Shown here: piece by piece, positions 1-64,000 of the stretch | Layout of the letters: every line of letters starts with the position of its first letter | How positions within the stretch are numbered: position 1 is the stretch's first letter | Source: Candidatus Omnitrophota bacterium | Lineage (GTDB): Bacteria; Omnitrophota; Gorgyraeia; JAFGHF01 | Assembly: GCA_016939375.1 (NCBI GenBank) | Contig: JAFGHF010000034.1 | Span: 13,950-77,949, forward strand | Direction: 5' to 3' | Length of the DNA: 64,000 bases | Translations under genes and position numbers: made by a program | Notes under the pieces: generated by a model | Seen by the model: the letters and a program-made list of their open reading frames with translations, nothing else | What the model was told of the DNA's origin: nothing | Database searches by the model: none

Positions 1-391
1 TTCCCGGCTTAAGATTCACCGATGTCTTCCAAGTACCGGTTTTGCTTTTTTTCATCGTAATGCCCTTTTCGCTCCAAGAATTAAAATCACCGGTGATATA
101 CACTTTCTTTGCTTCTGGCGCAGAAAGCTGAAAATCAACTTTCTTCTTTTTCGTTCCCTTTGTGGCCATTGTTGCCTCCTTTCTTGCAGCTTTAATGGCC
201 GGTGGTTGTATTAACTCATCTACTGTCACATTAAAGACCTTGGCGATCCTATCCAGCATCGAAGCCCTCAGTTCCCTCTTATTGGCCTCCCACATACAAA
301 TAGCCTGCCGGGAGACACCTAATAGCCTCGCTAGGTCCTCCTGTGTCAAATTGACCGTACTTCTTAATTCTCTTAATCTCTTTCCAACCAT
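1..391 (-). CDS. Partial transcriptional regulator: N-terminal XRE-family helix-turn-helix fused to a CBM48/glycogen-binding-like domain (C-terminus runs off the window start)
   Basis: My own minus-strand translation from the ATG at 391-389 gives MVGKRLRELRSTVNLTQEDLARLLGVSRQAICMWEANKRELRASMLDRIAKVFNVTVDELI..., a classic XRE HTH. This is followed by ...KKVYITGDFNSWSEKGITMKKSKTGTWKTSVNLKPG, which has the E-set/CBM48 pattern (VxxxGxFNxW ... GxW). The frame is still open at position 1 and the ORF is absent from the track because it is truncated. Confidence 0.5.
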   Translation of the reverse strand, partial: MVGKRLRELRSTVNLTQEDLARLLGVSRQAICMWEANKRELRASMLDRIAKVFNVTVDELIQPPAIKAARKEATMATKGTKKKKVDFQLSAPEAKKVYITGDFNSWSEKGITMKKSKTGTWKTSVNLKPG

Positions 392-520
392 ACGCTTTTA
401 TGCCACATTTTGTTAACTTACCTTTGTTTTAAGGAACTCAATTATGGCATACAATTTTGTCCTTGTCAATATAAATTTTTGGGTTTTTGTTGAATTCTAT
501 TGTGTACTTTTTATACACAA

Positions 521-558
521 AAAAGCCCCTTTTTATCTCGTCATAAAGGGGCTTTATG
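521..558 (-). terminator. Rho-independent terminator hairpin downstream of pfk (could act in both directions)
   Basis: Plus strand reads aaaaGCCCCTTTTtatctcgtcatAAAGGGGCtttat. This is a GC stem with a loop, followed on the minus strand by a U6 run, and it sits 60-95 nt past the pfk stop. Confidence 0.5.
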
Positions 559-615
559 GACTTGCTAACAAATCCCTTGGCTTGCTTTTAAGGGCCTATT
601 TACTCAAAAAATATT

Positions 616-1707
616 TTAATCTCCAAAACAAGTATTGATAGAGCGGCCGGCTTTAATTAAGGTATGATTAAGAGGAATAACCCTTGGGCCTTTGGCAACT
701 TCTCTCAAAGGTACAGGGACGAACTTGCCTCCTCTTATTCCCACCATACATCCGAATTTTTTCTGCTCAAAAAACTCTGCCGCCTTTGTACCTAATTGCG
801 TGGCCAGGATCCTGTCAAAAGGAGTAGGCGTACCTCCCCTTAAAAGATGCCCCATGACCACAGTACGCGTGGCCAGCCCTGTGATTTCCTCCAGTCTTTC
901 TTCCAAGGCAAAGCCGACTCCTCCTAAACGGGCCTGAATCGTACTTTCTTTTATTATCCTCTTTACCACTACATCTCGGCCTTTTTCTCGAGCACCTTCG
1001 GCAATCACGATAATGCTGAATTTTTTGCCTTTTTTATTTCTCCCTTTGACCACCCGGGCCACCTTTTCAATATCATAAGGGATTTCGGGGATTAAAATTA
1101 TATCTCCGCCCCCGGCCAATCCTGAATAAAGTGCTATCCATCCGGCGGTACGCCCCATGACTTCGACGATCATGATCCGGTGATGAGATTGAGCGGTGGT
1201 ATGGATTCTGTCTATTCCCTCTGTAGCGATATAGACCGCAGTGTCAAAACCGAAAGTGGTATCCGTACCGCGGATATCGTTATCAATGGTCTTAGGCACG
1301 CCCACTACGGGGACTGCGTCCCGGTAAAGCTTAGAGGCGATATGCAATGTACCGTCGCCACCTATACAAATGAGGCAATCTACCTTTAACCTTTTGATAT
1401 TGCGCAATGCCTTTTTAGAGACATCCCGGAACTCCAGCCTTTTGCCTACTTTTGTCGCGTAGCGATAGGGATTAGCTATATTGGAAGTACCTAATATTGT
1501 ACCGCCTAACGTAAGGATCCCCGATACGTCTTTATAGTTCAGGCGTCTATAGCGATTGTTGATCAACCCTTCATACCCGTCTTTAAAGCCGATCACCTCC
1601 GCACCCTGATCATTGATTATTTTTTTTGTCGCTGCCCGGATTACTGCGTTGAGCCCCGGACAATCTCCGCCTCCGGTAAGGATAGCTACTCTCATTTTTC
1701 TCTTCAT
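616..1707 (-). CDS. pfkA: 6-phosphofructokinase (PfkA family)
   Basis: N-terminal RVAILTGGGDCPGLNA, plus GGDGT, PKTIDNDI and MGR motifs; 363 aa. Confidence 0.9.
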   Translation of the reverse strand: MKRKMRVAILTGGGDCPGLNAVIRAATKKIINDQGAEVIGFKDGYEGLINNRYRRLNYKDVSGILTLGGTILGTSNIANPYRYATKVGKRLEFRDVSKKALRNIKRLKVDCLICIGGDGTLHIASKLYRDAVPVVGVPKTIDNDIRGTDTTFGFDTAVYIATEGIDRIHTTAQSHHRIMIVEVMGRTAGWIALYSGLAGGGDIILIPEIPYDIEKVARVVKGRNKKGKKFSIIVIAEGAREKGRDVVVKRIIKESTIQARLGGVGFALEERLEEITGLATRTVVMGHLLRGGTPTPFDRILATQLGTKAAEFFEQKKFGCMVGIRGGKFVPVPLREVAKGPRVIPLNHTLIKAGRSINTCFGD

Positions 1708-1733
1708 GACGACCGCCTTTTGAAATAAAAGAT

Positions 1734-4208
1734 TTAAATATTGATCTTATATTTTTTTTCGGAATGCAAATAATGCAATCTACCGCGGATTTCAACAGGC
1801 AATTTGAATGTTTTAGACTTTGATTTAATCATAGAGACAACCAGCTGTCTGCGCGTTATAGACAAAGAGACCAATTTTTTACGATAGCAAAATTTAAGCC
1901 TGATATTGCGCCAGTGCTTAGGCAGATCCGGATCAATGCTTAAGCCTTTGGAGGTCATTTCTAGGCCCGCAAAAGCTCTTAGTACGATATCGATCGAACC
2001 TCCCATTACTCCTATATGCACTCCCTCAGGGGTAGTCCCTCCTTGAGTATCATAAATATCCGACCTCAATACTTCTACGAACCAATGCCAGGCTTCCCTG
2101 GACCTGCCCAGAAGATGGGTTATATAACAATGCACGACCTTGCTTAATGTCGAACCATGCGATGTGCGTTTAATATAATATTTAAAGTTTTTCTTGAGCA
2201 TATTTTTAGTAAAGCCGTATCCCATCTTATGCAAAAGACTTTCTACTTCCTGTAGAGAAAAAAGGTAAAACATCATCAACACGTCTGCCTGCTTGGCTAC
2301 TTTGTAATCATCGGGAGATTTGCCTTCAGCCTTAAGGATCCTATCTATGCGCTGGATCTTGCCGTATTTCGCACTATAGGCCTGCCAATTCAGTTCCTTT
2401 AACTTGAAATATCCGGCAAATTGGCTTATTATTCCTTCGCGCGTGATGATTATTTTAATCTTACGGGCGATGTCTTCCCAAGAGGCAATTTCTTTTTGAC
2501 TTAATCTCGCCTTTTTTAAAATACGTTTTTTATATGTTGGGGGCAAAATCTGCATAATCTCCTGGGCCCTAAACAATATCCAAGCGATGAGGACATTGGT
2601 ATAAGCGTTGTCTTTTAATCCCGGCTTCTTTGCCTTGGGAAGCCGCTCATGGAACTCATCGGGCCCCATGATGCCATATGTGTGATACCTTTTGTCTTTT
2701 TCATCGTAGCTGACAAGGCTAGACCCAAACTGCGCGATAGACAATATGATTTCCGCCCCATAGCGCAGGAAAAAGTCAAAGTCACCGGTCCTATTCCAAT
2801 ATTCCCAAATATCATAGGCGATATCAAAAGAGATATGTCTTTGTATAGAACTGTAATCCGGGCCCCATTTATTGGATACCGGATTAAGATGTATGACCTG
2901 GGTCTCTTCCTCTCCGCTAGAGGCACTTTGCCAAGGAAACATCGCCCCTTTATACCCATGTTCTCTGGCGTATTTTCTGGCTTGGTCTAAACGCCTATAC
3001 CTATACATAAACAAAGCCCTCGATATCTCCGGATAATGTAGGTCGAAAAACGGCGTAACGTATATCCTGTCCCAGAATACGTGACCGCGATATGCCTCCC
3101 CATGTAATCCTCTTGCCGGCAGTCCTGCGTCAATATCAACGTTGTGCGGGGAAGCGGTCTGTAAAAGATGGAATGTATGCAAACGCAATACCTTCTGCGA
3201 AAATATATCTCCTTCTATTTGGATATCAAACCTATCCCATAACTTATGCCAAGCTTCTTTATGCGTCTTTAGCAGGGCTGCGAAAGTAGGCGCTTCTTTA
3301 GCAGAAACAATCGCGCTTTTAAGCGCATTGCGCACTCCTTTATCCCTGGAAGTGTAGATAGCGACAATCTTTTCTATTTCATAGCGTCTTCTCTTGTGTA
3401 TGTATATTTTAAATTCTTGATAAATTGCTTTTTTCTTTTTGGCAAGTATCATGACCGGGGGCTTTAGTTCCTTTCCTTGAGAAAAAATGCGCACCCTGGC
3501 CGCTTGGCAGATATCGATTTTGGAATGGCTTGTCTTCATGGAAAGATAGGAAATATTCTTTTTTAACATGCCTGAAAAATTGGTCTTTAGATGTTTAGAG
3601 TTTAACTTTCTATAGCGGGCTACACCTGTATTCTGTAGAGTCCCGTCCAAAGCAGACCTGATAGTTATCCAACCCTCATAGTTTTCGGGAACGATACTGT
3701 ATTTTATTGCTGCGCGATGAGGATCGACCATGTGTACTATTCTCTCTGTTTCAATAGTAGTCTTGCGGTCCTTTCTGTCCTGCAGAGAGACTTTTCTGTT
3801 CAAAGCTCCATTGCGCATATCTAGTTCTTTATGATAACAAAGGATATTGCTCGCCGATGGCACAAGCCAATGCTCTTTACCGATGCGGAAGGTCAAAAAT
3901 AACCAATTGGGACAGTTGACCATATCATCGTTAAATATGGTACGGCCGGCGATATGCGTAGGTGTCTTATTGTAAACTCCGGAGATGTAAGTGCCGGGGT
4001 AGTGCACCTTAGAAGCTATGGATTCAGTCGCCGCTCCCCTGGTCCCAAAATAGCCATTGCCCAGAGTACACAAAGCTTCTCTTAAGCTCTCGTCATTGGG
4101 TTCGAATTTCTTATATACCAGCTTCCAGGCCGAGCCTTTTTCTATCTTTCTTCTTATCTTTTTATGCCGTACCCTTGATAACATTTTCGAATAACCTCTT
4201 TGTTTCAT
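1734..4208 (-). CDS. Glycoside hydrolase family 65 disaccharide phosphorylase (trehalose/kojibiose/maltose phosphorylase-like)
   Basis: Shows the LGNGYFGTRG N-terminal signature and the YGIMGPDEFHE catalytic region typical of GH65. The track ORF extends to 4322 but overlaps the upstream gene by 160 nt. The start was therefore placed at internal Met 4208 (4184 is also possible), which is just before the conserved W..VY..F.P..E region. Confidence 0.8.
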   Translation of the reverse strand: MKQRGYSKMLSRVRHKKIRRKIEKGSAWKLVYKKFEPNDESLREALCTLGNGYFGTRGAATESIASKVHYPGTYISGVYNKTPTHIAGRTIFNDDMVNCPNWLFLTFRIGKEHWLVPSASNILCYHKELDMRNGALNRKVSLQDRKDRKTTIETERIVHMVDPHRAAIKYSIVPENYEGWITIRSALDGTLQNTGVARYRKLNSKHLKTNFSGMLKKNISYLSMKTSHSKIDICQAARVRIFSQGKELKPPVMILAKKKKAIYQEFKIYIHKRRRYEIEKIVAIYTSRDKGVRNALKSAIVSAKEAPTFAALLKTHKEAWHKLWDRFDIQIEGDIFSQKVLRLHTFHLLQTASPHNVDIDAGLPARGLHGEAYRGHVFWDRIYVTPFFDLHYPEISRALFMYRYRRLDQARKYAREHGYKGAMFPWQSASSGEEETQVIHLNPVSNKWGPDYSSIQRHISFDIAYDIWEYWNRTGDFDFFLRYGAEIILSIAQFGSSLVSYDEKDKRYHTYGIMGPDEFHERLPKAKKPGLKDNAYTNVLIAWILFRAQEIMQILPPTYKKRILKKARLSQKEIASWEDIARKIKIIITREGIISQFAGYFKLKELNWQAYSAKYGKIQRIDRILKAEGKSPDDYKVAKQADVLMMFYLFSLQEVESLLHKMGYGFTKNMLKKNFKYYIKRTSHGSTLSKVVHCYITHLLGRSREAWHWFVEVLRSDIYDTQGGTTPEGVHIGVMGGSIDIVLRAFAGLEMTSKGLSIDPDLPKHWRNIRLKFCYRKKLVSLSITRRQLVVSMIKSKSKTFKLPVEIRGRLHYLHSEKKYKINI

Positions 4209-5754
4209 CAGGTGAAGCGATCCAAAAGTCAGCTGCCGATTCTGTATTTTCCTGGGCAACCAAGACTCCTGTCCCCCTTGTGCGAACAGCCCTAAAAGCA
4301 TCTTCATCTGTGGTATCATCACCTATATATACTATACAGGTGTCAGACCAGGAGATCTTTAAAGCCTGGATAATCCATCTGACAGCTTTGCCCTTATCCC
4401 AGTCGATCTGAGGCATTATCTCAAACACTTTTTTACCGTTCATTAAACGTATGTCTTTATCTTCCTTGATAACACCTTTAATACATTCTTTGATCTCGGC
4501 AAGATATTTTTCCTGCACAAGACGATAATGGACAGCAACGCTGAACTTTTTATATTCTAACAATATCCCTTGTATATCCCCTAATTTTTGGGAGAGAGTT
4601 TTGGTGATCTCTTTTATTTTAGGAGTGAATTCTTTGGCCTTTGGCTGGATAATAGAAAAATCCGGTCCTGAAATGTCAAAGCCGTGGCTTCCCGCATAAA
4701 TCAACCCTGGGATATCCACAAGCTTCTGCACATCTTCTCTCATTCTCCCGCTGATCACCGCTACTGTATGCAGCTTTGATAGTTCAGTTATGACCTTGCG
4801 CATATCTTCTGACATCACAGCCAATTCCGGACGCTTCACAATAGGCGTTAAAGTGCCGTCATAATCTAAAAAGAAGGCTACTTTCTTGCCCTGCAAGAAG
4901 ACCTCTTTGCCTGTGCGTGAATAATAAGGATTTATGATTGTCGTCTCTGTTTCAACTTTTTCTGTTTTATCCCAGTTTTCAAACAGAGGTCTTGGCTTTC
5001 TATGGAACCACTGTTCGATCCTTTCGATGTCTATTTCGGATAAGTCCCCAACTACTATGTCTGCTCCGTTTTCTAGAAGCTGTACTTCGTTTTCTTCTCT
5101 GGCTACCCCTAAGACTAGTCCAAAGCCACCGTTTCTGCCGGCCTGGACACCCGAGGTAGCATCCTCCACGACCACCGAGCGTGCTGGTTCCGACCCGATG
5201 TTGCGAGAGGCCTTGACAAATATATCCCCTTCGGGCTTACCCTTAAGCCCTAACTCCGCGGAGACTAGACCATCGACCCTGGTCTCAAACAATTCTTCAA
5301 GACCCACGGCCTGCAGGATAACCTGACAACTTTTGGAGGAAGATGCAACTCCTACCCGCACTCCGGCTGCCTTGAGCTGCTTAATAAGCTCTACTGTAGA
5401 AGCATAGACCTCTGCCCCTTCTTTTTTGATAATATCCAAAAACATCTTGTTTTTTTTGTTGCCGATGCCGCAAGCGGTCTCTTCTTCCGGCCCATCCTGC
5501 GGGTCTCCGTATGGGATATGGATACCCCGAGACTCAAGAAAACTTCTTACACCCTCATATCTCGGCTTTCCATCGACATAGGGCAGGTAATCTCCCTCGT
5601 GCGTAAACTCACGAAACGGCTGGCCATCTCTTTTTTCGCGCATGCGCATATATTCATCAAACGTAGCCTTCCAGGATTTACCGTGCACCAGTGCTGTCTG
5701 CGTGATCACGCCATCCAAATCAAATATGACTGAATCGAACGAATATTTCTTCAT
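4162..5754 (-). CDS. Fusion protein: beta-phosphoglucomutase (HAD-IA) N-terminal half plus trehalose-6-phosphate phosphatase-like (OtsB/HAD-IIB) C-terminal half
   Basis: N-terminal VIFDLDGVITQT ... KGKPEGDIF ... VVEDATSGVQAG is the beta-PGM motif set. C-terminal VAFFLDYDGTLTPIV ... IYIGDDTTDEDAF matches the OtsB-type DYDGTL signature. Length 530 aa. Confidence 0.8.
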   Translation of the reverse strand: MKKYSFDSVIFDLDGVITQTALVHGKSWKATFDEYMRMREKRDGQPFREFTHEGDYLPYVDGKPRYEGVRSFLESRGIHIPYGDPQDGPEEETACGIGNKKNKMFLDIIKKEGAEVYASTVELIKQLKAAGVRVGVASSSKSCQVILQAVGLEELFETRVDGLVSAELGLKGKPEGDIFVKASRNIGSEPARSVVVEDATSGVQAGRNGGFGLVLGVAREENEVQLLENGADIVVGDLSEIDIERIEQWFHRKPRPLFENWDKTEKVETETTIINPYYSRTGKEVFLQGKKVAFFLDYDGTLTPIVKRPELAVMSEDMRKVITELSKLHTVAVISGRMREDVQKLVDIPGLIYAGSHGFDISGPDFSIIQPKAKEFTPKIKEITKTLSQKLGDIQGILLEYKKFSVAVHYRLVQEKYLAEIKECIKGVIKEDKDIRLMNGKKVFEIMPQIDWDKGKAVRWIIQALKISWSDTCIVYIGDDTTDEDAFRAVRTRGTGVLVAQENTESAADFWIASPDETKRLFENVIKGTA

Positions 5755-5779
5755 ATACCCTCATCACAGTTACAATCAA

Positions 5780-6391
5780 TTATTCCTTTCCGATTTTGAT
5801 TACTTTCACACTATCAAATATGCAGGTACCTTTTCCGGGCGTGCGCGGCTCGAACTGAAAACTCATGATCGGAAAATCCAGAATATCATTCTTCTGGGCG
5901 GTCTGCGGCTGCCAATCCGTGCGCACAAAAAATTTATTAAACGGGCAGGCTATCTCCCTCCAGCCCTCAAAATCATCGTTAAGTAAAAAACGCCATATCT
6001 CTCCGCCGGCGTCTTTGACATCCAAAGCGATCATAGCACCGCTTTTGGCTCCATACATAGACAGAGCAAGCGCCTGATATGCGTTCCAACGTACTTTCTG
6101 AGGTTTAAGCAACCAACGTGCGGCTCCTTTTACATCAAGATTATAACCGCGCGCACACCACATATATCCTTTTGGGTGAAGTTGATAAGTAAGCTTAATC
6201 GCTTGATCTCCGCATGTCTTCAACTGCTTCTCTGCGTAGATCTCTAAAGACGAATCGGCAGATGAGCCAAAATCCACTGTTTCACTATTTAACTCTCCCT
6301 CAAAACTATCGATCAAAACCTGATCGGGGACACTACAACCGGCACAGATCACAACAAAGGTTACTGCCCCGGCCAAAAATAATCTTTTCAT
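5780..6391 (-). CDS. Hypothetical lipoprotein (signal peptide plus Cys lipobox; possible beta-sandwich or carbohydrate-binding-like domain)
   Basis: MKRLFLAGAVTFVVICAGCSV is a lipoprotein signal peptide. The rest has no recognisable catalytic motif. The gene is tightly packed between ldcA and the beta-PGM fusion. Confidence 0.45.
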   Translation of the reverse strand: MKRLFLAGAVTFVVICAGCSVPDQVLIDSFEGELNSETVDFGSSADSSLEIYAEKQLKTCGDQAIKLTYQLHPKGYMWCARGYNLDVKGAARWLLKPQKVRWNAYQALALSMYGAKSGAMIALDVKDAGGEIWRFLLNDDFEGWREIACPFNKFFVRTDWQPQTAQKNDILDFPIMSFQFEPRTPGKGTCIFDSVKVIKIGKE

Positions 6392-6401
6392 ATTTCCTCC
6401 T

Positions 6402-7352
6402 TTATCTTTTTACTCCTGCCTCATTTATTACCAATTTCGGATAATCGGCATCGATCGTAACCGGGACTCCGAAAGGCAATGTCACGTCGATCTCTCCTTG
6501 CCCACGGTGTCCCGATGGAAACCCATATATTATGGGGAAATGTGCATCGTGGAGTATATCATTAAGTATATCCCTGATGGTATACCTTTTCCCGGAATAA
6601 TCAAGGCAGTCGATCATCCGGCCAAAGACTATTCCTTTTAATTTACGGAATTTACCGGAAAGCTTAAGATGCATAAGATAATTGTCGATGACTTCTAAAT
6701 CTTCGCCGATATCTTCAAGAAAAAGAATCTTGTTATCTGTGTCGATGTCGTAAGCCGTGCCCAATGCGCTTATAAATAAGGACATATTGCCGCCAACCAA
6801 TACACCTGTCGCCTTGCCGGGCCTTAGAGACCTTAATGAAGAAAAGTGCAGCTCCCCCAAAGCAATGGGCTGGGTGATCGCCTGCAATAAATAATCCAAT
6901 GTGATCGAGTTCATATTATCATGTATCTCATCCGATACCACCGGACCGTGAAACACTACCATATTTACGGTCTTATAGAGATAAGAAAGAAGGATCGTTA
7001 TATCGCTGTAACCGATAAATATCTTGGGGTTTCTTTTTATTATTTTTTTGTTCAGATAGGGAATGGTGCGTATGGAACCGTAGCCGGCTTTAGCGCAAAA
7101 GATTGCCTTTACCTCTTTATCGGCAAACATGCGGTTGATCTGCTGAGCCCTTTCCTTATCATAACCGGCCATAGACCAGTATTTACTGAAAATCGAGCGA
7201 TCAAATTTTACCTTAAAGCCCAATTTTCTTAGTTTGTCTATTCCCCTTTTGAAATTGCCGATATCAAATGACCAGGCTGGCGCTACGATACCTATCGTAT
7301 CGCCTTTTTTTAGACGCGCTGGTTTAGTCGCTTTTCTTCTACGCATCTTCAT
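6402..7352 (-). CDS. ldcA: LD-carboxypeptidase, peptidase S66 family (LdcA/MccF-like)
   Basis: GDTIGIVAPA ... IGYSDITIL ... FHGP motifs arranged as a Ser-His-Glu S66 triad; 316 aa. Confidence 0.75.
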   Translation of the reverse strand: MKMRRRKATKPARLKKGDTIGIVAPAWSFDIGNFKRGIDKLRKLGFKVKFDRSIFSKYWSMAGYDKERAQQINRMFADKEVKAIFCAKAGYGSIRTIPYLNKKIIKRNPKIFIGYSDITILLSYLYKTVNMVVFHGPVVSDEIHDNMNSITLDYLLQAITQPIALGELHFSSLRSLRPGKATGVLVGGNMSLFISALGTAYDIDTDNKILFLEDIGEDLEVIDNYLMHLKLSGKFRKLKGIVFGRMIDCLDYSGKRYTIRDILNDILHDAHFPIIYGFPSGHRGQGEIDVTLPFGVPVTIDADYPKLVINEAGVKR

Positions 7353-8325
7353 CGCGCACCTTGACCCGGGGAAACCATATTGCCCTGTAGCTTAAAGTAT
7401 ATTTGCCCTGGATATACTGCCAGGCCTTATCTATTATTCTCTCCGCGATATGCACTATTAGGTCGTCGGGGAGACCGTCTTTATGTTTAGACTGGGGGTA
7501 GACCGCGCATTGGTCATTCATATAGTCCACGACCAAAAACTTGCGGTTTCTCTTATTTATCGCTATCTCGCAGGAGAACCAGTCAATGCGTGTTATGCGT
7601 CCGATCTCCGAAGATATGCGTATCAGCGGAAGCAATTTATATTCATCTAGCTCTTTGAGCGTAACCTGGCGAAATATATTAGTATAAGGGTTCCACCAAC
7701 AGGGGATCACCTCGCCGAATAAATTATAGACTCTAAACCAGGCCGGCTTGCCTGCCAATTTCAAAGGCTCCACAAATTCCTGTAATAAAAAGTTGTCTCC
7801 TATGTCAAATCTACGCGCCTTAGCTATTTCTTTAAGCGTCTGTCTTTTGTTGATTATTTTAACTCCTTTTTGCCCATAGCCCATTGCCGGCTTGATTACA
7901 AAGGGAAACCGCAGTTTCTTTTTTTCTTGATGCGACAGCCTTCTAGTAGGCTCCCAATTCCTGATCACTATAGTATAAGGTACGGGGACCTTGGCCCGCA
8001 ATAGGTCAAAGTGGGTGATTGATTTATCCGCGGCCTCTTTGACATCATCGGGATCGGCTACTATCCGCGTCCCTGCATCCTTCAAGCTATAGGCAAGCCT
8101 GGTAAATTTGTCTGCAGGGTCATAGGTCTCTGAAGCCATGTCTAGATAGAATTTAACGATCAACCTGCCTTTTTTGACCGCATTGATCAGTTTTTTTAGT
8201 TTTCTCGGGCCGATAAAAACAAAGCTCAGCTTACGCGCCCTACACTCTGCTTTTAAGGCATTAATAAAAAGCTCTCGCTTGACATGCTCTTCGGGCCAAC
8301 CTATGGCAAAATCAAATTTATCCAT
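7339..8325 (-). CDS. ATP-grasp domain protein (RimK/glutathione-synthetase-like ligase)
   Basis: FVIKPAMGYGQKGV phosphate-binding loop and LLQEFVEP are ATP-grasp hallmarks. It overlaps ldcA by 14 nt, which suggests translational coupling. Confidence 0.6.
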   Translation of the reverse strand: MDKFDFAIGWPEEHVKRELFINALKAECRARKLSFVFIGPRKLKKLINAVKKGRLIVKFYLDMASETYDPADKFTRLAYSLKDAGTRIVADPDDVKEAADKSITHFDLLRAKVPVPYTIVIRNWEPTRRLSHQEKKKLRFPFVIKPAMGYGQKGVKIINKRQTLKEIAKARRFDIGDNFLLQEFVEPLKLAGKPAWFRVYNLFGEVIPCWWNPYTNIFRQVTLKELDEYKLLPLIRISSEIGRITRIDWFSCEIAINKRNRKFLVVDYMNDQCAVYPQSKHKDGLPDDLIVHIAERIIDKAWQYIQGKYTLSYRAIWFPRVKVRDEDA

Positions 8326-8368
8326 ACGCCTTTTACCTCCTGATAAGATAAATATATTAAGAGGTCTT

Positions 8369-9817
8369 TTACTTTATAGCGGTTTCGGCTTGCTTATCTT
8401 TCTTTATAGAATTACATTTTTCCGGACATTCGCCTGTCCAGCAATATAGACACAACTTTTTCTTTGGCAGGCCGATAGCATCGACCATATCGCCTACCTT
8501 CTGATATCTTAAACTGCTCACTTCTAGATCTTTAGTGATCCATTCTACCATCCGCTTGTATTCATCCGTGCTCTCATCCAAGTATTTGGAGACATCCTCT
8601 ATGTCCCGTCCCTCTAGGCTACGGATAGCTTTGCGGGCCGCCAATTCATTGATGCTACGCGTAGATAGGTTAAATTTACAGGGAAACATTAACGGCGGAC
8701 AAGCGGGCCTGATATGTATCTGGCGGGCCCCGGCATCCCATAGTTTCTTGACAGTGAAATTTTTAAGCTGGGTACCTCTGACAATTGAATCTTCGCAGAC
8801 GACTATCCTATTTCCATCGATTATCTCTTTAATAGGGATAAGCTTTAATTTGGCTATTAAATCACGGGACTCCTGCGAGGGCGGGGTGTAACTGCGGCCA
8901 TATCCCGGCGTATATTTTACCAGGGGCCGCTTAAACGGTTTTGCTGACTCTATGGCATAACCTAAGGCATGGCCGGTCCCGGAATCAGGCACACCGGAAA
9001 CAATATCCACCTCTATATCTCTGTCGCGCTTGGCCAAAAGCCTGCCACATCTTTCCCTTACCTGTTCGACATTTATCCCTTCATAGCTGGAAGCTGGAAA
9101 ACCGGTATATATCCAAAGAAAAGCACAGATTTGTTCGGTGTCTTGAGCTTGTTTCTTCTGCACCAGCCCACCTTCATTGATCAATACTATTTCTCCGGGC
9201 TGAAGATACCTTTCGACCTCAAGCCCGAGGTTGGGAAAGGCGCTTGTCTCCGAAGTCACCGCCCATTCATTCTGCCGCCTTCCTATAACCAGGGGAGTAT
9301 AGCCTAATCTATCGCGGGCGGCATAGACCCCGTCTTTGCTCAATAATAAAAGCGAACAAGAGCCGACTATATCTTCAAACATCCTCTCTATGCCGTCGAT
9401 TATGTTTTCGCCCTGACTGATTAATTTAGCCGCTAATTCCGTGGTATTGACCGTGCCCTTGCTTACTTCGCTGAAAGAAATCCCTTTATTTAAGAGTCGT
9501 TCTGCCAATTCCTCGGCATTTTCTATTAGTCCGTTTGTGACAATGCAAAAGGGGCCAAACTTGGACTGCAGATAAATAGGCTGTTCATCAAAGGCGCTGA
9601 TTGCCCCGATGCCTTTTGTGCCTTTCATTCTTTTATAATCTTCGTAGAACTTGGATTTAAACTGGCTTTGACTGATGCTATGTATCTGGCGCACAAAATC
9701 ATCTCCTAAAACAGCCATCCCGCCGTACTCAGTACCTAGATGTGAATGGTAGTCGGTGCCAAAAAACAGTACTTCCGTACAGTCTTTTTCTGATACCGCG
9801 CCAAAGATCCCGCTCAT
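8369..9817 (-). CDS. Amidophosphoribosyltransferase-like protein (PurF family) with Ser in place of the N-terminal nucleophile Cys
   Basis: Full PurF architecture is present: Ntn glutaminase domain (MSGIFG..., YTGFPAS), PRTase motif IVVCEDSIVRGTQL, VSGVPDSG, and C-terminal Cys ligands (PACPP..FPC, CLYCWTGEC) like those of [4Fe-4S] PurF. Residue 2 is encoded by AGC (Ser) rather than TGC (Cys). A strong GGGGAGGAAAAG SD precedes the ATG. Confidence 0.75.
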   Translation of the reverse strand: MSGIFGAVSEKDCTEVLFFGTDYHSHLGTEYGGMAVLGDDFVRQIHSISQSQFKSKFYEDYKRMKGTKGIGAISAFDEQPIYLQSKFGPFCIVTNGLIENAEELAERLLNKGISFSEVSKGTVNTTELAAKLISQGENIIDGIERMFEDIVGSCSLLLLSKDGVYAARDRLGYTPLVIGRRQNEWAVTSETSAFPNLGLEVERYLQPGEIVLINEGGLVQKKQAQDTEQICAFLWIYTGFPASSYEGINVEQVRERCGRLLAKRDRDIEVDIVSGVPDSGTGHALGYAIESAKPFKRPLVKYTPGYGRSYTPPSQESRDLIAKLKLIPIKEIIDGNRIVVCEDSIVRGTQLKNFTVKKLWDAGARQIHIRPACPPLMFPCKFNLSTRSINELAARKAIRSLEGRDIEDVSKYLDESTDEYKRMVEWITKDLEVSSLRYQKVGDMVDAIGLPKKKLCLYCWTGECPEKCNSIKKDKQAETAIK

Positions 9818-9857
9818 CTTTTCCTCCCCTAATTTATTAAGTTTTACGACTTAAACT

Positions 9858-11219
9858 TTACAAACTCAATAATGCCCTGGCAATTTCAAAGTAGATGATT
9901 AAGGCTGTTATGTCGACAACTGTTGAAATAAAAGGTCCTGCCGCAACTGCCGGATCGACTTTGAGTTTTTTCAATAGTAACGGCAGAAAGGCACCGCTTA
10001 ATGTAGCCATCACGATAGTAGCAGCTAAAGCAAGTCCTACGGCAAGACTGACAAATGGGTTTTTCTGCAGCAACAACGCTCTGCCCACCCCTAAAATTCC
10101 CAGCAAACTGCCTAGAACCAAACCTAGGCTTATTTCCCTACGCATAACTTTAAGCACTTGATTAAGATGTATGTCTCCCGTGGCCAATCCTCTTATGATA
10201 GTGGTGCTGGATTGAGTACCTGCGTTACCGGCCGTATTAAGAAGCATGGGGATGAAGTATGAGAGTGCCACCACCGCCTCTAAGGCAAAACCATAATGTT
10301 TTAATATTTGTCCGGAAAATTGCACAGCCGCAAGCAAAATTATCAACCAGACTATACGCCGTCGGACAAGAGTCAGAAAGCCGGTATCGAAATAGGGGTC
10401 TTCCGGAGCCAACATAGCCGCCATTTTGTAGAAGTCTTCTGTATTTTCGTCCCGGACTACATCGAGAATATCATCGACTGTCACTATGCCTACCAACTTT
10501 TTATCTTTGTCTATTACCGGTAAGGCCAATAGATTATATTTACGTACTGTGCGGGCCACTTCTTCCTGATCCTGATATGCCTGGGCTTTTATTACTTTAC
10601 GGTTCATTATCTTTTTTATCGGCGCAGTCGGATCAGACAAAAATATGTCCTTAAGTGAAACAAAACCTATCAGTTTCTCCTGCTGATCGGTCACATAAGT
10701 ATAGTATATTGTTTCTTTCTTGGGGGCCGCCAGCTTGATGATCTCCGAAGCCTCGGCTACAGTCAATTCAGGGGTCAAAGAGATGTATTCGGTAGTCATA
10801 ATACTGCCGGCAGAATTAGGCGGGTATTTTAGAAGTTTCTCGACATCTTTACGCTCAGACTCGCTCATCAAGTTGAGAAATTTATTGGCTACTTCGTCTG
10901 GCAGGCTGCTAAGCAGGTCTGCCCGCTCGTCAGAAGACATCTCATTGAGAAGGTACGTCGATAATTCCTTTTCCAAGCTGTGCAAAAGCTCGAACTGCTC
11001 ATATTCGTCCAGTTCGTCAAAGATTTCGATCACCTGTTTTTTATCCAGGCGACTTATCAAGGCAACCTGTTCTTTTATATCCAAATCAAAAATGGTATCG
11101 GCGATATCAGCGGGATGCATTTCCTTTACCGCTTCCTGCAACTCTTCCTTCTTATTCAGCTTGAGAAGCTCTCTGATTTCAGGCGTCATGATTGATGCAG
11201 GTCTCATATGTATCACCAC
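9858..11219 (-). CDS. mgtE: Magnesium transporter MgtE
   Basis: MgtE N-domain, tandem CBS pair and C-terminal TM domain with the conserved GNAGTQSS...ATGD region; 453 aa. Confidence 0.9.
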   Translation of the reverse strand: MVIHMRPASIMTPEIRELLKLNKKEELQEAVKEMHPADIADTIFDLDIKEQVALISRLDKKQVIEIFDELDEYEQFELLHSLEKELSTYLLNEMSSDERADLLSSLPDEVANKFLNLMSESERKDVEKLLKYPPNSAGSIMTTEYISLTPELTVAEASEIIKLAAPKKETIYYTYVTDQQEKLIGFVSLKDIFLSDPTAPIKKIMNRKVIKAQAYQDQEEVARTVRKYNLLALPVIDKDKKLVGIVTVDDILDVVRDENTEDFYKMAAMLAPEDPYFDTGFLTLVRRRIVWLIILLAAVQFSGQILKHYGFALEAVVALSYFIPMLLNTAGNAGTQSSTTIIRGLATGDIHLNQVLKVMRREISLGLVLGSLLGILGVGRALLLQKNPFVSLAVGLALAATIVMATLSGAFLPLLLKKLKVDPAVAAGPFISTVVDITALIIYFEIARALLSL

Positions 11220-11220
11220 C

Positions 11221-11973
11221 TTATAATATTAAAAAACTTAAAGCTAGCGCTAGGATCAAGCAGTAGTATCCAAAGAAATGCAACTTTGCTTTGCGAATGG
11301 CTAAAAGCAAAATTTTCAGAGCCAATAGACCGCTCAAAAAAGAAGTAAAAAAGGCAAAAGACATATATTTAAGTTCGCATAGCGCAAGATTAGAAAAACA
11401 TCCTAATTCTAGAAAAAGCGCTCCCAAAACGGCCAATATCGAAGCTAAAAAGGAAAACTTAAACGCTGTCTCGCGTTCCACGTTGCGCAATAAAAGGGTA
11501 GAAATAGTAAGCCCGGAACGGGAAAGTCCGGGAATTACGCAAATCCCTTGTACCAGGCCAAAGCATACTGCATCCGCAGGCTTTAGATGGGTAAGCTTTC
11601 TGCCATCAAGCGCATGCCTTTTCGTAAATATCAGTACTATCCCTGTTATCGCTAAGGGCAAAGATACGTATTTAGCCGACAAAAACAGGCTTTCAAAAAA
11701 ACCTTTGCCTAGAATCGCGACTAAAGCGGTCGAAAAAGTGGCCAACAGCACTAAAAAGATTATTTTTTTGTTTAAAAAACTTTTTATATCGCGATATAAA
11801 AAGACGATTATCGCCAGCAAAGTGCCCAGATGCAATACAATATCCAATATAAGCTGATTGTCCTGGATATCTAGAAGTTCCTGAAATATGACCAAATGAG
11901 CGGAACTGCTTACCGGCAAAAATTCGGTCAATCCCTGAATCAGCCCTAAAAATATATATTTAATTACCAGCAT
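11221..11973 (-). CDS. uppP: Undecaprenyl-diphosphatase
   Basis: GLIQGLTEFLPVSSSAHL BacA/UppP signature and PGLSRSG motif; 250 aa polytopic membrane protein. Confidence 0.9.
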   Translation of the reverse strand: MLVIKYIFLGLIQGLTEFLPVSSSAHLVIFQELLDIQDNQLILDIVLHLGTLLAIIVFLYRDIKSFLNKKIIFLVLLATFSTALVAILGKGFFESLFLSAKYVSLPLAITGIVLIFTKRHALDGRKLTHLKPADAVCFGLVQGICVIPGLSRSGLTISTLLLRNVERETAFKFSFLASILAVLGALFLELGCFSNLALCELKYMSFAFFTSFLSGLLALKILLLAIRKAKLHFFGYYCLILALALSFLIL

Positions 11974-12877
11974 TTTCTATGACGATGTCTTTTACATATA
12001 AAGTGCTTTGGGCGGGATTCTGCACTGTGGAGAAGCCAAATTCAAGCCCTATATGCACAACGCTGGAGAGGTCTATTTTTGATTGATGTTCTATCGGTCT
12101 TATTACTACTTGCTGCCAATCGTCCAAGAGACCCTCCTCCCTCATTATCACCAATTGCGGCTCATAATCCTTAGCGAATTTATCGCGGAATGTCAACTCT
12201 AGTTTCTCTCCCCCTTCTTTGCCTTTTAGCGTAAGCACTATTTGCTTTTTTCGTAAATCCAGAGGGCTGGCGAAATCCATACCCATACATGACCAGGTAC
12301 GAAAACTGCCGTTGACCAACTTCAGCGACTCATCTTCCTGTGAATGCACACAGGCTCCATAAAAGCCCAATTTCTTTACCAGCTGCGGGTCTTGTTTGCC
12401 TTCTCTTATTATCGAGCCTTTTTCGGGCTGTTTTGGTGCAGAAAGTGAAGTCAGCTTGGCCTGTGCTTGAAAATCATCGGGCACAAGCGCGCAATATCTC
12501 TTAAGATGTTTTTGGGCCTTCTTCGCATCTCCATTACTTAAACTTATTTCTGACAAAAGATAATGCGGCTCTGGCACATCCGGATATTCCTTGGTAAATT
12601 GCAAAAATATATCTTCGGCCTGCTCATAATCACCCCTTTGATAATCGACAATGGCCTTGAGATAACTAAACCTGGGTTCATCCGGATATTGAGCGATCAA
12701 TTCCTGCAAAAGCACAGAGGCCTCCTGATACATCTCTGTCTCAAAGTAGATCTGCAGCTTTTCTAGCTTTTCATCTACCTGCGATTCGTATTCCCAGGTC
12801 ACATCAAAACAGTAGCCGTTAAACGCCGCTAAAACAAGCATGGCCATTAAAATAACAATTTGTTTTGCTCTGTCCAT
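11960..12877 (-). CDS. Secreted TPR-repeat protein with an uncharacterised C-terminal domain
   Basis: Signal-peptide-like MDRAKQIVILMAMLVLAAF followed by TPR-like repeats (YQEASVLLQELIAQYPDEP..., YEQAEDIFLQFTKEYPD...). The track start at 12925 overlaps the upstream gene by 79 nt, so the start was moved to the internal Met. Confidence 0.45.
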   Translation of the reverse strand: MDRAKQIVILMAMLVLAAFNGYCFDVTWEYESQVDEKLEKLQIYFETEMYQEASVLLQELIAQYPDEPRFSYLKAIVDYQRGDYEQAEDIFLQFTKEYPDVPEPHYLLSEISLSNGDAKKAQKHLKRYCALVPDDFQAQAKLTSLSAPKQPEKGSIIREGKQDPQLVKKLGFYGACVHSQEDESLKLVNGSFRTWSCMGMDFASPLDLRKKQIVLTLKGKEGGEKLELTFRDKFAKDYEPQLVIMREEGLLDDWQQVVIRPIEHQSKIDLSSVVHIGLEFGFSTVQNPAQSTLYVKDIVIENAGN

Positions 12878-13878
12878 TTGATTAACCTCCTTGTCCCTTC
12901 CTGTATAGGTATTTCTGGTTGCCAATTAAGTTTTTCTTTTAGTTTGTCTATATTTGATATGTATACCTTTTGGTCTAACGGCCTCCAATTAGAAAAGTTT
13001 ACTTTTGTCGTAGAATTCAACTCCTTGTCTAAAAACTTCAAAAAGTCAAGTAGTGAAATGCAATTATTAGGGCCTCCTCCTATATTAAATACAGCGTGTT
13101 TTAGATCGCTTTTGATGAAAGCGTCAAATGCATAGATCAGATCCTCGACATACAGAAGATCCCTCACCTGCTTGCCGTCTCCATAAATAGTTATCGGCTT
13201 CTTAAGCAGACTGGCCACAACAAACCAGGCCACCCAACCTTGGTCTTCAAAACCAAATTGCCTTGTGCCGTATATACAGCTCATCCGAAATACGGCTGTG
13301 CGCATCCCGTATACTCTGGCATATTCTTGGGTGTAAAGGTCTCCCACATACTTACTCGCGCCATAGGGGGTATGCCCGGTATGATCTATGGGAACAGCCT
13401 CATCAATATCGCTTATATCTTTATACCTGTATTGCGAGGCGTTCTCCTCTAAACCATACCTGTCTACATTTTCGCCGTATACTTTATTGGTTGAGCAATA
13501 GATAAATGTGGCCCCGGGAGAATGTTTCCTTAACGCCTCTAATACGTTTAAGGTCCCATAGGCGTTGATAGCGAAATCTTCCCTGGGGATTCTGGAAGAA
13601 GAAGGCACGCCCGGTTGAGCAGCAGCGTGGATCACCACGTCTACGCCTTTAACGACTTTTGCTACGTCTTCTTCATCCCTAATATCCCCGATGACCCTGT
13701 TGATATTTTCATATTGCTTTAGATAATCCCAATTATAGCCCACGCATTTCTTCGTAGACCCAAAAAGTTTGGGACGGATCAAGTTGTCAAAGGCAATAAC
13801 ATCCGCTTTTTGACGGGCATAATATTCGGCTGCATGGCTGCCCACCAGACCTGCGCCACCGGTGACCAAAACCCTCAT
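12847..13878 (-). CDS. NAD-dependent epimerase/dehydratase (extended SDR, sugar-nucleotide epimerase family)
   Basis: MRVLVTGGAGLVGSH Rossmann motif and a YxxxK region (YGASKYVGD); 343 aa. Confidence 0.8.
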   Translation of the reverse strand: MRVLVTGGAGLVGSHAAEYYARQKADVIAFDNLIRPKLFGSTKKCVGYNWDYLKQYENINRVIGDIRDEEDVAKVVKGVDVVIHAAAQPGVPSSSRIPREDFAINAYGTLNVLEALRKHSPGATFIYCSTNKVYGENVDRYGLEENASQYRYKDISDIDEAVPIDHTGHTPYGASKYVGDLYTQEYARVYGMRTAVFRMSCIYGTRQFGFEDQGWVAWFVVASLLKKPITIYGDGKQVRDLLYVEDLIYAFDAFIKSDLKHAVFNIGGGPNNCISLLDFLKFLDKELNSTTKVNFSNWRPLDQKVYISNIDKLKEKLNWQPEIPIQEGTRRLIKWTEQNKLLF

Positions 13879-13881
13879 GGC

Positions 13882-14853
13882 CTACAACTCCCCTACTATC
13901 TCATCAAGCAGGTCTTTGAAGGTGACTATACCTACTTGATTTTTATCTGCGTCCACTAAAACCGCTATCTGCTTTCTCTCAAGCTGTAGAGAAAAAAACA
14001 CTTTATCGATGGGGCTCTCCCAAAATATATAAAGCACGGGGCGCAAACAGTCTAACAACCTCTTACATTTATCCTGTTCGTAAAGGGCATCAAAGACATT
14101 GGCAAAACCTATGATATTTTCCTTCTTACCTTTATATACGGGGATGCGGGAAAAACCTTTTTCTCTGGAGAGCTCTTTCAGGCGTTTTGGACTATCCTGA
14201 GCCTCGATACTGATTACATCTTTTATGGGCACCATAATCTCTTTTACTTTCTTGCTACCGAACTCAAATATCCTATGGATGATCGCCCGTTCATGCGGCT
14301 TGATCTCATCGTCTTTTTTGCTTTCCCTGATCAACAACTTTAACTCTTCACGAGTAACGAAAAGGCTCTTTTTGGCTTCTTGCTTTCCCCGAAAAGGCAA
14401 AAGCATGATCCTGGCAATATAAGTGACCGCTATCGCCACAGGCCAAAAGAGAACACTGAAAAAACGCAGCATTTTGGCTGTCCGTAAAGTGATCCGGTCA
14501 GCATAATATCTAAACACTGCCTTAGGTATCGCTTCGCCAAAAATCAAGATAATCGGCGTCATGACTAAAGTAGTCAACCAGACGTATTGCTTGCCCAAAG
14601 TATCGGCGACCAGGGCCGTAAATAAAGCCGAAGATATGACTACGGAAAGGTTGGTACCCACCAAGGTCGTGCTCAATAGCCTATCCGGAAAACGTAATAG
14701 GCGTTTTATTAATACGGCACTGGGCACATTACTCTGGGCCAACTGTTCCAACTTTATGCGGTTTACCGAAATCACACCCATCTCCGAGCCAGAGAAGAAA
14801 GCCTCTAATAAAACAAATATGCCGGCTGTAAACAAAAGCCAAAAGATGCTCAT
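13882..14853 (-). CDS. CNNM-family transporter (DUF21 transmembrane domain plus CBS pair)
   Basis: N-terminal 4-TM DUF21 (EAFFSGSEMGVISVNRIKLEQL) followed by a CBS pair; no C-terminal CorC_HlyC domain. Confidence 0.7.
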   Translation of the reverse strand: MSIFWLLFTAGIFVLLEAFFSGSEMGVISVNRIKLEQLAQSNVPSAVLIKRLLRFPDRLLSTTLVGTNLSVVISSALFTALVADTLGKQYVWLTTLVMTPIILIFGEAIPKAVFRYYADRITLRTAKMLRFFSVLFWPVAIAVTYIARIMLLPFRGKQEAKKSLFVTREELKLLIRESKKDDEIKPHERAIIHRIFEFGSKKVKEIMVPIKDVISIEAQDSPKRLKELSREKGFSRIPVYKGKKENIIGFANVFDALYEQDKCKRLLDCLRPVLYIFWESPIDKVFFSLQLERKQIAVLVDADKNQVGIVTFKDLLDEIVGEL

Positions 14854-16130
14854 GAGGGCTTAGCCTTTTTTTCTTGTGTTGAGTGATGTTTATAATGGTG
14901 TTTTTCGTGTGTCATTGTGATCTTGCGTATTCTACGTTTACGTACATCATCTACCGTAAAAAGATAGTTCCTATGCCTTATGCTTTCTCCTGATTTAGGG
15001 ATTCTGCCAAAAAGATGGCCAATCAGACCGGCTACTGTCTGTACATCTTCGACCTTGAAATGGGTATGCAATTCTTCATTTAAATCGTGCAGGGAAGTCT
15101 TGCCGCTTACCGAAACTGAGTTCTCATCGATTCTGACGATAAGCTTCTCTTCTGTATCGTATTCATCCTGGATTTCGCCTACGATTTCCTCCAGTATGTC
15201 CTCGATGGTAACCAAGCCTGAGGTACCGCCGTATTCGTCTGTTACTATAGCAATATACGATCTTTTGCTTTGAAACTCCAACAATACTTCTTCTATCTTC
15301 TTGGTATCGGGGACAAAAAGAATCGGCTTGACTAATTTTTGCCAATCCGGACAAGGAGCAAGCAGATATTCTTTAGCGTAGACAATCCCCAAGATATTGT
15401 CTATAGTCTCTTTATATACCGGCAGTTTAGAATGGCGGTTGGATTTAAGGATCCGCTCAAGCTGCTGGGCATCTTCATTGAAATCGACACCGATTATGTC
15501 TACGCGCGGAGTCATGACCTCATTAACAGACCTTTCTGCGAAGTCGAAAACATTAGAGATCATCTGCTCTTCTTCTTTGCTCACTACCCCCTCTTTCTCT
15601 CCGATGGAAAGCAATCCTCTGACCTCTTCTTCGGTCAGGAACGGTTCCTTTAAATATTGGCGGCCGATAATGCGCTGAGAGAAGAAATCGGCAATCTTCG
15701 CCCATAACCAACGCAGGGGAAATATTAATTTGGCAAAAAGTTGTAAATAGCGTGCGATAAAGCAAGAAAAGTCTTCTGCGTGGGTAATGGCAAAAGTCTT
15801 AGGAGTGACCTCTCCAAATATTAAAAGCAAGGCAGTAGTAAAACCGACTGCGATACCCAATGCCTTTTGGCCGCTAATACGTATGGCTGTTTCAGTTACC
15901 AAGGCACTAGCAGAGACATTGACCAACATATTCCCGGTAAGAATAGTATTGAGGGTTCTGCGGGGCGAGCTCAATAGATTTTCGATTACAGCGCACTGCC
16001 CCGGCTGGATTTTTTTGAGCCTACGCAACTGCATTTTTGACAAAGAAAAAAGAGCCGTCTCGCTGGCAGAAAAAATCCCTGAAAGGACAAGCAACATTAC
16101 AAAACCTATAATATGCCAGGTCAAAACCAA
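14850..16130 (-). CDS. HlyC/CorC family transporter (DUF21-CBS-CorC_HlyC)
   Basis: GIFSASETALFSLSKMQLRRL DUF21, CBS pair and C-terminal CorC_HlyC-like domain, ending in a His/Lys-rich tail (HEKHHYKHH). Confidence 0.8.
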   Translation of the reverse strand: MVLTWHIIGFVMLLVLSGIFSASETALFSLSKMQLRRLKKIQPGQCAVIENLLSSPRRTLNTILTGNMLVNVSASALVTETAIRISGQKALGIAVGFTTALLLIFGEVTPKTFAITHAEDFSCFIARYLQLFAKLIFPLRWLWAKIADFFSQRIIGRQYLKEPFLTEEEVRGLLSIGEKEGVVSKEEEQMISNVFDFAERSVNEVMTPRVDIIGVDFNEDAQQLERILKSNRHSKLPVYKETIDNILGIVYAKEYLLAPCPDWQKLVKPILFVPDTKKIEEVLLEFQSKRSYIAIVTDEYGGTSGLVTIEDILEEIVGEIQDEYDTEEKLIVRIDENSVSVSGKTSLHDLNEELHTHFKVEDVQTVAGLIGHLFGRIPKSGESIRHRNYLFTVDDVRKRRIRKITMTHEKHHYKHHSTQEKKAKPS

Positions 16131-16184
16131 TTAAGTCACCCTTTGACTTTAGTTAGAATGGCTTATTTTAAACGGATATCAAAC

Positions 16185-16913
16185 TTAGATTACCCCTGCC
16201 GCTTTTCTTAGAGCGCGCAACTCCTTAGCTGTAAGCCTACGCCAATTGCCGGTTTTCAGCTGGCCTAACTTCAAAGGACCAAAAGCCACCCTCTCTATAC
16301 TCAAAACAGGGTGCCTGATCATGGCAAACATCTTTTTTATCTGCCGCTTGCGTCCTTCGGTCAGCCGGATTTCTAATCCGGAAAAAGATTTTTCATCAGC
16401 AATAAGGTCGATCTTGCAAGGAAAGGTCTTTTTTCCTTCCAAAACTACGCCATTTTCCAACTTCTTAAGTGCCTTGGGCGAAATACTCCCCCGCACACAG
16501 ACCCGATAGACCTTTTTAATCCCAAACTTGGGGTGGGATAAACGATAGGCTACTTCACCATCGTTGGTTAAAATTATTAATCCTGTAGTATCTTTATCTA
16601 ACCTGCCTATTGGATAAATACGCAGGCTATTGCAACCGATTAAATCGATTACCTTGCGGCTGGCATATTTATCACGGACAGTAGCTACTACATCTTTAGG
16701 TTTGTTTAGTAAAAAATATACTTTCTTTTGTATGCAAGTGCTTTTATTATCAAGGGTTATATTGTCTTTGCCTATCTCTACTCGCTGCCCCGGCTTTAAG
16801 ATTATCTTACCGTCTACTTTTACTCTTCCGGATTTAATAATCTCTACCGCGGATCTCCGTGAGGCAAAACCTGATCTTGCCAAAGCAACCTGTAAGCGTA
16901 CTTTTTGTCCCAT
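16185..16913 (-). CDS. rluB: Pseudouridine synthase, RsuA/RluB family
   Basis: S4 domain at the N-terminus and catalytic GRLDKDTTGLIILTNDGE motif; 242 aa. Confidence 0.85.
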   Translation of the reverse strand: MGQKVRLQVALARSGFASRRSAVEIIKSGRVKVDGKIILKPGQRVEIGKDNITLDNKSTCIQKKVYFLLNKPKDVVATVRDKYASRKVIDLIGCNSLRIYPIGRLDKDTTGLIILTNDGEVAYRLSHPKFGIKKVYRVCVRGSISPKALKKLENGVVLEGKKTFPCKIDLIADEKSFSGLEIRLTEGRKRQIKKMFAMIRHPVLSIERVAFGPLKLGQLKTGNWRRLTAKELRALRKAAGVI

Positions 16914-17047
16914 TTTAGCCCTAATATCCTACCACAAAGGCCCCCTTTTTGCAAGTGAAATGCAGATTAAGGCCTTTGAGCCTAATACCCGCTGCTTTTG
17001 TCAATTGCTTGACAGGGACCAGAGAAGGTGGTATATTGTTATGCACT

Positions 17048-17809
17048 GTGTTCAGGCTTTGGACAAAAAATTTTATAAATCTAATTTACCCTTTATCTTG
17101 TATAATTTGTAAGATAAAACTGCATCCTTTAAGCGAAAAGCCGTTGTGCGAGAACTGCTGGAATAAAATTGAGTTAACAACGCCTCCTTTTTGCAGGATT
17201 TGCGGAAAAAGCCTCTCTGCCCCGCAAAAACACGGACAGGCAGACAGGCCTGCGAAAACTCAAAATCAAGCCTTTGTATGCAGCAGTTGTCAAAAGTCCT
17301 CATATTTTTTCAAAACATCGCATTCTGTCTGCAGTTACGATGGTATAATTAAAGATTGCATCCATTTGTTTAAGTATAAAGGCAAGCTATCATTGGCCAA
17401 GCCTTTAAGTTTATTCCTGATCGGGTTTGCAAATAAGTTTTTAGATATGGAAAAAGTAGATATGGTCATGCCCGTGCCTTTATGCAGACAGAAAATCCGA
17501 CAAAGGCAGTTTAACCAAGCTTTATTATTAGCCAAACCCCTGGCTTGTGCCTTTGCAACACAAATCGATAACAAGACTTTAGTCAAAGTCAATTCTGGTC
17601 CGGCCCAGGTCTCATTAAGCAAGGCGGAAAGGCTCAATAACGTAAAAGGGGCATTCAGGGTCAAGGGCAGAAGATCAATCAAAGACAAAAGTATTTTGCT
17701 GGTAGACGACGTCTTTACCACTGGCGCGACAGCAAATGAATGTGCTAAAATATTGAAAGAGGCAGGCGCAAGTTCAGTACAAGTATTGACGCTGGCCAGG
17801 AGTAATTGA
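17048..17809 (+). CDS. comF: ComF family protein (phosphoribosyltransferase-domain competence protein ComFC-like)
   Basis: Two CxxC pairs (CIICK...CENCW, CRICGK...CSSCQ) and the C-terminal PRTase motif ILLVDDVFTTGAT. The track ORF starts at ATG 16949, but the first 30 codons look non-coding. GTG 17048 is a plausible true start; this is uncertain. Confidence 0.65.
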   Translation: MFRLWTKNFINLIYPLSCIICKIKLHPLSEKPLCENCWNKIELTTPPFCRICGKSLSAPQKHGQADRPAKTQNQAFVCSSCQKSSYFFKTSHSVCSYDGIIKDCIHLFKYKGKLSLAKPLSLFLIGFANKFLDMEKVDMVMPVPLCRQKIRQRQFNQALLLAKPLACAFATQIDNKTLVKVNSGPAQVSLSKAERLNNVKGAFRVKGRRSIKDKSILLVDDVFTTGATANECAKILKEAGASSVQVLTLARSN

Positions 17810-17831
17810 TATTAAAAGACGTAACATATTT

Positions 17832-17948
17832 TAGGTTAATATAGGTTAATAAATAATAGGAGAAATAAGGGTTAATAACGGTTAACAGAGGTTGCGAAAG
17901 GCAACCTATATTAACCGACACTGCTAATACATGGCATTGTTAACCTAC
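17832..17948. repeat. Copy A of the GGTTAAY-repeat/hairpin intergenic element family (3 copies in this window)
   Basis: Contains GGTTAAT/GGTTAAC heptamers (17834, 17844, 17870, 17880) and the hairpin AGGTTGC-gaaag-GCAACCT (17888-17907). Positions 17852-17881 are 30/30 identical to the reverse complement of 24647-24676, and the 3' arm is about 85% identical to RC(24575-24620). Confidence 0.7.
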
Positions 17949-17968
17949 GATAAGCTAGGTATTACAAA

Positions 17969-19060
17969 ATGAGAATATTAAGGACGTATCTTTTAAAAGA
18001 ACTGTTTTGGCCGTTTATTCTATCTCTGTCTATTCTGGTCTTCATAATGCTTATGGGCAATTTAGTAAACATTGTCAATATGGTAATCAACAAGGGCGTA
18101 AGCTTTGCCTTGATGAGCCAGCTCATAATCTTGCTTCTTCCTAATATCCTTTCCTATGCCCTGCCCCTGGCTATACTTAGCTCTACGCTCTTGACTATCG
18201 GGCGTCTGGCCGCTGACAATGAGATTATCGCTATCCGGGCAAGCGGCATCAACCTCTATAAGCTATGTTTTCCGATAATCATAATCGGATTGATCCTAAG
18301 CCTTGCCTCCATCCCTCTCAACGACAGGATTAAACCACAAGCTTTATACGCGACCAGAAAGATCGTCAAGCAGATCGGCGTAAAAAGCCCTACAGCCCTT
18401 TTGGAAGCCGGCACGTTTATCAGGTCGTTTAAAAACTATATTATTTTTATCTACGGGATCCACCAAAACAAACTAACCAATATAAGGATATATCAACCGC
18501 AGGAGGGAAAGCCAACCCGCACCATTATCGCCAACAGCGGGGAATTCTTACCTATCCCGGAACAAGACATTATAAGGCTTAAATTAATAAACGGCACAAG
18601 CGACGAACCTAATCTCAAAGACCCCAACACGTTCTACAAGCTCAATTTTCAGAAGTACTATCTCACTTTGGATATCTCTGGGGGCGAACAAAACCTGCAA
18701 AAAAAGCTCAAAGACATGAGCATCCGCGAATTGCGCAAGAAGATGGACGAGCTCAAAAAAGAGAAAATCGAGGATACCACTCCCATAATCACGGAAATAA
18801 ATAAAAAGCTTTCCTTTTCTTTCGCAAATCTGGCGTTTGTCTTAGTAGGGCTTCCGTTGGCGATTTGGACCAGAAGGCGAGAAAAATTTGTAGGCATCGG
18901 ATTGAGCATAGGCTTATTTGTTGCCTATTATGTCCTTTTCCTAGCCGGAGAGGTCCTTTCCATTAAAAAGTTTATCCTGCCTGGTCTGGGAGTCTGGCTG
19001 GCAGATATTGTATTAGCCGTAGTAGGGCTTATCCTTATCTTCCAGACGATGAAACGTTAA
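17969..19060 (+). CDS. lptF: LPS export ABC permease, LptF/LptG (YjgP/YjgQ) family
   Basis: 363 aa, six TM segments with a periplasmic beta-jellyroll insert; N-terminus MRILRTYLLKELFWPF is typical of YjgP/YjgQ. Confidence 0.75.
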   Translation: MRILRTYLLKELFWPFILSLSILVFIMLMGNLVNIVNMVINKGVSFALMSQLIILLLPNILSYALPLAILSSTLLTIGRLAADNEIIAIRASGINLYKLCFPIIIIGLILSLASIPLNDRIKPQALYATRKIVKQIGVKSPTALLEAGTFIRSFKNYIIFIYGIHQNKLTNIRIYQPQEGKPTRTIIANSGEFLPIPEQDIIRLKLINGTSDEPNLKDPNTFYKLNFQKYYLTLDISGGEQNLQKKLKDMSIRELRKKMDELKKEKIEDTTPIITEINKKLSFSFANLAFVLVGLPLAIWTRRREKFVGIGLSIGLFVAYYVLFLAGEVLSIKKFILPGLGVWLADIVLAVVGLILIFQTMKR

Positions 19061-19072
19061 AGGCTTTAAAGC

Positions 19073-20164
19073 ATGAAAATAATCGACCGTTATATCACAA
19101 GAGAGTTTCTTATTCCTTTCTTTTATTGCCTGGCCATCTTCATTTCACTTTATATTGTTATCGACTTGGTCAGCCGCCTGGAGGATATCCTCAAAAACCA
19201 TGTAGAGATCCCAATATTGCTTCAATATTATCTGGCATTCCTGCCTATAATCTTTGTACGTACCGCACCCATAGCGGTACTCTTATCCACGCTCTATGTG
19301 TTAGGTAATCTAAGCAAATACAATGAGGTTACGGCCCTTAAGGCAAGCGGCCTAAACATCTGGAGACTGGCATTGCCTTTCTTTTATCTGGGCTTAATAA
19401 TTAGCATTGTTACATTGGCCATCAACGATAAGCTGCTTCCCCAGGCCAATATGGTCTCCACTACAGTCAAAGAAGAATATCTTGACAAGGAAAAGGAAGA
19501 CACCAGCAATAAAGTAGTGACTGATATCGCCCTCTATGGCACTCATAACCGCCTTATCCATGTGCGTAAATTCATCGTCAATGAGAACCTGCTCAAGGAG
19601 ATCACCATCTTAGAGCAGGATGAAAATGAACGCGTTACCGCAAAAATCCAAGCCAAAGAAGCAAGATGGATAAAAGACAAGTGGGTACTTTTTGATTGCA
19701 TTATATACAACTTCGAAGTACCCGGTCAAGTGACCGAGGAACCTAACTTTTTTAAGAAAATGATCCTGGATATAGAAGAAAAACCAAAGGATTTCCTGCG
19801 CCGGGAATCTTCGGCTGAATTCATGAGTTATCGTAAGTTAAAGGGGTATATTCAGAGGCTTTCCGGAAGCGGGGCCAAGATCGTACAAAAATTACTGGTG
19901 GACCTGCACCACAAGGTATCTTTTGCCTTTGTCAGCCTGGTAGTCATATTTTTGGGTATACCTTTTGCGCTTTCTGCACAAGGTACAGGCAAAGTCGCCA
20001 GCATCGGACTGGCTGTGGTAATATGTTTTTTCTATTATGCCGTGGAAGCCTTAAGCCTTGCTCTGGGCAAGCGCGGCACCCTGCCGCCTTTCCTCTCCGC
20101 CTGGTTTGCCAATATTCTCTTCGGCACAGTGGCCATCATGCTCATGCGCCGCACTCCCAAATAA
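19073..20164 (+). CDS. lptG: LPS export ABC permease, LptF/LptG family (second paralog)
   Basis: 363 aa; MKIIDRYITREFLIPF N-terminus; tandem with the preceding paralog as in lptFG operons. Confidence 0.75.
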   Translation: MKIIDRYITREFLIPFFYCLAIFISLYIVIDLVSRLEDILKNHVEIPILLQYYLAFLPIIFVRTAPIAVLLSTLYVLGNLSKYNEVTALKASGLNIWRLALPFFYLGLIISIVTLAINDKLLPQANMVSTTVKEEYLDKEKEDTSNKVVTDIALYGTHNRLIHVRKFIVNENLLKEITILEQDENERVTAKIQAKEARWIKDKWVLFDCIIYNFEVPGQVTEEPNFFKKMILDIEEKPKDFLRRESSAEFMSYRKLKGYIQRLSGSGAKIVQKLLVDLHHKVSFAFVSLVVIFLGIPFALSAQGTGKVASIGLAVVICFFYYAVEALSLALGKRGTLPPFLSAWFANILFGTVAIMLMRRTPK

Positions 20165-20171
20165 GGAAATA

Positions 20172-21566
20172 TTAAGACTTGGCTAAGGCCTCTGGGATGG
20201 GTTGTTTGATCCTGACGGGGTTGACGTATCTGTTCACCAATGCCTGGGTCTCGGAGGCATTGAGTTTTTTGAACAGAAAAGTAAACTTTTCTTCCAATTC
20301 TTGACCTATGGCGTCGCGTGTATCCTGAGAGAGGTCCATCAACTCTTTTTTGAAGGGGCCGAAACCCTTCTTGCGCGTCTTGTAGATAAACTGCTCATCG
20401 GACATCCCTTCTTTCTTGTCCGCCTGGCAATTTTCTTTAAGCCAACTGTAGATCTTCTCCTTTAAGTCTTTAGGCAGATGCTTGCTTTCATAAATGATAT
20501 TCTGAAAGCCTGTGGCTAAATGCACCTCCGCTGTCTCGGTCTGGGGAAAATGATGGAAAGCATCGTCCGGTAAAGTAGAAGCCCCATGCTGGACTGTTCC
20601 GCTTATGCCATAATCTCGGCGAGCGATTTCTGATATTGTCCTTAATGCATCGAAGTCCAGACTGACCTCAGCGATGCTGCCGTCGGCCAAAACCACTCCT
20701 CCGTGGGCAGTGCCGGTCTGGATGCTTATCTTGCTGATGCCTTTTACACCTTTTACATAATGATCCAATTGTTTCTTATAGCCCTGCATAAAGGCCTTAA
20801 ACTCTTCCGGCGTGGTATTCTTCCCTCCCACTTCACCGATTTCCCCGCCTACGGATATAGTGATCCCCTGCGGCTCTTTCTGCCTAATAAAGGCGGTCAA
20901 TTTAGCTGCCACATCGTAATTGTTATACTGCTGTTCATCTATACTGGGCTTACTTAGATCTACCAGGGTCGAACTGTCAATATCTATATTATAAAATCCG
21001 GCGGCAATGGCCTCGGAGATCAACTGCCTTGCGCCTTCAACTTCCTTTTCCGGGTCCTGACTGAAGTTCTTCGCTTTAAGCTGAAAGTGGTCACCTTGGA
21101 TAAAAAGCGGCCCCTTAAATCCCTCTTTGATCGCCGCAGCCAAACAAACCGCCGTATATTCTTTGGGCCTTTGAAAAGTATAGCTCATTTCTGACTTTGC
21201 GATCTCAAAAATATAAGCCAATGACTTACATTTAATGGCTGTCCTTACCAAAGCTCTGGCCACGTCATATGTCAAACCCCTGATATTGACCGCGGCAGTA
21301 GTGATCTTACTGTACTTAGCCTGGCCCTTTGCCTCATAAAGTCCCTGTATAGAGGAAGGCAACACCTCTAACTCCGCGGCCAGCTCCCAGATAACCCAAA
21401 AACAACTGTCTTTTATTTCCTGGCTTTGGTTTAGGCAAAGATTATAGACAAGATCATCGATTATCTTTTTGACCTTGGCCCTGTCCTCCACTAGCACGCC
21501 TTCTTTGGAAATCTTTATCGCACTTCTGGTATTTTCTTTCAGCTCATTTACGTCTTTGTAAAGCAT
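20172..21566 (-). CDS. Class II (zinc-dependent) fructose-bisphosphate aldolase family protein with an N-terminal extension
   Basis: FIQGDHFQ (DH zinc ligand), ISVGGEIGEVGG (compare E.coli FbaA ELGCTGGEEDG), ISIQTGTAHGGV (compare GNVHGVYK) and VQHGAST; 464 aa. Confidence 0.65.
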   Translation of the reverse strand: MLYKDVNELKENTRSAIKISKEGVLVEDRAKVKKIIDDLVYNLCLNQSQEIKDSCFWVIWELAAELEVLPSSIQGLYEAKGQAKYSKITTAAVNIRGLTYDVARALVRTAIKCKSLAYIFEIAKSEMSYTFQRPKEYTAVCLAAAIKEGFKGPLFIQGDHFQLKAKNFSQDPEKEVEGARQLISEAIAAGFYNIDIDSSTLVDLSKPSIDEQQYNNYDVAAKLTAFIRQKEPQGITISVGGEIGEVGGKNTTPEEFKAFMQGYKKQLDHYVKGVKGISKISIQTGTAHGGVVLADGSIAEVSLDFDALRTISEIARRDYGISGTVQHGASTLPDDAFHHFPQTETAEVHLATGFQNIIYESKHLPKDLKEKIYSWLKENCQADKKEGMSDEQFIYKTRKKGFGPFKKELMDLSQDTRDAIGQELEEKFTFLFKKLNASETQALVNRYVNPVRIKQPIPEALAKS

Positions 21567-21593
21567 TTTTTGCTTCTCCTCTCTAAGTGGCTT

Positions 21594-22958
21594 CTATCTC
21601 TTCAGGGCTATTTCTAACGCCTGATTGACTGTTTCCACGCCTAGTAGATCAATATCACCTTTGATCTTGATGTCCTTTAGATTATTTTTAGAGATGATGC
21701 AACGCTTGAAACCAAGCCTTTGGGCCTCCTTGATCCTGGATTCGGCAAATGTCACTGCCCTCACCTCTGCGCTTAGGCCTATTTCCCCTAAGACGATATT
21801 CTCCGGATCTACCGGGACCTCCTTTAGGCTTGAGGCAACAGCTACCGCGATCGCTAGGTCTATGGCCGGCTCCTGGATCTTGACTCCTCCAGCGACATTG
21901 ACAAAAATATCTTGATTGACCAAACCCAGGCCTACCCTTTTTTCTAAGACTGCTATTAAAAGGGAGATGCGGTTATAATCCAGCCCCGAAGACCATCTGC
22001 GGGGCATGGCCAAGTTGGAATTACTGACCAAGGCCTGGATTTCTACTAAAAGAGGGCGTGTCCCTTCAATGCAAGGCACTACCACCGAGCCAGCCGCTTG
22101 CTTTGGTCGCTGGGACAGAAAAAGCTGTGAAGGGTTTTCTACCTCCTCTAAACCATATCCAGTCATCTGAAATACGCCTATTTCATTTGTAGAGCCAAAC
22201 CTGTTCTTTACCGCCCTTAAAATCCTAAAAGAAATATGCCTTTGCCCTTCGAAATAAAGTACTGTATCGACCATGTGCTCTAAAACACGCGGTCCGGCTA
22301 ACGAACCCTCTTTGGTGACATGGCCCACTAAAAATATGGGGATATTAGTGGCTTTGGCTAAAGCGATGAGCATCCCCGAGCATTCTCGCACCTGGCTTAC
22401 ACTACCGGCGCTTGAGGAAAGCTCAGGGTTATATAAAACCTGGATAGAATCGATTACGACGCAGGAGGGTTTGTATTTTTTGATATATTCCGCGATTAAG
22501 ACGACATTGGTCTCACTTACTATATATAGATTTTTGGGGATTTTGCCTAAGCGATCAGCTCTTAATTTTGTCTGGCGCATTGATTCTTCGCCGCTGACAT
22601 AAAGCACTATGCCTTGGTTCTCGCTCAATTTAGCCGAGGCCTGAAGAAGAAGCGTGGATTTGCCGATGCCCGGTTCACCACCTACCAAGATGACTGAACC
22701 GGCGACTATTCCTCCTCCTAAAATCCTATCTAATTCCTTTATCTGCGTAGGCTCTCTTAGCTGCTTAGAGATCTCGATCTCTGAAAGCGAACGAGGTTTT
22801 TCTCCCGAAGAAAGATTATACCGCGATGGTTCCTCTTGTGCGGTTTGCACTTCTTCGACCAAGGTATTCCAGTTCTCGCAATCAGGACAGCGACCTAACC
22901 ATTTAGCCGACTGGTAGCCACATTGCTGACATATAAAAACGGTCTTTAACTTGGGCAT
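21594..22958 (-). CDS. radA: DNA repair protein RadA/Sms
   Basis: N-terminal C4 zinc finger (CQQCGY...CPDCENW), Walker A GEPGIGKSTLL, KNRFG motif and C-terminal Lon-like domain; 454 aa. Confidence 0.95.
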   Translation of the reverse strand: MPKLKTVFICQQCGYQSAKWLGRCPDCENWNTLVEEVQTAQEEPSRYNLSSGEKPRSLSEIEISKQLREPTQIKELDRILGGGIVAGSVILVGGEPGIGKSTLLLQASAKLSENQGIVLYVSGEESMRQTKLRADRLGKIPKNLYIVSETNVVLIAEYIKKYKPSCVVIDSIQVLYNPELSSSAGSVSQVRECSGMLIALAKATNIPIFLVGHVTKEGSLAGPRVLEHMVDTVLYFEGQRHISFRILRAVKNRFGSTNEIGVFQMTGYGLEEVENPSQLFLSQRPKQAAGSVVVPCIEGTRPLLVEIQALVSNSNLAMPRRWSSGLDYNRISLLIAVLEKRVGLGLVNQDIFVNVAGGVKIQEPAIDLAIAVAVASSLKEVPVDPENIVLGEIGLSAEVRAVTFAESRIKEAQRLGFKRCIISKNNLKDIKIKGDIDLLGVETVNQALEIALKR

Positions 22959-22967
22959 TGTATTTCT

Positions 22968-23747
22968 TTAGAAGTTCTGCGTTGGCTCTATCTCTTCTCT
23001 TTGTATTTCTTTTTCTTCTTTTTCTCTTTTTTGAATATCTGATTTAGTCGGTTTAAGCCAATGTCCAAGCTTGCCTTCTCCGCGCTCCAGGCGGCCGGTT
23101 ATAACCTTTACATTTTCAGCAGTAGCGCGGATATCTTCTATGGCTTCTTTAATCTTGGTTTTGGCCTCTTCATCCAAAGTCTCGTCTAAATTCCCGGTAA
23201 AACTGTTGGCATTGCTTACCGCTTGTTTAAAGTCAGTTCTCATCTTTTCATCCAGCAAATCGCTTGCGCAGTCGAGGAGGTTTTCAAATTTAGCGGCCAC
23301 GCTGCGCACTATTTCCATAACAGTATCGGTAGAGGCGGGGTCACGACCGACCAACATATCTCCTTCTTCTAAAAGGTTGTCATAGTCATCACCGGGGACT
23401 ATCTCTAAATACGTATCACCTATCAACCCTAGCATGCTGACAAAGGCATCGGAATCGCCAGGGAGCTTAAAGCCCTCCTCCAGCCAGATTGAAAGCATTG
23501 CTTTGGCCCGACCGCTTTCGCGATCATAGACCATCTTCACTTCTTTTACTTCACCCGCCTCTATGCCTGCGATCCTGACAGGTGCTCCGATGTCGATACC
23601 GCTGGCAAAGTCAAAGCACACTTGTATAAAATAGCCCGGGCGCAAGATATAGACTTCGCTAATAGAAAATACAGCCAATGTCAATATTATCAATCCGATA
23701 AAAGCAAAAATTCCTACCTTTAGTTCCAAATTAAATTTGCCTGCCAT
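22968..23747 (-). CDS. mlaD: MlaD-like MCE-domain protein (phospholipid transport substrate-binding component)
   Basis: N-terminal TM followed by an MCE domain (VCFDFASGIDIGAPVRIAGIEAGEV); gene order mlaE-mlaF-mlaD. Confidence 0.8.
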   Translation of the reverse strand: MAGKFNLELKVGIFAFIGLIILTLAVFSISEVYILRPGYFIQVCFDFASGIDIGAPVRIAGIEAGEVKEVKMVYDRESGRAKAMLSIWLEEGFKLPGDSDAFVSMLGLIGDTYLEIVPGDDYDNLLEEGDMLVGRDPASTDTVMEIVRSVAAKFENLLDCASDLLDEKMRTDFKQAVSNANSFTGNLDETLDEEAKTKIKEAIEDIRATAENVKVITGRLERGEGKLGHWLKPTKSDIQKREKEEKEIQREEIEPTQNF

Positions 23748-23797
23748 ATTTTCCTCCTTTTTCAGGATAGGGCGGTTCTATGTATTTTACACACTCT

Positions 23798-24541
23798 TTA
23801 ATCGGTAATAGGACCACGGGCTGCGCCAGTAATAAACTGTCTGACATAAGGGTCTTTTGTATCCTTGATCTCCTGCGGGCTTCCACTCTCTATAATCCGG
23901 CCGTCGTAAAGCATGGAAATCCTATCAGCTATTTTATAGGCACTGACCATATCGTGCGTTACCGCTATCGAGGTAACCTCCAACTTGTCATGAAGTTGGC
24001 GGATCAATGTATTGATGGCATCGGCCATAATCGGGTCAATACCCGTTGTCGGTTCATCATATAAAATAATATCGGGGCGGGCGCAGATCGCTCGGGCAAG
24101 GCCCACCCTCTTTTTCATCCCGCCGCTCAGCTCTGAAGGAGCAAGCTCTTCTATCCCCCTAAGCCCCACTAACTCCAGGCTTTCTCTGACTCTTTTTCTA
24201 ATTGTGATCTCATCCGAATCAGTGTGTTCGCGCAACACGAACCCAACATTCTCTCCCACGCTAAGGGAATCAAAAAGTGCGGCGCCCTGAAAAAGAAGCC
24301 CCATCCTTAATCGCAGACGGTCGATCTCCTTCTCATTGAGCCTGGTGATATCCTGATTGTCAATGATCACCTGTCCGGAGTCCGGTTTTAAAATACCGAC
24401 GATATGTTTTAAAAGGACGCTTTTACCGCAACCAGAACGGCCAATTATGACCTGGGTCTGCCCCTTCTTGATCAACAGATTAAGTTTTTTTAAGACCTCG
24501 TGGCCATTAAATGTTTTGCATAGATTAATTATCTCTATCAT
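23798..24541 (-). CDS. mlaF: Phospholipid ABC transporter ATP-binding protein MlaF
   Basis: Walker A GRSGCGKS, signature LSGGMKKRV, Walker B ILYDEP. The track start (24568) decodes as TTG lying inside repeat element B. The first ATG (24541) aligns with the E.coli MlaF N-terminus and is used here. Confidence 0.85.
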   Translation of the reverse strand: MIEIINLCKTFNGHEVLKKLNLLIKKGQTQVIIGRSGCGKSVLLKHIVGILKPDSGQVIIDNQDITRLNEKEIDRLRLRMGLLFQGAALFDSLSVGENVGFVLREHTDSDEITIRKRVRESLELVGLRGIEELAPSELSGGMKKRVGLARAICARPDIILYDEPTTGIDPIMADAINTLIRQLHDKLEVTSIAVTHDMVSAYKIADRISMLYDGRIIESGSPQEIKDTKDPYVRQFITGAARGPITD

Positions 24542-24557
24542 CTCTTTGTTATTTTTG

Positions 24558-24693
24558 TAGGTTAACAATGGTTAACATAGGTTAACAATACCATGCATTA
24601 GCAGCGTTGGTTAATATAGGTTGCTGTTTTTGTAACCTTTTTTAACCGTTATTAACCCTTATTTCTCCTATTATTTCTTAACTTATATTAACC
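24558..24693. repeat. Copy B (inverted orientation) of the GGTTAAY-repeat/hairpin element, inserted between mlaE and mlaF
   Basis: GGTTAAC at 24560, 24570, 24580 (exact 10-bp phasing) and GGTTAAT at 24609. Hairpin GGTTGC-tgttttt-GTAACC at 24619-24637 (G-U wobble relative to copy A). Its reverse complement aligns across about 100 bp with copy A. Confidence 0.7.
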
Positions 24694-24707
24694 TGCATTT
24701 TTTATTA

Positions 24708-25484
24708 TCACACAAAGTAAAAAAATGCGGTGAACAGACAGTCAGCGGCAATGATCAATACAAATGAAATTACGACGGCTAAGGTGGTCGCTTTGCCTAC
24801 TCCTTCGGCGCCACCTCTGGCATTAAGGCCCTCAAAGCAAGAAACAGTACAGATGACTGCGGCAAATATCAAGGATTTAAAAAGACCGCTAAAAATGTCT
24901 TTTAGGGTTAAGACTTCGAAAGTCGAATTAATAAACATGCTGGAAGTAATACCTAGTTTCCAAATGGCCACAATATAGCCGCCTACAATGCCGATAAAAT
25001 TTGCATATATAGTCAAAATAGGGACCATGGTCATCAAAGCCAAAAATCGGGGGACTACCAGGTAATGGATCGGGTCAGAAGCCATGGTCTGGAGGGCATC
25101 GACTTGCTCCGTGACCTTCATCGTGCCTAACTCAGCGCTGATAGAAGCACCGGCCCGGCCGGCTATTATCAGCGCGGTAAAAACAGGGCCCATCTCCCTA
25201 CACATGGCAATTGACACTAGATGAGCGATAAATCTCTCGGCCCCTAACTTTTGCAGCTGGTAGGCGCTCTGAAAGACCAAGACTATTCCCGTAAACAAAG
25301 AAATCAGAGTGACAATAAACAAACTATCTACTCCGATCTTGCTCATCTGGGCAAAGACCTGCCTACGCTTAAAAGGAGGCCTAAATACACCCAGCGTGGC
25401 CTTAGTCCCCAAAAGCACAATACCGCCTGTATAATAAAGAGCATCTAAAAACTTTTTTCCCAGCCTGTTTAGATAAGCCTTCAT
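24708..25484 (-). CDS. mlaE: Phospholipid ABC transporter permease MlaE
   Basis: 258 aa, 5-6 TM, conserved MlaE/Ttg2B regions (RQVFAQMSKIGVDSL, ALIIAGRAGAS). Confidence 0.85.
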   Translation of the reverse strand: MKAYLNRLGKKFLDALYYTGGIVLLGTKATLGVFRPPFKRRQVFAQMSKIGVDSLFIVTLISLFTGIVLVFQSAYQLQKLGAERFIAHLVSIAMCREMGPVFTALIIAGRAGASISAELGTMKVTEQVDALQTMASDPIHYLVVPRFLALMTMVPILTIYANFIGIVGGYIVAIWKLGITSSMFINSTFEVLTLKDIFSGLFKSLIFAAVICTVSCFEGLNARGGAEGVGKATTLAVVISFVLIIAADCLFTAFFYFV

Positions 25485-25505
25485 TATCTATCTTCCTCTT
25501 TTTAT

Positions 25506-26969
25506 TTAAAACTTGAACCTGCGCTCTACCCCCAAGATGCCTTCGTCTTTCCTTAAACGGAGCTTGATAGTCTTATCTCCGAAAATCTTGTATTCTAACC
25601 CCAGTTCATTTGTATATACATCTTCCAATCCCATACTGTGTTCGTCAATAAATGTATCGAAGGTGACCTTAACATCCTCGGCGATGTTCTTGGACATATG
25701 TACAGTATTATAGTGATCGTCCCGAGTTATATCCCAGCCCTTCCAAAATATTCCTTTGTCCGCTGAGAAGTTCAACTCAAAGCTATTGATGTTAGAAAAG
25801 TCTATTTCCCCATCCATGATGAAAGATTCGTCTTCACGACTGACCCGCGAATCGACGATAAAGATCTTAGGATATTGGCCTTCGAGATTAATATCGGCAC
25901 TGATAAAATCCAATTCGCCAAAATTCCCGTTCTTGGACTCCAAATACCCCTCAAGCTTAAGGGTATCTAAGGGCCCCGTCATCTTGATCAGGCCATTGAC
26001 CAGGCCGGAAAAATCCGGGCGCTCGGGATACGTCAGCTTGGCCATCAATTCATGGGGTGCGGCCTGAAAAAAGTTCAAAGACAGGTCCGCTGAGAAAGGT
26101 TTTTCTAGCTCCACAATGCCGCGCAGATCATACTCTTCCCCTATAGCACAGGTCAAGATACGCAACTGCTTATCTATGATCTCAAACGAGGAGTTTAGCT
26201 CGGAGAAAGGGCGGTTATTGAGTACCGTGCCGTATGTCTTGAGGGTGCCGGATATCTTTTCCTTTGCTTTATCCACCCCGAGCTTTTTGGTAATAGATAA
26301 AGTAGCGTTGGTAAGTATATCAAAGTTTTTCGCTTTTAAGTGGTTGAGGTTGAGGGTAACCAACAATTTTTCAGAGGTCAACTCTCCGTACATATTTAAC
26401 GCATCTTGAGGATTATCCTTTAACACCGCCTTAATATCCTGAAAGTAAAGGCCGTCACTATTTAAGAAAAGTCTGCCTTCAAGGTCTGTAAGCAAAGGTG
26501 CTTCTTTATCAAATAAGACTGTACCTTTTTCTAAGATGAACACAAAGTCCCTAGAGATAAATTTGGGTATTGTGTCTTGAGGAGCAGATTTCAAGCCAGA
26601 TTGCATCTTTTCTCTGGGTTGACCAGAAAGCCTGAGCGTAGGAGAGATAAGCCTCAATATAGGCACGTCCTCGGGCTCGGAAAATAAAAGCTCCTTTAAG
26701 CTATAGTCGATACGGGCCTGGTCTACCGTGATATCAAAGTTAAATCCGGAATCACCGCTGAAGCTGATCTTTAGTTTTTCCACTACTACTCCGCTTAAAA
26801 TGGCTGGCTTGATCTTTCCGATAGAAAGCTCGCAATGAAGGCTCTTGGCCAGGCTTTCCTCAATTAGTGTCTTTACCTTTTGAAAGAATAGCTCCTTTCG
26901 AATATAGACAAAGACGAACATAGCAGAAAGCAAAAGAAACGCAATAAATGTTTTTCGCCCTCTACGCAA
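25506..26969 (-). CDS. Hypothetical membrane-anchored protein (possible AsmA-like periplasmic lipid-transfer protein)
   Basis: Single N-terminal TM (FIAFLLLSAMFVFVYI) then a 460-aa soluble region. Overlaps the clpC stop by 8 nt and lies immediately upstream of mlaE. The family assignment is an inference from context only. Confidence 0.4.
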   Translation of the reverse strand: MRRGRKTFIAFLLLSAMFVFVYIRKELFFQKVKTLIEESLAKSLHCELSIGKIKPAILSGVVVEKLKISFSGDSGFNFDITVDQARIDYSLKELLFSEPEDVPILRLISPTLRLSGQPREKMQSGLKSAPQDTIPKFISRDFVFILEKGTVLFDKEAPLLTDLEGRLFLNSDGLYFQDIKAVLKDNPQDALNMYGELTSEKLLVTLNLNHLKAKNFDILTNATLSITKKLGVDKAKEKISGTLKTYGTVLNNRPFSELNSSFEIIDKQLRILTCAIGEEYDLRGIVELEKPFSADLSLNFFQAAPHELMAKLTYPERPDFSGLVNGLIKMTGPLDTLKLEGYLESKNGNFGELDFISADINLEGQYPKIFIVDSRVSREDESFIMDGEIDFSNINSFELNFSADKGIFWKGWDITRDDHYNTVHMSKNIAEDVKVTFDTFIDEHSMGLEDVYTNELGLEYKIFGDKTIKLRLRKDEGILGVERRFKF

Positions 26970-29397
26970 AGATAAGCTCCTCTTTTTTGCGAGTGACTAC
27001 AATTTTTTTGGACTGTTTAGGTTTATTTTTGATTATTTCTTCAGAAAGAGGATCTTCCAAAAACCTTTGGATCGTGCGTTTTAGAGGACGGGCACCGAAA
27101 ACAGGATTGAAGCCTTTTTCAATAAGAAATTCCTTTGCTTCCTTTGACAGCTCCAAGGTAAGCTGTTTATCGGCCAGCCTTTTCTGCACTTCCCCTATTT
27201 CGATCTCTACTATTTTAAACAAATCGTCCTTGGTTAATGGACGAAAGACATTTATATCGTCGATGCGGTTTAAGAATTCCGGCTTGAAAGTCCGCCTTAC
27301 CTCGTCAAGAAGTTTCTTTTTCATTTCACTGAAGGTAACTTCCTCCTGCTGAGACTTAAAGCCGAGCGAACCTTGCTTCCTAAGCATCTCCGCTCCGATG
27401 TTGGAAGTCATGATCAAAATGGTATTGCGGAAGTCTACCTTTCTGCCAAAACTGTCGGTAAGCCTTCCGTCTTCTAAGACCTGCAGGAGAATATTGAAGA
27501 CATCGGGATGGGCCTTCTCTATCTCATCCAAAAGCACTACCGAGTATGGCCTGCGCCTTACTTTCTCGGTCAACTGCCCCCCTTCCTCATAACCCACATA
27601 TCCCGGAGGGGCACCGACCAACCGAGAGACATTAAACTTCTCCATATATTCCGACATATCAAGCTGTATAAGGGCATCCTCATCGCCAAACATAAATTCT
27701 GCCAAGGCCCTGGCCAAAAGCGTCTTGCCTACTCCTGTTGGTCCCAGGAAGACAAAAGAACCTATTGGCCTGCGCGGGTCTTTGATGCCGGCTCGGGAAC
27801 GTCTCACTGCACGGGCGATAGCAGCAATAGCTTCGTCTTGACCGATCACCCTTTTGTGCATTTCTTCTTCCATTTTTAAAAGTTTCTCTGATTCCTTCTG
27901 TTCTAATTTGGAAACAGGCACCCCAGTCCATTTGGAAACGATCTGGGCAATATCCTCTTCTCCTACAGTAGGTATCACTTCTATCTTTTTCTTATTCCAA
28001 CTTACTTTTACTTTGCCTAATTCTTGTTTGGCCTCCCTCTCTTGATCTCTAAAATGGGCGGCTTTCTCAAAATCCTGGCTTTTTATTGCCGCCTCTTTTT
28101 CTTTCCTGATATCTTCTATCTTTTTCTCTAACTCCTTTAGATCCGGAGGTACGGTAAGCGCCGAAAGCCTGGCCCTTGCTCCGGCTTCATCCATTAAGTC
28201 TACCGCTTTATCGGGAAGATAACGCCCGGTTATATAACGGTCGGAAAGCTTGGCCGCTTCTTCCAGCGCTTCATCAGTAAACTTCACTTTGTGATGGGCT
28301 TCATATTTATCCCTTAGTCCTTTCAATATATCTATGGTCTCTTTCACCGTTGGAGGCTCAACCATGATGGTCTGAAACCTACGTTCCAAAGCCGCGTCTT
28401 TCTCGATATATTTGCGGTATTCGTCCAGAGTAGTGGCCCCGATACATTGGGCCTCTCCGCGAGAAAGGGCTGGTTTTAAGATATTGGATGCGTCTATAGC
28501 GCCTTCCGCCCCCCCGGCCCCGACCAAGGTATGCAACTCATCAATAAACATGACGATGTTCTCGGATTTCTTGATCTCGTCCATGATCGCCTTGATGCGT
28601 TCCTCAAACTGGCCACGGTACTTAGTACCCGCTACCATCAAGGCCAAATCTATAATAACTATACGTTTATCCTGTAGCACTTCAGGAACGTTGCCTGCTA
28701 CTATTTGCTGGGCCAGGCCTTCGACAATAGCTGTCTTGCCTACTCCTGCTTCACCTAAAAGCACAGGGTTATTCTTGGTGCGCCGACTCAAAATCTGGAT
28801 CACCCTCTCGATTTCATTTTGTCGGCCAATGACCGGGTCGAGTTTTCCTTCGTTTGCCAAGTGGGTCAGGTCTCTACCGAACGCATCGAGCGCCGGGGTC
28901 TTGCTTTTAGCCTTAGGTCCTGGTGCATTAGAAACAGCCGGTCCACTTTGCCCGGGGATACCTTGACCCAAAAGCTCCATTATCTCATGCCTGACTTTAT
29001 TTAAGTCTAAGCCTAGGCCCAAAAGTACTTGGGCGGCAACTCCTTCGCCTTCGCGCAATAGACCCAAGAGCAGATGTTCAGTGCCGATATAATTATGGCC
29101 CAGGCTCCTAGCTTCTTCCATCGACAGTTCGATTACGCGTTTGGCCCGGGGGGTAAAAGGAATATCTCCGGAGACAGAAGAAGCAGGCCCTGGTTGGACC
29201 AATTTTTCTATTTCCAGCCTTATCTTGTCTAAACCCAAACCCATATTCTGTAATACCGCGCTAGCCACTCCTTCTCCTTCGCGAATCAAGCCCAGGAGGA
29301 TATGCTCAGTGCCGATATAATCGTGATTAAAACGCTTGGCTTCTTCCTTAGCCAAAATAATTACTTTTCTGGCTCGCTCAGTAAAACGATTAAACAT
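26962..29397 (-). CDS. clpC: ATP-dependent Clp protease ATP-binding subunit ClpC
   Basis: Starts [20 protein letters not shown] (Clp_N repeat x2), two AAA+ modules ([16 protein letters not shown]), a UVR-like middle segment and sensor motifs. The track extends to 29661, but the canonical ClpC N-terminus begins at ATG 29397. Confidence 0.9.
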
Positions 29398-29399
29398 AT

Positions 29400-30464
29400 T
29401 TATTTGTCCTCCATATCTTTTGCCAGTTCTTTCCTGATGAATTCTGCCCTTTTTACATCTCGTTCTTGGGCGGAAAATGTCTTTCCTTCTAGCTTTTGCA
29501 GATGTGCCGGTTGAATATAGATGAAGATCTTGTTTATCGTCTGGATGTCCAGACCTTTCAGGATACCCATATCTACCCCTAAACGCACGGAAGAAAATAG
29601 ATCTACGGCTTCTTTGCTGGTAATAATATGGGCGTTTTTCAAAGTAGCGAATGCCCGCCAAATGCGGTCTTCAATCCGGGAGCGGTCCTGTTCAAAGAGC
29701 GCCCGCCTTGCGTTTTGTTCATGTCCTATTACCTGTTTAATGATCCGGTTAATATTATCCAGCAGGTCTTCTTCCGAATGCCCTAAAGTAACCTGATTAG
29801 AGATTTGAAAAAAGTTGCCACTGGCCTCGGTGCCTTCACCGTAAAAGCCCCTTGCCGTTAAGCTTAACTTGGTAATAGCCTGCAGGACCTTATTGATCTG
29901 TTTTGACATGACCAATGCCGGCAAATGCAACATTACCGAGGCACGCAAGCCTGTACCTGTATTGGTGGGACAGGCGGTTAAATAACCCCAATCTTCAGAA
30001 TAGGCAAAATCCAGCTTTTTCTCAAAGTCCTTATCTATCCTTTTAATAATCTGCCAAGCCTCATCCAGATTAAAACCGGATTGCATCACCTGCGTCCTTA
30101 AGTGGTCCTCCTCGTTGATCATGATGCTTAAAATCTCTTGGTCCCCGACTATTACGGCCTTGTGGTTGGCCCGCAGGGCGTGCTCTTTAGAAATAAGGTG
30201 GCGTTCGATAAGGAACTGTTTATCCAGGTTGTTTAAATCAGCCATATACAGGAAAAGCGCGTTTTTGGTGTAACTGCTCGAGCTGACCGCATCCTTGACC
30301 TTCATCAGCACTTCTTCTTTCTTTTTCGTGTCCGCCCAATGCGAAAAAGGGATCCCCTTTAAATTCCTGGCCAACCTTACACGGCTGGAAATGACAATAT
30401 TAGAATAGGGGCCAGAACACTTTAACCATTCACAAGTCTGCTTAATCAGATCATTTAACCTCAT
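29400..30464 (-). CDS. mcsB: Protein arginine kinase McsB
   Basis: ATP:guanido phosphotransferase fold, active-site CPTNTGTGLRASV; 354 aa; stop is 2 nt from the clpC start. Confidence 0.85.
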   Translation of the reverse strand: MRLNDLIKQTCEWLKCSGPYSNIVISSRVRLARNLKGIPFSHWADTKKKEEVLMKVKDAVSSSSYTKNALFLYMADLNNLDKQFLIERHLISKEHALRANHKAVIVGDQEILSIMINEEDHLRTQVMQSGFNLDEAWQIIKRIDKDFEKKLDFAYSEDWGYLTACPTNTGTGLRASVMLHLPALVMSKQINKVLQAITKLSLTARGFYGEGTEASGNFFQISNQVTLGHSEEDLLDNINRIIKQVIGHEQNARRALFEQDRSRIEDRIWRAFATLKNAHIITSKEAVDLFSSVRLGVDMGILKGLDIQTINKIFIYIQPAHLQKLEGKTFSAQERDVKRAEFIRKELAKDMEDK

Positions 30465-30482
30465 TAACTGCTCCCATATTGA

Positions 30483-30983
30483 TTATTTTTTCTTTTTGGA
30501 CTCTAGCGCTCTGATTTTATCTCTCAGGCGCGCAGCTTCTTCAAATTCCTCCATTTTAATCGCTCTCTGCAACTTTGATTTTAACACTTCTATTTCCGAT
30601 TGTTGTTTTTTTGTCTCTTTTTCTTTCTTTAGCGGCGCGCATCCTAAATGCTGGGTAGAGCCGTGGATCCTTTTCAGCAATACGCCCAGGCTGTCTTTAA
30701 AAGCTTCATAACATTCACTGCAACCCAATCTGCCTATGCGCCGGAAATCTTCATAGCTCAAACTACAGTTAGGGCATTTTGTTTCGGTCTTGCCTACAAC
30801 CTCAAACTGCTGCCCCAGGTCGGCCAAGCCAGCTAAAAGGTCGGCCAAGCCAAAATGTTGTTCCATCTGCGCTCCTTTTTGTCGCGCGCATTCCTCGCAT
30901 AAATGCAATTCCGTGATCTGGTTATCAATAATCTCGGTCAAATGGACCGTTGCCTCATTTTTGTGGCATATATTGCATAACAT
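30483..30983 (-). CDS. mcsA: McsA, activator of protein arginine kinase (zinc fingers plus UVR domain)
   Basis: Four CxxC pairs (CNICH...CEEC; CPNC...CSEC) and a C-terminal UvrB/C motif (AIKMEEFEEAARLRDKIRAL). Its start overlaps the ilvE stop (TAATG). Confidence 0.8.
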   Translation of the reverse strand: MLCNICHKNEATVHLTEIIDNQITELHLCEECARQKGAQMEQHFGLADLLAGLADLGQQFEVVGKTETKCPNCSLSYEDFRRIGRLGCSECYEAFKDSLGVLLKRIHGSTQHLGCAPLKKEKETKKQQSEIEVLKSKLQRAIKMEEFEEAARLRDKIRALESKKKK

Positions 30984-31858
30984 TAATATTGTGCTCCTTC
31001 CGTCTTGGTTAACTTACGGAATTCTTTAATTAGCATGAGGGTCGTCTCACCGGGCTTGCCTTTACCGATAACCCTGCCATCGACCTTGACCACCGGAATT
31101 ATTTCCGCTGCCGTGCCGGTCAAAAATACCTCATCGGAAATATATACTTCGTGTCGGGTAATTACATGTTCGTGGGTAGCGATTCGTTTTTTCTTGGCGA
31201 TATCCAAAACGCTATCACGAGTAATCCCGCGCAAAGTGCCCATACATTGAGGCGGAGTATAAAGCTCCCCTTTCTTGACTATAAAGATATTGTCTCCGGT
31301 GCATTCGGCGACATAGCCCAAGGAGTCAAGCATAATTGCTTCTTGGTAGCCAGAATTTATTGCTTCGATCTTAGCCAAGATGTTATTCAAATAATTCAAA
31401 GACTTTATCTGAGGGTTGAGGGCCTCGGGAAGGTTTCTCACCGTGGGCACAGTAATGATCTCCAATCCTTCACGATAGAGCTTCTCTGGATAAAGCACGA
31501 TCTTATCTGTGATGATAATCACATTGGCGTTTCCTTTGCACTTGCGCGGATCCAAGCCCAGATCTCCCGGCCCACGGGTAACCACTACCCTGATGTAAGC
31601 ATCTTTGAGTTTGTTGGCTTTGAGCGTAGAAAGGATCGCTGCTGCCATCTGCTTGTGGGTAAGCGGGATATCCAGCATAATCGATTTAGCCGATTCAAAA
31701 AGCCTGGTCACATGCTCATCAAGCTTAAATACCCTGCGGTTATAAGAACGGATTCCTTCAAACACTCCATCTCCGTATAAGAGCCCGTGGTCAAACACGG
31801 AGACCTTGGCATCCTTTTTTTCATAAAGCTTACCGTTGATATAGACCTTCAAGCCCAT
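30983..31858 (-). CDS. ilvE: Branched-chain amino acid aminotransferase (fold-type IV aminotransferase)
   Basis: FDHGLLYGDGVFEGIR, catalytic Lys region and EAIMLD...ECTGDNIFIV; 291 aa. D-amino-acid aminotransferase cannot be excluded. Confidence 0.75.
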   Translation of the reverse strand: MGLKVYINGKLYEKKDAKVSVFDHGLLYGDGVFEGIRSYNRRVFKLDEHVTRLFESAKSIMLDIPLTHKQMAAAILSTLKANKLKDAYIRVVVTRGPGDLGLDPRKCKGNANVIIITDKIVLYPEKLYREGLEIITVPTVRNLPEALNPQIKSLNYLNNILAKIEAINSGYQEAIMLDSLGYVAECTGDNIFIVKKGELYTPPQCMGTLRGITRDSVLDIAKKKRIATHEHVITRHEVYISDEVFLTGTAAEIIPVVKVDGRVIGKGKPGETTLMLIKEFRKLTKTEGAQY

Positions 31859-31883
31859 TTTTTTCTCCTTGCAATAGCTTTCC

Positions 31884-31990
31884 TTGGTTAATATAGGTTA
31901 ACATTGGTTAACACAGGTTAACATAAGTTGCCTTACGTCCCTTGGCAACCTCTATTAATAACCAACGCGTTTAACAAAAAAATTGTTAAC
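31884..31990. repeat. Copy C of the GGTTAAY-repeat/hairpin element (between lolD stop and ilvE start)
   Basis: GGTTAAT at 31886 then GGTTAAC at 31896, 31906, 31916 (10-bp phasing). Hairpin GTTGCC-ttacgtcccttg-GGCAAC at 31928-31949, followed by CTCTATTAATAACCAACG, which is homologous to CTATATTAACCGACA in copy A. Confidence 0.65.
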
Positions 31991-31996
31991 ATACAA

Positions 31997-32725
31997 TCAA
32001 ATGATTTTTCCGTCTCTAATGTTGATAATGCGGTCGGCCATCTTGGCAATGCTTTTTTCGTGACTGACGATTATCAAAGTCTTTCTCTTGTGCTGATTGA
32101 GTTCATACAAAAGCCCGGCGATCTGCTCGCCTCGCTGCGAATCAAGGTTACCCGTAGGCTCATCGCAAAATATCAAATCCGGGTCATTGATCAAAGTCCT
32201 GGCGATGGCTACTCTCTGCTGCTCTCCTCCGGAGAGTTGGCCCGGCTTATGACTAATTCTCGCTTCTAATCCTACCGCCGTCAATAGTTCAACGGCTTTC
32301 TCTCTTGCCTGCTTAAGCCCCATTCTATTGATCAGGGCCGGAAGCATTACATTTTCCAGCGCGCTAAATTCGGATAAAAGATGATAAAACTGGAACACGA
32401 AGCCTATTTTTTTATTTCTGATCTGAGCCCTTTGCCTCTCGGGAATGCGATAAAGGTCTCTGCCTTCAAAGATGACTTTTCCTTTTGACGGCTCGTCTAA
32501 GCCACCCAAGAGGTGAAGTAAAGTGGACTTCCCCGCTCCCGAAGGGCCTATCACGCACAATATCTCGCCTTTTCTTATCTCAAGGCTGATGCCTTTAAGC
32601 ACTTCTAGGCTTATTTTACCATCTTTATAAAATTTGTAAAGGTTCTCCGCCTTGAGCACAAAACCGCTTTCTATATCGTTAGAACAACTGCTACTCTTGA
32701 CAATCGTGCTTGTACTAACCATCAT
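31997..32725 (-). CDS. lolD: Lipoprotein-releasing system ATP-binding protein LolD
   Basis: Walker [10 protein letters not shown], signature [13 protein letters not shown], Walker [12 protein letters not shown]; sits directly downstream of a MacB/LolC-type permease. Confidence 0.8.
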
Positions 32726-33903
32726 TCATAACGTAAGGTTTCGGCCGGATTAAGCTTAGCTGCCTGCCGGGCCGGATAGACTGTAGCCAAAAGGCTGATC
32801 GCCAAGGCGCTACCGACAATGATTATCGAGTCGATTATGCGCATTTCCACAGGTAGGCTGTCGATATAATAAATATCGCGCGGTAGGTGTATAAACTGGT
32901 ATGTATCCAAAAGATGACAAAGTAAAATTCCTCCGCCTGCGCCCAAAACTGTCCCCAAAACACCGATGGTCAGGCCTTCCAGGGTAAATACTTTTTTGAT
33001 TGCCCTGTTATTCGCGCCGATGGCCTTTAAAATCCCTATGTCTTTGGTCTTTTCCATTACCATCATAATCAACGTCCCGGCAATATTAAAACAGGCCACT
33101 ACTACGATCAACGCCACAATGACAAACATTGCGGTCTTCTCTAACTTTAGAGCGCCAAAAAGGTTACTATTTAAACTGATCCAGTCTCTTACCCAATAAG
33201 GATATCCTAGTGTTTCTTGGATATTTTTACGTACCGCTTTAGCCTGGTAGAGATTATCTAAACGCACTCCCACTCCCGCTACCTTGCCCTCAAGGTTATA
33301 AATCTTTTGCGCATCATTGATGTTGACCAAAACAAGGTTTAGGTCATATTCATACATGCCGGAAGTAAAGATCCCGGCCACCTGGAATTTATACTCCTTT
33401 GCCTTATACGAGGAAACAATAGAAATCTCATCGCCTACGCTTATATAAAAACGTTTGGCCAGTTCCGAACCGATAATGATCTGCCCATCTTTTAAATCAA
33501 GGCTACCATCTTTGAGATATTTTTCCAGATTAGTGACTTTTCTTTCACGCCGGGGATCGATGCCCCTAAGCAACACGCCTGTGACCTCCTTATCGGATTT
33601 AAATAAAGCCTGTCCGTTAATAAAAGCGGATGCCCCTACAACGTGTTGAGCAGAGTCTAGCATCGCATATAGCTCTTGCAAATTATCTATTCCCTCTTGC
33701 CTTTCAATAAGGATATGCGGATTAATGCTGACTATTTTCTCGCGCAACTCTTTATCGAAACCATTCATAACGGCGATGACTACTATAAGGGCCATTACGC
33801 CTAAGGCTATACCCAAGATAGAGATCAGGCTAATCAGAGAGATGAACTTTTCTTTACGCTTTGCCACAAGATAACGCCAACTGACAAAACTTTCCCAGCT
33901 CAT
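32722..33903 (-). CDS. lolE: Lipoprotein-releasing system permease LolC/LolE (FtsX/MacB family)
   Basis: 393 aa with the MacB periplasmic domain between TM1 and TM2 and a C-terminal FtsX domain; 4-nt overlap with lolD. Confidence 0.8.
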   Translation of the reverse strand: MSWESFVSWRYLVAKRKEKFISLISLISILGIALGVMALIVVIAVMNGFDKELREKIVSINPHILIERQEGIDNLQELYAMLDSAQHVVGASAFINGQALFKSDKEVTGVLLRGIDPRRERKVTNLEKYLKDGSLDLKDGQIIIGSELAKRFYISVGDEISIVSSYKAKEYKFQVAGIFTSGMYEYDLNLVLVNINDAQKIYNLEGKVAGVGVRLDNLYQAKAVRKNIQETLGYPYWVRDWISLNSNLFGALKLEKTAMFVIVALIVVVACFNIAGTLIMMVMEKTKDIGILKAIGANNRAIKKVFTLEGLTIGVLGTVLGAGGGILLCHLLDTYQFIHLPRDIYYIDSLPVEMRIIDSIIIVGSALAISLLATVYPARQAAKLNPAETLRYE

Positions 33904-34020
33904 AATATTTCCTTTTTTTGCTTTACGCTGCTGACGGCCGTATAGCTATCATTGGCACCAGTTTCCTTAAGGCCTACATATATTTCCGGAAACAGGTACT
34001 CAAGGCAATGGCTTTAGTTG
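33904..34020. repeat. Copy R1 of the palindrome-string junction element (between lysS stop and lolE start)
   Basis: Contains CTGACGGCCGTATAGCTAT plus CCTTAAGG, TTTCCGGAAA and GGTACTCAAGG. The perfect palindromes are ACGGCCGT, ATAGCTAT, CCTTAAGG and TTTCCGGAAA. About 80% identical to 37960-38062. Confidence 0.7.
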
Positions 34021-35421
34021 GGGAAATAAAATCACTTCCCTGATAGACGGTGAATCGGTGAATATCATAACCAACCTGTCGATGCCGATCCCTAATCCTC
34101 CTGCTGGAGGCATCCCGTATTCTAAGGCGGTCAGAAAATCCTCATCCAACTTTTGTTTCTCGTCTTTATTGGCCAACTGTCCGGAAAACCGCTTTCTCTG
34201 TTCTTGAGGGTCATTGAGCTCTGAATAAGCATTGGCCACCTCCAGGCCGCCGATAAACAGCTCAAACCTTTCTGTCAATAACGGGTTATCTTTCTTTGTC
34301 TTGGCCAAAGGACATAATTCCGCGTATAAGTCGGTTACGAAAACAGGGTGTCGACCTGCCTGGGGTTCGATCAAATCAGCGATAATATTCAAAAGCTGTG
34401 AACGGCTAAGCTTTCCCTGCTCCAATTTGACGCCTTTTTTCTTCAAGCTGGCTATCCAGGTCTTCTCATCCTGATGGGGATGGATGCCAAAGTTCTCCTC
34501 CATCAATTTGTGGAAGGACACTGTCTGCCATTTATCTAAGTCGATGGTCTTGCCCTGATATTCAATCTTTGTTTTTCCCAGGATCTCCTGGGCCAAAAAG
34601 GTAATCAGCTCCTGCGTCAGCTTCATCACATCGCCGCAATCGGCATAGGCTGTATATACCTCGAGCATGGTAAATTCCGGATTATGCCTGGTAGAGATAC
34701 CTTCATTGCGAAATGAACGGTTTACTTCATAGACCCGGTCAAATCCCCCTACTAAAAGGCGCTTTAAAAAGAGCTCTGGGGCAATCCTCAAAAACAAATC
34801 GGTGTCCAGGGCCTGATGATGTGTCTTAAAAGGCTCCCCGGTGGCGCCACCGGCTAATTGATGCAACATGGGGGTCTCTACCTCAAGATAACCCCGCTCA
34901 TCCAGAAATCCGCGGATCTTGGTAATCATCCGGCTGCGGGCAATAAATGTCTGGCGGACCTTTTCGTTGACCAAAAGGTCCAAATAGCGCCTACGGAACC
35001 TGATCTCCACATCTTTTAAACCGTGCCATTTTTCCGGCAAGGGGCGCAATGATTTTGCCAAAAGAACGAATTTAAATACTTCCAATGTGGGCTCTCCCGT
35101 GCGCGTTTTAAAAAGCCGTCCTTGAAGGCCCATGATATCGCCGATATCTATATTATTGACAAAAAAATCGAAATTTTCTTTGCCTACCGCATCGAGCTTA
35201 AGGTAAAACTGTAATTTGCCGTCCCGGTCTTGCAGGTCACCGAAAACGCTCTTGCCATGACTGCGCAAGGCCATGACCCTACCTGCTATACGCACCTCTT
35301 TGCCATCTTGAAAATCGTCCAAAAGCCCTTTGATATATACAAAATCCCTGAAATGGCGGGCAAAAGGTTCGGCTCCGCATTGTATTATATTCTCTAATTT
35401 TTTCAGTCTTATCTCATCCAT
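34000..35421 (-). CDS. lysS: Lysine--tRNA ligase (class II)
   Basis: OB anticodon-binding domain followed by class II motifs 1-3 (FRNEGISTRHNPEFTMLE, GGLGIGIDRLVM); 473 aa. Its last 5 codons and its stop lie inside repeat R1. Confidence 0.95.
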   Translation of the reverse strand: MDEIRLKKLENIIQCGAEPFARHFRDFVYIKGLLDDFQDGKEVRIAGRVMALRSHGKSVFGDLQDRDGKLQFYLKLDAVGKENFDFFVNNIDIGDIMGLQGRLFKTRTGEPTLEVFKFVLLAKSLRPLPEKWHGLKDVEIRFRRRYLDLLVNEKVRQTFIARSRMITKIRGFLDERGYLEVETPMLHQLAGGATGEPFKTHHQALDTDLFLRIAPELFLKRLLVGGFDRVYEVNRSFRNEGISTRHNPEFTMLEVYTAYADCGDVMKLTQELITFLAQEILGKTKIEYQGKTIDLDKWQTVSFHKLMEENFGIHPHQDEKTWIASLKKKGVKLEQGKLSRSQLLNIIADLIEPQAGRHPVFVTDLYAELCPLAKTKKDNPLLTERFELFIGGLEVANAYSELNDPQEQRKRFSGQLANKDEKQKLDEDFLTALEYGMPPAGGLGIGIDRLVMIFTDSPSIREVILFPQLKPLP

Positions 35422-35468
35422 TTTGTGCCTACTTTAGGTTACAATAGCCCATTATATTATGGCTCATT

Positions 35469-35498
35469 ATTATATCCTAAAGGGGCTTTGCTTGTCAA
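35469..35498 (-). promoter_or_regulatory. Putative sigma70 promoter for lysS
   Basis: Minus strand reads TTGACA (35498-35493), an 18-nt spacer, then TATAAT (35474-35469), about 45 nt upstream of the lysS ATG. Confidence 0.4.
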
Positions 35499-35530
35499 CC
35501 TATTCGTATTTGGGGAAAAATCCGGGTTTT

Positions 35531-37315
35531 TTAGGGGTCTTGACTATTTCTGATTTGGTATTGGTAGAGTTTAAGCCTCTTGGAAAGGCTGGAAGTGTCA
35601 AAGCCTAATTCATTGGCCTTATTACAGTATTCTAACGCTAATGAATACTTATTGTTACGAAAGTAAGCCACTGCCAGGTTATAGTAAGCAGGGGCATAGC
35701 TAGGGTCTGCCGCAAGCGCCTTTTCATAGAAAGTTATGGCTTGCTCTATATCTTCGATATCTATATAAGCCAAAGCAAGATTATTATATATCTCTGCATG
35801 CGGATAACCCAGGGCAAGCGCTTTTTTGTATAATTCTATAGCGCTTGCGCTTTCCCCTTGCGCCTTGTAAATATTGGCCATGTTGTTGTAGGCCTGGGTA
35901 TAAGCCGGCTCTAACTCTATCGCCCGTTTGTAATAATCAACTGCTTTCTTTGGCTCACCCAGCGCCTGATATGCGACTCCAAGGTTATTATATAATTCCG
36001 CAAGATGCGGTTGTAATCTTAGAGCTTCTTTATATTGCTCGATTGCTTTTTCATGTTCTCCCCGACCAAAATATAAAAGTCCTAAGTTATTATGCGCTCC
36101 TGCACTATCAGGGACATATTTCAAGGTCCTTTTGTAGAAAGTCAGGGGATCCTGCCAATAACTATTCTGCGCAAAGGTAAGGCATGAATAAAAGCAGATT
36201 AATATAACCGCAAAGACACACCCTGCTCTTTTTTGTCTCTTGACCTCGACCGACCATGATAGAAACCGCGCCGCGATAAGGCACATACCCATTAATGGCA
36301 TATAAAGCCAGTGTTCGGCCATATAGGCATTGAGCGGATAGAGATTGGATTGCGCAAGAAGGGTTATAAGGAACCAGCCGATGGCAAAGAGAATTAAGTT
36401 GTCGTGCTTTTTCTTCCAAGCGACTAAAAATAAAAAAACTACTATGGCCATCCCCAACAAAGCCTGGGGATGAGAGAAAGAAAACAGCCTATTGCCATAT
36501 TCCGCATGTAGATTAACAGGCGCCAGCATAATTCTGAGGTAATTAGCCATGGCAACAAAAAATCCGGGGATCCTCTGTAACAGGGTGGTAGGATAAGCTA
36601 TATTGTAAAGAAGGGGCTTAAGTATAGTCATCCTTAGCGCGACATAGAAGCAAGCAATGACAACTATAGGCAGAAATTTTGGCAACTCACATCTCTTCTT
36701 AAAACTGTAATGGTAGAACAACAACAACAAAGGCAAAATAAGGCTGTTTTCCTTGGCCAAGAGAGCTAAAACATAGCTAAAAAGACAAAGCATATAAACA
36801 CTGATTTTTCCTGAGTGCATATTTTTAAGATAAAGAACAAAACAAAGCAACATAAAAAATGCGGCCAAGGGATCGGCCCTTCCGGAGATATAGGCGACTG
36901 CTTGCGTGTTAGGAGGAAAAACTACAAAAATAAGGGCGGTCAATAAAGCGAGCAATCTCTGTCCAAAAATAATAGCTACTAGCCAATAAAGCGAGATAGC
37001 TACCAAAATATGCAAGACGACGTTGCTCAGATGGTAGCCCATTGGATTTAGGCCCCCAAAGGAATAATCTATCATGTAAGTGAGCATCTGCAGCGGGCGG
37101 TAGGAATTCCACTTCTTGCCTGAGCCGGCCACAATGTCCTTGCTAAAGATACCCGATAGATTACGCCAGTCCTTTATGTAGACATTGTCCTTGACTAGAT
37201 GTAAATCATCGGCGATAAACTCTCCGTTTAAAGAACTGCTATACACAAGAAAGCCCAATATGGCTATCAAGGCTATATCTATGGATATAGTTAGTATTTT
37301 ACTTTTATTTTTCAT
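35531..37315 (-). CDS. Membrane protein with a PMT/TMTC-like multi-TM N-domain and C-terminal TPR repeats (putative glycosyltransferase-like)
   Basis: About 370 aa of polytopic membrane domain (DDLHLV...YRPL, as in PMT_2/DUF1420-type proteins), then at least 6 TPR repeats (NNLGLLYFGRGEHEKAIEQYKEALRLQP...). Confidence 0.55.
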   Translation of the reverse strand: MKNKSKILTISIDIALIAILGFLVYSSSLNGEFIADDLHLVKDNVYIKDWRNLSGIFSKDIVAGSGKKWNSYRPLQMLTYMIDYSFGGLNPMGYHLSNVVLHILVAISLYWLVAIIFGQRLLALLTALIFVVFPPNTQAVAYISGRADPLAAFFMLLCFVLYLKNMHSGKISVYMLCLFSYVLALLAKENSLILPLLLLFYHYSFKKRCELPKFLPIVVIACFYVALRMTILKPLLYNIAYPTTLLQRIPGFFVAMANYLRIMLAPVNLHAEYGNRLFSFSHPQALLGMAIVVFLFLVAWKKKHDNLILFAIGWFLITLLAQSNLYPLNAYMAEHWLYMPLMGMCLIAARFLSWSVEVKRQKRAGCVFAVILICFYSCLTFAQNSYWQDPLTFYKRTLKYVPDSAGAHNNLGLLYFGRGEHEKAIEQYKEALRLQPHLAELYNNLGVAYQALGEPKKAVDYYKRAIELEPAYTQAYNNMANIYKAQGESASAIELYKKALALGYPHAEIYNNLALAYIDIEDIEQAITFYEKALAADPSYAPAYYNLAVAYFRNNKYSLALEYCNKANELGFDTSSLSKRLKLYQYQIRNSQDP

Positions 37316-37352
37316 GTTTTAAATTGTGGGGCGGCATAAAAAACTCTGCGGC

Positions 37353-37946
37353 TTAATCTAGCATCTTGGCTATAGCCAGCATTATAGTGATGGAATTATG
37401 CTCATCTATTTTGGCGCTGTCTTTTTTATTTTGGGGCTTGGGAAAATATAACGGCTTGCCGATACGTATAGTTATGGGAGTGAATTTTATTTTATCGCGC
37501 CAACGGGGAAGGGCATAAAAGGCCCCTTGAATGGCTACCGGGACCACAGGTACGCCCGTCCTTCTGGCTAAGGCCGCTGCCCCCGGCCTTCCCGGGCCCA
37601 GGTTACCCGTCCAGGTACGCCTGCCCTCAGGAAAAACACCAAGCACTCCGCCGGCCCTGAGCGTACGAAAGGCATCTTTGGGTAAGTTATTCTCTACGCG
37701 GATAAAGCGCATATGTTTTAGAAACCATGTTCTTTTCGGCTGGTCGTAAAATTCATATACGATCAGCCAGCGTATATAACGTGGGATCGAGGCAATCATC
37801 AAGAAAGGATCCAGAGAACTGGAGTGGTTGGGCGCAAGTATATAGCCTCCCTTTTTAGGCAGGTTCTTAAGGCCCTCTACCTTTAGACGAAAAAGCATCT
37901 TAGCAAAAGGCTTAAATAGAATCTTGATTAACCAATATAAGAGCAT
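37353..37946 (-). CDS. plsC: 1-acyl-sn-glycerol-3-phosphate acyltransferase (lysophospholipid acyltransferase family)
   Basis: NHSSSLDP (HX4D variant) and FPEGRRT motifs; 197 aa. Confidence 0.75.
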   Translation of the reverse strand: MLLYWLIKILFKPFAKMLFRLKVEGLKNLPKKGGYILAPNHSSSLDPFLMIASIPRYIRWLIVYEFYDQPKRTWFLKHMRFIRVENNLPKDAFRTLRAGGVLGVFPEGRRTWTGNLGPGRPGAAALARRTGVPVVPVAIQGAFYALPRWRDKIKFTPITIRIGKPLYFPKPQNKKDSAKIDEHNSITIMLAIAKMLD

Positions 37947-38062
37947 AAGGTCTATGCTGTCCTTTTTTGGTTGTTGGTGTTGACGGCCGTTTAGCTATTA
38001 TTGGTACTTAGTTTCCTTAAGGTCTACATATATTTCCGGAAACCGGTACTCAAGGCTGTGGT
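37947..38062. repeat. Copy R2 of the palindrome-string junction element (between lnt stop region and plsC start)
   Basis: Reads TTGGTTGTTGGTGTTGACGGCCGTTTAGCTATTATTGGTACTTAGTTTCCTTAAGGTCTACATATATTTCCGGAAACCGGTACTCAAGGCTGTGGTT. The palindromes are ACGGCCGT, TAGCTA, CCTTAAGG, TTTCCGGAAA and ACCGGT. GGTACT occurs twice as a direct repeat, and copy R3 corresponds to a deletion between the two. Confidence 0.7.
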
Positions 38063-39538
38063 TGTTGCCAGTAGGGTTATAGCAATGCAGAAGTAGACAA
38101 AGATGTCCCCATGTTTAGTGTAAAAACTGGGCATGGAGCCTATCTTTAAGTCTTCGCTGGCCCAGCCTTCGGTTACTATATCCCGGCCCAGATAATCATC
38201 GACTCTTTTTAAAATCCTGCCCCGGGGATCTATGAAACAAGAAACACCCGTATTTGCGCTGCGGACTACGCTGACCCTGTTTTCTACTGCGCGAAATATC
38301 GAAGACTGTAAATGCTGATAAGGCTCTGCGGAGGAGCCAAACCAGGCATCGTTAGTCATATTTACCGCTAAGTTCGCCCCGCGCGAAACAAAAATGCGTA
38401 CCAGATCTGAAAACACGTCTTCAAAACAAATAAGGGCATTACATCTTACGCCGGGGACAACGCCAAATATCGTATACTCATCTCCCCGGCTAAAATTCCC
38501 GATCAAACCGGCAAAAGAAAAACGAGAGAAAAACTCAGGCCAGGGTATAAACTCCCCGAATGGGACCAGGCGCAGCTTATCATAACGCTGGAGGATCTCT
38601 CCGGAAGATAATAACGTGGCGCTGTTATGGATCTTTGAGCCCTCTGCCTCATGGGGCGTACCAAGCAAAAGATAGGACGGAGCAATGCTCTTAGATAAAG
38701 AACTAATTTCTTCTAAGAGCTCGGGTTCGCTTTCCAGAAACCCCGGCACCGAAGTCTCCGGCCAGATGATAATGTCCGGCTTATTAAAAGCGGCCTCTTT
38801 TGTCAAACGGCGATACTTGGCCAAAATAGATTCCCGAAAACGCGGATCCCACTTTTGCACCTGCGGGATATTACCTTGTATAACCGCGACTTTGACGCTT
38901 TGACCTTCTATCGGATGAAACAGCTTAAAATATCCATAAGCCAATGAAAAAAGCACGGGCAAGAAAGCGCAGAGTACAAAGATTGATCTTGCAAACCTTT
39001 TTTCAGTTCTCTGTCCTTTGTTTTCCAAAACAAGGCTTACTGTCTGATAAATCCCGACATTGACTAAGACAATCAAAAATGATACGCCATATGCCCCGGT
39101 GATATCGCTGATCTGGATAATCGGTAAAACTAAATATTGGGAATAGGCTAAAAGCGCCCAATTAAATCCCAGAATTGGCAGATGGCCGCGCACAAATTCC
39201 AAAACGACCCAGGCCGCAGGAATAAAAACAAGATTAAGCAGTCTAAATCTTTTGAATGCAAAAATAAATATACCAAAGGCTGCAAAATAAAACGCCAAAT
39301 AACACATAAGTACCACAAAGCCCAAGGTACTTACATAATTTATCCAATATAATGTGAGAGAGAAAAAAACTAAGCCTACAAGATAAGAGAGCAAAAAAGC
39401 GGACCGGGGATTTTTCTGTCTTTTAAGCGCAAAGAGCCAAGGGACAAGGGCAAACCAGGCAAAGATTGCAATACCGGGTTTAGGAAAGGCCAGGGTCAGG
39501 AAAATAGCGGATAAGATTGGTAAAAACAATATCATCAT
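38024..39538 (-). CDS. lnt: Apolipoprotein N-acyltransferase
   Basis: Multi-TM N-domain plus CN-hydrolase domain (VIQGNIPQ, IIWPETSVP, ICFEDVF catalytic Cys). The last about 13 codons are encoded by repeat R2. Confidence 0.85.
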   Translation of the reverse strand: MMILFLPILSAIFLTLAFPKPGIAIFAWFALVPWLFALKRQKNPRSAFLLSYLVGLVFFSLTLYWINYVSTLGFVVLMCYLAFYFAAFGIFIFAFKRFRLLNLVFIPAAWVVLEFVRGHLPILGFNWALLAYSQYLVLPIIQISDITGAYGVSFLIVLVNVGIYQTVSLVLENKGQRTEKRFARSIFVLCAFLPVLFSLAYGYFKLFHPIEGQSVKVAVIQGNIPQVQKWDPRFRESILAKYRRLTKEAAFNKPDIIIWPETSVPGFLESEPELLEEISSLSKSIAPSYLLLGTPHEAEGSKIHNSATLLSSGEILQRYDKLRLVPFGEFIPWPEFFSRFSFAGLIGNFSRGDEYTIFGVVPGVRCNALICFEDVFSDLVRIFVSRGANLAVNMTNDAWFGSSAEPYQHLQSSIFRAVENRVSVVRSANTGVSCFIDPRGRILKRVDDYLGRDIVTEGWASEDLKIGSMPSFYTKHGDIFVYFCIAITLLATTTALSTGFRKYM

Positions 39539-42500
39539 TCAGCTTCTCTTCCGCAACATTTTTTATATTTCTTCCCGCTGCCACAAGGACAAGGCTCATT
39601 GCGACCAATCTTGCGGCCTTCTCTTTTGAAAGTTTGCGGGGACTTTTCCTCTTGCGGGCCAGGAGCTGTTTTGGCTGGCTTCTGCTTTGCCACACCACGC
39701 CCTTGCCCGGCAGGACGGGGCAGATCTTGAATCCTGGCGCTTTCAGGATGGACCAGCCGCTGGGGAGTTTGAGCAAAGACCGTGGAAGCCTTTTCTTCCT
39801 TAAGCGGCTGTGCCCTGAAGACAACTTCCAAAGTCTCATTTTTGATGCTCTCAGTCATCTGCCTAAACATATCGTAACCTTCGCGCTGGTATTCGACTAA
39901 AGGGACGTGGCCGGCATACCCGCGCAGACCGATCCCTTCGCGCAGATGATCCATGCTGTATAAATGGTCTTTCCACTTGGCGTCGATCACCTGCAGTAAT
40001 ACGATCTGGGCAAAGCGCTGTAGATGCTCAGAGCCTACTTGAGCCTCTTTCTGCTCATAGGCCTGCTGCATCTTTGCCCTAATCTCTTGACTAAGCTGCT
40101 CTAAAGAAGAAATCTCCTCTAATCCTTCGACATTTAATAGGAATTTTGATCTAAGATGGCTTTTTAACCCTCTAATATTCCACTCCTGCGAATCTACATT
40201 TTCGTTGGCATAAAGCCCGACGATAGAGTCCGCCGTTTCTTCAATCATCTCTAATATATGTTCCTTAAGACTATTGCTGTTTAAGACCAGCCGTCTTTCG
40301 TCATATATCGCCTCTCGTTGGGTGTTCATAACATTGTCGTATTCCAAAAGTTGTTTTCTGATATCAAAATTGTGCTGCTCCACCCTCTTCTGGGCGGTCT
40401 CAATGCTCCTGGTAATCAGTGGGTGCTCGATGGGAATAGATTCCTCCCACTTCATAAAATCCATGATCTTGGAGATCTTATCCGAAGCAAAGATGCGCAT
40501 CAAATCGTCTTCCAAAGACAAATAAAATTGGGAGCTTCCCGGCGCTCCATGCCGTCCGGAGCGCCCACGTAGCTGATTGTCTATGCGTCGGGATTCATGG
40601 CGCTCGGTGCCTAAAACCTGCAGACCCCCCAAAGATACGATCTGCTCTCTCTCTTTGACATAGACTTCCATTTTCTCAGAAAGGATACCGATTTTCTCAC
40701 GGCTTTCGCTGGACAACGAAGAGAAATCTTTTATCTTGGTCAGGTCTCTGGACATGATCTCTTCTCTGGAAAGCAGGTTTATCCTGCGCAGGTCCTGTTC
40801 AATCACCTGAAACTCCTCTTGAGACCTCTTTATGTCCTCTAAAATCCTGTATTTTTTTATTTCCCCTATTACAGAATAGATTATATTTTCAAATCGGTTT
40901 TGCAACGTATCTTTGAGCATGTCTATTTGCTTTTTTGCCTCTCCCAGTTTGCGAGAATATGCTATCGGCCTCCACTTGCCCAGGACATTTTTTTTGATCT
41001 CTTGTAAACTGATGCCCCGGGAATCAAAATGTTCTCTGCCTAACCTTTCTATCCTATCCACAAGTTCCCAGAATTCCTTGCTTTGTTTAGTCAGATTTAA
41101 GAAAAATTCTTCGTTTGATTTAAAATCCCCTTCGATCCTTCCTAACTGTTGCTCTATTGTTTTAAGCTTTTCGCTGAGTCTATTCATTTCATCGCTAGAG
41201 ATCGTTTCATTGCTTGTTTGCTCTTTTTGATCTTCTTGCTTCCCCCCGCTGAGGAGCTCGATTTCTTTTGCCAGCTGGTCTTCCCTTTCCGCTATCAGCT
41301 CAACGGCCTCTTTCAGTTGCGGCTGCACCGTTTGACAAAACTCTACGAACCCCTTGATATTCTGTTGCATGCCAGCATAAAGCGTCTGCAAATAATCCAC
41401 CTTGTTTTTGCATCTTCCTACGATCTTATCTACGCCTTTCAATCTCTCTTGGTCAATATCTACCACAGAAAATATCTCTGCCAGGTTTTTTTGTTCTGCT
41501 ATAAGAATTTCTTTCAATTTAACGATGCTTTCCAAAGATGCCGCGAAAAGGGCCGAATAGTCTGCGTCGAAATTAAGCAGAAAGCTGCTGACGCTTTCCG
41601 CTTGTTTATCTACAAAATTACGATAGACCTTATCGTGTAAACTCGTCACGGCCAATAATCTGTTTAGCAGGTCATCGAACCTGTCTTCCGGTTGTTTTAG
41701 GCTGCTGATAGTCTTAGAGACTATTTTAAGCGAAGCTTCACAAATGATGTTTGCCAGGACAGCGTCTTTAAGCCTGGGGGGGTCGCCTCCCAGTTTGATG
41801 TCTGTCCCCCTGCCGGCCATATTGGTGGCCACAGTCACCCTGCCCTCTCTTCCCGCCTCAGAGATTATCCTTGCTTCCCTTGCTTCATCCTCGGCATTCA
41901 AAATCTCATGCTCTATGTCTCTCTCCGAAAGCAGCCGGCTTAGTTTCTTATTTTTCTCTACAGAAGTAGTGCCTACCAATACAGGCAAACCCTTTTTATG
42001 GTATTCGGCTACTTTATTGCATATGGCATTGAATTTTTCTTTCTCGGTCTTATATATGACATCGGGCGAGTCGTCACGGATAGTGGGTTTATAGGTCGGT
42101 ATACAAACCACGTCTAAATTATAAATATGGTAAAATTCCTGGGCCTCGGTAGCGACAGTGCCGCTCATGCCGGAAAGTTTCTCATACATACGAAAGTAGT
42201 TCTGAAATGTAATCGTGGCCAGGGTCTGGTTTTCCCTCTCGATCTTTACCCCTTCTTTAGCCTCTATTGCCTGATGCAACCCATCGCTCCAACGCCTCCC
42301 CGGCATAAGCCTTCCGGTAAACTCATCAATAATGACTACCTGGCCATGCTCGACTATGTAATCCACATCTCGCTCAAAAAGATTGTGCGCGCGCAGTGAT
42401 TGTTGGGTCAAGTGCTTTAAGGGCATGGTCTCGATCGTGCTTAAGTTATCGACGCCCCAAATGTGGGCAGCCTTTTTCTCCCCTTCATCGGTAAGAAATA

Positions 42501-43449
42501 CTAAATGTTCTTTCTCTTTAACAATGAAATCTACTCCCACGGTCAAATCGATCTCTTTATATTTGGCCTCGATCTCCTCTTTGTCGGTGATCTTTTTACC
42601 TTTTAACCTGCGGGCCACCTTATCCGCCTGATAATATTTGTCTGTGGCCTCTTCGGCAGGTCCGGAGATTATCAAAGGCGTACGCGCCTCGTCTACCAGT
42701 ATGCTGTCTACTTCATCGACTATGGCAAAATGGAACTCTCTCTGCACCATATCGGCCTTTCTGAACTTCATGTTGTCGCGCAGATAGTCAAAACCAAATT
42801 CGTTATTGGTCCCGTAAGTAATATCGCTGGCATACGCGGCCTGCCTTTCTCTGTCTCTCATATCGTGCTGGATCACCCCCACAGAAAGGCCTAAGGCCTC
42901 ATAGACCGGCCCCATCCAGTCACGATCACGCTTGGCCAGGTAGTCATTGACCGTGACTATATGTACACCCCTACCGCTAAGGGCATTTAAATATGCCGGA
43001 AGCGTGGCTACGAGCGTCTTTCCTTCTCCATTGGCCATCTCGGCGATTATCCCATAATGAAGTGTAAGCCCACCGATAAGCTGGACATCGTGATGGCGCA
43101 GGCCTATCGTGCGCCGGGCCGCTTCGCGCACCAGGGCAAAAGCATCAGGCAGGATATCTTCCAGGGCCTTATTGCGGATATCCCTGATCTTTGCTTTGAC
43201 GTTCTGTTTTTCCTTGGGATCGGTCATCTCGCTAAGCTGCTCTTCTAAAGCCTCTAAGGGCTCGCTAAGGTCTTTGCTTTTCTCTTCGATGCGCTTTCTA
43301 AATTCTTCTGTTTTATCGCGCAATTGCTCATCAGACAAAGCAGACATCTCCCCCTCAAGCATGTTAATCCGGTCGAGGACCGGCTTAAAGCGCCTGATAA
43401 TGCGCTCGCTCTGCGAACCACTGATCTTATTAAGCAAAAACTTAAACAT
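39535..43449 (-). CDS. secA: Preprotein translocase ATPase SecA, with a 370-400 aa coiled-coil insertion in NBD2
   Basis: Has the canonical SecA N-terminus, DEAD motifs, the C-terminal zinc finger CPCGSGKKYKKCCG, and an AAAGGAG SD 7 nt before the ATG. Motif V MAGRGTDIKLGG and GGLQVLGTERHESRRIDNQLRGRSGRHG lie about 420 aa apart, versus about 50 aa in E.coli. Total length is 1304 aa versus about 900. Confidence 0.95.
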   Translation of the reverse strand: MFKFLLNKISGSQSERIIRRFKPVLDRINMLEGEMSALSDEQLRDKTEEFRKRIEEKSKDLSEPLEALEEQLSEMTDPKEKQNVKAKIRDIRNKALEDILPDAFALVREAARRTIGLRHHDVQLIGGLTLHYGIIAEMANGEGKTLVATLPAYLNALSGRGVHIVTVNDYLAKRDRDWMGPVYEALGLSVGVIQHDMRDRERQAAYASDITYGTNNEFGFDYLRDNMKFRKADMVQREFHFAIVDEVDSILVDEARTPLIISGPAEEATDKYYQADKVARRLKGKKITDKEEIEAKYKEIDLTVGVDFIVKEKEHLVFLTDEGEKKAAHIWGVDNLSTIETMPLKHLTQQSLRAHNLFERDVDYIVEHGQVVIIDEFTGRLMPGRRWSDGLHQAIEAKEGVKIERENQTLATITFQNYFRMYEKLSGMSGTVATEAQEFYHIYNLDVVCIPTYKPTIRDDSPDVIYKTEKEKFNAICNKVAEYHKKGLPVLVGTTSVEKNKKLSRLLSERDIEHEILNAEDEAREARIISEAGREGRVTVATNMAGRGTDIKLGGDPPRLKDAVLANIICEASLKIVSKTISSLKQPEDRFDDLLNRLLAVTSLHDKVYRNFVDKQAESVSSFLLNFDADYSALFAASLESIVKLKEILIAEQKNLAEIFSVVDIDQERLKGVDKIVGRCKNKVDYLQTLYAGMQQNIKGFVEFCQTVQPQLKEAVELIAEREDQLAKEIELLSGGKQEDQKEQTSNETISSDEMNRLSEKLKTIEQQLGRIEGDFKSNEEFFLNLTKQSKEFWELVDRIERLGREHFDSRGISLQEIKKNVLGKWRPIAYSRKLGEAKKQIDMLKDTLQNRFENIIYSVIGEIKKYRILEDIKRSQEEFQVIEQDLRRINLLSREEIMSRDLTKIKDFSSLSSESREKIGILSEKMEVYVKEREQIVSLGGLQVLGTERHESRRIDNQLRGRSGRHGAPGSSQFYLSLEDDLMRIFASDKISKIMDFMKWEESIPIEHPLITRSIETAQKRVEQHNFDIRKQLLEYDNVMNTQREAIYDERRLVLNSNSLKEHILEMIEETADSIVGLYANENVDSQEWNIRGLKSHLRSKFLLNVEGLEEISSLEQLSQEIRAKMQQAYEQKEAQVGSEHLQRFAQIVLLQVIDAKWKDHLYSMDHLREGIGLRGYAGHVPLVEYQREGYDMFRQMTESIKNETLEVVFRAQPLKEEKASTVFAQTPQRLVHPESARIQDLPRPAGQGRGVAKQKPAKTAPGPQEEKSPQTFKREGRKIGRNEPCPCGSGKKYKKCCGREAE

Positions 43450-43469
43450 TTGACTCCTTTAATTCATTA

Positions 43470-43512
43470 AAAATATTAAAAAGCTGATGAAGGGGTCGCC
43501 AACCCCGAATCA
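43470..43512 (-). terminator. Putative intrinsic terminator after the ABC/DUF4340 operon, immediately upstream of the secA RBS
   Basis: Minus strand reads GAUUCGGGGUUGGCGACCCCUUCAUC (imperfect stem with GGGG/CCCC core) followed by CUUUUUAAUAUUUUUAAU. Confidence 0.4.
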
Positions 43513-43589
43513 GCCTTATAATAGAATACTACAATGAAGGGGAAAATGCAAGACAGTTATGGGAAGGGGCAAATAGACGAGAAGTGAGG

Positions 43590-44996
43590 CTATTCTTTTT
43601 CTGCCTCAGCCGGTTCTTGGGCTACTGGTTCCTGGGCCGGTTCCTTTCCTAAATCAAGCTCATCGAGCTTATCGAAAAGACTGTTAAAGACATCCTCGCT
43701 TATCTCAAAAAGCACTGGTTTTCCTTGCACTTGGCCAATATAGCTTTTCTCCTCTGCCTCTTGCTTAATATCGGCAAGCAACACCGAGACTTGGTCATCT
43801 TGTTTGATCTCTAGAGAATAGCTTGGTTCCTTTAGGCTAGTACCATACTCTTCTGTCAAAAGCATCCGCATCGGCCGAAACTGTTCTATTTTGTCTATGT
43901 AAGCTGTGTTTTTCTCTATCAGGGCCTTGTCCAGAACAGTCTCTTCTCCCTGCTTGTCGACAATTAATGACTGCAGTTTATCTTTATCTATCCTTAAGGG
44001 GTTGCCGATGAAAAATCTGCTTATATCAACATCGATTTTGTCCACATTATATCTGCGCAGCTCAAAGACATGGCCTTGAGAGTTTTCAAAATACCTGTCT
44101 TCGCTATCTTCCCTAATCTGCTTGCCTAGTTTCAATTCTATGATCTTTTCATCAGCACCAAGAGAGATGACCAGATAAGGCTGATCAAAGCCGTAGTCCT
44201 GAGCTTGGGGTTCCAATACCTTTGCGGCCCGGATATCATTTATACCCTTTAGAAAATCCTTTATCTTTTTGGCATCTAAATCAAATATCGGCTCTTCTGG
44301 CTGCGCTGCCCAATATTTCAAGTCTTTTCCCTGATCAAGTTCCTTTTTTACATCGGCAACGATGATCTCTCCTTCATCCTGGCGGCGCTTTATCTTGAGC
44401 GAATTTATTGATTCCACATCAATATTAGTTACGCTTAAATCCATCCATTGCTCGGCATTGAATTTTGCCTCTTGCGGGTCGCCATATATGCCCATCCAAG
44501 CAAGCACGTCTTTGTTCACCAGATATACGTTAGATGAATCGCCTTTCCTTAAAAACGAGGCGCCGAAACCGGGCCTTTTGCTGCCGATATAAAAAATCTT
44601 CTGGGGCTTGCCTTCCTTATCAAACATGCTTATAGAAAAAGCCTTTTCTTCGGAAATGCCAAAGTCAGATAATAATTCCGCAGAGCTTGAACGCAATTCA
44701 CCCTGCAGCTGCGAAATATCATTTATCAATTTTTCTATTTGGTCGTTTTTGGCCCTTATATCCCACTTCTCAGGGATTCGCCAAAACCCATCTTCTCCTT
44801 TTTCAAACCTTAAAATATCATCATCTCTGGATTTCTTTAATTCCAGAGTATAGATATCTTCCGGCTGCAATGAGATCTTAAGGCTTTCATATTCGACTGT
44901 CTCTATTTCCGGCTTAAATAATGTCTGTTTGATAAATAGCACCCCTAAAAGGACCAGCAATATTATGCCCAAAAATATAATATGTTTGATCTTCAT
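43590..44996 (-). CDS. DUF4340-like membrane-anchored protein (accessory protein of gliding-type ABC transporters)
   Basis: N-terminal TM (IIFLGIILLVLLGVLFI) with the remainder periplasmic, and an acidic PEPA tail. Sits directly downstream of a GldF/GldG-type permease, as DUF4340 proteins usually do. Confidence 0.5.
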   Translation of the reverse strand: MKIKHIIFLGIILLVLLGVLFIKQTLFKPEIETVEYESLKISLQPEDIYTLELKKSRDDDILRFEKGEDGFWRIPEKWDIRAKNDQIEKLINDISQLQGELRSSSAELLSDFGISEEKAFSISMFDKEGKPQKIFYIGSKRPGFGASFLRKGDSSNVYLVNKDVLAWMGIYGDPQEAKFNAEQWMDLSVTNIDVESINSLKIKRRQDEGEIIVADVKKELDQGKDLKYWAAQPEEPIFDLDAKKIKDFLKGINDIRAAKVLEPQAQDYGFDQPYLVISLGADEKIIELKLGKQIREDSEDRYFENSQGHVFELRRYNVDKIDVDISRFFIGNPLRIDKDKLQSLIVDKQGEETVLDKALIEKNTAYIDKIEQFRPMRMLLTEEYGTSLKEPSYSLEIKQDDQVSVLLADIKQEAEEKSYIGQVQGKPVLFEISEDVFNSLFDKLDELDLGKEPAQEPVAQEPAEAEKE

Positions 44997-45000
44997 CGCC

Positions 45001-47466
45001 TTATACCGTCTTTAAATATACCCATTTGGAGCGTTTTCTAATAAAGATCCTCAAGCTGCCGATAGCCGAAAGTACGACAGGGACCAAAAATGTCGTAGCC
45101 AATCTCCAACCTGCCTTTGCCGCGGCAGAGACTTTTTTTAAACTACGGTCTATGGGCTGCTTACTTCTGACATGGACTAAATCCTCTCCTAACGTAAGTG
45201 CATCGATCGAATTTAAGAAGAAAAGGACTTGCCCTCCTTTATCAAAAAGATCCCGATTAAAAGTCTGCGCGCAGCCGATAAGGATCAATTTTCCGGATTG
45301 AGGCTCTAGTTCAATTTCTTCTTCGGGTTGCTCATAGCTTTCTTCGCCCTCCTCTTCCTCCGGAGGCCACTGCGGTACTTCTTTTCCTTTAAAGGCATCG
45401 GGAAATTGCCCCTGCAGCATCACCGCCAAGGGAAAGACATCGCGCTTTTGGGCTGCAGGCATATCGAGGTCAGCTTTATTAAGATTGCCGCTGTGAAATT
45501 TTACCTTCCAAGCATCGGCGCTTGATGTAAGCAAAGTCTTGGCGTCTAGATTCAACTCTTTGAGCTTTTTTTCCTCAAGATTAAGGGCGGTGCCCCAAAG
45601 ATAAAACACAATCGGCAGCCTGGAAGTTATCGAGATATCTTTGTTCATCTGTTCTGAACCGATTATTATCTGGATGGGCAGCTTGACCGGAGAACTAACA
45701 GAAAATATACCTAATAGCTTCTCACCGGTCAGCGAGACTACGTCACACTGGCTGTCCATCAGAAAGTCTTCGTCTACCGTCACACCCCAGTTCTGCAGCA
45801 ATTGATTTATCTGCGGCCTTTTGTCTATTGCACTCACCTGCAATCCCTTGGGGCCTAAGGTCCTATACTGAAAGTCATAGTTCTGCACCGCCAGAAATAC
45901 AGAACCACCGTTGACCAAAAAGTTGTTTATTTCAAATCTCTGTCGTTCATTGAGCTTCTCCGGCTCCAAAACGACCAAAGTATCCACGTCTTCAGGTATA
46001 GACTCATCTTCCGTAAGCTTGATTCTTGAGACCCGATAACCCTCATACTCAAGCAGCTTAGGCACTAGTTCATATTCATCATCTATATATTTTTCGGCGA
46101 TACCCTGGCCCAACTGCTGCAGTATTTGTTTCATCTGCGGGTCGACCACCCTTTCTACATATGGAGCAACCAAAGCTACATGCGGCATACGCTCAAGAGT
46201 CATCTTATATATTTTGGAAATGACGATGTATTCTAAATCGGGCAAATTTTGATTGATTATCTGGGGAATAATCTCCTCTGGCTTCTCTTTATAGGCCAGG
46301 GAAAGGGAAGAATATATCAATTTTACGCCAACCTCATCGGCTTCAACGCTCCTTACCTGGAAAGGCCTTATCCCCTTCTCTCCTATCGACTTCTCCAGGG
46401 TGTCTTCATCTTCTTTTTCTACATTTGCCGCTTCCATATGAAAAACCTTATAATTGAATTTGCCCTTTGCTGCCACCTGAAATTCATCAAGCTTATCTCG
46501 GATATCGCGTTCGATAGTCTTCATCCCTGTAGGCATTTTATCGGCCGGAGAGATGAATAGCTTAGCGGTGACCGGTGCCTTTAACTTTTGTAAGATCTTG
46601 ATGCTGGCCGGGGAAACTGTATATATCTTGTCCTGGGTAAAATCATAGCGGCCGATAGGTATGTCGGAAAAGACAAAATTGGCCAGGATAAAAATGCCCA
46701 GGCTGATCAGGCAGGTAGCGGTAAATATAGTCCTTGCCTTGGGCCTTAGTCTGGTCTCAAGCCAAAAACCATTGAGCAGCAAAAAGATGACTGTGCCGAT
46801 GAGGAAGTAAAGCACATCCCGGCTGTCCATCACCCCTTTTTGAAAAGCGGCAAAATGATGAGCCAGGCCCAAAGAGCTTTTCAAAAAAGAGCCTAATCCA
46901 GGCATCCAGCCGTCTATCGAGCCGGCGGTAAAATCGGTACCTAAAAGGAAAAAGACAAAGCAGGCCATCATCGCTAAAATCAAAGAGACGATCTGGTCTT
47001 TGCAAAAGCCGGAGACCAAAATGCCCAAGGCCAAGAAGAAACTCCCTAAAAAAACAGCTCCGATATATTGGCAGATTATCGCTCCCACATCCGGTTGTCC
47101 TAAAAATATAAGCATTAGGGGTACGGGGATGGTAGAGATAAGGGCAGCGACATAAAATATCAAGCTGGCAAAAAACTTACCCAAGACGAGCTCATGCGTC
47201 TTTACCGGAAAGGTCAGTAAAAGCTCCAGGGTATTTCCTTTTCTGTCTTCCGCCCAAAGCCTCATCGTCACCGCAGGCAGGAAAACGCATAGGATCACCG
47301 GCAGGGAATAGAAAAATCTTCTCATGTCAGCGATTGAGATCAAGAAAAAGTCAGTCATAAACAGGCCTACTGATATGAGCAGAAACACTATGATGAAAAT
47401 ATAGGCGATTGCTGAATTGAAATATGCCCTGAGCTCTCTTTTCAAAATAGTAAGGATGTTTCTCAT
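45001..47466 (-). CDS. Fused ABC-2 permease (GldF-like) and ABC-transporter auxiliary component (GldG-like)
   Basis: N-terminal about 240 aa is a 6-TM ABC-2 permease. The remaining about 580 aa is a large periplasmic domain with a C-terminal TM, the ABC_transp_aux/GldG architecture; 821 aa. Confidence 0.6.
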   Translation of the reverse strand: MRNILTILKRELRAYFNSAIAYIFIIVFLLISVGLFMTDFFLISIADMRRFFYSLPVILCVFLPAVTMRLWAEDRKGNTLELLLTFPVKTHELVLGKFFASLIFYVAALISTIPVPLMLIFLGQPDVGAIICQYIGAVFLGSFFLALGILVSGFCKDQIVSLILAMMACFVFFLLGTDFTAGSIDGWMPGLGSFLKSSLGLAHHFAAFQKGVMDSRDVLYFLIGTVIFLLLNGFWLETRLRPKARTIFTATCLISLGIFILANFVFSDIPIGRYDFTQDKIYTVSPASIKILQKLKAPVTAKLFISPADKMPTGMKTIERDIRDKLDEFQVAAKGKFNYKVFHMEAANVEKEDEDTLEKSIGEKGIRPFQVRSVEADEVGVKLIYSSLSLAYKEKPEEIIPQIINQNLPDLEYIVISKIYKMTLERMPHVALVAPYVERVVDPQMKQILQQLGQGIAEKYIDDEYELVPKLLEYEGYRVSRIKLTEDESIPEDVDTLVVLEPEKLNERQRFEINNFLVNGGSVFLAVQNYDFQYRTLGPKGLQVSAIDKRPQINQLLQNWGVTVDEDFLMDSQCDVVSLTGEKLLGIFSVSSPVKLPIQIIIGSEQMNKDISITSRLPIVFYLWGTALNLEEKKLKELNLDAKTLLTSSADAWKVKFHSGNLNKADLDMPAAQKRDVFPLAVMLQGQFPDAFKGKEVPQWPPEEEEGEESYEQPEEEIELEPQSGKLILIGCAQTFNRDLFDKGGQVLFFLNSIDALTLGEDLVHVRSKQPIDRSLKKVSAAAKAGWRLATTFLVPVVLSAIGSLRIFIRKRSKWVYLKTV

Positions 47467-47471
47467 TGTAC

Positions 47472-48422
47472 TTATCTTCTATCTTTCTTTTGATCTCTGC
47501 TTAAGAGCCAGATAAAAGCCTCTTCTAAGCTGGCTTGTTCTCTTTTAAGCTCTCTGATGCTCCAACCTTTTTTGTCAATTACCTCATTTAATCTTGAGAC
47601 CAATGGTTTTCCCGTATCAGCGCTGACAAAAAACTTAATATAATTCCCTTCCGAGCCGACAAAGCGCAGCTCATCGACCACCTCTTCGTTCTCTAATGTA
47701 GAGCGCACATCGTTTTCGTCTGCTTTTACCACTAGCGTTAGCTTCTCACCCTTGGTCGCCATCTGCGTGATCTCATGGCGAGTACCTTCAGCGATCATGC
47801 GCCCATTGTTCAATATAACTATCCTATCGGCTAAGGCCTCTACCTCCTGTAATATATGCGTGGAAAATATCACGGTCTTATCTTGAGCCAGCCTATGCAT
47901 AAGCTCCCTAATACCGATTATCTGTAAAGGGTCTAAACCGGTCATCGGCTCATCAAGGATCAATACTTGTGGGTCATGGATAAGGGCTTGAGCAAGACCT
48001 GCTCTTTGTCTAAAGCCCTTTGATATTTCCGAAATAGTATGTTTCCAAATAGGACCTAGGCCGCAATTTTCTTTTACCCAGCGCAGCCTTTGCCTTAGCT
48101 GCTCTCCGCCAAGCCCCCTGGCGCTGCCGATAAATATAAGGTATTCATCGACAAGCATATCATCATATAAAGGGACGGTTTCGGGCATATAGCCGATAAG
48201 CCTCCTTGCGGCAAGGGGTTCCTCTGTGACATCGTGTCCATCGATGGTGGCTGTGCCTTTGCTGGGATAGAGATAACTTGTCAATATGCGCATCAACGTG
48301 GTTTTTCCAGCTCCATTAGGGCCTAAAAGCCCGAGGATCTTGCCTTTTTCGGCCACAAAAGAGACCTCATCCAGGGCTTTTGTATTGCCGTAGTTCATGC
48401 CCACAGACTTGACTTCTATCAA
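47472..48422 (-). CDS. ABC transporter ATP-binding protein (GldA/CcmA-like)
   Basis: Walker A GPNGAGKTT, signature ISKGFRQRAGLAQAL, Walker B LILDEPMTGLD; 316 aa. Confidence 0.85.
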   Translation of the reverse strand: MIEVKSVGMNYGNTKALDEVSFVAEKGKILGLLGPNGAGKTTLMRILTSYLYPSKGTATIDGHDVTEEPLAARRLIGYMPETVPLYDDMLVDEYLIFIGSARGLGGEQLRQRLRWVKENCGLGPIWKHTISEISKGFRQRAGLAQALIHDPQVLILDEPMTGLDPLQIIGIRELMHRLAQDKTVIFSTHILQEVEALADRIVILNNGRMIAEGTRHEITQMATKGEKLTLVVKADENDVRSTLENEEVVDELRFVGSEGNYIKFFVSADTGKPLVSRLNEVIDKKGWSIRELKREQASLEEAFIWLLSRDQKKDRR

Positions 48423-48579
48423 TGTAAACTCCTCAAATTTTCGAAGAAAATTTGATACTGAAGCAGCGTTAAAAAATGTGAGCGAGTAGCGAGCATTTTA
48501 GCTGCTGAAGTATCTACAATTTTTTAAATTCCCCTGTTTAAAATTTTAACAAATAATTTCTCTTTGTCAAGACCCTATT

Positions 48580-49681
48580 TTACCTCTCTTTTACCTTCCA
48601 TTTAAGATAGGCTTGGATAAAACCGTCTATATCCCCGTCCAACACCGCAGTCACGTTGCCTTTCTCGAAATTAGTACGGTGGTCTTTGGTCATTGTGTAA
48701 GGGCAGAGTACATAAGAACGGATCTGGCTGCCCCAAGCAATATCCTGCTTTTGGGCGTAGCCGGCTTCCAACTTCTTGCGCTGTTCTTCCTTTTCTTTTT
48801 CGTGCAGACGGGCACGCAATATCTTCATTGCCGAGGCCTTATTCTTATGTTGCGAGCGTTCGTTTTGACATTGTACTATAATGCCACTGGGGATGTGGGT
48901 TATCCTTACTGCCGAATCAGTTACGTTGACGTGTTGGCCTCCGGCCCCGGAAGAACGATAGGTATCTATCTTCAGGTCTTCGGGCCTTATCTCCACTTTG
49001 ATATCCTCGGTAATCTCAGCTATGACATCAACGGAGGCAAAAGATGTATGCCGTCGCTTGTTTGCGTCAAAGGGAGATATACGTACAAGCCTGTGCACAC
49101 CGATTTCTGACTTCAGGTATCCGTATGCATATTCTCCTCTTATTATAAAGGTGATGTTTTTTGTCCCTGCTTCTTCACCGGGTAGAAAATCCAGGGTCTG
49201 CGTCGAAAAACCCCTGCGCTCTGCCCAACGCAGATACATCCGAGTAAGCATAGAGACCCAATCACAGGCCTCTGTGCCTCCGGCTCCGGAGTGAATGCTG
49301 ATAATGGCGTTGTTGGGGTCTTCTTCTTCGCTAAGCAAGGTGGCCAGTTCAAGGGAATCAAGCTGCCTTTTAAGGCGGGCTAAATCGTTTTGCAGATGTT
49401 CTATGGATTTACTATCGTGCTCATCTACTATTTCTATCAACTCTTTTAATTCACTATATTTTTCCTGGGCTCCCAACCAAGGCTGGGAAGCCGACTTTGC
49501 AGATTTTAATTGCTGGATCAATGTCTGCGCTTTTTTATTATCCTTCCAAAAGTCCGGACGCGACATCTCTGTTTCAATCTCGCTGATGCGTTTGCGCTTG
49601 CCTTCTATGTCAAAGATAACCTCGTAGTTGCACCAACCTCTTCTCCATACCCTCTATCTGCGCCTTCAACTCCTCCAACAT
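48580..49681 (-). CDS. prfB: Peptide chain release factor 2, translated via a programmed +1 ribosomal frameshift (join 49681..49613 with 49611..48580; nt 49612 skipped)
   Basis: Downstream frame has SPF and GGQ motifs (RISPFDANKRRHTSF; SGAGGQHVN). Upstream, an AAGGAG SD and ATG at 49681 encode MLEELKAQIEGMEKRLVQLRGYL in frame 0, ending in CGAGGTTATCTTTGAC. This is the canonical internal-SD plus CUU UGA C shift site. The +1 frame continues DIEGKRKRISEIETEMSRPDFW... Confidence 0.9.
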
Positions 49682-49717
49682 ATTTAACTCCTTCTAAAAT
49701 AAAAATTAAAATTTTTT

Positions 49718-49785
49718 GTTAATTTTGAATTTTGCGTTTTGGTTTTGAATTTTTGGTTTTGAATTTTTCATTTCGTTGTATTATA
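49718..49785. repeat. Short tandem repeat upstream of the prfB start codon
   Basis: ttttgaattttgcg ttttggttttgaatttt tggttttgaatttttcattt, i.e. about 3 copies of a 15-16 nt AT-rich unit (TGGTTTTGAATTTTT). Confidence 0.5.
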
Positions 49786-49790
49786 CCAAT

Positions 49791-50066
49791 CTATCTTTTC
49801 TTAGTCAATTCCTTCTCTAAATCCAAGATCGCCTTCTTGATGTCTGAGCCCAATGAATACCCGCCAATCTGGCCCGAAGACTTGATCACACGGTGACAAG
49901 GCACTATGAATAAATCGTGGTTTTTCTTAAGTGCCGTGCCTACCGCCCTATACCCGTTGGGAGAGCCCGCTTTTTTTGCCACCCATTTATAGCTACGCGT
50001 CTGGCCAAAAGGAATCTGGCATACGGCTTGGAAAACTTTTATTTGAAAAGGCGTATTTTTCAGCAT
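49791..50066 (-). CDS. ogt: Methylated-DNA--protein-cysteine methyltransferase, DNA-binding/active-site domain only (Ogt/MGMT C-terminal domain)
   Basis: PCHRV active-site motif (IVPCHRVIKSSGQIGGY); 91 aa, with no N-terminal domain. Confidence 0.75.
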   Translation of the reverse strand: MLKNTPFQIKVFQAVCQIPFGQTRSYKWVAKKAGSPNGYRAVGTALKKNHDLFIVPCHRVIKSSGQIGGYSLGSDIKKAILDLEKELTKKR

Positions 50067-50133
50067 ATATTTCCTTCTTTTGGTTGTTGGTGTTGACGGC
50101 CGTATAGCTATTACAGGTACTCAAGGCTGTGGT
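50067..50133. repeat. Copy R3 (short form) of the palindrome-string junction element (between uvrC stop and ogt start)
   Basis: TTGGTTGTTGGTGTTGACGGCCGTATAGCTATTACAGGTACTCAAGGCTGTGGTT, with a 23/23 match to R2 at its 5' arm. The uvrC stop TGA is the TCA of GGTACTCA (50121-50123). Confidence 0.7.
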
Positions 50134-51560
50134 TTTCTAAGATGCTTAATAATATTTCCCGCAGTCTTTTTATCGATTCCTTCTACTGCGAGCAGATCCT
50201 CCAAGCTTGCTTGCCGCAATGCCAGAATAGATTTAAAATGTTTAAGCAAAATGCGTTTTCTTTTGGGGCCCACCCCGGGAATATTGTCTAATTCTGAGAT
50301 GCGCATGCTTTTTCCTCTTAAAGCCCTGTGGTATGAAATAGCGAAGCGGTGAGCTTCATCGCGTATCTTCTGCAAAAGATGCAAGGCCTTAGATTCATGC
50401 GGCAGACGTACTGCTTTGCCGCCGGGAGAAAAAATCGTCTCTAAGCGCTTGGCCAAGGAGACCACCGGGATCGCTGTCAAGCCCAGCTTATCCAGCTCTC
50501 TGCGGGCAGAAGACCATTGTCCTTTGCCTCCGTCCACCAAAACCAAGTCCGGAAGCGGCAAGACCGTTGCCTGCGGCTCTCTACGATACCTTCTATGTAC
50601 CACTTCTCTAATCATGGCGTAATCATCCACGCCTTTTACCGTCTTTATTCTGAACCTGCGGTAGGTATTTTTATCCGCTAGCCCCTCTACGAAACTGACC
50701 ATGGAGCCGCACAGACCCACTCCTGAAATCTCTGATATATCAAAGGCCTCTATGCGATAAGGCATCTTCTTAAGCTGCAAGGCCTCTTTTAGCTGAAAGA
50801 TATCATCTTTACGGTCGATCTCTTTAGTCTGAAAGACTATTTCATTTAAAGAGTTGATTCTGTCCCTTAACGAAGCCGCTTCTTCGAATTGCTCGTCCCT
50901 TGAAGCCTGATGCATCCTCTGCTTGAGCTCTCTGAAGAGCTCATTATATCTGCCTTGAAGAAAAAGCCCTAATTGTTTTATCGTCCTGCGATACTCAGTG
51001 ACATCGACATCACGCACGCACATGCCTGGGCAAAGCCTTAGCTGCAGGTAAAGACAAGGCTTCTGGGGAAGGTTTTTACAGCTTCTAAAGGGGAATATCT
51101 CCCTGATGCTCCTCAAGGCTTCTTTCAGCTGTCGAGCACTTATATAAGGGCCGTAGTACTTAGCGGTTTTTTCTTTCTTTCCTCTGCCAATTAAAATATA
51201 GGGATATTGCTGATTTTCAACGACCTTTATATAAGGATAGCTTTTATCATCTTTTAAAGCAGCGTTATAATATGGTTTATATTTTTTAATCAACGAGTTT
51301 TCCAAAAGCAACGCCTGGGCCGGCGATGAGGTCTGGATATATTCGATATCGCGGAGGCGAGAAAGCAACGCCTGGACCTTATCCGTAGGTGGCTTCTGAT
51401 AATATGAACCTACCCGCTTACGCAAAGAAGAGGCCTTGCCCACGTAAAGGATGACTCCCCTCTGGTCTTTCATTAAATACACTCCGGGAGCATCGGGAAA
51501 GGCTTTTACCCTGTTAGAAAGTCTCTTTCTAGCAGGGCTTACTTTCTTTTTAATATCCAT
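50121..51560 (-). CDS. uvrC: Excinuclease ABC subunit C (compact form)
   Basis: GIY-YIG N-domain (GVYLMKDQRGVILYVGKA), UvrBC motif (EEAASLRDRINSL), RNaseH-like endonuclease region (IEAFDISE) and C-terminal HhH; 479 aa. Confidence 0.8.
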   Translation of the reverse strand: MDIKKKVSPARKRLSNRVKAFPDAPGVYLMKDQRGVILYVGKASSLRKRVGSYYQKPPTDKVQALLSRLRDIEYIQTSSPAQALLLENSLIKKYKPYYNAALKDDKSYPYIKVVENQQYPYILIGRGKKEKTAKYYGPYISARQLKEALRSIREIFPFRSCKNLPQKPCLYLQLRLCPGMCVRDVDVTEYRRTIKQLGLFLQGRYNELFRELKQRMHQASRDEQFEEAASLRDRINSLNEIVFQTKEIDRKDDIFQLKEALQLKKMPYRIEAFDISEISGVGLCGSMVSFVEGLADKNTYRRFRIKTVKGVDDYAMIREVVHRRYRREPQATVLPLPDLVLVDGGKGQWSSARRELDKLGLTAIPVVSLAKRLETIFSPGGKAVRLPHESKALHLLQKIRDEAHRFAISYHRALRGKSMRISELDNIPGVGPKRKRILLKHFKSILALRQASLEDLLAVEGIDKKTAGNIIKHLRKPQP

Positions 51561-53098
51561 CCTAGAAATATTTCAGACTCCTCTTTTGCGAAAATCTTTA
51601 AAAATACACTGTAGATAAAGATGCCCGCAATAATCGTCAATCCCAGCTTTACCGCCAACAAGAAATTGTTCTGCATCAGGAATCCGGTGCGATAGAAGAT
51701 TATCCACAGTCCGCTACCCATGGCAGCGGCAGCTATAGTGACTCTTGCTAATGCCGACCACAACTGCACTAAGTGCCCTATCTTCTTGCTCAAAATCACG
51801 GCGAGTATGGCAAAGTTTATGCTCGCAGCAATAGCGGTAGCCAAGGCCAAGCCTGATGCCTTTAAGGGCCACATCAAAATAAGATTCAATACAATATTGA
51901 TTAATAATGCGATGCCCGCTATTTTCACAGGCGTCAGAGTATCCTTAAAGGCATAGAAACAGCTGGCCAGCACCTTAACGCCAGCGTAACCAGTCAACCC
52001 TAGACAATAGAAAAACAACACCGCAGAAGTAATCTCTGTGGAATAGCTGGTAAAACTGCCCCTCTGGAATAGTACGCTGACAATAGGCCTGGATAAAACC
52101 ATAATCCCTACCGTGGCCGGTATCATGATCGTAAAGACACTGCGCAAAGAAAAATGCACTGTCTTTTTTAAACTGTCGAGATCCCCTTGCGCTACCATTC
52201 CAGACATAGTAGGAATGGCTACCTGAGCCAAAGCCAAACCAAACAAAGCTAGAGGAAACTGGACTAAGCGATTTGAATAATAAAGAGCGGCTACCGCTCC
52301 CTGACCTACTATCCAGGACAAAGAGCCCAGGATGGTATCTACAAAAATATTGATCTGATAGACCGCGATGCCTAATGTCCGGGGCAAAAACAACGTCCCT
52401 ATTTCTTTTATCTTGGGATGCATAAAACGGAAATTACGCTTTTTGAATAGTCCCTTCTGGGCCAAAATAGGGATTTGGATTATTATTTGCAAAAGGCCTC
52501 CGGCCAAGACCCCTATAGCCAACCCATCGACTGGTTCTTTTAGGCGCGGGCATAAAATTAGGGCACTAGCTATTAAGCTTATGTTGAGCATGCAGGGGGC
52601 TAACGCCGACCAGACAAAATTTTTAAGAGAATTGAGCACTGCCATGGCATAGGCGGATAAAGCGGCCAAAAGAAGATAAGGGAATAAAAGGCGGGCGAGC
52701 CTTATGCTTAAATATAATTTTTGCGGGTCTTTGATAAAGCCGGGAGCAATAGCCTTAACGATATAAGGCATAAAAAGCTCTCCCAGCAAAGTCAGGGCAG
52801 CCAATAATATCAGCAGCAGATTTAAAAGACAAGTGGCCACATGCCAGAATTCTTCTTTTTTGCCTTCCTGGTCAAGGCGCGAAAGCACAGGCACTACCGC
52901 GCTGTTCGTACCGCCTTCCCCGAACAAACTGCGAAAAAGATTGGGTATCCTAAATGCGACCACAAAGGCCTGGGCGCGCATGCCGGTGCCAAAGAATTTG
53001 GCTATTATTACATCCCTGACAAAGCCGAGTATGCGGCTGGCTAGCGTAGCCAGGCCGATCAGTCTTGTAGAGCGGATCAAAAACTTGTTTTCGCTCAT
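51539..53098 (-). CDS. murJ: Lipid II flippase MurJ (MviN)
   Basis: Conserved RILGFVRDVIIAKFFG...AFRIPNLFRSLFGEGG N-terminus and 14 TM. The track start (53122) decodes as GTG. ATG 53098 (MSENKFLIRS) aligns with the E.coli MurJ N-terminus. Confidence 0.85.
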   Translation of the reverse strand: MSENKFLIRSTRLIGLATLASRILGFVRDVIIAKFFGTGMRAQAFVVAFRIPNLFRSLFGEGGTNSAVVPVLSRLDQEGKKEEFWHVATCLLNLLLILLAALTLLGELFMPYIVKAIAPGFIKDPQKLYLSIRLARLLFPYLLLAALSAYAMAVLNSLKNFVWSALAPCMLNISLIASALILCPRLKEPVDGLAIGVLAGGLLQIIIQIPILAQKGLFKKRNFRFMHPKIKEIGTLFLPRTLGIAVYQINIFVDTILGSLSWIVGQGAVAALYYSNRLVQFPLALFGLALAQVAIPTMSGMVAQGDLDSLKKTVHFSLRSVFTIMIPATVGIMVLSRPIVSVLFQRGSFTSYSTEITSAVLFFYCLGLTGYAGVKVLASCFYAFKDTLTPVKIAGIALLINIVLNLILMWPLKASGLALATAIAASINFAILAVILSKKIGHLVQLWSALARVTIAAAAMGSGLWIIFYRTGFLMQNNFLLAVKLGLTIIAGIFIYSVFLKIFAKEESEIFLGWILKRK

Positions 53099-53116
53099 GC
53101 TCGACACCTTCATTGA

Positions 53117-53152
53117 CCCCACATTGTGGGGTCGCTATCAGTGTCAACACTG
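53117..53152. promoter_or_regulatory. Two perfect palindromes in the murJ/rpsT divergent region (candidate operator sites)
   Basis: CCCCACATTGTGGGG at 53117-53131 (6-bp arms) and CAGTGTCAACACTG at 53139-53152 (a perfect 14-bp palindrome). Confidence 0.35.
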
Positions 53153-53188
53153 AGTATATCCTAATCAGTAACAGGATATACGAATGTG

Positions 53189-53217
53189 TTGACAAATATC
53201 TCCCAATATGATATAAA
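53189..53217 (+). promoter_or_regulatory. Sigma70-type promoter for rpsT
   Basis: TTGACA (53189-53194), a 17-nt spacer, then TATAAA (53212-53217), then an AAAAGGAG SD 7 nt before the ATG at 53247. Confidence 0.5.
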
Positions 53218-53246
53218 AGCACAAAGTTAAAGAAAAGGAGCTAAAC

Positions 53247-53507
53247 ATGCCAATAAAAAAATCAGCTTTAAAAGAACTGCGCAAGTCAAAAAAAAGGCAT
53301 CTACATAATATAAGCATAAGCTCTGAGCTCAAGACGCTGAATAAGAAGTTTATTAGCCTTGTAGATGCTAAAAAGATTGAGCAGGCAAAAGAAATTCTTT
53401 GCCGATTATCCGCTAAGTTGGACAGCGCGGCAAATAAGAAAATAATCCATAAGAAAAAAGCCTCGCGCAAAAAATCCCGTCTAGCGCGTAAGTTAAGAGC
53501 AAGCTAA
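53247..53507 (+). CDS. rpsT: 30S ribosomal protein S20
   Basis: 86 aa, basic; MPIKKSALKELRKSKKRHLHN...KKASRKKSRLARKL is typical of S20. Confidence 0.9.
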   Translation: MPIKKSALKELRKSKKRHLHNISISSELKTLNKKFISLVDAKKIEQAKEILCRLSAKLDSAANKKIIHKKKASRKKSRLARKLRAS

Positions 53508-54379
53508 GACTGAAGGCTCAACATCTCTGCCATCAGGAGCTCTAAAGCAATCCGCTGGCTCTTTAGCCCTGTCTTGATCTCCCTATCGGTCCTCTCCAAA
53601 GCACGTAAAAATAGTCTGCGGCAAGAAGCGTTTATTCTGTTCCTTGGCGATAATATTTCATGGGCCAAGGCCCCTAAGATCTGGGTGGGCCTTACGCCGT
53701 CCTTCAGTAGGCTATCCAAGATCTGGAATGTCCTTTCCTTGCGCCGGTCGTTTACGGCCTGAAAAAGTTCAAAGGCATCGGTTTCTATATTACGGCCCAC
53801 CATCTGTTCTACGTCCTGGGATGTAATAGTGTCTCTTTGTCCTATGAACAATACTATGTTTTTCAAAGCGTTAGAGATAAGCTCCAAATTCTCACCCAGT
53901 CTATTTACTAACAACAAACGCGCTTTATACTCGATCTTCTTGCCCATCGACTTCACTTGTGCGCTGATCCAGGGAAAGATTTGGTTTTCTGTGAGCTGAT
54001 TACAGGTGATAATCCGGAGGTGTTTTCGGATCTCTCCCGGAAAAAGATCGCCAGGGTCCTTCTTGTCTGTCTCCAGGACCAATATGGTGTGCTGATAGGG
54101 AGCTTTGATATAGGAAAGCATCAACTTCCTATCGGCAGAGCTAAAATTTTCCACCTGGCGCACTATCACTACCCTTTTTTTGCCTAAAAGCGGTGCGTTA
54201 TAAGCGCATTCCAAGATCTTCTCCCCTGAGGCTGAACCGGGATAAAAGATGTTGAGGTTAAATTCTTGGGAGGTTTTTTCCAGAAAACGGGCCTTGATCC
54301 TGGCCAGATGTTCTTCTTTTAGGAATTGTTCGCTTCCGGTAAGCAAATATATAGATGGGTTATTATTCAGCACAATCAA
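53504..54379 (-). CDS. holA: DNA polymerase III delta subunit
   Basis: IYLLTGSEQFLKEE N-terminus; 291 aa; conserved lptE-holA synteny. Confidence 0.7.
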   Translation of the reverse strand: MIVLNNNPSIYLLTGSEQFLKEEHLARIKARFLEKTSQEFNLNIFYPGSASGEKILECAYNAPLLGKKRVVIVRQVENFSSADRKLMLSYIKAPYQHTILVLETDKKDPGDLFPGEIRKHLRIITCNQLTENQIFPWISAQVKSMGKKIEYKARLLLVNRLGENLELISNALKNIVLFIGQRDTITSQDVEQMVGRNIETDAFELFQAVNDRRKERTFQILDSLLKDGVRPTQILGALAHEILSPRNRINASCRRLFLRALERTDREIKTGLKSQRIALELLMAEMLSLQS

Positions 54380-54395
54380 CCAAAGATTACAATCC

Positions 54396-54953
54396 TCACC
54401 ATCCCTCGATGGTGTGGTTTACAATACGCCTTGCCAAATCAGTGATTGCGATCGAAACCGCAGAGTCCTCAGAGCCGGCATATGTCCCTTCGAGGTTGTA
54501 AGAAGAATCACCGATCACCCTGGGGTCTTCCCACATTATCTTATTATGTTTTTTATCCTCAAGGATAACGGCACAGACCACGCTCACTCTATATTCTTCG
54601 ACTGTCTCATTATCCGCCCCATAGCGCAGCGGCTGCCTAAGATAATCGATTAAATCACCGCTTAAGACCAAATCCGCGTTCTCCTGCTCCACTACCTTGA
54701 GGTGGCCGTCGTTTATGAACCTCTCGATTACCGCCCTGGTTATGTCTACCTCCAATTGCGCGCGATAGGTTCGAAAACGGTATGCGTCATGGGCGAGCTC
54801 TTCAGTCAGCTGTATCTTGTTGCGAAAGGGGCCGATATAAATTGTCTGTAGGTCGCTGGGTAAGAGCGAGCCTGTGGTATAGCCACATCCGCAAATACTA
54901 ACGCTGATCAACAACAGAAACAGCAACAAAAAATTTCTCATCTTAAGTCTCAC
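54396..54953 (-). CDS. lptE: LPS-assembly lipoprotein LptE-like
   Basis: Signal peptide with Cys (LLLISVSICGCGY); 185 aa; position immediately upstream of holA as in the E.coli leuS-lptE-holA arrangement. The sequence-level match to LptE is weak, so the call rests mainly on synteny. Confidence 0.5.
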   Translation of the reverse strand: MRLKMRNFLLLFLLLISVSICGCGYTTGSLLPSDLQTIYIGPFRNKIQLTEELAHDAYRFRTYRAQLEVDITRAVIERFINDGHLKVVEQENADLVLSGDLIDYLRQPLRYGADNETVEEYRVSVVCAVILEDKKHNKIMWEDPRVIGDSSYNLEGTYAGSEDSAVSIAITDLARRIVNHTIEGW

Positions 54954-55912
54954 TATTCTTCATTTTGTTTGCGAATCACTTGCAGTCTCTCCAGAGCCCG
55001 TGCCGCCAATTCGCTATCAGGATACTTACTTAAAATCTCCTCGTAGTATATCACGGCACTTTCCAGGTTGCCCTGTTTCTCATAAAACTGGGCGATATCA
55101 AAACTTTTCTGCGCCTTTTGGTCTTCTAGCGTGCTAATAAAATGCCTGGCTTCCTTTTCCATGTGACTGTCAGGATATCTTTTCACAAAATCCTTAAATT
55201 CTTTGATTGCCTTATCGGTGTCCTCTTCATTATATTCCGGTCCCGTCGAAGAATTGGCGGCACAGATGGCTATTTGGTATTTAGCATCATCGATCAACTG
55301 ACTTTTTGGGTAACTTTCGATTATCTTCTTGAAGGCCAAAGCAGCATTAATATAATCCTGTGTATCCATATAGCACTGGCCTAACTTAAATTGGGCGATA
55401 TCGGCGTACTCGCCATAAGGGGCGTTTTCTACGACTTGGGCAAATATTTCAATTGCCTTGCTTTTTGCAGGCAAAATAGACATGCCTAAGATCTTGGCCT
55501 TCTGCCCCGTATAAAACAAATTTGCGATCTGGTATTCCCGTTCAATTATTTCATCTACCCTTTCGGTATAAGGATATCTATCGATCACCAGCTGATAGTT
55601 CGTATAGGCCCTGTAATATTCGGCTATGTTCTCATAGCAAAGGCCCATATAATATTGGGACTCACTGGCCAATTTGGAAAGAGGGTAGTTCTTAATTAAC
55701 TTTTCGAACTCTCCGGCCGCCTTTTTATAGTCGCCCTCGTTAAAAAACCCCATAGCCCAATCAAATTGCTTTTGTGGAGTTTCTTTAACAGCGTATTTGG
55801 GATTAATGAACTTGCCTGTATCGGGCGTCCAAATCCAATATGCCTGGCAATATCCCCCAAGGCATTGTGCAATCAACAGAACTATGGAAATTGTAAATAT
55901 TTTTCTCATCAT
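54953..55912 (-). CDS. bamD: Outer membrane protein assembly factor BamD-like TPR lipoprotein
   Basis: Signal peptide then TPR repeats with the BamD-like pattern (SQYYMGLCYEN..., DIAQFKLGQCYMDTQDY..., DDAKYQIAICA...); 319 aa. Confidence 0.6.
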   Translation of the reverse strand: MMRKIFTISIVLLIAQCLGGYCQAYWIWTPDTGKFINPKYAVKETPQKQFDWAMGFFNEGDYKKAAGEFEKLIKNYPLSKLASESQYYMGLCYENIAEYYRAYTNYQLVIDRYPYTERVDEIIEREYQIANLFYTGQKAKILGMSILPAKSKAIEIFAQVVENAPYGEYADIAQFKLGQCYMDTQDYINAALAFKKIIESYPKSQLIDDAKYQIAICAANSSTGPEYNEEDTDKAIKEFKDFVKRYPDSHMEKEARHFISTLEDQKAQKSFDIAQFYEKQGNLESAVIYYEEILSKYPDSELAARALERLQVIRKQNEE

Positions 55913-55920
55913 AGCAGCTT

Positions 55921-56307
55921 CTATGTCCTCTGGCAGGCAATAAACTCGCTTATCTGGCCCATATCATCTGGGTCGAGTCCAGTAAACTCTATACCTACTT
56001 CATACTGGTCGCCATAAGCGGTCTTACTTATCCAGGCCACCCGACCAGTACTTCTTACTGGCCTGGCCCCCATAGTCAAAGGTATCTCTGCGGCCAATCT
56101 CAGGTTTAAAGGTAAAAACTCAAAAATTGTCATCCGCGCACCGCCAACGCTGATATCTCTCATCAGGCTACCCTTAAACTCTTTACCATGGGTCTCTATC
56201 TTCTTATAACGCATAGGGTTACTAAAGTTAAAGCGGTGATGTCGTCTTCTCTCTTCCAAGGCATCATTTTCCATCTCGGCGTCTCCCTTTTTTAAGCCCG
56301 TAGCCAT
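55921..56307 (-). CDS. PilZ domain protein (c-di-GMP receptor)
   Basis: RRHHRFNF (RxxxR) and DISVGGARM (DxSxxG) motifs; 128 aa. Confidence 0.7.
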   Translation of the reverse strand: MATGLKKGDAEMENDALEERRRHHRFNFSNPMRYKKIETHGKEFKGSLMRDISVGGARMTIFEFLPLNLRLAAEIPLTMGARPVRSTGRVAWISKTAYGDQYEVGIEFTGLDPDDMGQISEFIACQRT

Positions 56308-56347
56308 TAATTTTACTCTCTCTCTACCTTGCCTGTCAAGAATGATT

Positions 56348-56950
56348 TCAGAAGTTTAATTGCAGCGAAAATTCAAATGTATCGGCATCGAAATCATGCA
56401 CCCTGTCTATATGTTTCCAGCCGAAGGGGACAGTCAACCAGTCATTGATATTCCAATCGATAGTCGCTCCGCATGTGTTGAAAGTAGCCTGGCCCCTGGT
56501 AAAATCGTAGGTATATTCGTCAAAGAGGTGCAAAGTCAATACATCCTCGAAAAGCCACCAGTTCAAAGGCGGCGTAATCACAAAACGCGACTCCCATTCG
56601 GTGGTCTCCTCCAACAACTCCACAGGATAGTTCTCCTCCTGCTGCCAAACATGCTGAAAAGAGGCGCCATAATAAAAAATATCATTGAAAAAGGACGTAC
56701 CGATCTCTGCACCTGCTTCCCTGCGCCACCAATCTTCGCTATCAATATTATGTTGATACTCAAAGAACGGCAAAATATTGAAGGTCCTTTCTATGGGGGT
56801 AAGCTCATAATCTATAGTAAAGGCCGCGCGGCTTAAGTATAGGCTATCATCGTTATCGCTGGCAGCGATCCTTGCGGTATGTATATTTGTAAAACCAAAA
56901 TCTTTGATCTCTGCAAAGGCAAAAGCGGACAAAGAAAATATACCGATCAT
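56348..56950 (-). CDS. Putative outer-membrane beta-barrel protein (the true start may be a non-ATG codon at 56977)
   Basis: Ends in ...FEFSLQLNF, i.e. a C-terminal Phe with alternating aromatic/hydrophobic pattern. The N-terminal MIGIFSLSAFAFA|E is the h-region of a signal peptide lacking an n-region. The in-frame upstream codons encode KIFRKIFIFG and are preceded by AAGGAGG. Confidence 0.45.
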   Translation of the reverse strand: MIGIFSLSAFAFAEIKDFGFTNIHTARIAASDNDDSLYLSRAAFTIDYELTPIERTFNILPFFEYQHNIDSEDWWRREAGAEIGTSFFNDIFYYGASFQHVWQQEENYPVELLEETTEWESRFVITPPLNWWLFEDVLTLHLFDEYTYDFTRGQATFNTCGATIDWNINDWLTVPFGWKHIDRVHDFDADTFEFSLQLNF

Positions 56951-57013
56951 ACCAAAAATAAAAATCTTGCGAAAAATTTTACACCTCCTTAGTATTTTTT
57001 GTTAATGACCAAC

Positions 57014-58336
57014 TTAGTGGTAGGGATAAAATATAAAGAAAAGCAAAGAAAGTATTCCCAAAATCCATAAACCAGGGTGGATGTCCTTTGTCTTGCCAGC
57101 AACTATCTTGACAAAAGGATAAAGCACAAACCCAGCTGTAATGCCGACGCCGATATTAAAAGTAAAGCTCATCAATACTATAACGCTAAAAGCAGGGATA
57201 AGTTCAGTATAATCATGGAAATTTATCTTTTTAATAGGCTCGAGCATCAACAGCCCTACGATGATCAATGCCGGTCCGTAAGCCACCGCTGGCACAGCGG
57301 TAAAAAGGGGGGTAAACAAAAGCGCTAGCAAAAACAGGGCCGAACAGATTAATGCAGTCAGGCCTGACTTGCCGCCTGCCTCGATGCCCGCAGCTGACTC
57401 AATAAAAGTGCCTGTGGTTGTTGTCCCTGACAAGGAACCGAATATAGTACCTAGGGCATCGCAAAGCATAGGTTTCTCGATCTCCGGAAGGTTGCCTTCT
57501 TCATCCAAGAAACCTGCCCGCGCGGAGACGCCGATCAAGGTACCCATGGTATCCAAAAAGTCCATTAAAAACACTGTCAGGATTACGGCAAAAAATCCCC
57601 AGGTAAATGCCCCGGCAATATCTAGCTTAAGACAAATCTCATTCCACCAACCGGAAAAATTCGGCAGCGAAACCAATCTTTCAGGCACTGGCGCAATCCC
57701 TAAAGGAAAAGAAAGCAAGGTAGTAGCTAATATGCCAAAAAGAATGGCACCTTTTACCTTCTTCAGCATCAAAAAGGCGATCAACAGAAAACCGAACACA
57801 GCCAACATAACAGGCGCGGTATTGATCTGACCGACTTTCAAAGGGGCATCGGGCGTACCCACCTTTATCAACCCGCTTACAGTCAAACCCACGAATGTCA
57901 GAAATAACCCGATACCGACAGCAAAGCTATATTTCAAAGATTGCGGTATCGCCTGGGCCATCCAGCTTCTCAGCCTCAAGACCGTCAGCAGGGTAAATAA
58001 AACCCCTCCGATGAATATCGCCCCTAAGGCGGTCTGCCAGCTGTAACCCAAAGTCTTAACCACGGTATAGGCTATAAAGGCATTTTCCCCCATGTAAGGA
58101 GCTATGGCAAAGGGGCGTTTGGCATAAATGCCCATAAGTAAGGTACCAAAGGCTGCCGATAAGATGGTAGCGATCATAGAAGGACCTTTGGGGATACCGG
58201 CAGCGGCTAAGATTGCCGGGTTTACTACAATGATATAAGCTACGGTAACAAAAGTGGTCAGTCCAGCTATGATCTCAGTGCGGATATCGGTATTTAGTTC
58301 CTTTAGCTTAAAGAAATCAACTAAAATGTTACCCAA
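57014..58336 (-). CDS. NCS2 family purine permease (AzgA/PbuG-like adenine/guanine/hypoxanthine transporter)
   Basis: 440 aa, about 13 TM, conserved AzgA-type N-terminus (EIIAGLTTFVTVAYIIVVNPAIL) and ...ESAAGI... region. Confidence 0.85.
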   Translation of the reverse strand: MGNILVDFFKLKELNTDIRTEIIAGLTTFVTVAYIIVVNPAILAAAGIPKGPSMIATILSAAFGTLLMGIYAKRPFAIAPYMGENAFIAYTVVKTLGYSWQTALGAIFIGGVLFTLLTVLRLRSWMAQAIPQSLKYSFAVGIGLFLTFVGLTVSGLIKVGTPDAPLKVGQINTAPVMLAVFGFLLIAFLMLKKVKGAILFGILATTLLSFPLGIAPVPERLVSLPNFSGWWNEICLKLDIAGAFTWGFFAVILTVFLMDFLDTMGTLIGVSARAGFLDEEGNLPEIEKPMLCDALGTIFGSLSGTTTTGTFIESAAGIEAGGKSGLTALICSALFLLALLFTPLFTAVPAVAYGPALIIVGLLMLEPIKKINFHDYTELIPAFSVIVLMSFTFNIGVGITAGFVLYPFVKIVAGKTKDIHPGLWILGILSLLFFIFYPYH

Positions 58337-58919
58337 AGATCTCTCCGGCCCTCTTAGCCATTTTTGAATAAATAAAAGAAGCTGCGGATAATTTTAAGAC
58401 TGCCCCGGGAAGAAAAGGCCAAAACCCCAACATCAAGGTCTCACGCAAACCCAGTTTAAAAAGTATTTCCAACCATAGGCATCCCCAGACATAGATTACC
58501 GCTAACCCCAAAGACATGACCATAAAAATACGAGCAAAGCTCAAGACCTTGGTCCTAGACATAAAATGGCCAATAAGCCAGCTGCCAAAGACAAACCCGA
58601 AGAGATATCCGCCCGTAGGTCCAGAGATAGCGAGTAGACCCGAAGCGGCGTTAGAAAAAATAGGTAGACCTAAAATACCCAATGCTAAGTAGCCCAACTG
58701 ACTGAACGTACCCCAGCTTCTGCCTAAGAAGGCCGCAGCCAAAAGCACAAAAAAAGTCTGCAGGGTTATAGGCACAGGGGTAAAAGGTAAAGGTATACGT
58801 ACAAAAGCGCCCAAGGCGGTCAGGACAATAAAGGAAATAAGCCCGATCAGCTTAGACAAATTCTTATCGACAATAAAGTCCTTTATTAAAATTTCCTTTG
58901 TGATCTCTAATGTCCTCAT
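58329..58919 (-). CDS. bioY: Biotin transporter BioY (ECF S-component)
   Basis: 196 aa, 6 TM, conserved TLQTFFVLLA...GPTGGYLFGF region. Confidence 0.8.
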   Translation of the reverse strand: MRTLEITKEILIKDFIVDKNLSKLIGLISFIVLTALGAFVRIPLPFTPVPITLQTFFVLLAAAFLGRSWGTFSQLGYLALGILGLPIFSNAASGLLAISGPTGGYLFGFVFGSWLIGHFMSRTKVLSFARIFMVMSLGLAVIYVWGCLWLEILFKLGLRETLMLGFWPFLPGAVLKLSAASFIYSKMAKRAGEIFG

Positions 58920-58937
58920 CTTCTCCTCTTTTTACAG

Positions 58938-61900
58938 CTATCTTTTTCCCTCTAGTGCTACTGCCTCTTCAAAACAAGCAATAGCCTCTGAAAAAAGCCC
59001 ATGCTGAAGATATGCCTCTCCTTTTTCATAAAGCAATTTTATTTTTTGCAATTTTTCTTCGTCTTTGCGCTTGGCCAGAAATTCCTCACGTTCCATCTGG
59101 GCCATAGCTTGATCGATTTTGCGCAGATACTCATGCGCTTTTGCATTACTCGCATCCAAGGCTAAGGCCTGATTAAACTTTTCCTTGGCTCTCTGATACG
59201 CATTTTGCTTATAATAGAAAATGCCGTCTGTCAAATAGATCTCTATTTTCTCTTTTTGCCTGTGCTGCTCTTCCTGGGCTAAGCGTTGTCCTTGATATTC
59301 TCCTAGCTCTTCTTGATCAGCCCGTTTTCTGGCCAAGAACTGTTCGTCTTTCCTTCTAGCGACTTCTGCCTCTATCTGACGCAGATATTTCAAGGCGTCT
59401 TTATTGTAGTAATCTAAGTCTAAGACCTTATTGAATTTGTCTTTTGCTTTGGAATAAGCCCCCTGTTTGTAATAAAACTCCCCGGCGGAAATAAGCATTC
59501 TTATCTCTTCCTTATTCTGGCGCTCTTTTTCTTCTTGCTTGCGTTCTTCTTCATTGCGCTTGGCCAGGAATTCCTCACGTTCCTTTCTGGCAATCTCCTC
59601 CTCTATCTTGCTTAAGTATTTAAAAGCGGTTTTATTTGCATAATCCAAAGCCAATGCCTGGTTAAAAGATTCCTTGGCTTCTTCGTAATGTTTCTGCTCG
59701 TAATAATATCTGCCTTGCTCCAGATACTTATCTATGTTTTCCTGAAGTTTCCGCTCTTTTTGCTCAAGCAGGCCTTCTTTTTCCTGCGCATGTCCTTCAG
59801 CGATCTCCACCTCACCGCGGGCCCTGGCTAGGCGTTGTTCACGTTCTTCTTTAAGCACCTCTTCTTTGATCTTATGCAAATATTTCAGCGCTTCCTTATT
59901 GGCGTAGTCCAAAGCCAAAACTTGGTCAAAAACCTCCTTGGCTTTGCGATATTCATTTTCTTGATAATATATCTTTGCTTCGGAGAGATACATCTCGATT
60001 CTCTCCTGGCGCAGTTTCTCTTTTTCCTTTTTAAGCCGCTCTTGCTCTTTCTGCTGGGCCAAAAATTTCTCGCGCTCTATCTTAGCGATAGCCTCTTCTA
60101 TTTTTGTTAAGTATTTCAACGCTTGCTTGTCGGAATAATCTAAAGCCAATACATGTTTAAAGGCCTCTTCGGCGCTTAAATAATCCTTCTGTGCATAATA
60201 TGATTTTCCTTGAGCAAGATAGATATTGATTTCTTCCTCGAGCTTCTCTTGCTGTCCTTTTGCAATATCCCGTCTTTCATCTCTCTTAGTCCTTTCTTTT
60301 TCTATGACCTTGTCTTCTCGCTTTTGCCAAGGCCAGAAAGACTGTTTCTTTTTGTCTTTCTCAAAAGCGATCTCTGCGGTCTTAGCGGCAGCAGCTTGCT
60401 CAAAATCACTGAGCAGTTCTTGCTCTTTCTCGGACATAGCCTGCTCTATCCTATCAAGGTATCCCTGAGCTTCTTTGTTGCTCTGGTCTAAGACTATGAT
60501 CTCTTCAAATTTTTCTTTGGCTTTCTCATATTTCTTCTGTTTATAATAGGCCTTTCCCAGGTCAAAATACATCCTTATCTTGTCTTTTCGCTCACGCTCT
60601 TGCTCTTTAGCCCGGAGTCTTTCTTCCTTGAGCTGGCGTTCTTCTTCTTGGCGTTTGGCTGCAAGCTGCTGACTTTCCCTTTTGGTAATTGCCTTATCAA
60701 CCTTGCGCAAATATTTAAGCGCTTTTTTGTTGACACTATCCAAAGCCAATACCTGATTGAAAGATTCCTTTGCTTCTTCGTAGTGTTTCTGCTTGTAGTA
60801 CAATTTACCTTGATAAAGGTGGTTATCTATCTGTGCTTTTAGTTGGCGCTGCTCTTCTTTGGCCAGCTGTTTTTCTTCACGGCTTTTGCGTTGTGCCTCT
60901 TCGGCCTTGCGTATGGGACGTTCAAACTTCTCATCTAAAAACTCATCGCGCTCTGTCTTTTTCTCCATCCTTAATCTGGCCAGCTCTTCTTTGTAGCCTA
61001 AGGCGGGTAAGATTACTTTTGCACCTTTATCTGCCTGCTCCTTCTTCTCGCTCGGGGTATACGCACCCATTTTGACCAAATATCTGTGTGCGGCCTTATT
61101 ATTCTTATCCACGGCCAGTACGTTTTCAAACTCCTCTTGAGCTTTTTCGTATGCCTTATGCTTATAATAAAACTTGGCCTGCTCCAGATAAATCTCGATT
61201 TTTCCTTTTTTGAGCAGTTTTTCTTCTTTATATTTTTCCCTTGCGGACTTTTTCTCTTCTCTAAATTGCACTAGGTTTTCTTCATAGTCCTGGCGCACCT
61301 GCTGGATATGTTCTTTTTCACCGATCCTGGCAGGGGTCTCTACCGGCATCTGCTGGGAATCATATATCCCCATCTTGACCAGATAGTTGCGGGCCTCTCT
61401 ATTTGTGCTATCTAACGCTAATACTTGCTCAAACTCCCGCTGGGCCTGCTCATATGCCTCATCTTTATAATAGAATTTACCTTCGCCCAGCAAAATCTTT
61501 ATTTTTCCTTTAAGCATGCGCTGCTTTTCAGCAGCAAGCTTTTTCTCCAGGCGTTCCTGGACGGCTTGTTCTTTACGCAACCTCTCTTCAGCCTGCTGCA
61601 AGGCTTCATCCCTCTCCCGGGCCTTGTACTCTACCTCGCGGCGCTGTACCAACATTTCCTTTCGTTTTTTCTTGGCTATTATCTTTTCTATCTTACGCAG
61701 ATATTTGGACGCTTTTCTATTCGTATCCTCTATAGCCAATACTTTTTCAAACTGCTCCTGGGCCTGCTCAAATCTTTTTTCCTTGTAATAGTGGAGACCT
61801 TCCCCCATATGGAACTTGACGGCCTCTTTTTGCTTTTCTTCTTTCTCGGCCTTGATCTTTCTCTCCAGCCGCCGCCTGGCTTCTTCCAGCTTACGCCTTT

Positions 61901-62783
61901 TTTCTTCGGCTTCTTTCTCAGCCTTACGCTGGGTTTCCTCCTGCCTACGCGCAATGCGTTTCTGCTCTTCCAACAAACGCTCTTCTTCCCGGCGTCTGGC
62001 AAGAAGACGCTCTCTTTTTTCCTCTGCTATGTCCTTTTCAATCTTGTGCAGATATTTACGCGCTTCTTTGTTTTTGTAATCCAGTTGCAGGGCCTTGTCG
62101 AACTCCTCCTTGGCTTGTAAATATGCCTTTTCTTTGTAATAATATTTACCCTCGGAGAGGAAAAAGTTTATTTTCTCTTGTAGCTCTTTTTCCCTCTCGG
62201 CCTTTATTCTTTTCTCCAGGCGCTGTATCGCCTCTTCCTGTTCGCGCTCTTTCTCCTCGATTCTTCTCTCAGCCTCAAGTTGAGATTTTTCTTTCTGAGA
62301 CAGCAACTTTGCCTTTTCTACCTCTAATCTTTCCTTCTCTCTTAGCAATTGCTCTCTCTGTTGTGTTAATTTTTCGCGACGGGTGACTAATTCCGGATGA
62401 GCTTCTAATTCGTGTTTCTCCATGAAGTCCAAGACTTCACTGGCCTCTTGCAGTTGGTTCTTCTCGAATACTTTTTTCACCCGTCCGGGAAATGTCTTTT
62501 CATATTTTTCTAATTCCTTCTGCACAAGCTTGAGGTACCACTTAGCCCCTTGATGGTTCGGCTGCAATTCTAGCACCTTTTCAAACTGCTCCTGGGCCTG
62601 GCTATACTCTCCCTTGCGAAAATAAATCCGGGCCTGGTCATAGTGGGCTTTGACATTTGTCTCGGGAGGCTGATAACTCTTTTTAAAAACCCACCAGGCC
62701 TCAGAACTTTGACAAAGACTGAAAGTCAAAACAGCGGCAAAGAGTAGCAAAAAGCCAATTTTGGGCCAAGGACTACGTTTCAT
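58938..62783 (-). CDS. Giant secreted or membrane-anchored repeat protein: about 14 tandem units of a single TPR-like motif plus a charged coiled-coil spacer
   Basis: N-terminal signal/TM (IGFLLLFAAVLTFSLC). After that come repeats of approximately G.YYYKQKHYEEAKE.FNQVLALD..NK.ALKYLRKIE followed by 40-50 aa of E/K/R-rich helix. The C-terminal unit is YEKGEAYLQHGLFSEAIACFEEAVALEGKR; 1281 aa. Confidence 0.7.
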   Translation of the reverse strand: MKRSPWPKIGFLLLFAAVLTFSLCQSSEAWWVFKKSYQPPETNVKAHYDQARIYFRKGEYSQAQEQFEKVLELQPNHQGAKWYLKLVQKELEKYEKTFPGRVKKVFEKNQLQEASEVLDFMEKHELEAHPELVTRREKLTQQREQLLREKERLEVEKAKLLSQKEKSQLEAERRIEEKEREQEEAIQRLEKRIKAEREKELQEKINFFLSEGKYYYKEKAYLQAKEEFDKALQLDYKNKEARKYLHKIEKDIAEEKRERLLARRREEERLLEEQKRIARRQEETQRKAEKEAEEKRRKLEEARRRLERKIKAEKEEKQKEAVKFHMGEGLHYYKEKRFEQAQEQFEKVLAIEDTNRKASKYLRKIEKIIAKKKRKEMLVQRREVEYKARERDEALQQAEERLRKEQAVQERLEKKLAAEKQRMLKGKIKILLGEGKFYYKDEAYEQAQREFEQVLALDSTNREARNYLVKMGIYDSQQMPVETPARIGEKEHIQQVRQDYEENLVQFREEKKSAREKYKEEKLLKKGKIEIYLEQAKFYYKHKAYEKAQEEFENVLAVDKNNKAAHRYLVKMGAYTPSEKKEQADKGAKVILPALGYKEELARLRMEKKTERDEFLDEKFERPIRKAEEAQRKSREEKQLAKEEQRQLKAQIDNHLYQGKLYYKQKHYEEAKESFNQVLALDSVNKKALKYLRKVDKAITKRESQQLAAKRQEEERQLKEERLRAKEQERERKDKIRMYFDLGKAYYKQKKYEKAKEKFEEIIVLDQSNKEAQGYLDRIEQAMSEKEQELLSDFEQAAAAKTAEIAFEKDKKKQSFWPWQKREDKVIEKERTKRDERRDIAKGQQEKLEEEINIYLAQGKSYYAQKDYLSAEEAFKHVLALDYSDKQALKYLTKIEEAIAKIEREKFLAQQKEQERLKKEKEKLRQERIEMYLSEAKIYYQENEYRKAKEVFDQVLALDYANKEALKYLHKIKEEVLKEEREQRLARARGEVEIAEGHAQEKEGLLEQKERKLQENIDKYLEQGRYYYEQKHYEEAKESFNQALALDYANKTAFKYLSKIEEEIARKEREEFLAKRNEEERKQEEKERQNKEEIRMLISAGEFYYKQGAYSKAKDKFNKVLDLDYYNKDALKYLRQIEAEVARRKDEQFLARKRADQEELGEYQGQRLAQEEQHRQKEKIEIYLTDGIFYYKQNAYQRAKEKFNQALALDASNAKAHEYLRKIDQAMAQMEREEFLAKRKDEEKLQKIKLLYEKGEAYLQHGLFSEAIACFEEAVALEGKR

Positions 62784-62786
62784 CTT

Positions 62787-63491
62787 TTAATGTTCTCCGC
62801 CTAACTCGATTACTTTATCAAAACAGTTCATCGCTTCAGAGTAAAGCCCCTGTTGCAAATAGGCCTTACCTTGCTCATAAAGGTCTATGATCTCTTGTAG
62901 GTCTTTTTGTTCCTTCTGTTGCTCTATCAGCCTGACTGTTGTACCATTCAGAAGCTGTGTAGCCGGCTGCGTTTCTTGATTTGTCGGTATCTGTAGTTGC
63001 GCTTGTTTTTTCTCTTGTGCCAGGACTGTATTTCTGGCACGCTGTTCAATAAGATTTAAGGCATCGCTTATTTCTTCGGTTCTTTTCTCTTGCTCTTTTC
63101 TCTTATCGGCCAATTTTTCTTTTTTTAGCTTCTCGATTTTACCCTGGAAAGTATGCTCATATTTATCCTGTTCCTTGTCGGCGATTTTGAGATACCAACG
63201 GGCACCTTGGTGTCTGGGCTGCAATTGCAATACCTCCCTAAAGTCGTTAGCGGCTTTCTCATATTCTCCATTACGAAAGTACTCTCTACCCCTATCGTAA
63301 TGTATTTTGGCCAATTCTCGCGCTACCTCAGGAGGATATTGTTCAGCCCATATATATCCTAATAGTGGGCCTAAAGCAAACCAAACAGCCAAAAATAATA
63401 TTATGACCAGCAAAAAGTTGTTTCTCATTATTTGCCAAGGCCTTCTGACAAGCTTCAATGGATAAAATTTTCCTTTTTTTGATAATATCAC
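62787..63491 (-). CDS. Small paralog of the giant repeat protein (N- and C-terminal units only)
   Basis: Signal/TM, then IHYDRGREYFRNGEYEKAANDFREVLQLQPRHQGARWYLK (compare ARIYFRKGEYSQAQEQFEKVLELQPNHQGAKWYLK in the giant), a coiled coil, and a C-terminal YEQGKAYLQQGLYSEAMNCFDKVIELGGEH (compare the giant's C-terminus). Confidence 0.6.
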   Translation of the reverse strand: MILSKKGKFYPLKLVRRPWQIMRNNFLLVIILFLAVWFALGPLLGYIWAEQYPPEVARELAKIHYDRGREYFRNGEYEKAANDFREVLQLQPRHQGARWYLKIADKEQDKYEHTFQGKIEKLKKEKLADKRKEQEKRTEEISDALNLIEQRARNTVLAQEKKQAQLQIPTNQETQPATQLLNGTTVRLIEQQKEQKDLQEIIDLYEQGKAYLQQGLYSEAMNCFDKVIELGGEH

Positions 63492-63636
63492 CTCTATATC
63501 TCTTGTGTCAAGTGTTTTATAGCGGTCAAGTATTTATGGGCTGGTAAGCTATGACATGTGTAAAGATGAGAATAATGACTGTAAGAGAAAGTGGATAAAC
63601 GAGTTGGGTAAGATGTGTGCATCTGCGGGCTAAAAA

Positions 63637-64000
63637 TTACCTTCTGACTGTATCGTTGATTTTTATGGATGTCCCCCTCGCTTCTTTAATATCGCAGGCG
63701 GCGATATTCTTACGTGTCTCGATCACCTCTACTTTTCCGATCCTCATCTCATTGCGGTATACATCGAAGCTCATCCCTTTCTCCAGGCCATCGTCGCCAC
63801 CTAAGTTGATCACCACAAACTCATGTTTATTATTTACCGTAATAACCCTGCCCTCGGGTATTATATCTTCTGCTACCGAAGGCACTTCTATCTCTGCCCC
63901 TTGGGGCTCTTCGACCTCGACCAACCTGGACCTGGTTAATCTCGGCAAAAAAAGTTCTTGTTTGCTCTCAGAAACGGCAAGGGGCTCTTCTGCTTTTACT
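63637..64000 (-). CDS. Partial hypothetical protein (N-terminus beyond the window end)
   Basis: The track M at 63948 decodes as TTG. The frame stays open upstream to position 64000 (...VKAEEPLAVSESKQELFLPRLTRSR...). The C-terminal region GRVITVNNKHEFVVINLGGDDGLEKGMSFDVYR..IGKVEVIE has a small beta-barrel-like pattern with no confident family assignment. Confidence 0.35.
   Translation of the reverse strand, partial: VKAEEPLAVSESKQELFLPRLTRSRLVEVEEPQGAEIEVPSVAEDIIPEGRVITVNNKHEFVVINLGGDDGLEKGMSFDVYRNEMRIGKVEVIETRKNIAACDIKEARGTSIKINDTVRR

What the first reader, a model, noticed from the sequence alone, without database searches (positions are those of the whole stretch)
1..5754. Sugar-phosphorylase module: GH65 phosphorylase, beta-PGM fused to a T6P-phosphatase, pfk, and an XRE regulator with a glycogen-binding-like domain
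The GH65 phosphorylase releases beta-glucose-1-phosphate. Beta-PGM is its usual partner, feeding G6P to the adjacent phosphofructokinase. Fusing beta-PGM to an OtsB-type trehalose-6-phosphate phosphatase (diagnostic FLDYDGTLTP) is unusual. I am not aware of this two-HAD fusion being characterised. It suggests a pathway running through trehalose-6-phosphate, which would be a non-OtsA route to or from trehalose. One possibility is that the GH65 enzyme acts as a T6P phosphorylase making T6P from beta-G1P and G6P, with the fused phosphatase then yielding trehalose. The alternative is the degradative direction. The GH65 start overlaps the fusion-gene stop by 23-47 nt, suggesting translational coupling, and the module ends with a clean terminator after pfk.
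Basis: partly seen in the sequence, partly recalled or inferred. Interest (0 to 1): 0.6.

Follow-up and report, generated by a model that had tools for sequence, protein, structure and literature searches.

The report
Trehalose synthesis module without OtsA
Two overlapping genes in an uncultured Omnitrophota bacterium encode the three enzyme activities that could make trehalose from glucose-6-phosphate alone; this set is conserved across many phyla, is untested, and matches the domains of the unexplained OtsB1 protein of the tuberculosis bacillus.

Summary
On the minus strand lie a 530-aa beta-phosphoglucomutase/trehalose-6-phosphate-phosphatase fusion (5754-4162), a GH65 phosphorylase (4184-1734, 23-nt overlap), a phosphofructokinase (1707-616), a strong hairpin terminator, and a separately promoted, truncated XRE-CBM48 regulator.

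The GH65 has 5 of the 6 published residues that mark trehalose-6-phosphate (T6P) phosphorylases, and an intact phosphate site. Both HAD halves keep their catalytic residues.

The fusion is not rare. It occurs in over 100 protein clusters at 50% identity and in many phyla. In 39 of about 44 genome loci a T6P-phosphorylase-type GH65 follows it directly. The three domains also occur as three separate genes, as T6PP-GH65, and as one ~1,320-aa protein in Mycobacterium and Nocardia, the architecture of M. tuberculosis OtsB1 (function unknown).

Best explanation (inferred, not assayed): G6P to beta-G1P; beta-G1P + G6P to T6P + Pi; T6P to trehalose + Pi. This would make trehalose without a nucleotide sugar or OtsA.

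The pfk and the regulator are local additions and are not conserved elsewhere. I found no paper describing this as a natural pathway. Interest is moderate to high.

The parts
4162..5754 (-). Gene for a 530-aa bifunctional protein: N-terminal HAD-IA beta-phosphoglucomutase domain fused to a C-terminal HAD-IIB trehalose-6-phosphate phosphatase domain
   Evidence: Pfam and NCBIfam hits. 100% identical to P0001, 'trehalose-phosphatase [Candidatus Omnitrophica bacterium]'. AlphaFold model has pLDDT 91.2 and pTM 0.86.
5005..5736 (-). Beta-phosphoglucomutase domain (aa 7-250), Rv3400 type with a ~60-aa insertion in the cap
   Evidence: Best solved relative is 8h5s, the crystal structure of M. tuberculosis Rv3400: E 9e-59, 44% identity, same cap insertion. 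It keeps D12, D14, R65, S140, K141, K173 and E197-D198, which match L. lactis beta-PGM D8, D10, R49, S116, K117, K145 and E169-D170. It scores below the NCBIfam beta-PGM cut-offs.
4177..4890 (-). Trehalose-6-phosphate phosphatase domain (aa 289-526)
   Evidence: TIGR00685 174.8 bits (cut-off 68). Best solved relative is M. tuberculosis OtsB2, 5gvx, E 7e-52. D297 and D299 are invariant and S335-G336-R337, K441 and D479/D480/D483 are conserved in 54 diverse homologues.
1734..4184 (-). GH65 glycoside phosphorylase (816 aa), predicted trehalose-6-phosphate phosphorylase; its start overlaps the fusion gene by 23 nt
   Evidence: Three GH65 Pfam domains. Best solved relative is 9lb6, E 7e-153. Specificity positions read DQAQDE. 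General acid Glu in GPDEF and a phosphate site of S-T, K and H (residues defined in PMC8626586).
4195..4200 (-). Shine-Dalgarno-like AAGAGG, 10 nt upstream of the GH65 ATG at 4184 and inside the end of the fusion gene
   Evidence: Read directly from the sequence.
616..1707 (-). 6-phosphofructokinase (363 aa), last gene before the terminator; a local addition, not part of the conserved module
   Evidence: Pfam PFK E 2e-104. TIGR02483 PFK_mixed scores 425.3 bits against a cut-off of 430.6. Absent next to the module in 3 close relatives and nearly all of 80 loci.
515..555 (-). Intrinsic terminator: 11-bp stem, 12-nt loop, U-run
   Evidence: dG -22.8 kcal/mol, z -4.05.
441..469 (-). Sigma-70-like promoter of the XRE-CBM48 gene (TTGACA, 17 nt, TG-n-CATAAT)
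   Evidence: 11 of 12 matches, the best in 9 kb. The total number of promoter-like sites in the region is no higher than in shuffles.
1..391 (-). XRE-type HTH regulator with a CBM48 (glycogen-binding-type) domain, cut off by the window edge; its own transcription unit
   Evidence: HTH_3 55.5 bits and CBM_48 34.2 bits, both above the Pfam cut-offs. No homologue was found beside the module in the 80 other loci.

Best explanation
The conserved core is two genes: the beta-PGM/T6PP fusion and the GH65. Together they encode a three-step route that makes trehalose from glucose-6-phosphate without a nucleotide sugar.

1. The N-terminal HAD domain (beta-phosphoglucomutase) interconverts G6P and beta-glucose-1-phosphate.
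2. The GH65 enzyme, a trehalose-6-phosphate phosphorylase running in its synthetic direction, joins beta-G1P and G6P to give T6P and Pi.
3. The C-terminal HAD domain (T6P phosphatase) hydrolyses T6P to trehalose and Pi. This step is irreversible and pulls the two reversible steps.

The net reaction is 2 G6P -> trehalose + 2 Pi. No OtsA and no UDP- or ADP-glucose are needed.

What is shown here: the family and subfamily assignment of each domain, intact catalytic residues, and very strong conservation of the gene linkage, including gene fusions. What is inferred: the substrates and the direction. In this genome the pair sits in one transcription unit with pfk, so hexose phosphate could be split between glycolysis and trehalose. 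That arrangement is specific to this lineage.
For: GH65 specificity.
- Residues at the six published specificity positions (CsKP numbering 64, 392, 394, 402, 416, 585; PMC8537180) read DQAQDE. The T6P-phosphorylase consensus is DQGQDE, which was validated experimentally on the Caldithrix abyssi enzyme.
- The other consensus motifs are different: kojibiose phosphorylase EEAPxx, trehalose phosphorylase TRIGPP, maltose phosphorylase KV[MF]NES.
- Of 43 GH65 genes lying next to the HAD genes in other genomes, 28 read DQGQDE exactly and the rest differ at one or two positions. All keep the acid Glu and the phosphate site.
- Bit scores against solved structures: 514 for 9lb6 (DQGQDE), 390 for a kojibiose phosphorylase, 203 for a maltose phosphorylase.

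The T6P phosphatase half passes the NCBIfam equivalog model. Both HAD active sites are conserved in 54 homologues of 31-60% identity.

Linkage.
- In 39 loci from many phyla (Omnitrophota, Bacteroidota, Planctomycetota, Chlamydiota, Proteobacteria, Actinomycetota, Gemmatimonadota, Methanomicrobia and others) the GH65 follows the T6PP domain on the same strand. The median gap is 47 nt.
- The three domains occur in four states: three separate genes, 2+1 as here, T6PP-GH65, and a single ~1,320-aa protein.
- Pairwise distances of the three parts are correlated (r 0.57-0.75, Mantel p 0.001).

A T6P phosphatase has no role in the known catabolic TrePP route. No PTS, trehalose transporter or sugar kinase lies beside the module in the window or in three close relatives.

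The synthetic direction works in vitro. The Caldithrix enzyme made T6P from beta-G1P and G6P (PMC8537180). A TrePP-based cascade gave a 93% yield of T6P (PMC13121652).

One close relative has a glycogen phosphorylase gene directly upstream (L084). That fits a flow from glycogen through hexose phosphate to trehalose.
Against: - Nothing here is biochemical.
- The window's GH65 has Ala rather than Gly at position 394.
- The N-terminal domain scores below both NCBIfam beta-PGM cut-offs: TIGR01990 101 against 189, TIGR02009 144 against 153. Its assignment rests on similarity to Rv3400.
- From my own knowledge, the beta-PGM equilibrium lies about 28:1 towards G6P. Beta-G1P supply from G6P is therefore uphill and depends on being pulled by the phosphatase step.
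- In M. tuberculosis, which has the fused form, OtsA-OtsB2 is the essential route. A delta-otsB1 mutant has no obvious phenotype, and OtsB1 was reported to lack T6P phosphatase activity (PMC11046441). A 2024 preprint notes that this report showed no data (10.1101/2024.11.12.623260).
- I could not check whether this organism lacks OtsA, TreT, TreS or TreYZ. The 64-kb window has none, but that is only a small part of a genome.
Confidence: 0.6

Rival explanations
1. Same enzymes, different source of beta-G1P. Another GH65 phosphorylase acting on maltose, kojibiose or alpha-glucan fragments supplies beta-G1P. The beta-PGM domain then runs in its favourable direction and turns part of the beta-G1P into the G6P acceptor. 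The module would convert a disaccharide or glucan into trehalose without ATP. This is a natural version of the in vitro cascade of maltose phosphorylase, beta-PGM and TrePP.
For: In the Omnitrophota locus L002, a stand-alone short beta-PGM and a second GH65 with the kojibiose-phosphorylase motif (EEAPHR) lie 1.3 kb upstream of the module. The in vitro cascade is described in PMC13121652. This version avoids the uphill beta-PGM step.
Against: No second GH65 is present in the 64-kb window. None is present next to the module in most of the other loci. It would not explain why beta-PGM, rather than a second phosphorylase, is the universally linked partner.
Confidence: 0.2
2. Catabolic module as in Lactococcus lactis. 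T6P is split by the GH65 into beta-G1P and G6P, and beta-PGM makes a second G6P that goes to glycolysis (hence the pfk). The phosphatase domain only acts as a safety valve or regulator of toxic T6P.
For: TrePP plus beta-PGM is the known catabolic pair (PMC12125463; Andersson 2001 as cited there). pfk is co-transcribed in this window. Rv3400-type beta-PGM is needed for growth on trehalose in M. tuberculosis (10.1101/2025.11.20.689507).
Against: No PTS, trehalose kinase or transporter is linked to the module in the window or in relatives. A phosphatase that destroys the pathway's own substrate would not be expected to be its most tightly fused partner across phyla, with intact catalytic residues. 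The pfk linkage is not conserved.
Confidence: 0.12
3. The enzymes act on a related but different phosphorylated alpha-glucoside. The GH65 would transfer glucose from beta-G1P to another sugar phosphate or acid phosphate, and the HAD-IIB domain would dephosphorylate that product to give a different compatible solute.
For: GH65 acceptor range is broad and new specificities keep appearing (PMC11442529). The window enzyme departs from the consensus at position 394, and actinobacterial members have S at position 64.
Against: The phosphatase half passes the T6PP equivalog model with a large margin. Five or six of the six specificity positions match T6P phosphorylases throughout the linked family.
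Confidence: 0.06

Closest known systems
OtsA/OtsB (TPS/TPP) trehalose synthesis pathway
   Same: The same intermediate (T6P) and the same last step, carried out by a homologous HAD-IIB T6P phosphatase. The C-terminal half matches M. tuberculosis OtsB2 (5gvx) at E 7e-52.
   Different: T6P would be made by a GH65 phosphorylase from beta-G1P and G6P. In OtsAB it is made by a GT20 synthase from UDP- or ADP-glucose and G6P. No nucleotide sugar is used, and beta-PGM takes the place of the UDP-glucose-forming enzymes.
Lactococcus lactis trehalose catabolism (PTS, TrePP, beta-PGM; Andersson 2001)
   Same: The same two enzyme families, a GH65 T6P phosphorylase and a beta-PGM, encoded together.
   Different: That pathway starts from T6P made by a PTS and has no T6P phosphatase. 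Here a phosphatase is fused to the mutase, no PTS is linked, and the inferred direction is the opposite one.
M. tuberculosis OtsB1 (Rv2006), 1,327 aa, DosR regulon, function unknown
   Same: The same three domains in the same order: HAD-IA, then Trehalose_PPase, then GH65 N/m/C. This was shown for Nocardia P0320 and for at least 120 mycobacterial clusters. These proteins keep the DxD, DYDGT, GDDxTDE and GPDE motifs and the S-T, K, H phosphate site.
   Different: It is a single polypeptide rather than two overlapping genes. It is only about 35-48% identical to the window proteins, depending on the domain. Actinobacterial GH65 parts read SQGQDE or SQGPDE. That Rv2006 itself has this architecture is inferred from its length, its annotation ('Glycosyl hydrolase, otsB1', PMC7753917; PMC11046441) and its congeners. 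I did not align its sequence.
Trehalose phosphorylase (TreP, GH65)
   Same: An inverting GH65 enzyme that uses beta-G1P as donor and forms an alpha,alpha-1,1 bond.
   Different: TreP uses free glucose as acceptor, has the motif TRIGPP and short active-site loops (PMC8537180, PMC11442529), and needs no phosphatase.
In vitro cascades for T6P production (maltose phosphorylase + beta-PGM + TrePP; PMC13121652)
   Same: The same chemistry: beta-G1P + G6P -> T6P, with beta-PGM balancing the two hexose phosphates.
   Different: These are engineered mixtures that the authors call new-to-nature. The module here is a natural, conserved gene set with the phosphatase step added.

Membership tests
GH65 glycoside phosphorylase | Three-domain GH65 architecture with the general acid Glu | tested here: met
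   Pfam GH65 N, m and C domains. Glu in GPDEFHE aligns with the acid Glu of CsKP and 9lb6.
GH65 glycoside phosphorylase | Phosphate site of Lys, His and two consecutive Ser, rather than the general-base Glu of the hydrolases (PMC8626586) | tested here: met
   S-T (HGST), K (KQAD) and H (GVHIG). The pattern is identical in 9lb6 and in 42 linked homologues.
Trehalose-6-phosphate phosphorylase (EC 2.4.1.216; De Beul subgroup 22) | Specificity motif DQGQDE at CsKP positions 64/392/394/402/416/585 | tested here: inconclusive
   The window enzyme reads DQAQDE, 5 of 6, with Gly394 replaced by Ala. 28 of 43 syntenic homologues read DQGQDE exactly.
Trehalose-6-phosphate phosphorylase (EC 2.4.1.216; De Beul subgroup 22) | Catalyses T6P + Pi <-> beta-G1P + G6P | not testable with these tools
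   Needs an enzyme assay.
Trehalose-6-phosphate phosphatase (TIGR00685 equivalog / PF02358) | Score above the curated cut-off, and HAD motifs I-IV | tested here: met
   174.8 bits against 68.05; Pfam 175.6 against 27. DYDGT, SGR, K441 and GDDTTDED are conserved.
Beta-phosphoglucomutase (TIGR01990 equivalog / TIGR02009 subfamily) | Score above the curated cut-off | tested here: not met
   101.4 against 189.4, and 144 against 153.35. The ~60-aa cap insertion lowers the score.
Rv3400-type beta-phosphoglucomutase | Close similarity to the characterised M. tuberculosis enzyme, including the cap insertion, the catalytic DxD and the distal phosphate-binding residues | tested here: met
   8h5s E 9e-59, 44% identity, aligned without large gaps through the insertion. 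D12, D14, R65, S140, K141, K173, E197 and D198 are present. Rv3400 activity is reported in 10.1101/2025.11.20.689507.
OtsB1-type HAD-T6PP-GH65 protein | All three domains in one polypeptide | tested here: not met
   Here they are two genes in different reading frames overlapping by 23 nt. The domain order is the same as in P0320 and P0267.
6-phosphofructokinase | PF00365 above cut-off; TIGR02483 subfamily | tested here: met
   PF00365 349 bits. TIGR02483 425.3 bits, just under its 430.55 cut-off. The choice between ATP and PPi as phosphoryl donor was not resolved.
XRE-family regulator with CBM48 | HTH_3 and CBM_48 above the Pfam cut-offs | tested here: met
   55.5 against 23 and 34.2 against 22.4, on the 130 residues that lie inside the window. 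The protein is incomplete.

The most novel reading that the evidence does not exclude
The linked beta-PGM, T6P-phosphorylase and T6P-phosphatase set is a further natural pathway of trehalose biosynthesis, independent of nucleotide sugars (2 G6P -> trehalose + 2 Pi). It is spread across bacteria and some archaea. Its single-polypeptide form is the M. tuberculosis dormancy-regulon protein OtsB1 (Rv2006), whose function has been unknown for about twenty years.
Probability: 0.5. Interest if true: 0.75.

Novelty: new variant of a known kind. Interest (0 to 1): 0.62.

Why it matters
Trehalose is a major stress protectant. In mycobacteria it is also a cell-wall precursor and a drug-target pathway. 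Reviews list the OtsAB, TreYZ, TreS, TreT and TreP routes and treat TrePP only as a way to degrade T6P (PMC12125463). A 2026 paper calls TrePP-based T6P synthesis 'new-to-nature' (PMC13121652).

If this module makes trehalose, several things follow.
- It is a cheaper route, because no UTP or ATP is spent on sugar activation. That would suit energy-limited anaerobes such as Omnitrophota, and hypoxic, non-replicating mycobacteria.
- Genome-based calls of 'no trehalose synthesis' would be wrong for some organisms. For example, Saelkia tenebricola carries the module (L001) but is listed with glycogen synthesis only in PMC8542988.
- It gives a direct, testable hypothesis for OtsB1.
- It offers ready-made fused enzymes for making trehalose or T6P without cofactors.

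Tried and rejected
- I wanted to see whether the biochemically characterised T6P phosphorylases of Ca. Kuenenia stuttgartiensis and Caldithrix abyssi sit next to a two-HAD gene.
- Exact look-ups of the window's GH65 and PFK, meant to extend the contig beyond the window start and complete the XRE-CBM48 gene, found nothing on record. The look-up of the fusion protein returned only a 3-kb contig.
- Nine literature searches were run. They covered GH65/T6P/beta-PGM, Rv2006/OtsB1, TrePP with biosynthesis, the PDB codes 9LB6/9LB7, Omnitrophota with trehalose, anammox or Kuenenia with trehalose, and fusion terms. None returned a description of this module as a natural pathway, and none returned a publication for 9lb6. 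The library lacks most subscription journals, so prior description cannot be excluded.
- I considered and rejected pfk and the XRE-CBM48 regulator as conserved members of the module. tblastn against 80 loci found PFK near the module only in L046 and L069, and found no XRE-CBM48 or CBM11 homologue. Three close Omnitrophota relatives lack all of them.
- I rejected maltose, kojibiose and trehalose phosphorylase assignments on the specificity motif and on bit scores. I rejected a GH65 hydrolase because the phosphate site is intact.
- The consensus terminator scan did not list the pfk terminator; folding showed it.
- Rfam and tRNA scans found nothing.
- The promoter scan gave no more hits than shuffled sequence. 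The 5' end of the transcription unit therefore remains undefined. Genes from at least 8325 down to 616 are co-directional, with gaps of 26 nt or less.
Full report
**What is in the window.**
All the genes in question are on the minus strand.
- A 530-aa ORF (5754..4162) has a HAD-IA domain at aa 7-210 and a Trehalose_PPase domain at aa 295-500. It is 100% identical to a protein annotated 'trehalose-phosphatase' from a Candidatus Omnitrophica metagenome-assembled genome, which identifies the source of the window.
- Next comes a GH65 gene with all three family domains. The two genes therefore overlap by 23 nt in different frames.
- A 363-aa phosphofructokinase follows (1707..616).
- After it comes an 11-bp hairpin with a U-run (dG -22.8 kcal/mol, z -4.05).
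- Downstream there is a good sigma-70-like promoter (469..441). It precedes a gene for an XRE helix-turn-helix protein with a CBM48 domain, which runs off the window start.
- Upstream, the fusion gene is only 25 nt from a gene for a CBM11-domain protein. Further co-directional genes follow with gaps of 26 nt or less, so the 5' end of the transcription unit is not defined.
- The rest of the 64 kb is housekeeping. I saw no OtsA, TreS, TreYZ, TreT, PTS or sugar transporter.

**The GH65 enzyme.**
- Its best solved relative is 9lb6, deposited as 'Trehalose-6-phosphate hydrolase' but clearly a GH65 protein (E 7e-153, 514 bits). Next are the Caldicellulosiruptor kojibiose phosphorylase (390 bits), the glucosylglycerol phosphorylase (229 bits) and the L. 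brevis maltose phosphorylase (203 bits).
- De Beul et al. showed that six correlated positions (CsKP numbering 64, 392, 394, 402, 416, 585) separate GH65 specificities. T6P phosphorylases read DQGQDE. They confirmed this by showing that the Caldithrix abyssi enzyme makes T6P from beta-G1P and G6P (PMC8537180).
- I mapped these positions through the HMMER alignment and a MAFFT alignment. The window enzyme reads DQAQDE, 9lb6 reads DQGQDE and CsKP reads EEAPDE.
- The general acid Glu and the phosphate site (two hydroxyl residues, Lys, His; defined in PMC8626586) are intact. This is a phosphorylase, not a hydrolase.

**The two HAD halves.**
- The C-terminal half passes the NCBIfam T6P-phosphatase equivalog model by a wide margin. 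Its best solved relative is M. tuberculosis OtsB2.
- The N-terminal half falls below the NCBIfam beta-PGM cut-offs. It is nevertheless 44% identical (E 9e-59) to 8h5s, the crystal structure of M. tuberculosis Rv3400, and shares the same ~60-aa insertion in the cap. Deleting rv3400 raises beta-G1P 30-fold (10.1101/2025.11.20.689507).
- Residues equivalent to L. lactis beta-PGM D8, D10, R49, S116, K117, K145, E169 and D170 are present.
- In an alignment of 54 full-length homologues that are 31-60% identical to the window protein, the catalytic motifs of both halves are invariant or nearly so.
- An AlphaFold model is confident throughout, including the linker (pLDDT 91.2, pTM 0.86).

**How common the fusion is, and what it is linked to.**
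- A search of 1.8 billion representative proteins found 2,223 hits below E 1e-30. Most of the 150 best hits listed (over 100, each standing for a cluster at 50% identity) match over the whole ~520 aa. There are also several ~1,300-aa proteins.
- A scan of one genome per species returned 80 loci. Full-length fusions occur in Omnitrophota, Latescibacterota, Chlamydiota, Synergistota, Binatia, Bacteroidota (including the isolate Pontibacter anaerobius), Planctomycetota, Gemmatimonadota, Desulfobacterota, Alpha- and Gammaproteobacteria (including Legionella saoudiensis and Caenispirillum salinarum), Actinomycetota and a Methanomicrobia MAG.
- tblastn of the window proteins against these loci showed a GH65 homologue (39-56% identical) directly downstream on the same strand in 39 loci. 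The median gap is 47 nt. That is nearly every case in which the contig continues.
- Of 43 such GH65 genes, 28 read DQGQDE and the rest differ at one or two positions.
- The three domains occur in every fusion state:
  - three adjacent genes (Rubrobacteraceae, Gemmatimonadota, Caenispirillum, Inquilinus, Rhodospirillales);
  - 2+1, as here;
  - T6PP-GH65 (Ktedonobacterales);
  - one polypeptide (Desulfohalobiaceae, Sandaracinaceae, Mycobacterium, Mycolicibacterium, Nocardia).
- Pairwise distances of the three parts are correlated (r 0.57-0.75, Mantel p 0.001). This fits inheritance as a unit, although shared species phylogeny contributes to the correlation.
- PFK, the XRE-CBM48 protein and the CBM11 protein are not found beside the module elsewhere, not even in three Omnitrophota relatives of 65-67% identity.

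**Mechanism.**
The known role of TrePP with beta-PGM is catabolic. In Lactococcus a PTS delivers T6P, TrePP splits it, and beta-PGM converts the beta-G1P (PMC12125463). A T6P phosphatase has no place in that scheme, because it would destroy the substrate. Yet here the phosphatase is the partner most tightly joined to the mutase and the phosphorylase, with its active site conserved, and no PTS or kinase is linked.

The simplest reading is the reverse flow:
1. G6P <-> beta-G1P
2. beta-G1P + G6P -> T6P + Pi
3. T6P -> trehalose + Pi

The last step is irreversible and pulls the first two. TrePP works well in the synthetic direction in vitro (PMC8537180; PMC13121652).

From memory, not checked here: Andersson et al. 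2001 found an equilibrium favouring T6P, and the beta-PGM equilibrium is about 28:1 towards G6P. If so, the first two steps roughly cancel and the phosphatase supplies the driving force.

The source of beta-G1P is the least certain step. In locus L002 a stand-alone beta-PGM and a kojibiose-phosphorylase-type GH65 (EEAPHR) lie just upstream. In some organisms beta-G1P may therefore come from another phosphorolysis, and the mutase would then run in its downhill direction. A glycogen phosphorylase gene directly upstream in L084, and the CBM48 regulator here, point to a link with glycogen.

**Comparison with what is known.**
- The pathway shares T6P and the final phosphatase step with OtsAB, but it replaces the GT20 synthase and its nucleotide sugar.
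- M. tuberculosis OtsB1 (Rv2006) is 1,327 aa, is homologous to T6P phosphatases, is annotated as a glycosyl hydrolase, belongs to the DosR regulon, and has no known function (PMC11046441; PMC7753917; 10.1101/2024.11.12.623260).
- Nocardia P0320 and at least 120 mycobacterial protein clusters of about 1,220-1,340 aa have exactly the HAD, Trehalose_PPase, GH65 architecture, with the catalytic motifs present.
- I did not align Rv2006 itself, so its membership is a strong inference and not a result.
- Against a biosynthetic role in M. tuberculosis: OtsA-OtsB2 is essential and a delta-otsB1 mutant has no obvious phenotype (PMC11046441).
- I found no paper that describes this module as a natural pathway. 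The library omits most subscription journals.

**Verdict.**
- The enzyme assignments are well founded. The direction of the pathway is inferred, with about 0.6 confidence.
- The instance in this window is one of thousands and is already annotated piecemeal. The module as a pathway appears to be unrecognised. It is widespread and can be tested directly, and it has a plausible bearing on a long-unexplained mycobacterial protein.
- I rate it a new variant of a known kind, with interest 0.62.

Noticed in passing
Proteins P0133, P0137, P0142, P0146, P0147, P0149 and others; L083 7436-7819; L084 85-468 and 7656-8030: Many Omnitrophota orthologues of this GH65 carry a C-terminal response-regulator receiver domain (P0137 aa 838-948). 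Stand-alone receiver genes flank the module in two close relatives. This suggests the phosphorylase is controlled by two-component phosphorylation. The window copy has no such domain.
   Followed up: partly
L002 2692-5687 (Omnitrophota MAG JAFGCB010000014.1): A stand-alone short beta-PGM and a second GH65 with the kojibiose-phosphorylase motif EEAPHR lie 1.3 kb upstream of the fusion + TrePP-type pair. This makes a larger gene island centred on beta-G1P.
   Followed up: partly
L084 1883-3562: In a relative 67% identical to the window fusion, a glycogen phosphorylase family gene (PF00343) sits directly upstream of the fusion gene. It is preceded by a GATase_7 gene like the one at window 8369-9817.
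   Followed up: no
PDB 5gvx (M. tuberculosis OtsB2); loci L060, L071, L076, L077, L079: OtsB2-type mycobacterial T6P phosphatases (~390-420 aa) align with the window fusion from about residue 100-180 onward. Their N-terminal domain therefore matches the C-terminal part of the beta-PGM domain. OtsB2 looks like a truncated descendant of the two-HAD architecture.
   Followed up: no
window 5780-6391 (-): A 203-aa protein with a signal-peptide-like N-terminus and a CBM11 domain (E 2e-18, no NCBIfam hit) ends 25 nt upstream of the fusion gene and may be co-transcribed with it. It is not found beside the module elsewhere.
   Followed up: partly
Protein P0002 (871 aa): This protein consists of three to four tandem copies of the Rv3400-type beta-PGM domain and has no T6PP domain. 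It may be a real repeat protein or an assembly artefact.
   Followed up: no
L001 (Candidatus Saelkia tenebricola MAG): This MAG carries the fusion + TrePP-type GH65 pair. The paper that named it lists only glycogen synthesis for it, not trehalose synthesis (PMC8542988). This is an example of the module being overlooked in metabolic reconstructions.
   Followed up: no
L004 (contig labelled Candidatus Pacearchaeota archaeon): This locus has a module 51-55% identical to the Omnitrophota one. That is closer than most bacterial copies. It suggests a mis-binned contig or a recent transfer.
   Followed up: no
window 39535-43449 (-): The SecA is 1,304 aa, far longer than usual. The SecA_DEAD match spans aa 7-439 for a 290-position model, and there is a long gap between the P-loop and wing/scaffold domains. 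These imply large insertions.
   Followed up: no
window 26962-30464 (-): A ClpC-type AAA+ chaperone with a UVR motif overlaps an ATP:guanido phosphotransferase (McsB-like protein arginine kinase) gene. This pairing is best known from Firmicutes.
   Followed up: no

Follow-up and report, generated by a model that had tools for sequence, protein, structure and literature searches.

The three genes at positions 6402–9817 of the window (the whole 64-kb stretch of DNA analysed here) probably represent two functionally unrelated units, an ammonia-using PurF paralog and a separate ATP-grasp/S66 peptide module, which are neighbours only in the immediate lineage of this organism. In the first unit (8369–9817), the PurF-like protein would make phosphoribosylamine from PRPP and free ammonia, and the first purine step could then run without glutamine, possibly alongside a canonical PurF. 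In the second unit (7339–8325 and 6402–7352), the ATP-grasp ligase would add a C-terminal residue and the S66 carboxypeptidase, with its Ser-Glu-His triad, would remove it. The target may be a small D-amino-acid-containing peptide of the cell-wall type, as suggested by the neighbours of the pair in other genomes. The sequence statements of the initial annotation (the three genes, the MSGIFG start, AGC at codon 2, the PRPP loop, the Fe-S cysteines and the 14-nt overlap) all held, while the novel three-gene nucleotide-peptide pathway that it proposed was not supported and should be dropped.

The PurF-like protein and its former glutamine site

The PurF-like (PurF′-type) gene (8369–9817, minus strand) encodes a protein of 482 residues, which starts with MSGIFG and consists of Ntn-fold and type-I PRTase domains. 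Codon 2 (9812–9814, minus strand), at the position of the catalytic Cys1 of PurF, is AGC and encodes Ser. The ribosome-binding site GGGGAGG (9823–9829, minus strand) is located six bases 5′ of the ATG and supports the annotated start. Mis-called starts masking the Cys have been found for some archaeal purF genes (Brown et al. 2011, PMC3261824). Here, a mis-called start hiding an upstream Cys was ruled out by the position of the start codon, the first one downstream of a stop, by the strong ribosome-binding site, and by the family-wide N-terminus M-(S/G)-G. The possible base-call error at 9812–9814 raised earlier was ruled out too, since position 2 was Ser in 118 and Asn in 2 of the 120 nearest homologs and Cys in none (0/120). 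Across the genome loci of the wider family, the residue was Ser in 46, Gly in 34, Thr in one and Val in one. By these comparisons, Ser at codon 2 is a family trait, not an error.

The glutamine site of PurF was extensively altered. In alignment A3, Arg26 (E. coli numbering) was changed to Leu in the PurF-like family, Asp127 was replaced, and the 11-residue loop GHVRYxTxGS, which carries Arg73 and Tyr74, was deleted; Asn101 was retained in the window protein but not conserved across the family. A new invariant motif of the N-terminal domain, GTDYHSHLGT, replaces LQHRG at the very position of the original active site, with Asp22-Tyr23-His24-Ser25-His26 invariant at the former glutamine site, and YFARPDS of PurF corresponds to YTGFPAS. 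The evidence fits a glutaminase-dead protein, with none of the residues for glutamine binding or hydrolysis preserved across the family.

The initial annotation had offered a dead glutaminase or a Ser nucleophile, and the second of these is extremely improbable. Ser is strictly retained in the closest clade, and Ntn hydrolases with a Ser nucleophile, such as penicillin acylase, exist; against this, Gly, Thr, Val or Asn was found at the position in otherwise highly similar members, the glutamine-binding loop of Arg73 is missing, and Arg26, Tyr74, Asn101 and Asp127 are either absent or variable. Moreover, E. coli PurF with the C1S mutation is without glutamine activity, and both the C1S and the C1A proteins keep NH3-dependent activity (as cited in PMC3261824). 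Judged from the sequence, ammonia dependence of the PurF-like protein is plausible.

Our alignments showed that, at the level of sequence, the protein retains an intact PRPP-binding PRTase half and intact Fe-S ligands. The PRPP loop IVVCEDSIVRGT was present, and this loop, CEDSIVRGTQ (family form (E/D)DSIVRGTQ), the PPi loop VSGVPDSG (family form VxGVPDSG) and K301...R308, which correspond to the flexible-loop residues Lys326 and Arg332 of PurF, were conserved at 97% or more in 69 sequences. In the family, 59 of the 167 PRTase positions were at least 97% conserved. Residues C231, C380, C456 and C459 aligned with the cysteines that serve as Fe-S ligands in the Cys-type neighbours. The protein scored 219 bits on the TIGR01134 profile, under the cutoff of 350, and 181 bits with B. 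subtilis PurF (1AO0) over residues 3–395. The claim that it is not a standard PurF was supported. Compared with the Fe-S type PurF (B. subtilis, PDB 1AO0/1GPH; TIGR01134), it has the same Ntn fold and type-I PRTase, the PRPP and PPi loops, the flexible-loop Lys and Arg and the four Fe-S cysteines, but it lacks Cys1, carries GTDYHSHLGT, has RGTQ in place of RGTT and has about 25 extra residues inserted close to its C-terminus.

Spread and purine context of the PurF-like family

Members of the family were found in over 600 species genomes, both bacterial and archaeal, covering many bacterial phyla as well as Methanosarcinales, Thermoplasmatota and Asgard archaea. Within every genome compared, the PurF-like protein and canonical PurF shared 29–30% identity. 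Across genomes, the average identity was 64.8% for the paralog versus 50.1% for canonical PurF, and the column conservation of the N-domain was 0.72 versus 0.63 for the glutaminase domain of PurF; 42 positions of the N-domain were at least 97% conserved. Conservation of the PRPP loop, the PPi loop, Lys326 and Arg332 likewise exceeded that in PurF. The Cys-less proteins bearing RGTQ radiate widely, and a cluster look-up of divergent Ala-type Cys-less representatives returned metagenomic proteins.

Canonical Cys-PurF adjoined the PurF-like gene in nine loci, in one of which (L031) the two genes overlapped by 4 nt. In most loci, the window included, canonical purF was not nearby, and the 64-kb window contained neither canonical purF nor other pur genes. 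In loci L029 and L032, the PurF-like gene occupied the purF slot in the order purB-purSL-purQ-PurF-like-purM...purD-purE, and with canonical purF absent from both loci it was the sole purF-type gene there. CarB adjoined the PurF-like gene in eight loci, and CarA was absent from all loci. Upstream of the gene, no conserved leader was found by all-against-all blastn except coding sequence common to close relatives, and no Rfam family reached the gathering score in the whole window or in 14 loci with long PurF-like leaders.

Such paralogs have a precedent, contrary to the initial annotation, which could cite none. Cys-less PurF paralogs (PurF′) that cluster with pur genes and coexist with Cys-containing PurF were described in Crenarchaeota, where they were suggested, as a proposal only, to be ammonia-dependent PRPP aminotransferases, and the duplication of PurF was flagged as unexplained (Brown, Hoopes, White, Sarisky 2011, Biol Direct 6:63; PMC3261824). 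Our literature search for experiments on PurF paralogs lacking the Cys, or on a system of ATP-grasp and S66 proteins, returned only this paper. The present family resembles PurF′ in lacking the Cys and, in 9–11 other loci, in its coexistence with PurF or clustering with pur genes. The two were compared by description only, and they differ at position 1, where Ala or Val was reported for PurF′ and Ser or Gly is found here.

The coexistence of the two proteins could also mean that the PurF-like protein serves canonical PurF as a non-catalytic or regulatory subunit, a pseudoenzyme in mixed oligomers that tunes activity or feedback inhibition. The nine loci with adjoining purF, the 4-nt overlap, the altered YFARPDS motif and the finding of one PurF and one PurF′ in each crenarchaeon of Brown et al. 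(PMC3261824) agree with such a role. We nevertheless consider it unlikely, since the PRPP loop, the PPi loop, Lys326 and Arg332 are conserved beyond those of PurF, the full pur operons of L029 and L032 have no other purF-type gene, and most loci, the window among them, have no canonical purF close by.

Somewhat less likely still is neofunctionalisation, in which the remodelled N-domain binds or cleaves another nitrogen donor or senses a metabolite, or the PRTase uses an acceptor other than ammonia. The stronger constraint on the N-domain than on the PurF glutaminase domain, the new motif in place of LQHRG right at the original active site, the wide radiation of the Cys-less RGTQ forms and the pairing with CarB in eight loci, with CarA absent from every locus, point in this direction. 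However, another substrate is without direct evidence, the purine-operon context suits the normal product, and an Ntn-type mechanism is excluded because position 2 is unconserved.

A bolder form of the idea, which we regard as doubtful, is that the GTDYHSHLGT family constitutes a distinct and ancient class of PRPP-dependent enzymes, in which the former glutaminase pocket was rebuilt around Asp22-Tyr23-His24-Ser25-His26 to serve a new function in catalysis or sensing, such as the use of a different nitrogen donor or the binding of an allosteric effector. Its members might then be the real or co-essential first purine enzyme in many anaerobic bacteria and archaea, and the recurrent pairing with CarB lacking CarA would fit a glutamine-independent, ammonia-based route of nucleotide synthesis.

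Co-transcription of the PurF-like gene with canonical purF from a single operon, as in L023 and L031, would be unexpected for a mere ammonia-using isozyme. This shared operon and the strongly conserved "dead" N-domain are hints that the PurF-like protein may have a further role or another one.

The assignment of the family matters for annotation. These proteins, labelled amidophosphoribosyltransferase by automatic pipelines, therefore enter the metabolic reconstructions of Omnitrophota, Planctomycetota, Syntrophia, Aminicenantes, Asgard archaea and others as normal glutamine-dependent PurF, despite their predicted inability to hydrolyse glutamine. The family is huge, conserved beyond PurF and set in pur operons, and its function bears on the nitrogen feed of the first committed purine step in many anaerobes, as well as on the reason why two PurF-type proteins are retained.

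The ATP-grasp ligase and the S66 peptidase

The divergent ATP-grasp ligase gene (7339–8325, minus strand) encodes 328 residues. The protein was weakly RimK-like, with 25 bits on the Pfam profile and 55.2 bits on TIGR00768 (RimK-family alpha-L-glutamate ligase), its best-matching sequence family, below the cutoff of 143.4. It contained the motifs FVIKP (K145), LLQEF (Q182) and VVDYMNDQ (D267 and N270), and these four residues were invariant in 34 ATP-grasp sequences. The AF2 model (pLDDT 86) matched ArgX, LysX, Ddl and RimK in Foldseek with a probability of 1.0, and the best structural matches were ArgX (3VPC), LysX (3VPD), Ddl, PsnB and RimK, with TM of about 0.55–0.64. The modelled fold, the conserved Lys and the Mg-binding acid/Asn motifs place the protein in the ATP-grasp superfamily. 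On the subfamily question raised by the initial annotation, the fold of the protein is nearest to LysX/ArgX, Ddl, PsnB and RimK. It shares the fold, the conserved Lys, the hinge and the Mg-binding motifs with RimK/LysX/ArgX and D-Ala-D-Ala ligase, but the identity to them is just 11–17% and every family score is far under its cutoff. Its own small family comprised 298 matches, mainly from Omnitrophota. The structural neighbour PsnB suggested a RiPP/graspetide enzyme; this reading was rejected, as the upstream regions had no conserved small ORF, the gaps were short and the neighbours varied.

The S66 serine peptidase gene (6402–7352, minus strand) encodes 316 residues with the triad Ser116/Glu213/His282. 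The S66 N- and C-domains scored 121.9 and 107.9 bits, respectively, and the triad was invariant in 19 of 19 ATP-grasp partners. On the LdcA equivalog NF008424, the protein scored 115.7 bits, below the cutoff of 378, and it reached 122 bits with MccF-like structures versus 64–93 with those of the LdcA type. With MccF and MccF-like proteins (PDB 4E5S, 3TLA) and with LdcA (PDB 1ZL0, 5Z01, 6UUK), the protein shares the two S66 domains and the Ser-Glu-His triad. Unlike in MccF systems, the S66 protein here is invariably encoded together with the ATP-grasp, and neither the window nor the roughly 20 ATP-grasp/S66 loci contained Mcc-type (microcin C) genes.

The stop of the ATP-grasp gene and the start of the S66 gene overlap by 14 nt (7339–7352, minus strand), an arrangement indicating translational coupling and common to most of the other ATP-grasp/S66 loci. 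The pair recurred in 20 other contigs; about 20 such pairs had no PurF-like gene with them, and in these the two proteins diverge in parallel. The pairs lay among genes for D-amino acids and cell-wall peptides, and the alternative neighbours in the ATP-grasp loci included Ddl-like ligases, an S58 peptidase, a DgcN-like/MurL-like protein and an MR_MLE epimerase, with which the S66 is encoded in L087. Ligases and peptidases are paired in known systems as well. In Pseudomonas, RimK and RimB form a pair of a ligase and a trimming peptidase, and in Bacillus the S66 protein YkfA occurs with the dipeptide epimerase YkfB. The ATP-grasp/S66 pair resembles the former in that an ATP-grasp adding C-terminal residues is encoded with a peptidase removing them, and L087 resembles the YkfA/YkfB turnover of murein peptides by its S66 and MR_MLE epimerase; the peptidase families of these systems are different. 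The pair is a compact and conserved ligase/peptidase module of Omnitrophota, probably tied to peptides of the cell-wall type.

Relation between the PurF-like gene and the pair

The initial annotation had joined the three genes and the adjacent lipoprotein in one pathway for building or editing either a derivative of phosphoribosylamine or a peptidyl-nucleotide compound, for which PurF→PurD and MccF are the analogies. Adjacency, shared orientation and close spacing of the genes speak for it, as does the top score of the S66 protein, which was to MccF-like structures. PurD is an ATP-grasp enzyme whose substrate is phosphoribosylamine. Even so, we regard a single pathway as very unlikely. This ATP-grasp gene or the S66 gene was found in 0 of 83 other PurF-like loci, about 20 pairs occur apart from any PurF-like gene, and in L014 the PurF-like gene is directly followed by the lipoprotein homolog without the pair. 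Moreover, the window ATP-grasp had no match to the GARS_N, GARS_A and GARS_C domains in a profile search, whereas true PurD proteins of other loci scored 176 bits on GARS_A, and it resembles LysX/ArgX, Ddl and RimK instead. The co-orientation weighs little because nearly all genes of the window are on the minus strand. The TPR protein (11960–12925) had no similarity to the CBM11-like lipoprotein.

The description of the genes as translationally packed applies to the overlapping ATP-grasp/S66 pair and not to the PurF-like gene, which is separated from the ATP-grasp gene by 43 nt. Within this spacer, 3′ of the PurF-like stop, the ATP-grasp gene has a ribosome-binding site of its own (AGGAGG, 8336–8341, minus strand). 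No terminator was predicted between the three genes in a promoter/terminator scan of 5500–11500, in which the counts did not exceed the shuffle expectation and were uninformative. Conservation of the triad in relatives, proposed as a check, was limited to the closest relative L120 (83% identity), found via the ATP-grasp search, where the gene order was repeated. With this recurrence and no terminator predicted, co-transcription of the PurF-like, ATP-grasp and S66 genes is possible in this lineage.

Arrangement of the three genes in the window

Three consecutive ORFs on the minus strand encode the PurF-like protein (8369..9817; 482 aa, N-terminus MSGIFG), an ATP-grasp protein (7339..8325; 328 aa), and an S66 protein (6402..7352; 316 aa), and the last two share 14 nt, as the initial annotation stated and the ORF list confirmed. 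The PurF-like gene opens with ATG AGC GGG, with the ribosome-binding site GGGGAGG six bases upstream, so its codon 2 is indeed the reported Ser (AGC). The triad had been described as translationally packed. This held for the overlapping ATP-grasp and S66 genes but not for the PurF-like gene, whose stop lies 43 nt from the start of an ATP-grasp gene with its own AGGAGG site; translational coupling is confined to the ATP-grasp/S66 junction. Since nearly all genes in the window are on the minus strand, their co-orientation is not evidence for an operon. No purine genes were found within the 64-kb window, the rest of which is housekeeping (PFK, GH65 phosphorylase, a trehalose-phosphatase/HAD fusion, MgtE, UppP, CNNM transporters, LptF/G, RadA, ClpC with McsB, LysS, and Lnt).

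The three genes, together with the adjacent lipoprotein, had been proposed to form one small pathway. Examination of related genomes showed that the triad is not a conserved unit: the 83 other PurF-like loci all lacked homologs of the window ATP-grasp and S66 (L numbers denote loci from other genomes). At the Omnitrophota locus L014 (PurF-like identity 73%), the gene directly after PurF-like encodes a homolog that is 53% identical to the CBM11-like lipoprotein, which is the arrangement of the window without the ATP-grasp/S66 pair. The order PurF-like→ATP-grasp→S66 recurred only in L120, a 1,950-nt contig of the closest relative (83% identity), and the PurF-like/ATP-grasp junction is thus real but lineage-specific. 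In all likelihood, the three genes do not belong to one pathway.

Several other features of the window were observed. The CBM11-like lipoprotein (5780-6391, minus strand; PF03425, 67.5 bits) adjoins S66, its homolog at L014:9840-10451 adjoins the PurF-like gene, and no association of it with the ATP-grasp/S66 pair was found in other loci. The GH65 phosphorylase ORF begins with GTG and shares 161 nt with the trehalose-phosphatase/HAD fusion upstream of it (1734-4322 and 4162-5754, minus strand); the true start of GH65 is probably an internal Met because the Pfam match begins at residue 70. At 26962-30464 on the minus strand, the gene of a ClpC-type AAA+ chaperone carrying a UVR motif precedes that of a McsB-like ATP:guanido phosphotransferase (protein arginine kinase); this pairing, best known from Firmicutes, here occurs in an Omnitrophota genome. 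Among the few plus-strand genes is that of a ComF-like protein (16949-17809), which combines a double zinc ribbon with a PRTase domain and is the sole other PRTase-fold protein noted in the window.

Conservation of the Cys-less PurF-like family

In family scans, the PurF-like protein scored 55 bits with GATase_7 and 219 bits with TIGR01134 (cutoff 350), and it matched B. subtilis PurF (1AO0) with 181 bits in a PDB sequence search. Its 120 nearest database homologs (73-80% identity) came from Omnitrophota, Planctomycetota, Elusimicrobia, Firmicutes, and NPL-UPA2, and their N-terminus was M-S-G in 118 and M-N-G in two, with Cys in none. In a scan that took a single genome for each species, the family turned up in at least 600 genomes from many bacterial phyla, Methanosarcinales, Thermoplasmatota, and Asgard archaea. 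Across the PurF-like loci, position 2 was Ser (46), Gly (34), Thr (1), or Val (1). These counts contradict a base-call error at codon 2 and indicate that the Ser is a family trait; as Gly can stand at this position, the Ser would not act as a nucleophile.

An alignment of twelve PurF-like family members with E. coli PurF and five canonical PurFs (E. coli numbering) showed where the family departs from PurF. Arg26 is replaced by Leu (LQHRGQ to HSHLGT), the GHVRYxTxGS loop with Arg73 and Tyr74 is lost through an 11-residue deletion, Asn101 is unconserved, and Asp127 is replaced beside a 5-residue insertion. The PPi loop (VxGVPDSG), Lys326 and Arg332, the PRPP loop ((E/D)DSIVRGTQ), and the four Fe-S cysteines are retained. 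With the glutamine-site residues lost and the PRTase residues kept, the alignment supports the glutaminase-dead option of the initial annotation: the glutaminase is very probably dead and the Ntn glutaminase mechanism not usable, and the PRTase site and the Fe-S ligands are intact and highly constrained.

A canonical Cys-PurF adjoins the PurF-like gene in nine loci, from Planctomycetota (L006, L007, L009, L012), Omnitrophota (L023, L031), Methanosarcinales (L033), and Asgard archaea (L055, L066). In all nine, the two proteins of the same genome were 28.7-30.4% identical. The mean identity between genomes was 64.8% for the PurF-like proteins versus 50.1% for canonical PurF, and across domains the values were 52-65% and 35-40%, respectively. 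Among 69 full-length members, 111 positions were at least 97% conserved, and 42 of these, G20-T21-D22-Y23-H24-S25-H26 and G28 among them, belong to the “dead” N-domain. Column conservation in the same genomes was 0.72 for this N-domain and 0.63 for the PurF glutaminase domain. The N-domain has been remodelled and has not decayed. That it was rebuilt for a new donor or ligand is improbable.

An exhaustive representative search returned 8,671 matches at E ≤ 1e-3, or 1,041 with the limit set to E ≤ 1e-30, and showed that Cys-less forms have radiated more widely (MSG, MGG, MTG, MAG...); almost all of them have a PRPP loop with RGTQ instead of the RGTT of canonical PurF. A few representative sequences (P0283, P0302, P0310, P0343) have Cys1, LQHRG, and RGTQ but, judged by a simple motif search rather than an alignment, no GHVRY loop, and they may be evolutionary intermediates from PurF to the Cys-less family.

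The initial annotation knew of no precedent, but Cys-less PurF paralogs have already been reported. A second PurF-like protein, PurF′, was found in every crenarchaeon studied by Brown, Hoopes, White, and Sarisky (Biol Direct 2011, PMC3261824). PurF′ has Ala or Val in place of the N-terminal Cys, and its gene is found near purF and further pur genes; these authors suggested, as an untested proposal, that it is an aminotransferase dependent on ammonia. A Ser-containing copy was noted in Methanocorpusculum (PMC3261824). In E. coli PurF, the C1S and C1A mutations abolished the glutamine activity while ammonia was still used (Mei and Zalkin, 1989, as cited in PMC3261824). By description, the gene in the window is another paralog of this kind, which is widespread, mis-annotated, and uncharacterised; literature searches found no experimental study of any Cys-less PurF paralog.

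Purine-operon neighbourhoods and possible function of the PurF-like protein

The PurF-like family is embedded in purine operons. The gene order is purF-purM-PurF-like in L006, L007, L009, and L012, purSL-purQ-purF-PurF-like-purM in L023, and purQ-PurF-like-purF-purM-purD-purE in L031, where the PurF-like gene and purF overlap by 4 nt. In L032 the order is purB-purSL-LOG-purQ-PurF-like-purM...purD-purE, and L029 is arranged likewise, with purQ not detected. The PurF-like gene fills the purF slot in both of the latter loci, neither of which was found to contain a canonical purF. Overall, the paralog is old, under constraint, and tied to purine synthesis. The PurF-like protein might convert PRPP and free ammonia to phosphoribosylamine, perhaps alongside or together with PurF; that it is specifically an ammonia-dependent synthase is held tentatively, at slightly below an even chance. 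A role as a regulatory partner of PurF is unlikely. The initial observation was confirmed, and its interpretation is partly supported.

In 8-9 of the 83 loci (L002, L004, L019, L025, L035, L059, L070, and L078, with fragments in L080), the direct neighbour of the PurF-like gene encodes CarB, the large subunit of carbamoyl-phosphate synthase, at full length (about 1,066 aa), and a homolog of the glutaminase subunit CarA was found in none of the 83. CarB and the PurF-like protein are adjacent nucleotide-pathway enzymes, both without glutaminase function. A DUF1846 (UPF0371) protein of about 510-570 aa adjoins the PurF-like gene in five loci (L004, L005, L018, L019, L082). The LOG/SLOG-type 'lysine decarboxylase-like' gene, placed just after purSL at L032:4734-5426 (there between purSL and purQ) and at the equivalent position in L029, lies inside two Omnitrophota pur operons; this family comprises nucleotide 5'-monophosphate nucleosidases.

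The ATP-grasp/S66 pair

Family profiles matched the ATP-grasp protein weakly and gave no specific assignment (25 bits for RimK Pfam; 55 bits for TIGR00768, cutoff 143), and no GARS (PurD) signature was detected in it by family scans. Its model (pLDDT 86) matched ArgX/LysX, Ddl, PsnB, and RimK at TM values of about 0.55-0.64 with 11-17% identity, and K145, Q182, D267, and N270 were invariant in 34 sequences. The ATP-grasp family is small (298 database matches), mostly from Omnitrophota, and annotated as hypothetical. For the S66 protein, the two S66 domains gave 122 and 108 bits and the LdcA equivalog 116 bits (cutoff 378); in sequence it resembles MccF-like structures (122 bits) more closely than LdcA-type ones (64-93 bits).

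In 20 of the 38 loci whose ATP-grasp reached 50% identity or more, S66 was directly downstream, usually overlapping, and several contigs of the remainder stop at the ATP-grasp gene. The identity of S66 (54-72%) follows that of the ATP-grasp (51-69%) across loci, and the triad Ser116/Glu213/His282 was invariant in 19/19 S66 partners. The pair is a separate, uncharacterised module: it stands on its own, its two genes co-evolve, and its catalytic residues are intact. No conserved small ORF was found upstream of the ATP-grasp.

Other neighbours of the ATP-grasp were seen in loci without S66, or as genes besides S66. They comprise a double D-Ala-D-Ala ligase and an S58 peptidase in L085, two Ddl-like ligases and lysine 2,3-aminomutase in L086, a ThrC-like PLP enzyme, a DgcN-like protein with faint MurL similarity, an MftE/creatininase-like hydrolase, and an MR_MLE epimerase in L087 and L108, and agmatinase or CdaA in L102 and L092. 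The theme common to these neighbours is small cell-wall-type peptides with D-amino acids, not nucleotides, and the ATP-grasp/S66 pair might add and remove a C-terminal residue on a small peptide.

At L085:6001-10208, the gene after the ATP-grasp homolog encodes a 685-aa protein, both halves of which resemble D-Ala-D-Ala ligase (312 bits to the Ddl subfamily), and S66 is replaced there by a Peptidase_S58 (DmpA-type) gene. An extended conserved cluster around the ATP-grasp, including S66, was observed in L087/L108 (6001-12625) and also in L105, L106, L113, L100, L111, L112, and L124; besides S66 it contains the ThrC-like PLP enzyme, which matched NF004996 with 423 bits, the DgcN-like protein (859 aa), which has an apparent PP-loop C-terminal half, and the MftE/creatininase-like hydrolase and MR_MLE epimerase named above. 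This cluster may represent an uncharacterised D-amino-acid-peptide pathway.

Follow-up and report, generated by a model that had tools for sequence, protein, structure and literature searches.

Three Palindromic Arrays in the Window

The window (the whole 64-kb stretch of DNA analyzed here) contains three intergenic elements, A, B, and C, which were located where the initial annotation had placed them and in the gene context it had given: A is flanked by comF and lptF, B by mlaE and mlaF, and C by lolD and ilvE (Table 1). Each element lies upstream of the ribosome-binding site of its downstream gene, lptF, mlaF, and ilvE, respectively. C sits upstream of ilvE, not of lolCDE.

Table 1. Positions of the repeat elements, their units, and the neighboring genes in the window.
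Feature	Position	Strand	Description
comF-family gene	16949..17809	+	Upstream of A; stop 22 bp before the element
Element A	17832..17948	.	ORF-less palindromic array, 5+3 units
A, left units	17834, 17844, 17870, 17880, 17890		19-nt insert at 17851-17869; unit at 17890 is GGTTGC
A, loop	17896-17900		
A, right units	17901, 17911, 17940		GCAACC, TTAACC, then a 23-nt insert and TTAACC
lptF	17969-19060	+	Downstream of A; start 20 bp after the element
lptG	19073-20164	+	Follows lptF
mlaD	22968-23747	-	Part of mlaEFD, near B
mlaF	23798-24541	-	Flanks B
Element B	24558..24694	.	Inverted relative to A, ~90% identical to A, 5+5 units
B, left units (+ strand)	24560, 24570, 24580, 24609, 24619		Insert after the third unit; unit at 24619 is GGTTGC
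B, loop	24625-24631		
B, right units	24632, 24642, 24652, 24678, 24688		Unit at 24632 is GTAACC; insert after the third unit
mlaE	24708-25484	-	Flanks B
ilvE	30983-31858	-	Flanks C
Element C	31884..31992	.	Divergent copy; five left units, decayed right arm
C, left units	31886, 31896, 31906, 31916, 31926		Unit at 31926 is AGTTGC
C, loop	31932-31944		
C, right arm	31945		GCAACC, then decayed units TTAATA and TTAACA
lolD	31997-32725	-	Flanks C
lolC/E	32722-33903	-	lolCDE neighborhood of C

All three elements are quasi-palindromes, in which up to five direct 10-bp units (RGTTAAYAWM) lead to a central GGTTGC-loop-GYAACC, followed by inverted units of the TTAACC type. The central pair is GGTTGC/GCAACC in A, GGTTGC/GTAACC in B, and AGTTGC/GCAACC in C, enclosing loops of 5, 7, and 13 nt, respectively. 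The heptamers had initially been described as direct repeats spaced exactly 10 bp apart. This holds for the left units and for the spacing inside blocks, but each element also has inverted TTAACC units on the right, and inserts interrupt the regular phase: the spacing is 26 bp across the left insert of A, and both arms of B are split 3+2, with inserts that separate the units by 23 and 20 nt. The GC stem that had been treated as a separate module is actually a variant repeat unit, GGTTGC/GYAACC. The sequence reported as conserved after this stem, CTATATTAACC(A/G)AC(A/G)CTGCTAA, is common to A and B, but C reads CTCTATTAATAACCAACGCG. An element keeps its layout when reverse-complemented, so the arrays alone do not define a strand.

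Sixteen of the 22 GGTTAAY heptamers in the window fall within the A, B, and C spots, and phased chains of at least three units occurred at a mean of 0.04 per shuffled window. Alignment of A with the reverse complement of B gave 91% identity over 67 nt and 89% over 53 nt, non-motif sequence included, and contained an identical run of 35 nt. C is a distant relative, which has the arrays and the central stem in common with A and B. The three elements are non-random, homologous copies of one family, as the initial annotation had proposed.

Orthologous Spacers in Syntenic Relatives

Three relatives from the Omnitrophota (L125, L126, and L127) were found via MlaF homologues (80-84% MlaF identity) and share an identical gene order with the window. 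L126 and L127 span the region from lysS-lolCD-ilvE through mlaEFD to lptGF-comF and cover all three spacers; L125 ends after mlaD and covers the lolD-ilvE and mlaE-mlaF spacers only. The lolD-ilvE spacer, which is 138 bp in the window and holds C, measures 13 bp in L125, 38 bp in L126, and 129 bp in L127, where it is occupied by an unrelated repeat. The mlaE-mlaF spacer (166 bp in the window, with B) is reduced to 47, 19, and 2 bp, respectively, and the comF-lptF spacer (159 bp, with A) to 3 bp in L126 and to 78 bp, with an unrelated palindrome, in L127. The GGTTAA element was absent from every orthologous spacer covered (two in L125, three each in L126 and L127). This presence and absence at orthologous sites indicates insertions, not conserved control regions, and does not support the previously suggested link to envelope-lipid ABC transport.

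We observed other small repeats in these spacers. The lptF-lptG (16458-16593) and comF-lptF (17683-17760) spacers of L127 (CP070837.1) each carry a different palindrome with the ends GAACCCCGCYCTTCC ... GGAAGRGCGGGGTG. Small palindromes of unrelated kinds seem to insert repeatedly into the operon spacers around lptFG. In L127, the lolD-ilvE spacer (2618-2746) holds another short-unit repeat, composed of TAGATAC and GCGACTA units, and the mlaE-mlaF spacer of L125 (9954-10000) contains two direct copies of CCAGCTGACCAACAGA. The window itself has a second family of ~110-bp intergenic repeats (33905-34013, 37954-38063, and 50067-50134; 74-92% identical; core TTGACGGCCGTATAGCTATTATTGGTAC...CTACATATATTTCCGGAAAC). 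Its first copy (33905-34013) fills the lysS-lolC spacer, which is 66 bp and 3 bp in two of the syntenic relatives and is replaced by a gene overlap in the third; this copy therefore also looks like an insertion. A minus-strand ORF of 1281 aa at 58938-62783 of the window, with internal repeats of ~74 and ~247 nt, encodes a repeat-rich protein unrelated to the elements.

The source organism is a Candidatus Omnitrophica MAG, as the identical MlaF sequence bears this name. Both of its Logan short-read contigs, L001 (window 17856-20739) and L128 (which ends near 24671), terminate inside A and B, and the identical MlaF was present on a 1.3-kb Logan contig. Repeats of the GGTTAA-array type break short-read (de Bruijn) assemblies.

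Distribution and Architecture Across Phyla

One genome per species was scanned with the pattern GGTTAAY-N3-GGTTAA-N4-RGTTRC. The scan returned at least 117 stretches, which constitute a sample, not a census. The pattern was found in at least six phyla (Omnitrophota, Ratteibacteria, Planctomycetota/Brocadiaceae, Bacteroidota, Ignavibacteriales, and Saccharibacteria, together with unclassified MAGs), usually with many array copies per genome among the matches listed; near-identical copies occupy 8 sites in Omnitrophota STD1_168. Among the matches listed, the unit spacing was exactly 10 bp in 438 of 446 cases (98%), and the modal number of units per arm was five (31/61 and 38/61), with 5+5 as the commonest pair. 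Within the same set, both arms showed the same unit consensus, RGTTAAYAWM, and the asymmetric center GGTTGC...GTAACC was present, on either strand, in 56 of 81 elements.

The genomic setting was analyzed in these listed matches as well. When both neighbors were called, 43 of 54 elements lay between co-directional genes, often 5-30 bp from each, which makes co-transcription probable. The orientation of ORF-less copies relative to the host genes showed no significant bias (17:9). The 114 flanking genes represented 184 Pfam families, PF05635 being the commonest (five members), and the 25 commonest families included no transposase family. The preference for envelope transport genes that the initial annotation had read from the window was not borne out elsewhere, as ABC_tran appeared only twice. 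Together with the relatives that lack the elements, the diversity of neighbors indicates that the association with envelope transporters is a local coincidence within a conserved envelope gene neighborhood. Neither target-site duplications nor defined termini were found at A, B, C, or the 8 near-identical STD1_168 copies.

Several individual loci illustrate variations in the arrays. The left arm of one locus has 8 units in one sample (L119, 5912-6000) and 11 units in another (L120, 3207-3325), implying that array length changes on short time scales. Arrays of up to 15+10 units were observed in three successive intergenic spacers of L087 (Omnitrophota; 1837-1950, 2365-2460, and 6212-6516), and these contain a GGTTACC variant unit at 9-10-bp spacing. 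In the Bacteroidota MAGs L023, L045, L067, L092, and L104, a GGTTAA array is followed by a hairpin of TTAGGG/GTTAGG-like 7-nt units and CCTAAC complements, which suggests that array elements of this kind include further unit types. A single IS200-like Y1 transposase domain (Y1_Tnp; weak, E 5e-8) was detected, at L101 1533-2099, ~230 bp from an 8+7-unit array; the domain was not enriched among the neighbors of the matches listed.

Arrays Bracket a Four-Helix-Bundle Protein Gene

An all-against-all comparison of the array loci revealed a small conserved gene that adjoins the arrays in different phyla. Its product, a "four helix bundle protein" of ~130 aa, scored above the curated cut-offs of both PF05635 (23S rRNA intervening sequence protein) and TIGR02436. 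Homologues are 60-75% identical across phyla. PF05635 genes lay within arrays or immediately next to them in L087, L101, L076 (twice), L036, L020, and L098. In L087, a left array that ends in GGTTGC and a right array enclose the gene exactly, and those in L101, L020, L036, and L076 are embedded among complete arrays. Over 31 nt, the inner left arm of A shares 93.5% identity with the arm in front of a four-helix-bundle gene in L122, L123, L138, and L139. The initial annotation could match the elements to nothing known; they match the flanks of PF05635/TIGR02436 genes.

Because the array loci had been picked by a DNA pattern, the association was retested from the protein side. An exact protein look-up yielded three independent loci, all of which are bracketed by arrays; in one of them, between cmk and mnmE, the gene has five units before it and five after it. 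Metagenomes were also scanned with the protein profile, and 73 loci with enough flanking sequence were kept. At least three correctly oriented phased units were present on at least one side in 64 of these loci and on both sides in 41, with units in the wrong orientation at 3 and 5 loci. The background frequency of phased arrays was 9 in 583 windows (1.5%). The modal unit number in the protein-selected loci was again five. In L122 and L124, the TAA stop codon of the gene lies inside the first inverted unit, GTAACC (AAG-TAA-CC).

ORF-less copies keep both arms and a short loop, and in the array-selected loci they outnumber the gene-bearing copies by ~10:1 (~90% ORF-less) among the matches listed. 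The element at L005 598-719 is a direct deletion intermediate between the two forms: its 72-nt loop still encodes the N-terminal ~25 residues of the protein (E 2e-8). In the six-frame ORFs of the 64-kb window, we detected no four-helix-bundle gene or fragment. Combined with their loops of 5-13 nt, this identifies the window copies as ORF-less derivatives.

A search of the PDB identified 2GSC, which comprises five chains, as a relative of the protein (E 4e-9). A passage in PMC4990558 that cites Lin et al. 2006 describes 2GSC as a homopentameric toroid built from four-helix bundles. The protein family is also homologous to Avd, the accessory protein of diversity-generating retroelements (PMC10053308). 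The PADLOC defense models gave no match for the four-helix-bundle protein.

RNA Structure and Protein Recognition

The initial annotation had considered both a structured RNA, on the grounds that the stem is kept and the loop varies, and sites recognized by a protein. Folding of A, B, and C was good (z -2.6 to -5.2), and about as good on one strand as on the other. No Rfam family was found at the elements at gathering score or E<=1, and no rRNA or other Rfam family turned up in the window; at the elements, a promoter and terminator scan gave no more than chance would produce. Of the four spacer positions of the unit, two (6 and 8) were complementary above the shuffled expectation. Hairpin covariation was nevertheless rejected, since left units were just as complementary to out-of-register right units as to their true partners. 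This level reflects how homogeneous the units are inside one element and not selection for particular base pairs. In gene-bearing copies, G·U slightly exceeded A·C on the sense strand (121:86); two positions account for the excess, and one of the two is under constraint from the stop codon. Taken together, these comparisons are weak evidence for selection on the hairpin. The stem is conserved in sequence without covariation, and the argument for a structured RNA was not supported.

The suggestion of protein recognition fared better. Neither the unit sequence nor its exact helical phase, both conserved across phyla, is needed for base pairing, which argues that a conserved protein recognizes each unit. 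Among conserved proteins, only the four-helix-bundle protein was found to be associated with the arrays.

Proposed Origin and Mechanism

We consider A, B, and C to be miniature gene-less derivatives of a widespread palindromic cassette that normally carries the PF05635/TIGR02436 four-helix-bundle gene, and assign this interpretation a probability of about 75%. The four-helix-bundle protein may act in trans to spread or maintain the copies, a trans partner being assumed in the source genome. In the proposed mechanism, one pentamer would read each arm of five units spaced at one per helical turn; as TTAA steps favor bending, the nucleic acid could wrap. Co-transcribed arms could pair to form a long imperfect hairpin in the transcript of the host operon, and RNase III would probably cut this hairpin, by analogy with rRNA intervening sequences carrying the same gene family. 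The elements at lptFG, mlaEFD, and lolCDE-ilvE are most likely neutral or mildly modulatory passengers.

The agreement between five units per arm and a pentamer is one of number only, and we infer that the protein may bind the arrays. A more specific proposal is that the S23p/IVP pentamer binds five-unit arrays sequence-specifically, one unit per subunit, with the nucleic acid bent around the ring, that this binding drives the spread or retention of transposase-free selfish cassettes, and that the same system also seeded the rRNA intervening sequences. This proposal is tentative, and we hold it to be somewhat doubtful. If true, it would provide a function for a protein family that has been uncharacterized for ~30 years. 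The exact 10-bp phase and the mode of five units per arm, together with the pentameric state of the relatives, make a concrete, testable binding hypothesis.

Alternative Explanations

The arrays could instead be operator or iteron-type transcription-factor sites (e.g., OmpR/PhoB-type sites, with 10-bp direct repeats) that co-regulate lptFG, mlaEFD, and lolCDE. The phased units share a helical face and lie directly upstream of lptF, mlaF, and ilvE, and all three copies in the window adjoin envelope ABC genes. However, C precedes ilvE and not lolCDE, the covered spacers of the syntenic relatives contain no GGTTAA units (several are only 2-47 bp long, and the 129-bp and 78-bp spacers of L127 hold unrelated repeats), and the neighbors in other genomes are diverse (ABC_tran in 2 of 114 among the matches listed). 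Furthermore, the ~90% identity of A and B extends across the non-motif spacer in unrelated contexts, indicating copying and not convergent sites, and the array architecture tracks PF05635 genes. The operator reading is already largely refuted, and we give it very little chance; a false lead, the "envelope regulon operator", is thereby removed for annotation. If the element acted mainly in cis as a structured RNA (a hairpin for processing, stability, or attenuation, selected because it benefits the host) and the protein gene were incidental, this would agree with the location of most copies between co-directional genes, where they are probably co-transcribed, with their good folding, with the slight enrichment of G·U on the sense strand of copies that carry the gene, and with rRNA intervening sequence hairpins being RNase III substrates. 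The equal folding of both strands, the absence of partner-specific covariation, and the lack of an Rfam match at the elements do not favor this account. Base pairing alone requires neither a cross-phylum unit sequence nor an exact 10-bp phase, and the differences in presence between close relatives speak against a function required by the host. We therefore regard a primary RNA role as quite improbable.

A conventional MITE or REP-like element, moved by a transposase (DDE or Y1/RAYT) encoded elsewhere and with the four-helix-bundle gene as a frequent passenger, shares many features with these copies, which are small, palindromic, multi-copy, intergenic, and polymorphic. One IS200-like Y1 gene is located near the arrays in L101. 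The initial annotation had named scattered copies without covariation as the sign of a MITE-like element, and what we found is close to this description. On the other hand, the search for target-site duplications gave none, the arms consist of periodic arrays instead of simple terminal repeats, and among the matches listed PF05635 is the top neighbor family, with no transposase in the 25 commonest of 184. The gene is also placed to the nucleotide within the arms (its stop falls in the first inverted unit in L122 and L124) and is bracketed in 64 of the 73 protein-selected loci, both of which are unlike cargo. Transposase-driven movement thus appears unlikely, and we favor derivation from the cassette that carries the four-helix-bundle gene.

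Comparison With Known Systems

The literature searched for the motif and for PF05635/TIGR02436, whose limited coverage is no proof of novelty, held no description of the arrays. To our knowledge, no role has been known for the TIGR02436/PF05635 family since the first rRNA intervening sequences were described. The arrays represent a very common, unexplained repeat architecture of uncultivated phyla that is tied to this family, and the cassette exemplifies selfish elements in which the resident gene is not recognizable as a transposase.

Like MITEs and REP/BIME, Correia, and ERIC-type repeats, the elements are short, palindromic, multi-copy, located in operon spacers, and polymorphic between relatives, and the non-autonomous derivatives outnumber the gene-bearing parent. 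They differ in that the parent encodes a four-helix-bundle protein instead of a transposase, the arms are strictly phased arrays, and target-site duplications were absent at the copies inspected (A, B, C, and the STD1_168 set). The homologous four-helix-bundle protein Avd is pentameric and binds nucleic acid. Unlike the Avd systems, the present loci have no reverse transcriptase domain beside the 114 sampled neighbor genes among the matches listed, and we know of no Avd genes bracketed by phased arrays. A model for the reading of the arrays by a cooperative oligomer is offered by parC of plasmid R1, in which two sets of five 11-bp repeats are bound by ParR, and by iterons. The likeness lies in two blocks of ~five units at a spacing of one helical turn; in contrast, the blocks described here are inverted, not direct, and are chromosomal, present in many copies, and devoid of partition genes.

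The 23S rRNA intervening sequences with an S23p/IVP ORF (Leptospira, Coxiella burnetii, and Brucella) resemble the cassette in carrying a PF05635 protein gene within a stem loop of inverted terminal sequences, in having short, variable direct repeats just before the start codon, and in occurring as ORF-less or decaying versions. In the Coxiella 23S rRNA intervening sequence, the PF05635-family gene is contained in a terminal-inverted-repeat stem loop that RNase III excises, and the sequence is regarded as selfish, with a decaying ORF (PMC4990558). Its start codon is preceded by tandem heptamers of variable number, comprising two to three copies of GACAGAT and a degenerate GACAGAA copy (PMC4990558). 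The intervening sequences differ from the window elements in their location, helix 45 or 25 of the 23S rRNA as opposed to spacers between protein-coding genes, and in their stem, which is a plain duplex of ~28 bp, whereas each arm here consists of ~five 10-bp GGTTAA units. Cutting by RNase III is documented for the rRNA sequences; for the elements described here it is predicted from their hairpin potential. The elements are best described as the same kind of object as the intervening sequence cassettes, in a different place, between protein-coding genes, and with distinctive phased 10-bp arms.

Follow-up and report, generated by a model that had tools for sequence, protein, structure and literature searches.

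A small repeat family at three operon junctions of an uncultivated Omnitrophota bacterium, with features of a mobile mini-element

Introduction

REP/BIME and ERIC sequences are intergenic repeats that are transcribed in operons, often lie just 3' of a stop codon and consist of imperfect palindromes forming stable hairpins. Rickettsia palindromic elements (RPEs) are small mobile repeats which enter coding sequence, where the protein is changed and not destroyed, and cassette genes are flanked by attC sites, imperfect palindromes of considerable length that contain RYYYAAC/GTTRRRY core sites. For MIRUs, mobility, insertion at start codons and a coupled internal ORF have been described (PMC12548453), and the IS-derived MITEs of bacteria have been reviewed (PMC2229807). 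A literature search for repeats of Omnitrophota returned nothing relevant.

Here, we analysed a 64-kb stretch of DNA (the window) of an uncultivated bacterium, which Lnt homologues assign to Candidatus Omnitrophota. It holds three copies (R1, R2 and R3) of a short repeat at the junctions lysS|lolE, lnt|plsC and uvrC|ogt. A preliminary description had presented the repeat as a string of perfect palindromes and had considered a multi-site protein-binding platform, a target of nucleases or methyltransferases and a junction-targeting mobile mini-element. Its observations were partly confirmed by our analysis and, among its interpretations, support was obtained for the mobile mini-element and not for the platform or the enzyme target. 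We give a somewhat better than even chance to the reading that the family represents a lineage-restricted, non-autonomous mobile (or formerly mobile) mini-element, present as short non-coding insertions.

Results

All three copies were recovered where they had been placed before. The 18-nt core TGACGGCCGTWTAGCTAT occurs three times in the window compared to 0.11 occurrences expected from shuffles, the 31-nt long-form segment occurs twice with none expected, and a repeat finder clustered the sites of R1, R2 and R3; an nhmmer profile built from the three copies yielded no fourth copy in the window. Pairwise identities amount to 88-97%, and the flanking genes are unrelated to each other. NCBIfam models confirmed these neighbours as lolCE, lysS, a plsC-like acyltransferase gene, lnt, ogt and uvrC. 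Each copy lies in sense orientation within an operon, with all neighbouring genes on the minus strand; three copies share their orientation by chance with a probability of 0.25. The placement between the stop codon of one gene and the start codon of the next, previously described as invariable, is largely forced, given that non-coding DNA makes up only ~4% of the window and that almost all genes point in one direction.

On the sense strand, R1 and R2 are ~88% identical from (T/C)(T/A)GCCTTGAGTACC to ACGGCCGTCA(G/A)CA(G/C) and divergent beyond; the element termini read (C/T)(A/T)GCCTTGAGTACC... and ...ACGGCCGTCARCAS. The element proper comprises 82-83 nt in the long forms (R1, R2) and 40 nt in the short form (R3). 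As proposed earlier, R3 equals a long form minus the segment between two GGTAC(T) repeats: it lacks 42-43 nt between the imperfect direct repeats GAGTACC(T/G)GT and (A/G)(A/G)GT(A/G)CCAAT (sense strand), and the TGT after GAGTACC is retained as in R1. This fits an origin of R3 as a deletion derivative of a long form; a possible alternative is that the long form arose by nested insertion into a short ancestor. In both long forms the extra segment can fold into a hairpin of ~11 bp with a 21-nt loop, directly after the stop codon. Reading the sequences of R1 to R3 revealed no ORF common to the copies and no conserved mini-ORF, and Tandem Repeats Finder detected no tandem arrays at the three sites. 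Terminal inverted repeats are at chance level, the first 14 nt matching the reverse complement of the last 14 nt at 5 (R1), 8 (R2) and 7 (R3) positions; random window segments reach a match of at least 8/14 in 11% of trials (P ~0.11).

Table 1 Features of the three copies, of the affected genes and of the corresponding junctions in relatives (positions are those of the window)
Feature	Position	Strand	Remarks
R1 element proper, long form, 83 nt	33926..34008	-	R1/R2 similarity ends and direct repeats begin at its borders; sense-strand ends TTGCCTTGAGTACC...ACGGCCGTCAGCAGCG
R2 element proper, long form, 82 nt	37977..38058	-	
R3 element proper, short form, 40 nt	50090..50129	-	
R1 5' direct repeat TAAAGCCA	34009..34016	-	lysS codons (L)KP, conserved in relatives
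R1 3' direct repeat TAAAGCAA	33918..33925	-	7/8 match
AAAAAGGAAATATTATGA, after R1 3' repeat		-	reads as old lysS tail KKEIL-TGA overlapping lolE ATG
R1 long-form-specific segment	33954..33994	-	
R1 long-form inverted repeat ACCAGTTTCC/GGAAACAGGT	within 33954..33994	-	10 nt, 90% complementary, 21-nt spacer
R2 5' direct repeat CAACAACCA	38059..38067	-	inside lnt codons A-T-T
R2 3' direct repeat CAACAACCA	37968..37976	-	9/9 match; simulated P ~1.5e-4
R2 long-form-specific segment	38003..38044	-	Logan contig L052 ends at the 3' border, 38003
R3 5' repeat AAAACCA	50130..50136	-	in uvrC codons K-P
R3 3' repeat ACAACCA	50081..50087	-	6/7 match; 2-nt offset from R2-defined border
lysS stop TGA	34000..34002	-	element-supplied
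uvrC stop TGA	50121..50123	-	element-supplied
lnt stop TAG	38024..38026	-	inside R2 element; tail ALSTGFRKYM element-encoded
lysS reconstructed tail QLKPKKEIL-stop	4 nt into lolE (ATGA)		relative has QLKPEKKD-stop
uvrC reconstructed tail ...RKPKEGNIC-stop	8 nt into ogt		
lnt reconstructed 26-residue tail after FVYFCI, AITLLATTKKGQHRPYALILVNQDSI-stop	32 nt into plsC		
lnt/plsC in relatives	4-nt overlap (ATGA or TTGA)		L053, L056, L058
uvrC/ogt in relatives	35-nt overlap (L053); 1-nt overlap (L057)		

Each copy is flanked by a short direct repeat, with simulated P values of 1.5e-4 for R2 (9/9 positions), 0.009 for R1 (7/8) and 0.026 for R3 (6/7). These values were obtained by simulation on random window positions with a slack of +/-3 nt and are somewhat optimistic, as the borders were partly picked with the repeats in view, and the repeat of R2 is CA-rich and of low complexity, which raises its chance expectation. 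The repeats flanking R1 are unlike those of R2. For R1, the 5' repeat is host sequence and the 3' copy its duplicate because the L-K-P codons of lysS are kept in relatives, whose LysS tails read QLKPEKKD-stop and QLKLEK-stop. The 3' flank of R3 is identical to that of R2 over 12 nt (CAACAACCAAAA), and the two copies also have the 5' flank AACCACAG in common. The identical 3' flank, combined with repeats of R3 itself that match at only 6/7 positions and with a 2-nt offset, is less easily explained by clean transposition than by an R2-type locus copied along with its flank, or by a terminal repeat owned by the element. R3 may have met a highly specific target, may be a copied R2-type locus, or part of its 'repeat' may belong to the element. 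The three targets are alike in that AMARCCA is followed by an A-run and AAGG; a search for unoccupied AMARCCAAAA sites gave 10 versus 1.75 expected, a count that includes those beside R2 and R3 and is uninformative on saturation.

The element changes the C-termini of the upstream genes. lysS and uvrC now end xP-TGA on element codons, and lnt enters the element in another frame and reads ten element codons (ALSTGFRKYM) up to a TAG. The earlier assignment of the upstream UGA to a TCA on the plus strand (TGA on the minus strand) within GGTACTCA is correct for lysS and uvrC; lnt stops at the deeper TAG and not at this TGA. UGA acts as an ordinary stop here because the window encodes prfB with its CTT TGA C frameshift site; on the same ground, the idea of selenocysteine or another recoding of UGA was rejected. 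The classical +1 programmed frameshift site of prfB is located at 49605-49621 (-) with the start of ORF0 at 49681, and owing to the frameshift the first part of the gene is missing from the mechanical ORF list, which starts it at the second (48580-49566). An AAGGA Shine-Dalgarno motif had been reported 6-8 nt before the downstream ATG, which agrees with the 6 nt in R1; the distance is 5 nt in R3 and 13 nt in R2. The accompanying notion that the element supplies this motif is probably to be reversed because AAGGA lies outside the 3' direct repeat; the motif is probably host-derived and sits in a stretch resembling the former 3' end of the gene upstream. When the element and one repeat are removed, the upstream ORFs of lysS, uvrC and lnt run on into the following gene by 4, 8 and 32 nt, respectively, and one added A in the A6 run of lnt gives ...ATTKKRTA-stop, a tail of the same length as those of the relatives. 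Since any frame eventually ends, this reconstruction illustrates consistency and is not a test.

Four syntenic relatives, whose Lnt proteins are 60-64% identical to that of the window, keep the gene order murJ-uvrC-ogt-prfB-secA-lnt-plsC-lysS-...-lolE and lack the element; nhmmer detected no trace of it in their loci. Because the genes of the relatives overlap without the element, we regard their junctions as empty sites and the window copies as insertions. Pairs that overlap in the relatives are now 54-96 nt apart in the window. With junctions empty in four relatives and copies that each carry their own flanking repeat, the comparison of orthologous junctions supports the junction-targeting mobile mini-element of the preliminary description, and the simplest polarity would be insertion in the lineage of the window.

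The three junctions bearing the element are insertion hot spots in the relatives, too. Between lnt and plsC, L057 harbours an island of ~5.5 kb that includes an integrase gene and toxin-antitoxin genes (8954-15809); L058 has a DUF2442/DUF4160 pair between uvrC and ogt (4931-5444) and L053 a bAvd-like gene between lysS and lolE (9567-9920). The latter gene raised the idea of a DGR template/variable-repeat pair, which was rejected as differences between the copies are not adenine-specific. Downstream of lysS, a perfect 14-bp inverted repeat, ATTGCTAAATTGTT...AACAATTTAGCAAT, is found in L057 (17940-17992) and four tandem heptamers RTATAGC in L053 (9543-9575), both unrelated to the element. Compared to the four relatives, SecA of the window (39535-43449, -) has 1304 aa versus 955-978 aa, reflecting a large insertion or extension. 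Relative to them, the window also has additional genes for an ABC transporter ATPase and for ABC_transp_aux/DUF7088 and DUF4340 proteins between prfB and secA (43590-48422, -), and a gene for a 594-aa TPR protein between plsC and lysS (35531-37315, -). UvrC (50121-51560, -; 479 aa) aligns to its model in two separate parts and lacks the central portion, and such a short UvrC is typical of the lineage (465-484 aa in relatives).

According to the preliminary description, the element is essentially a string of distinct palindromes. The count of 8-bp palindromes does exceed that of dinucleotide shuffles of the element (P 0.001-0.009; four within 117 nt in R1, P ~0.001), but two unrelated regions of the window (~1876-2054 and 43861-44086) likewise peak at four per 117 nt, and 19 regions contain at least three. 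As two unrelated regions equal the element and the feature was picked post hoc, the density is within chance for 64 kb. The string is not conserved either: ATAGCTAT is broken in R2 (TTAGCTAT), ACCGGT is found only in R2, the short form is devoid of three of the five palindromes, and substitutions between copies fail to preserve symmetry. Palindromic words tied to the element include ACGGCCGT, CCTTAAGG and TTCCGGAA. Across the window, CGGCCG, CTTAAG, TCCGGA, AGGCCT, ACCGGT, GGCC, AGCT, TTAA and CCGG occur at observed/expected ratios of 1.0-1.5, and word counts in the window gave neither restriction-site avoidance nor another restriction signature. The short palindromes of the element appear incidental.

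Predicted RNA folds of the element were no better than those of shuffles on both strands (z -0.67 to +1.12), so that folding gave no support to a structured RNA. Rfam returned no match at gathering score in the window and, in sensitive mode, only matches with E 0.67-7.4, far below the gathering score; searches for tRNA and tmRNA genes were likewise negative. A promoter and terminator scan found no terminator and promoter matches only at background level (9/12 in R2). Upstream of lysS, a perfect sigma-70 promoter, TTGACA-18-TATAAT, is located at 35469-35498 (-), which places R1 within a transcription unit of lysS, lolE and lolD. Searches of the ~40 proteins of the window gave neither a transposase nor a recombinase.

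Repeats of other kinds are present as well. The leader upstream of prfB (49721-49768) contains a tandem array of 7/14-nt units, sense AAAATTCAAAACCA. A different repeat family consists of GGTTAAYA words phased every 10 bp in three intergenic leaders (17834-17887, 24560-24616 and 31886-31923), with inverted copies near 17909, 17938, 24650 and 24686; GTTAAC occurs at 1.9x its expected frequency, almost exclusively at these sites. By their arrangement, the clusters look like operator or iteron-type arrays of binding sites.

Outside the window, a 16-nt core pattern gave 51 single matches among the GTDB species representatives, all in unrelated phyla and none extending past the searched word. Core and long-form patterns had no matches in JGI metagenomes and IMG/VR, blastn gave no match in plasmids, and in phages it gave three marginal matches (22-31 nt) with E-values at the cut-off, 0.1. 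A search with the element-encoded C-terminal tails in a collection of 5.8 billion proteins returned three word-sharing candidates, none of them scoring. The exact PlsC, LysS, UvrC and LolE of the window are not on record. Lnt alone could be retrieved, from an independently assembled Logan contig of 1583 nt (SRR13394437) that is 100% identical over its whole length; the next best Lnt proteins are 62-64% identical. This contig (L052) carries the 5' part of R2 and stops exactly at the border between long-form segment and core. An assembly break at this point is what a repeat causes in de Bruijn assembly, though as evidence it is weak.

Discussion

How would a compact operon survive an insertion at such a place? 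We suggest that the mini-element hits the last few codons of the upstream gene in an overlapping or tightly abutting pair, and that a short host sequence of 5-9 nt resembling AMARCCA would thereby be duplicated on either side of the insert. The upstream gene now ends on the codons and the stop of the insert, either as xP-TGA (lysS, uvrC) or, in the other frame, as ALSTGFRKYM-TAG (lnt). The displaced, A-rich old 3' end with its Shine-Dalgarno motif would stay behind as leader of the next gene, which would have to initiate from this retained motif, and translational coupling of the pair would presumably be lost. Mobilisation would probably occur in trans, and the resemblance of the three targets suggests a target preference. 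The insertion reading is weakened by the small number of three copies, by ends devoid of terminal inverted repeats and by a window with no transposase among ~40 proteins, and also by R3, whose 3' flank equals that of R2 over 12 nt and whose own repeats match at only 6/7 positions with a 2-nt offset.

Alternatively, ectopic recombination or gene conversion among gene ends rich in A and CA might have spread the sequence, without transposition: a native junction of stop, spacer and leader would have been copied elsewhere via microhomology of the AACCA...AAAAGG type. The common flanks of R2 and R3 (5', AACCACAG; 3', CAACAACCAAAA) and the similarity of the three targets (AMARCCA, then an A-run and AAGG) speak for such copying, as do ends and window free of inverted repeats and transposase genes. 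However, the flanks of R1 differ from those of R2 and R3 and yet repeat each other (TAAAGCCA/TAAAGCAA), a pattern that conversion would not yield, and no donor junction is known; we consider this route unlikely, albeit one to be taken seriously. Loss of an ancestral spacer in the relatives, in place of insertion in the lineage of the window, is barely credible. Nothing speaks for it directly, apart from the fact that the polarity relies on four relatives at ~60% protein identity; the three loci are 88-97% identical within one genome while their flanking genes are unrelated, and the four relatives have overlapping genes at these junctions.

Functional readings were weighed as well. A selected intercistronic cis-element of the operon mRNA would combine the long-form hairpin after the stop, as a stability or processing signal, with the G-poor tract CAACACCAACAACCAAAA and AAGGA, which would give ribosomes an unstructured entry site of their own and uncouple the two genes. 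The sense orientation of all copies inside operons, the location of R1 downstream of a perfect TTGACA-18-TATAAT promoter, the ~11 bp hairpin possible directly after the stop in both long forms and the G-poor leader are in line with this idea. It nevertheless seems quite unlikely to us: fold energies equal those of shuffles (z -0.67 to +1.12), R3 is without the hairpin, covariation is absent, no relative has the element at the same junction, Rfam gives no match, and an identical orientation of three copies has a chance of 0.25. Very improbable is a DNA platform composed of several palindromic sites for dimeric proteins or restriction-modification enzymes. Its best argument is R1 with four 8-bp palindromes in 117 nt (P ~0.001 versus shuffles of the element), but two other window regions are equally dense, R2 has lost ATAGCTAT and is the sole copy with ACCGGT, symmetry is not kept between copies, the short form has lost three of five palindromes, and palindromic words occur at observed/expected ratios of 1.0-1.5. 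The last value, together with the absence of avoidance, also speaks against a target of nucleases or methyltransferases.

A bolder version of the mobile mini-element may be entertained, although we regard it as something of a long shot: a site-specific mini-element without terminal inverted repeats would home to A-rich AMARCCA-AAAAGG sequences at 3' ends in overlapping gene pairs, bring its own stop so that the hit gene survives, and convert coupled pairs into independently initiated ones. If true, Omnitrophota would possess mobile DNA of a new class that targets operon junctions and is moved by a recombinase. If the plain insertion reading is true, a family of small dispersed repeats is described here for the first time from Omnitrophota, whose members are known almost exclusively through metagenomes, and it would show that compact overlapping operons tolerate insertions when the insert brings a stop and leaves the next ribosome-binding site intact. 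On the practical side, such repeats break short-read assemblies, as illustrated by the Logan contig ending inside the element, and the altered C-termini predicted for the essential LysS, Lnt and UvrC matter for annotation. With three copies, the finding is modest and mostly descriptive.

Comparison with known elements

The element was compared with each of the systems introduced above. In REP/BIME and ERIC sequences, as in the element of the window, an intergenic position, transcription within operons and a location 3' of a stop are combined; in contrast to them, the window element folds no better than shuffles and offers a modest hairpin only in its long form. A REP/BIME-type palindrome was not found in the copies, the only inverted repeat being the 10-nt arm pair in R1, and no RAYT-type gene is present in the window. 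With RPEs, the element shares the entry into coding sequence and the alteration of a protein without its destruction, but RPEs are inserted in frame and translated as an internal peptide, whereas the window element ends the ORF and replaces its last residues. attC sites are likewise 55-140 nt long, a size range given for both, and located directly after the stop of one gene and before the next gene; the window element differs in having no element-spanning inverted repeats, housekeeping genes of conserved synteny as neighbours and no integrase.

Bacterial MITEs, such as Correia/NEMIS elements and the IS-derived types (reviewed in PMC2229807), are small, non-coding and dispersed, have short direct duplications of host DNA at their flanks and can alter the ends of neighbouring ORFs, all of which is seen here as well. 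Target-site duplications, as expected of a MITE, are present at R2 (9/9), R1 (7/8) and R3 (6/7), though the flank of R3 equals that of R2. MITEs are, however, defined by terminal inverted repeats matching those of a parent IS, whereas the ends of the window element match at chance level, no parent IS is known and its 40-83 nt are at or below the usual MITE size range. MIRUs share with the element the presumed mobility and the occurrence as short repeats within operons, between co-directional genes, in the sense of the genes, right where one gene stops and the next starts. They carry a small ORF coupled by a -4 overlap and often form tandem arrays, neither of which applies to the element: R1 and R3 have a TTG overlapping the TGA, from which different ORFs arise that terminate elsewhere than at the downstream ATG, the ATG of the second R1 mini-ORF is missing in R2, and there is no sequence similarity between MIRUs and the element. 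We thus regard MIRUs as the nearest analogue by placement and bacterial MITEs as similar in flanking duplications and size, and file the repeats as a new family within a broad known kind, the small dispersed repeats of bacteria.
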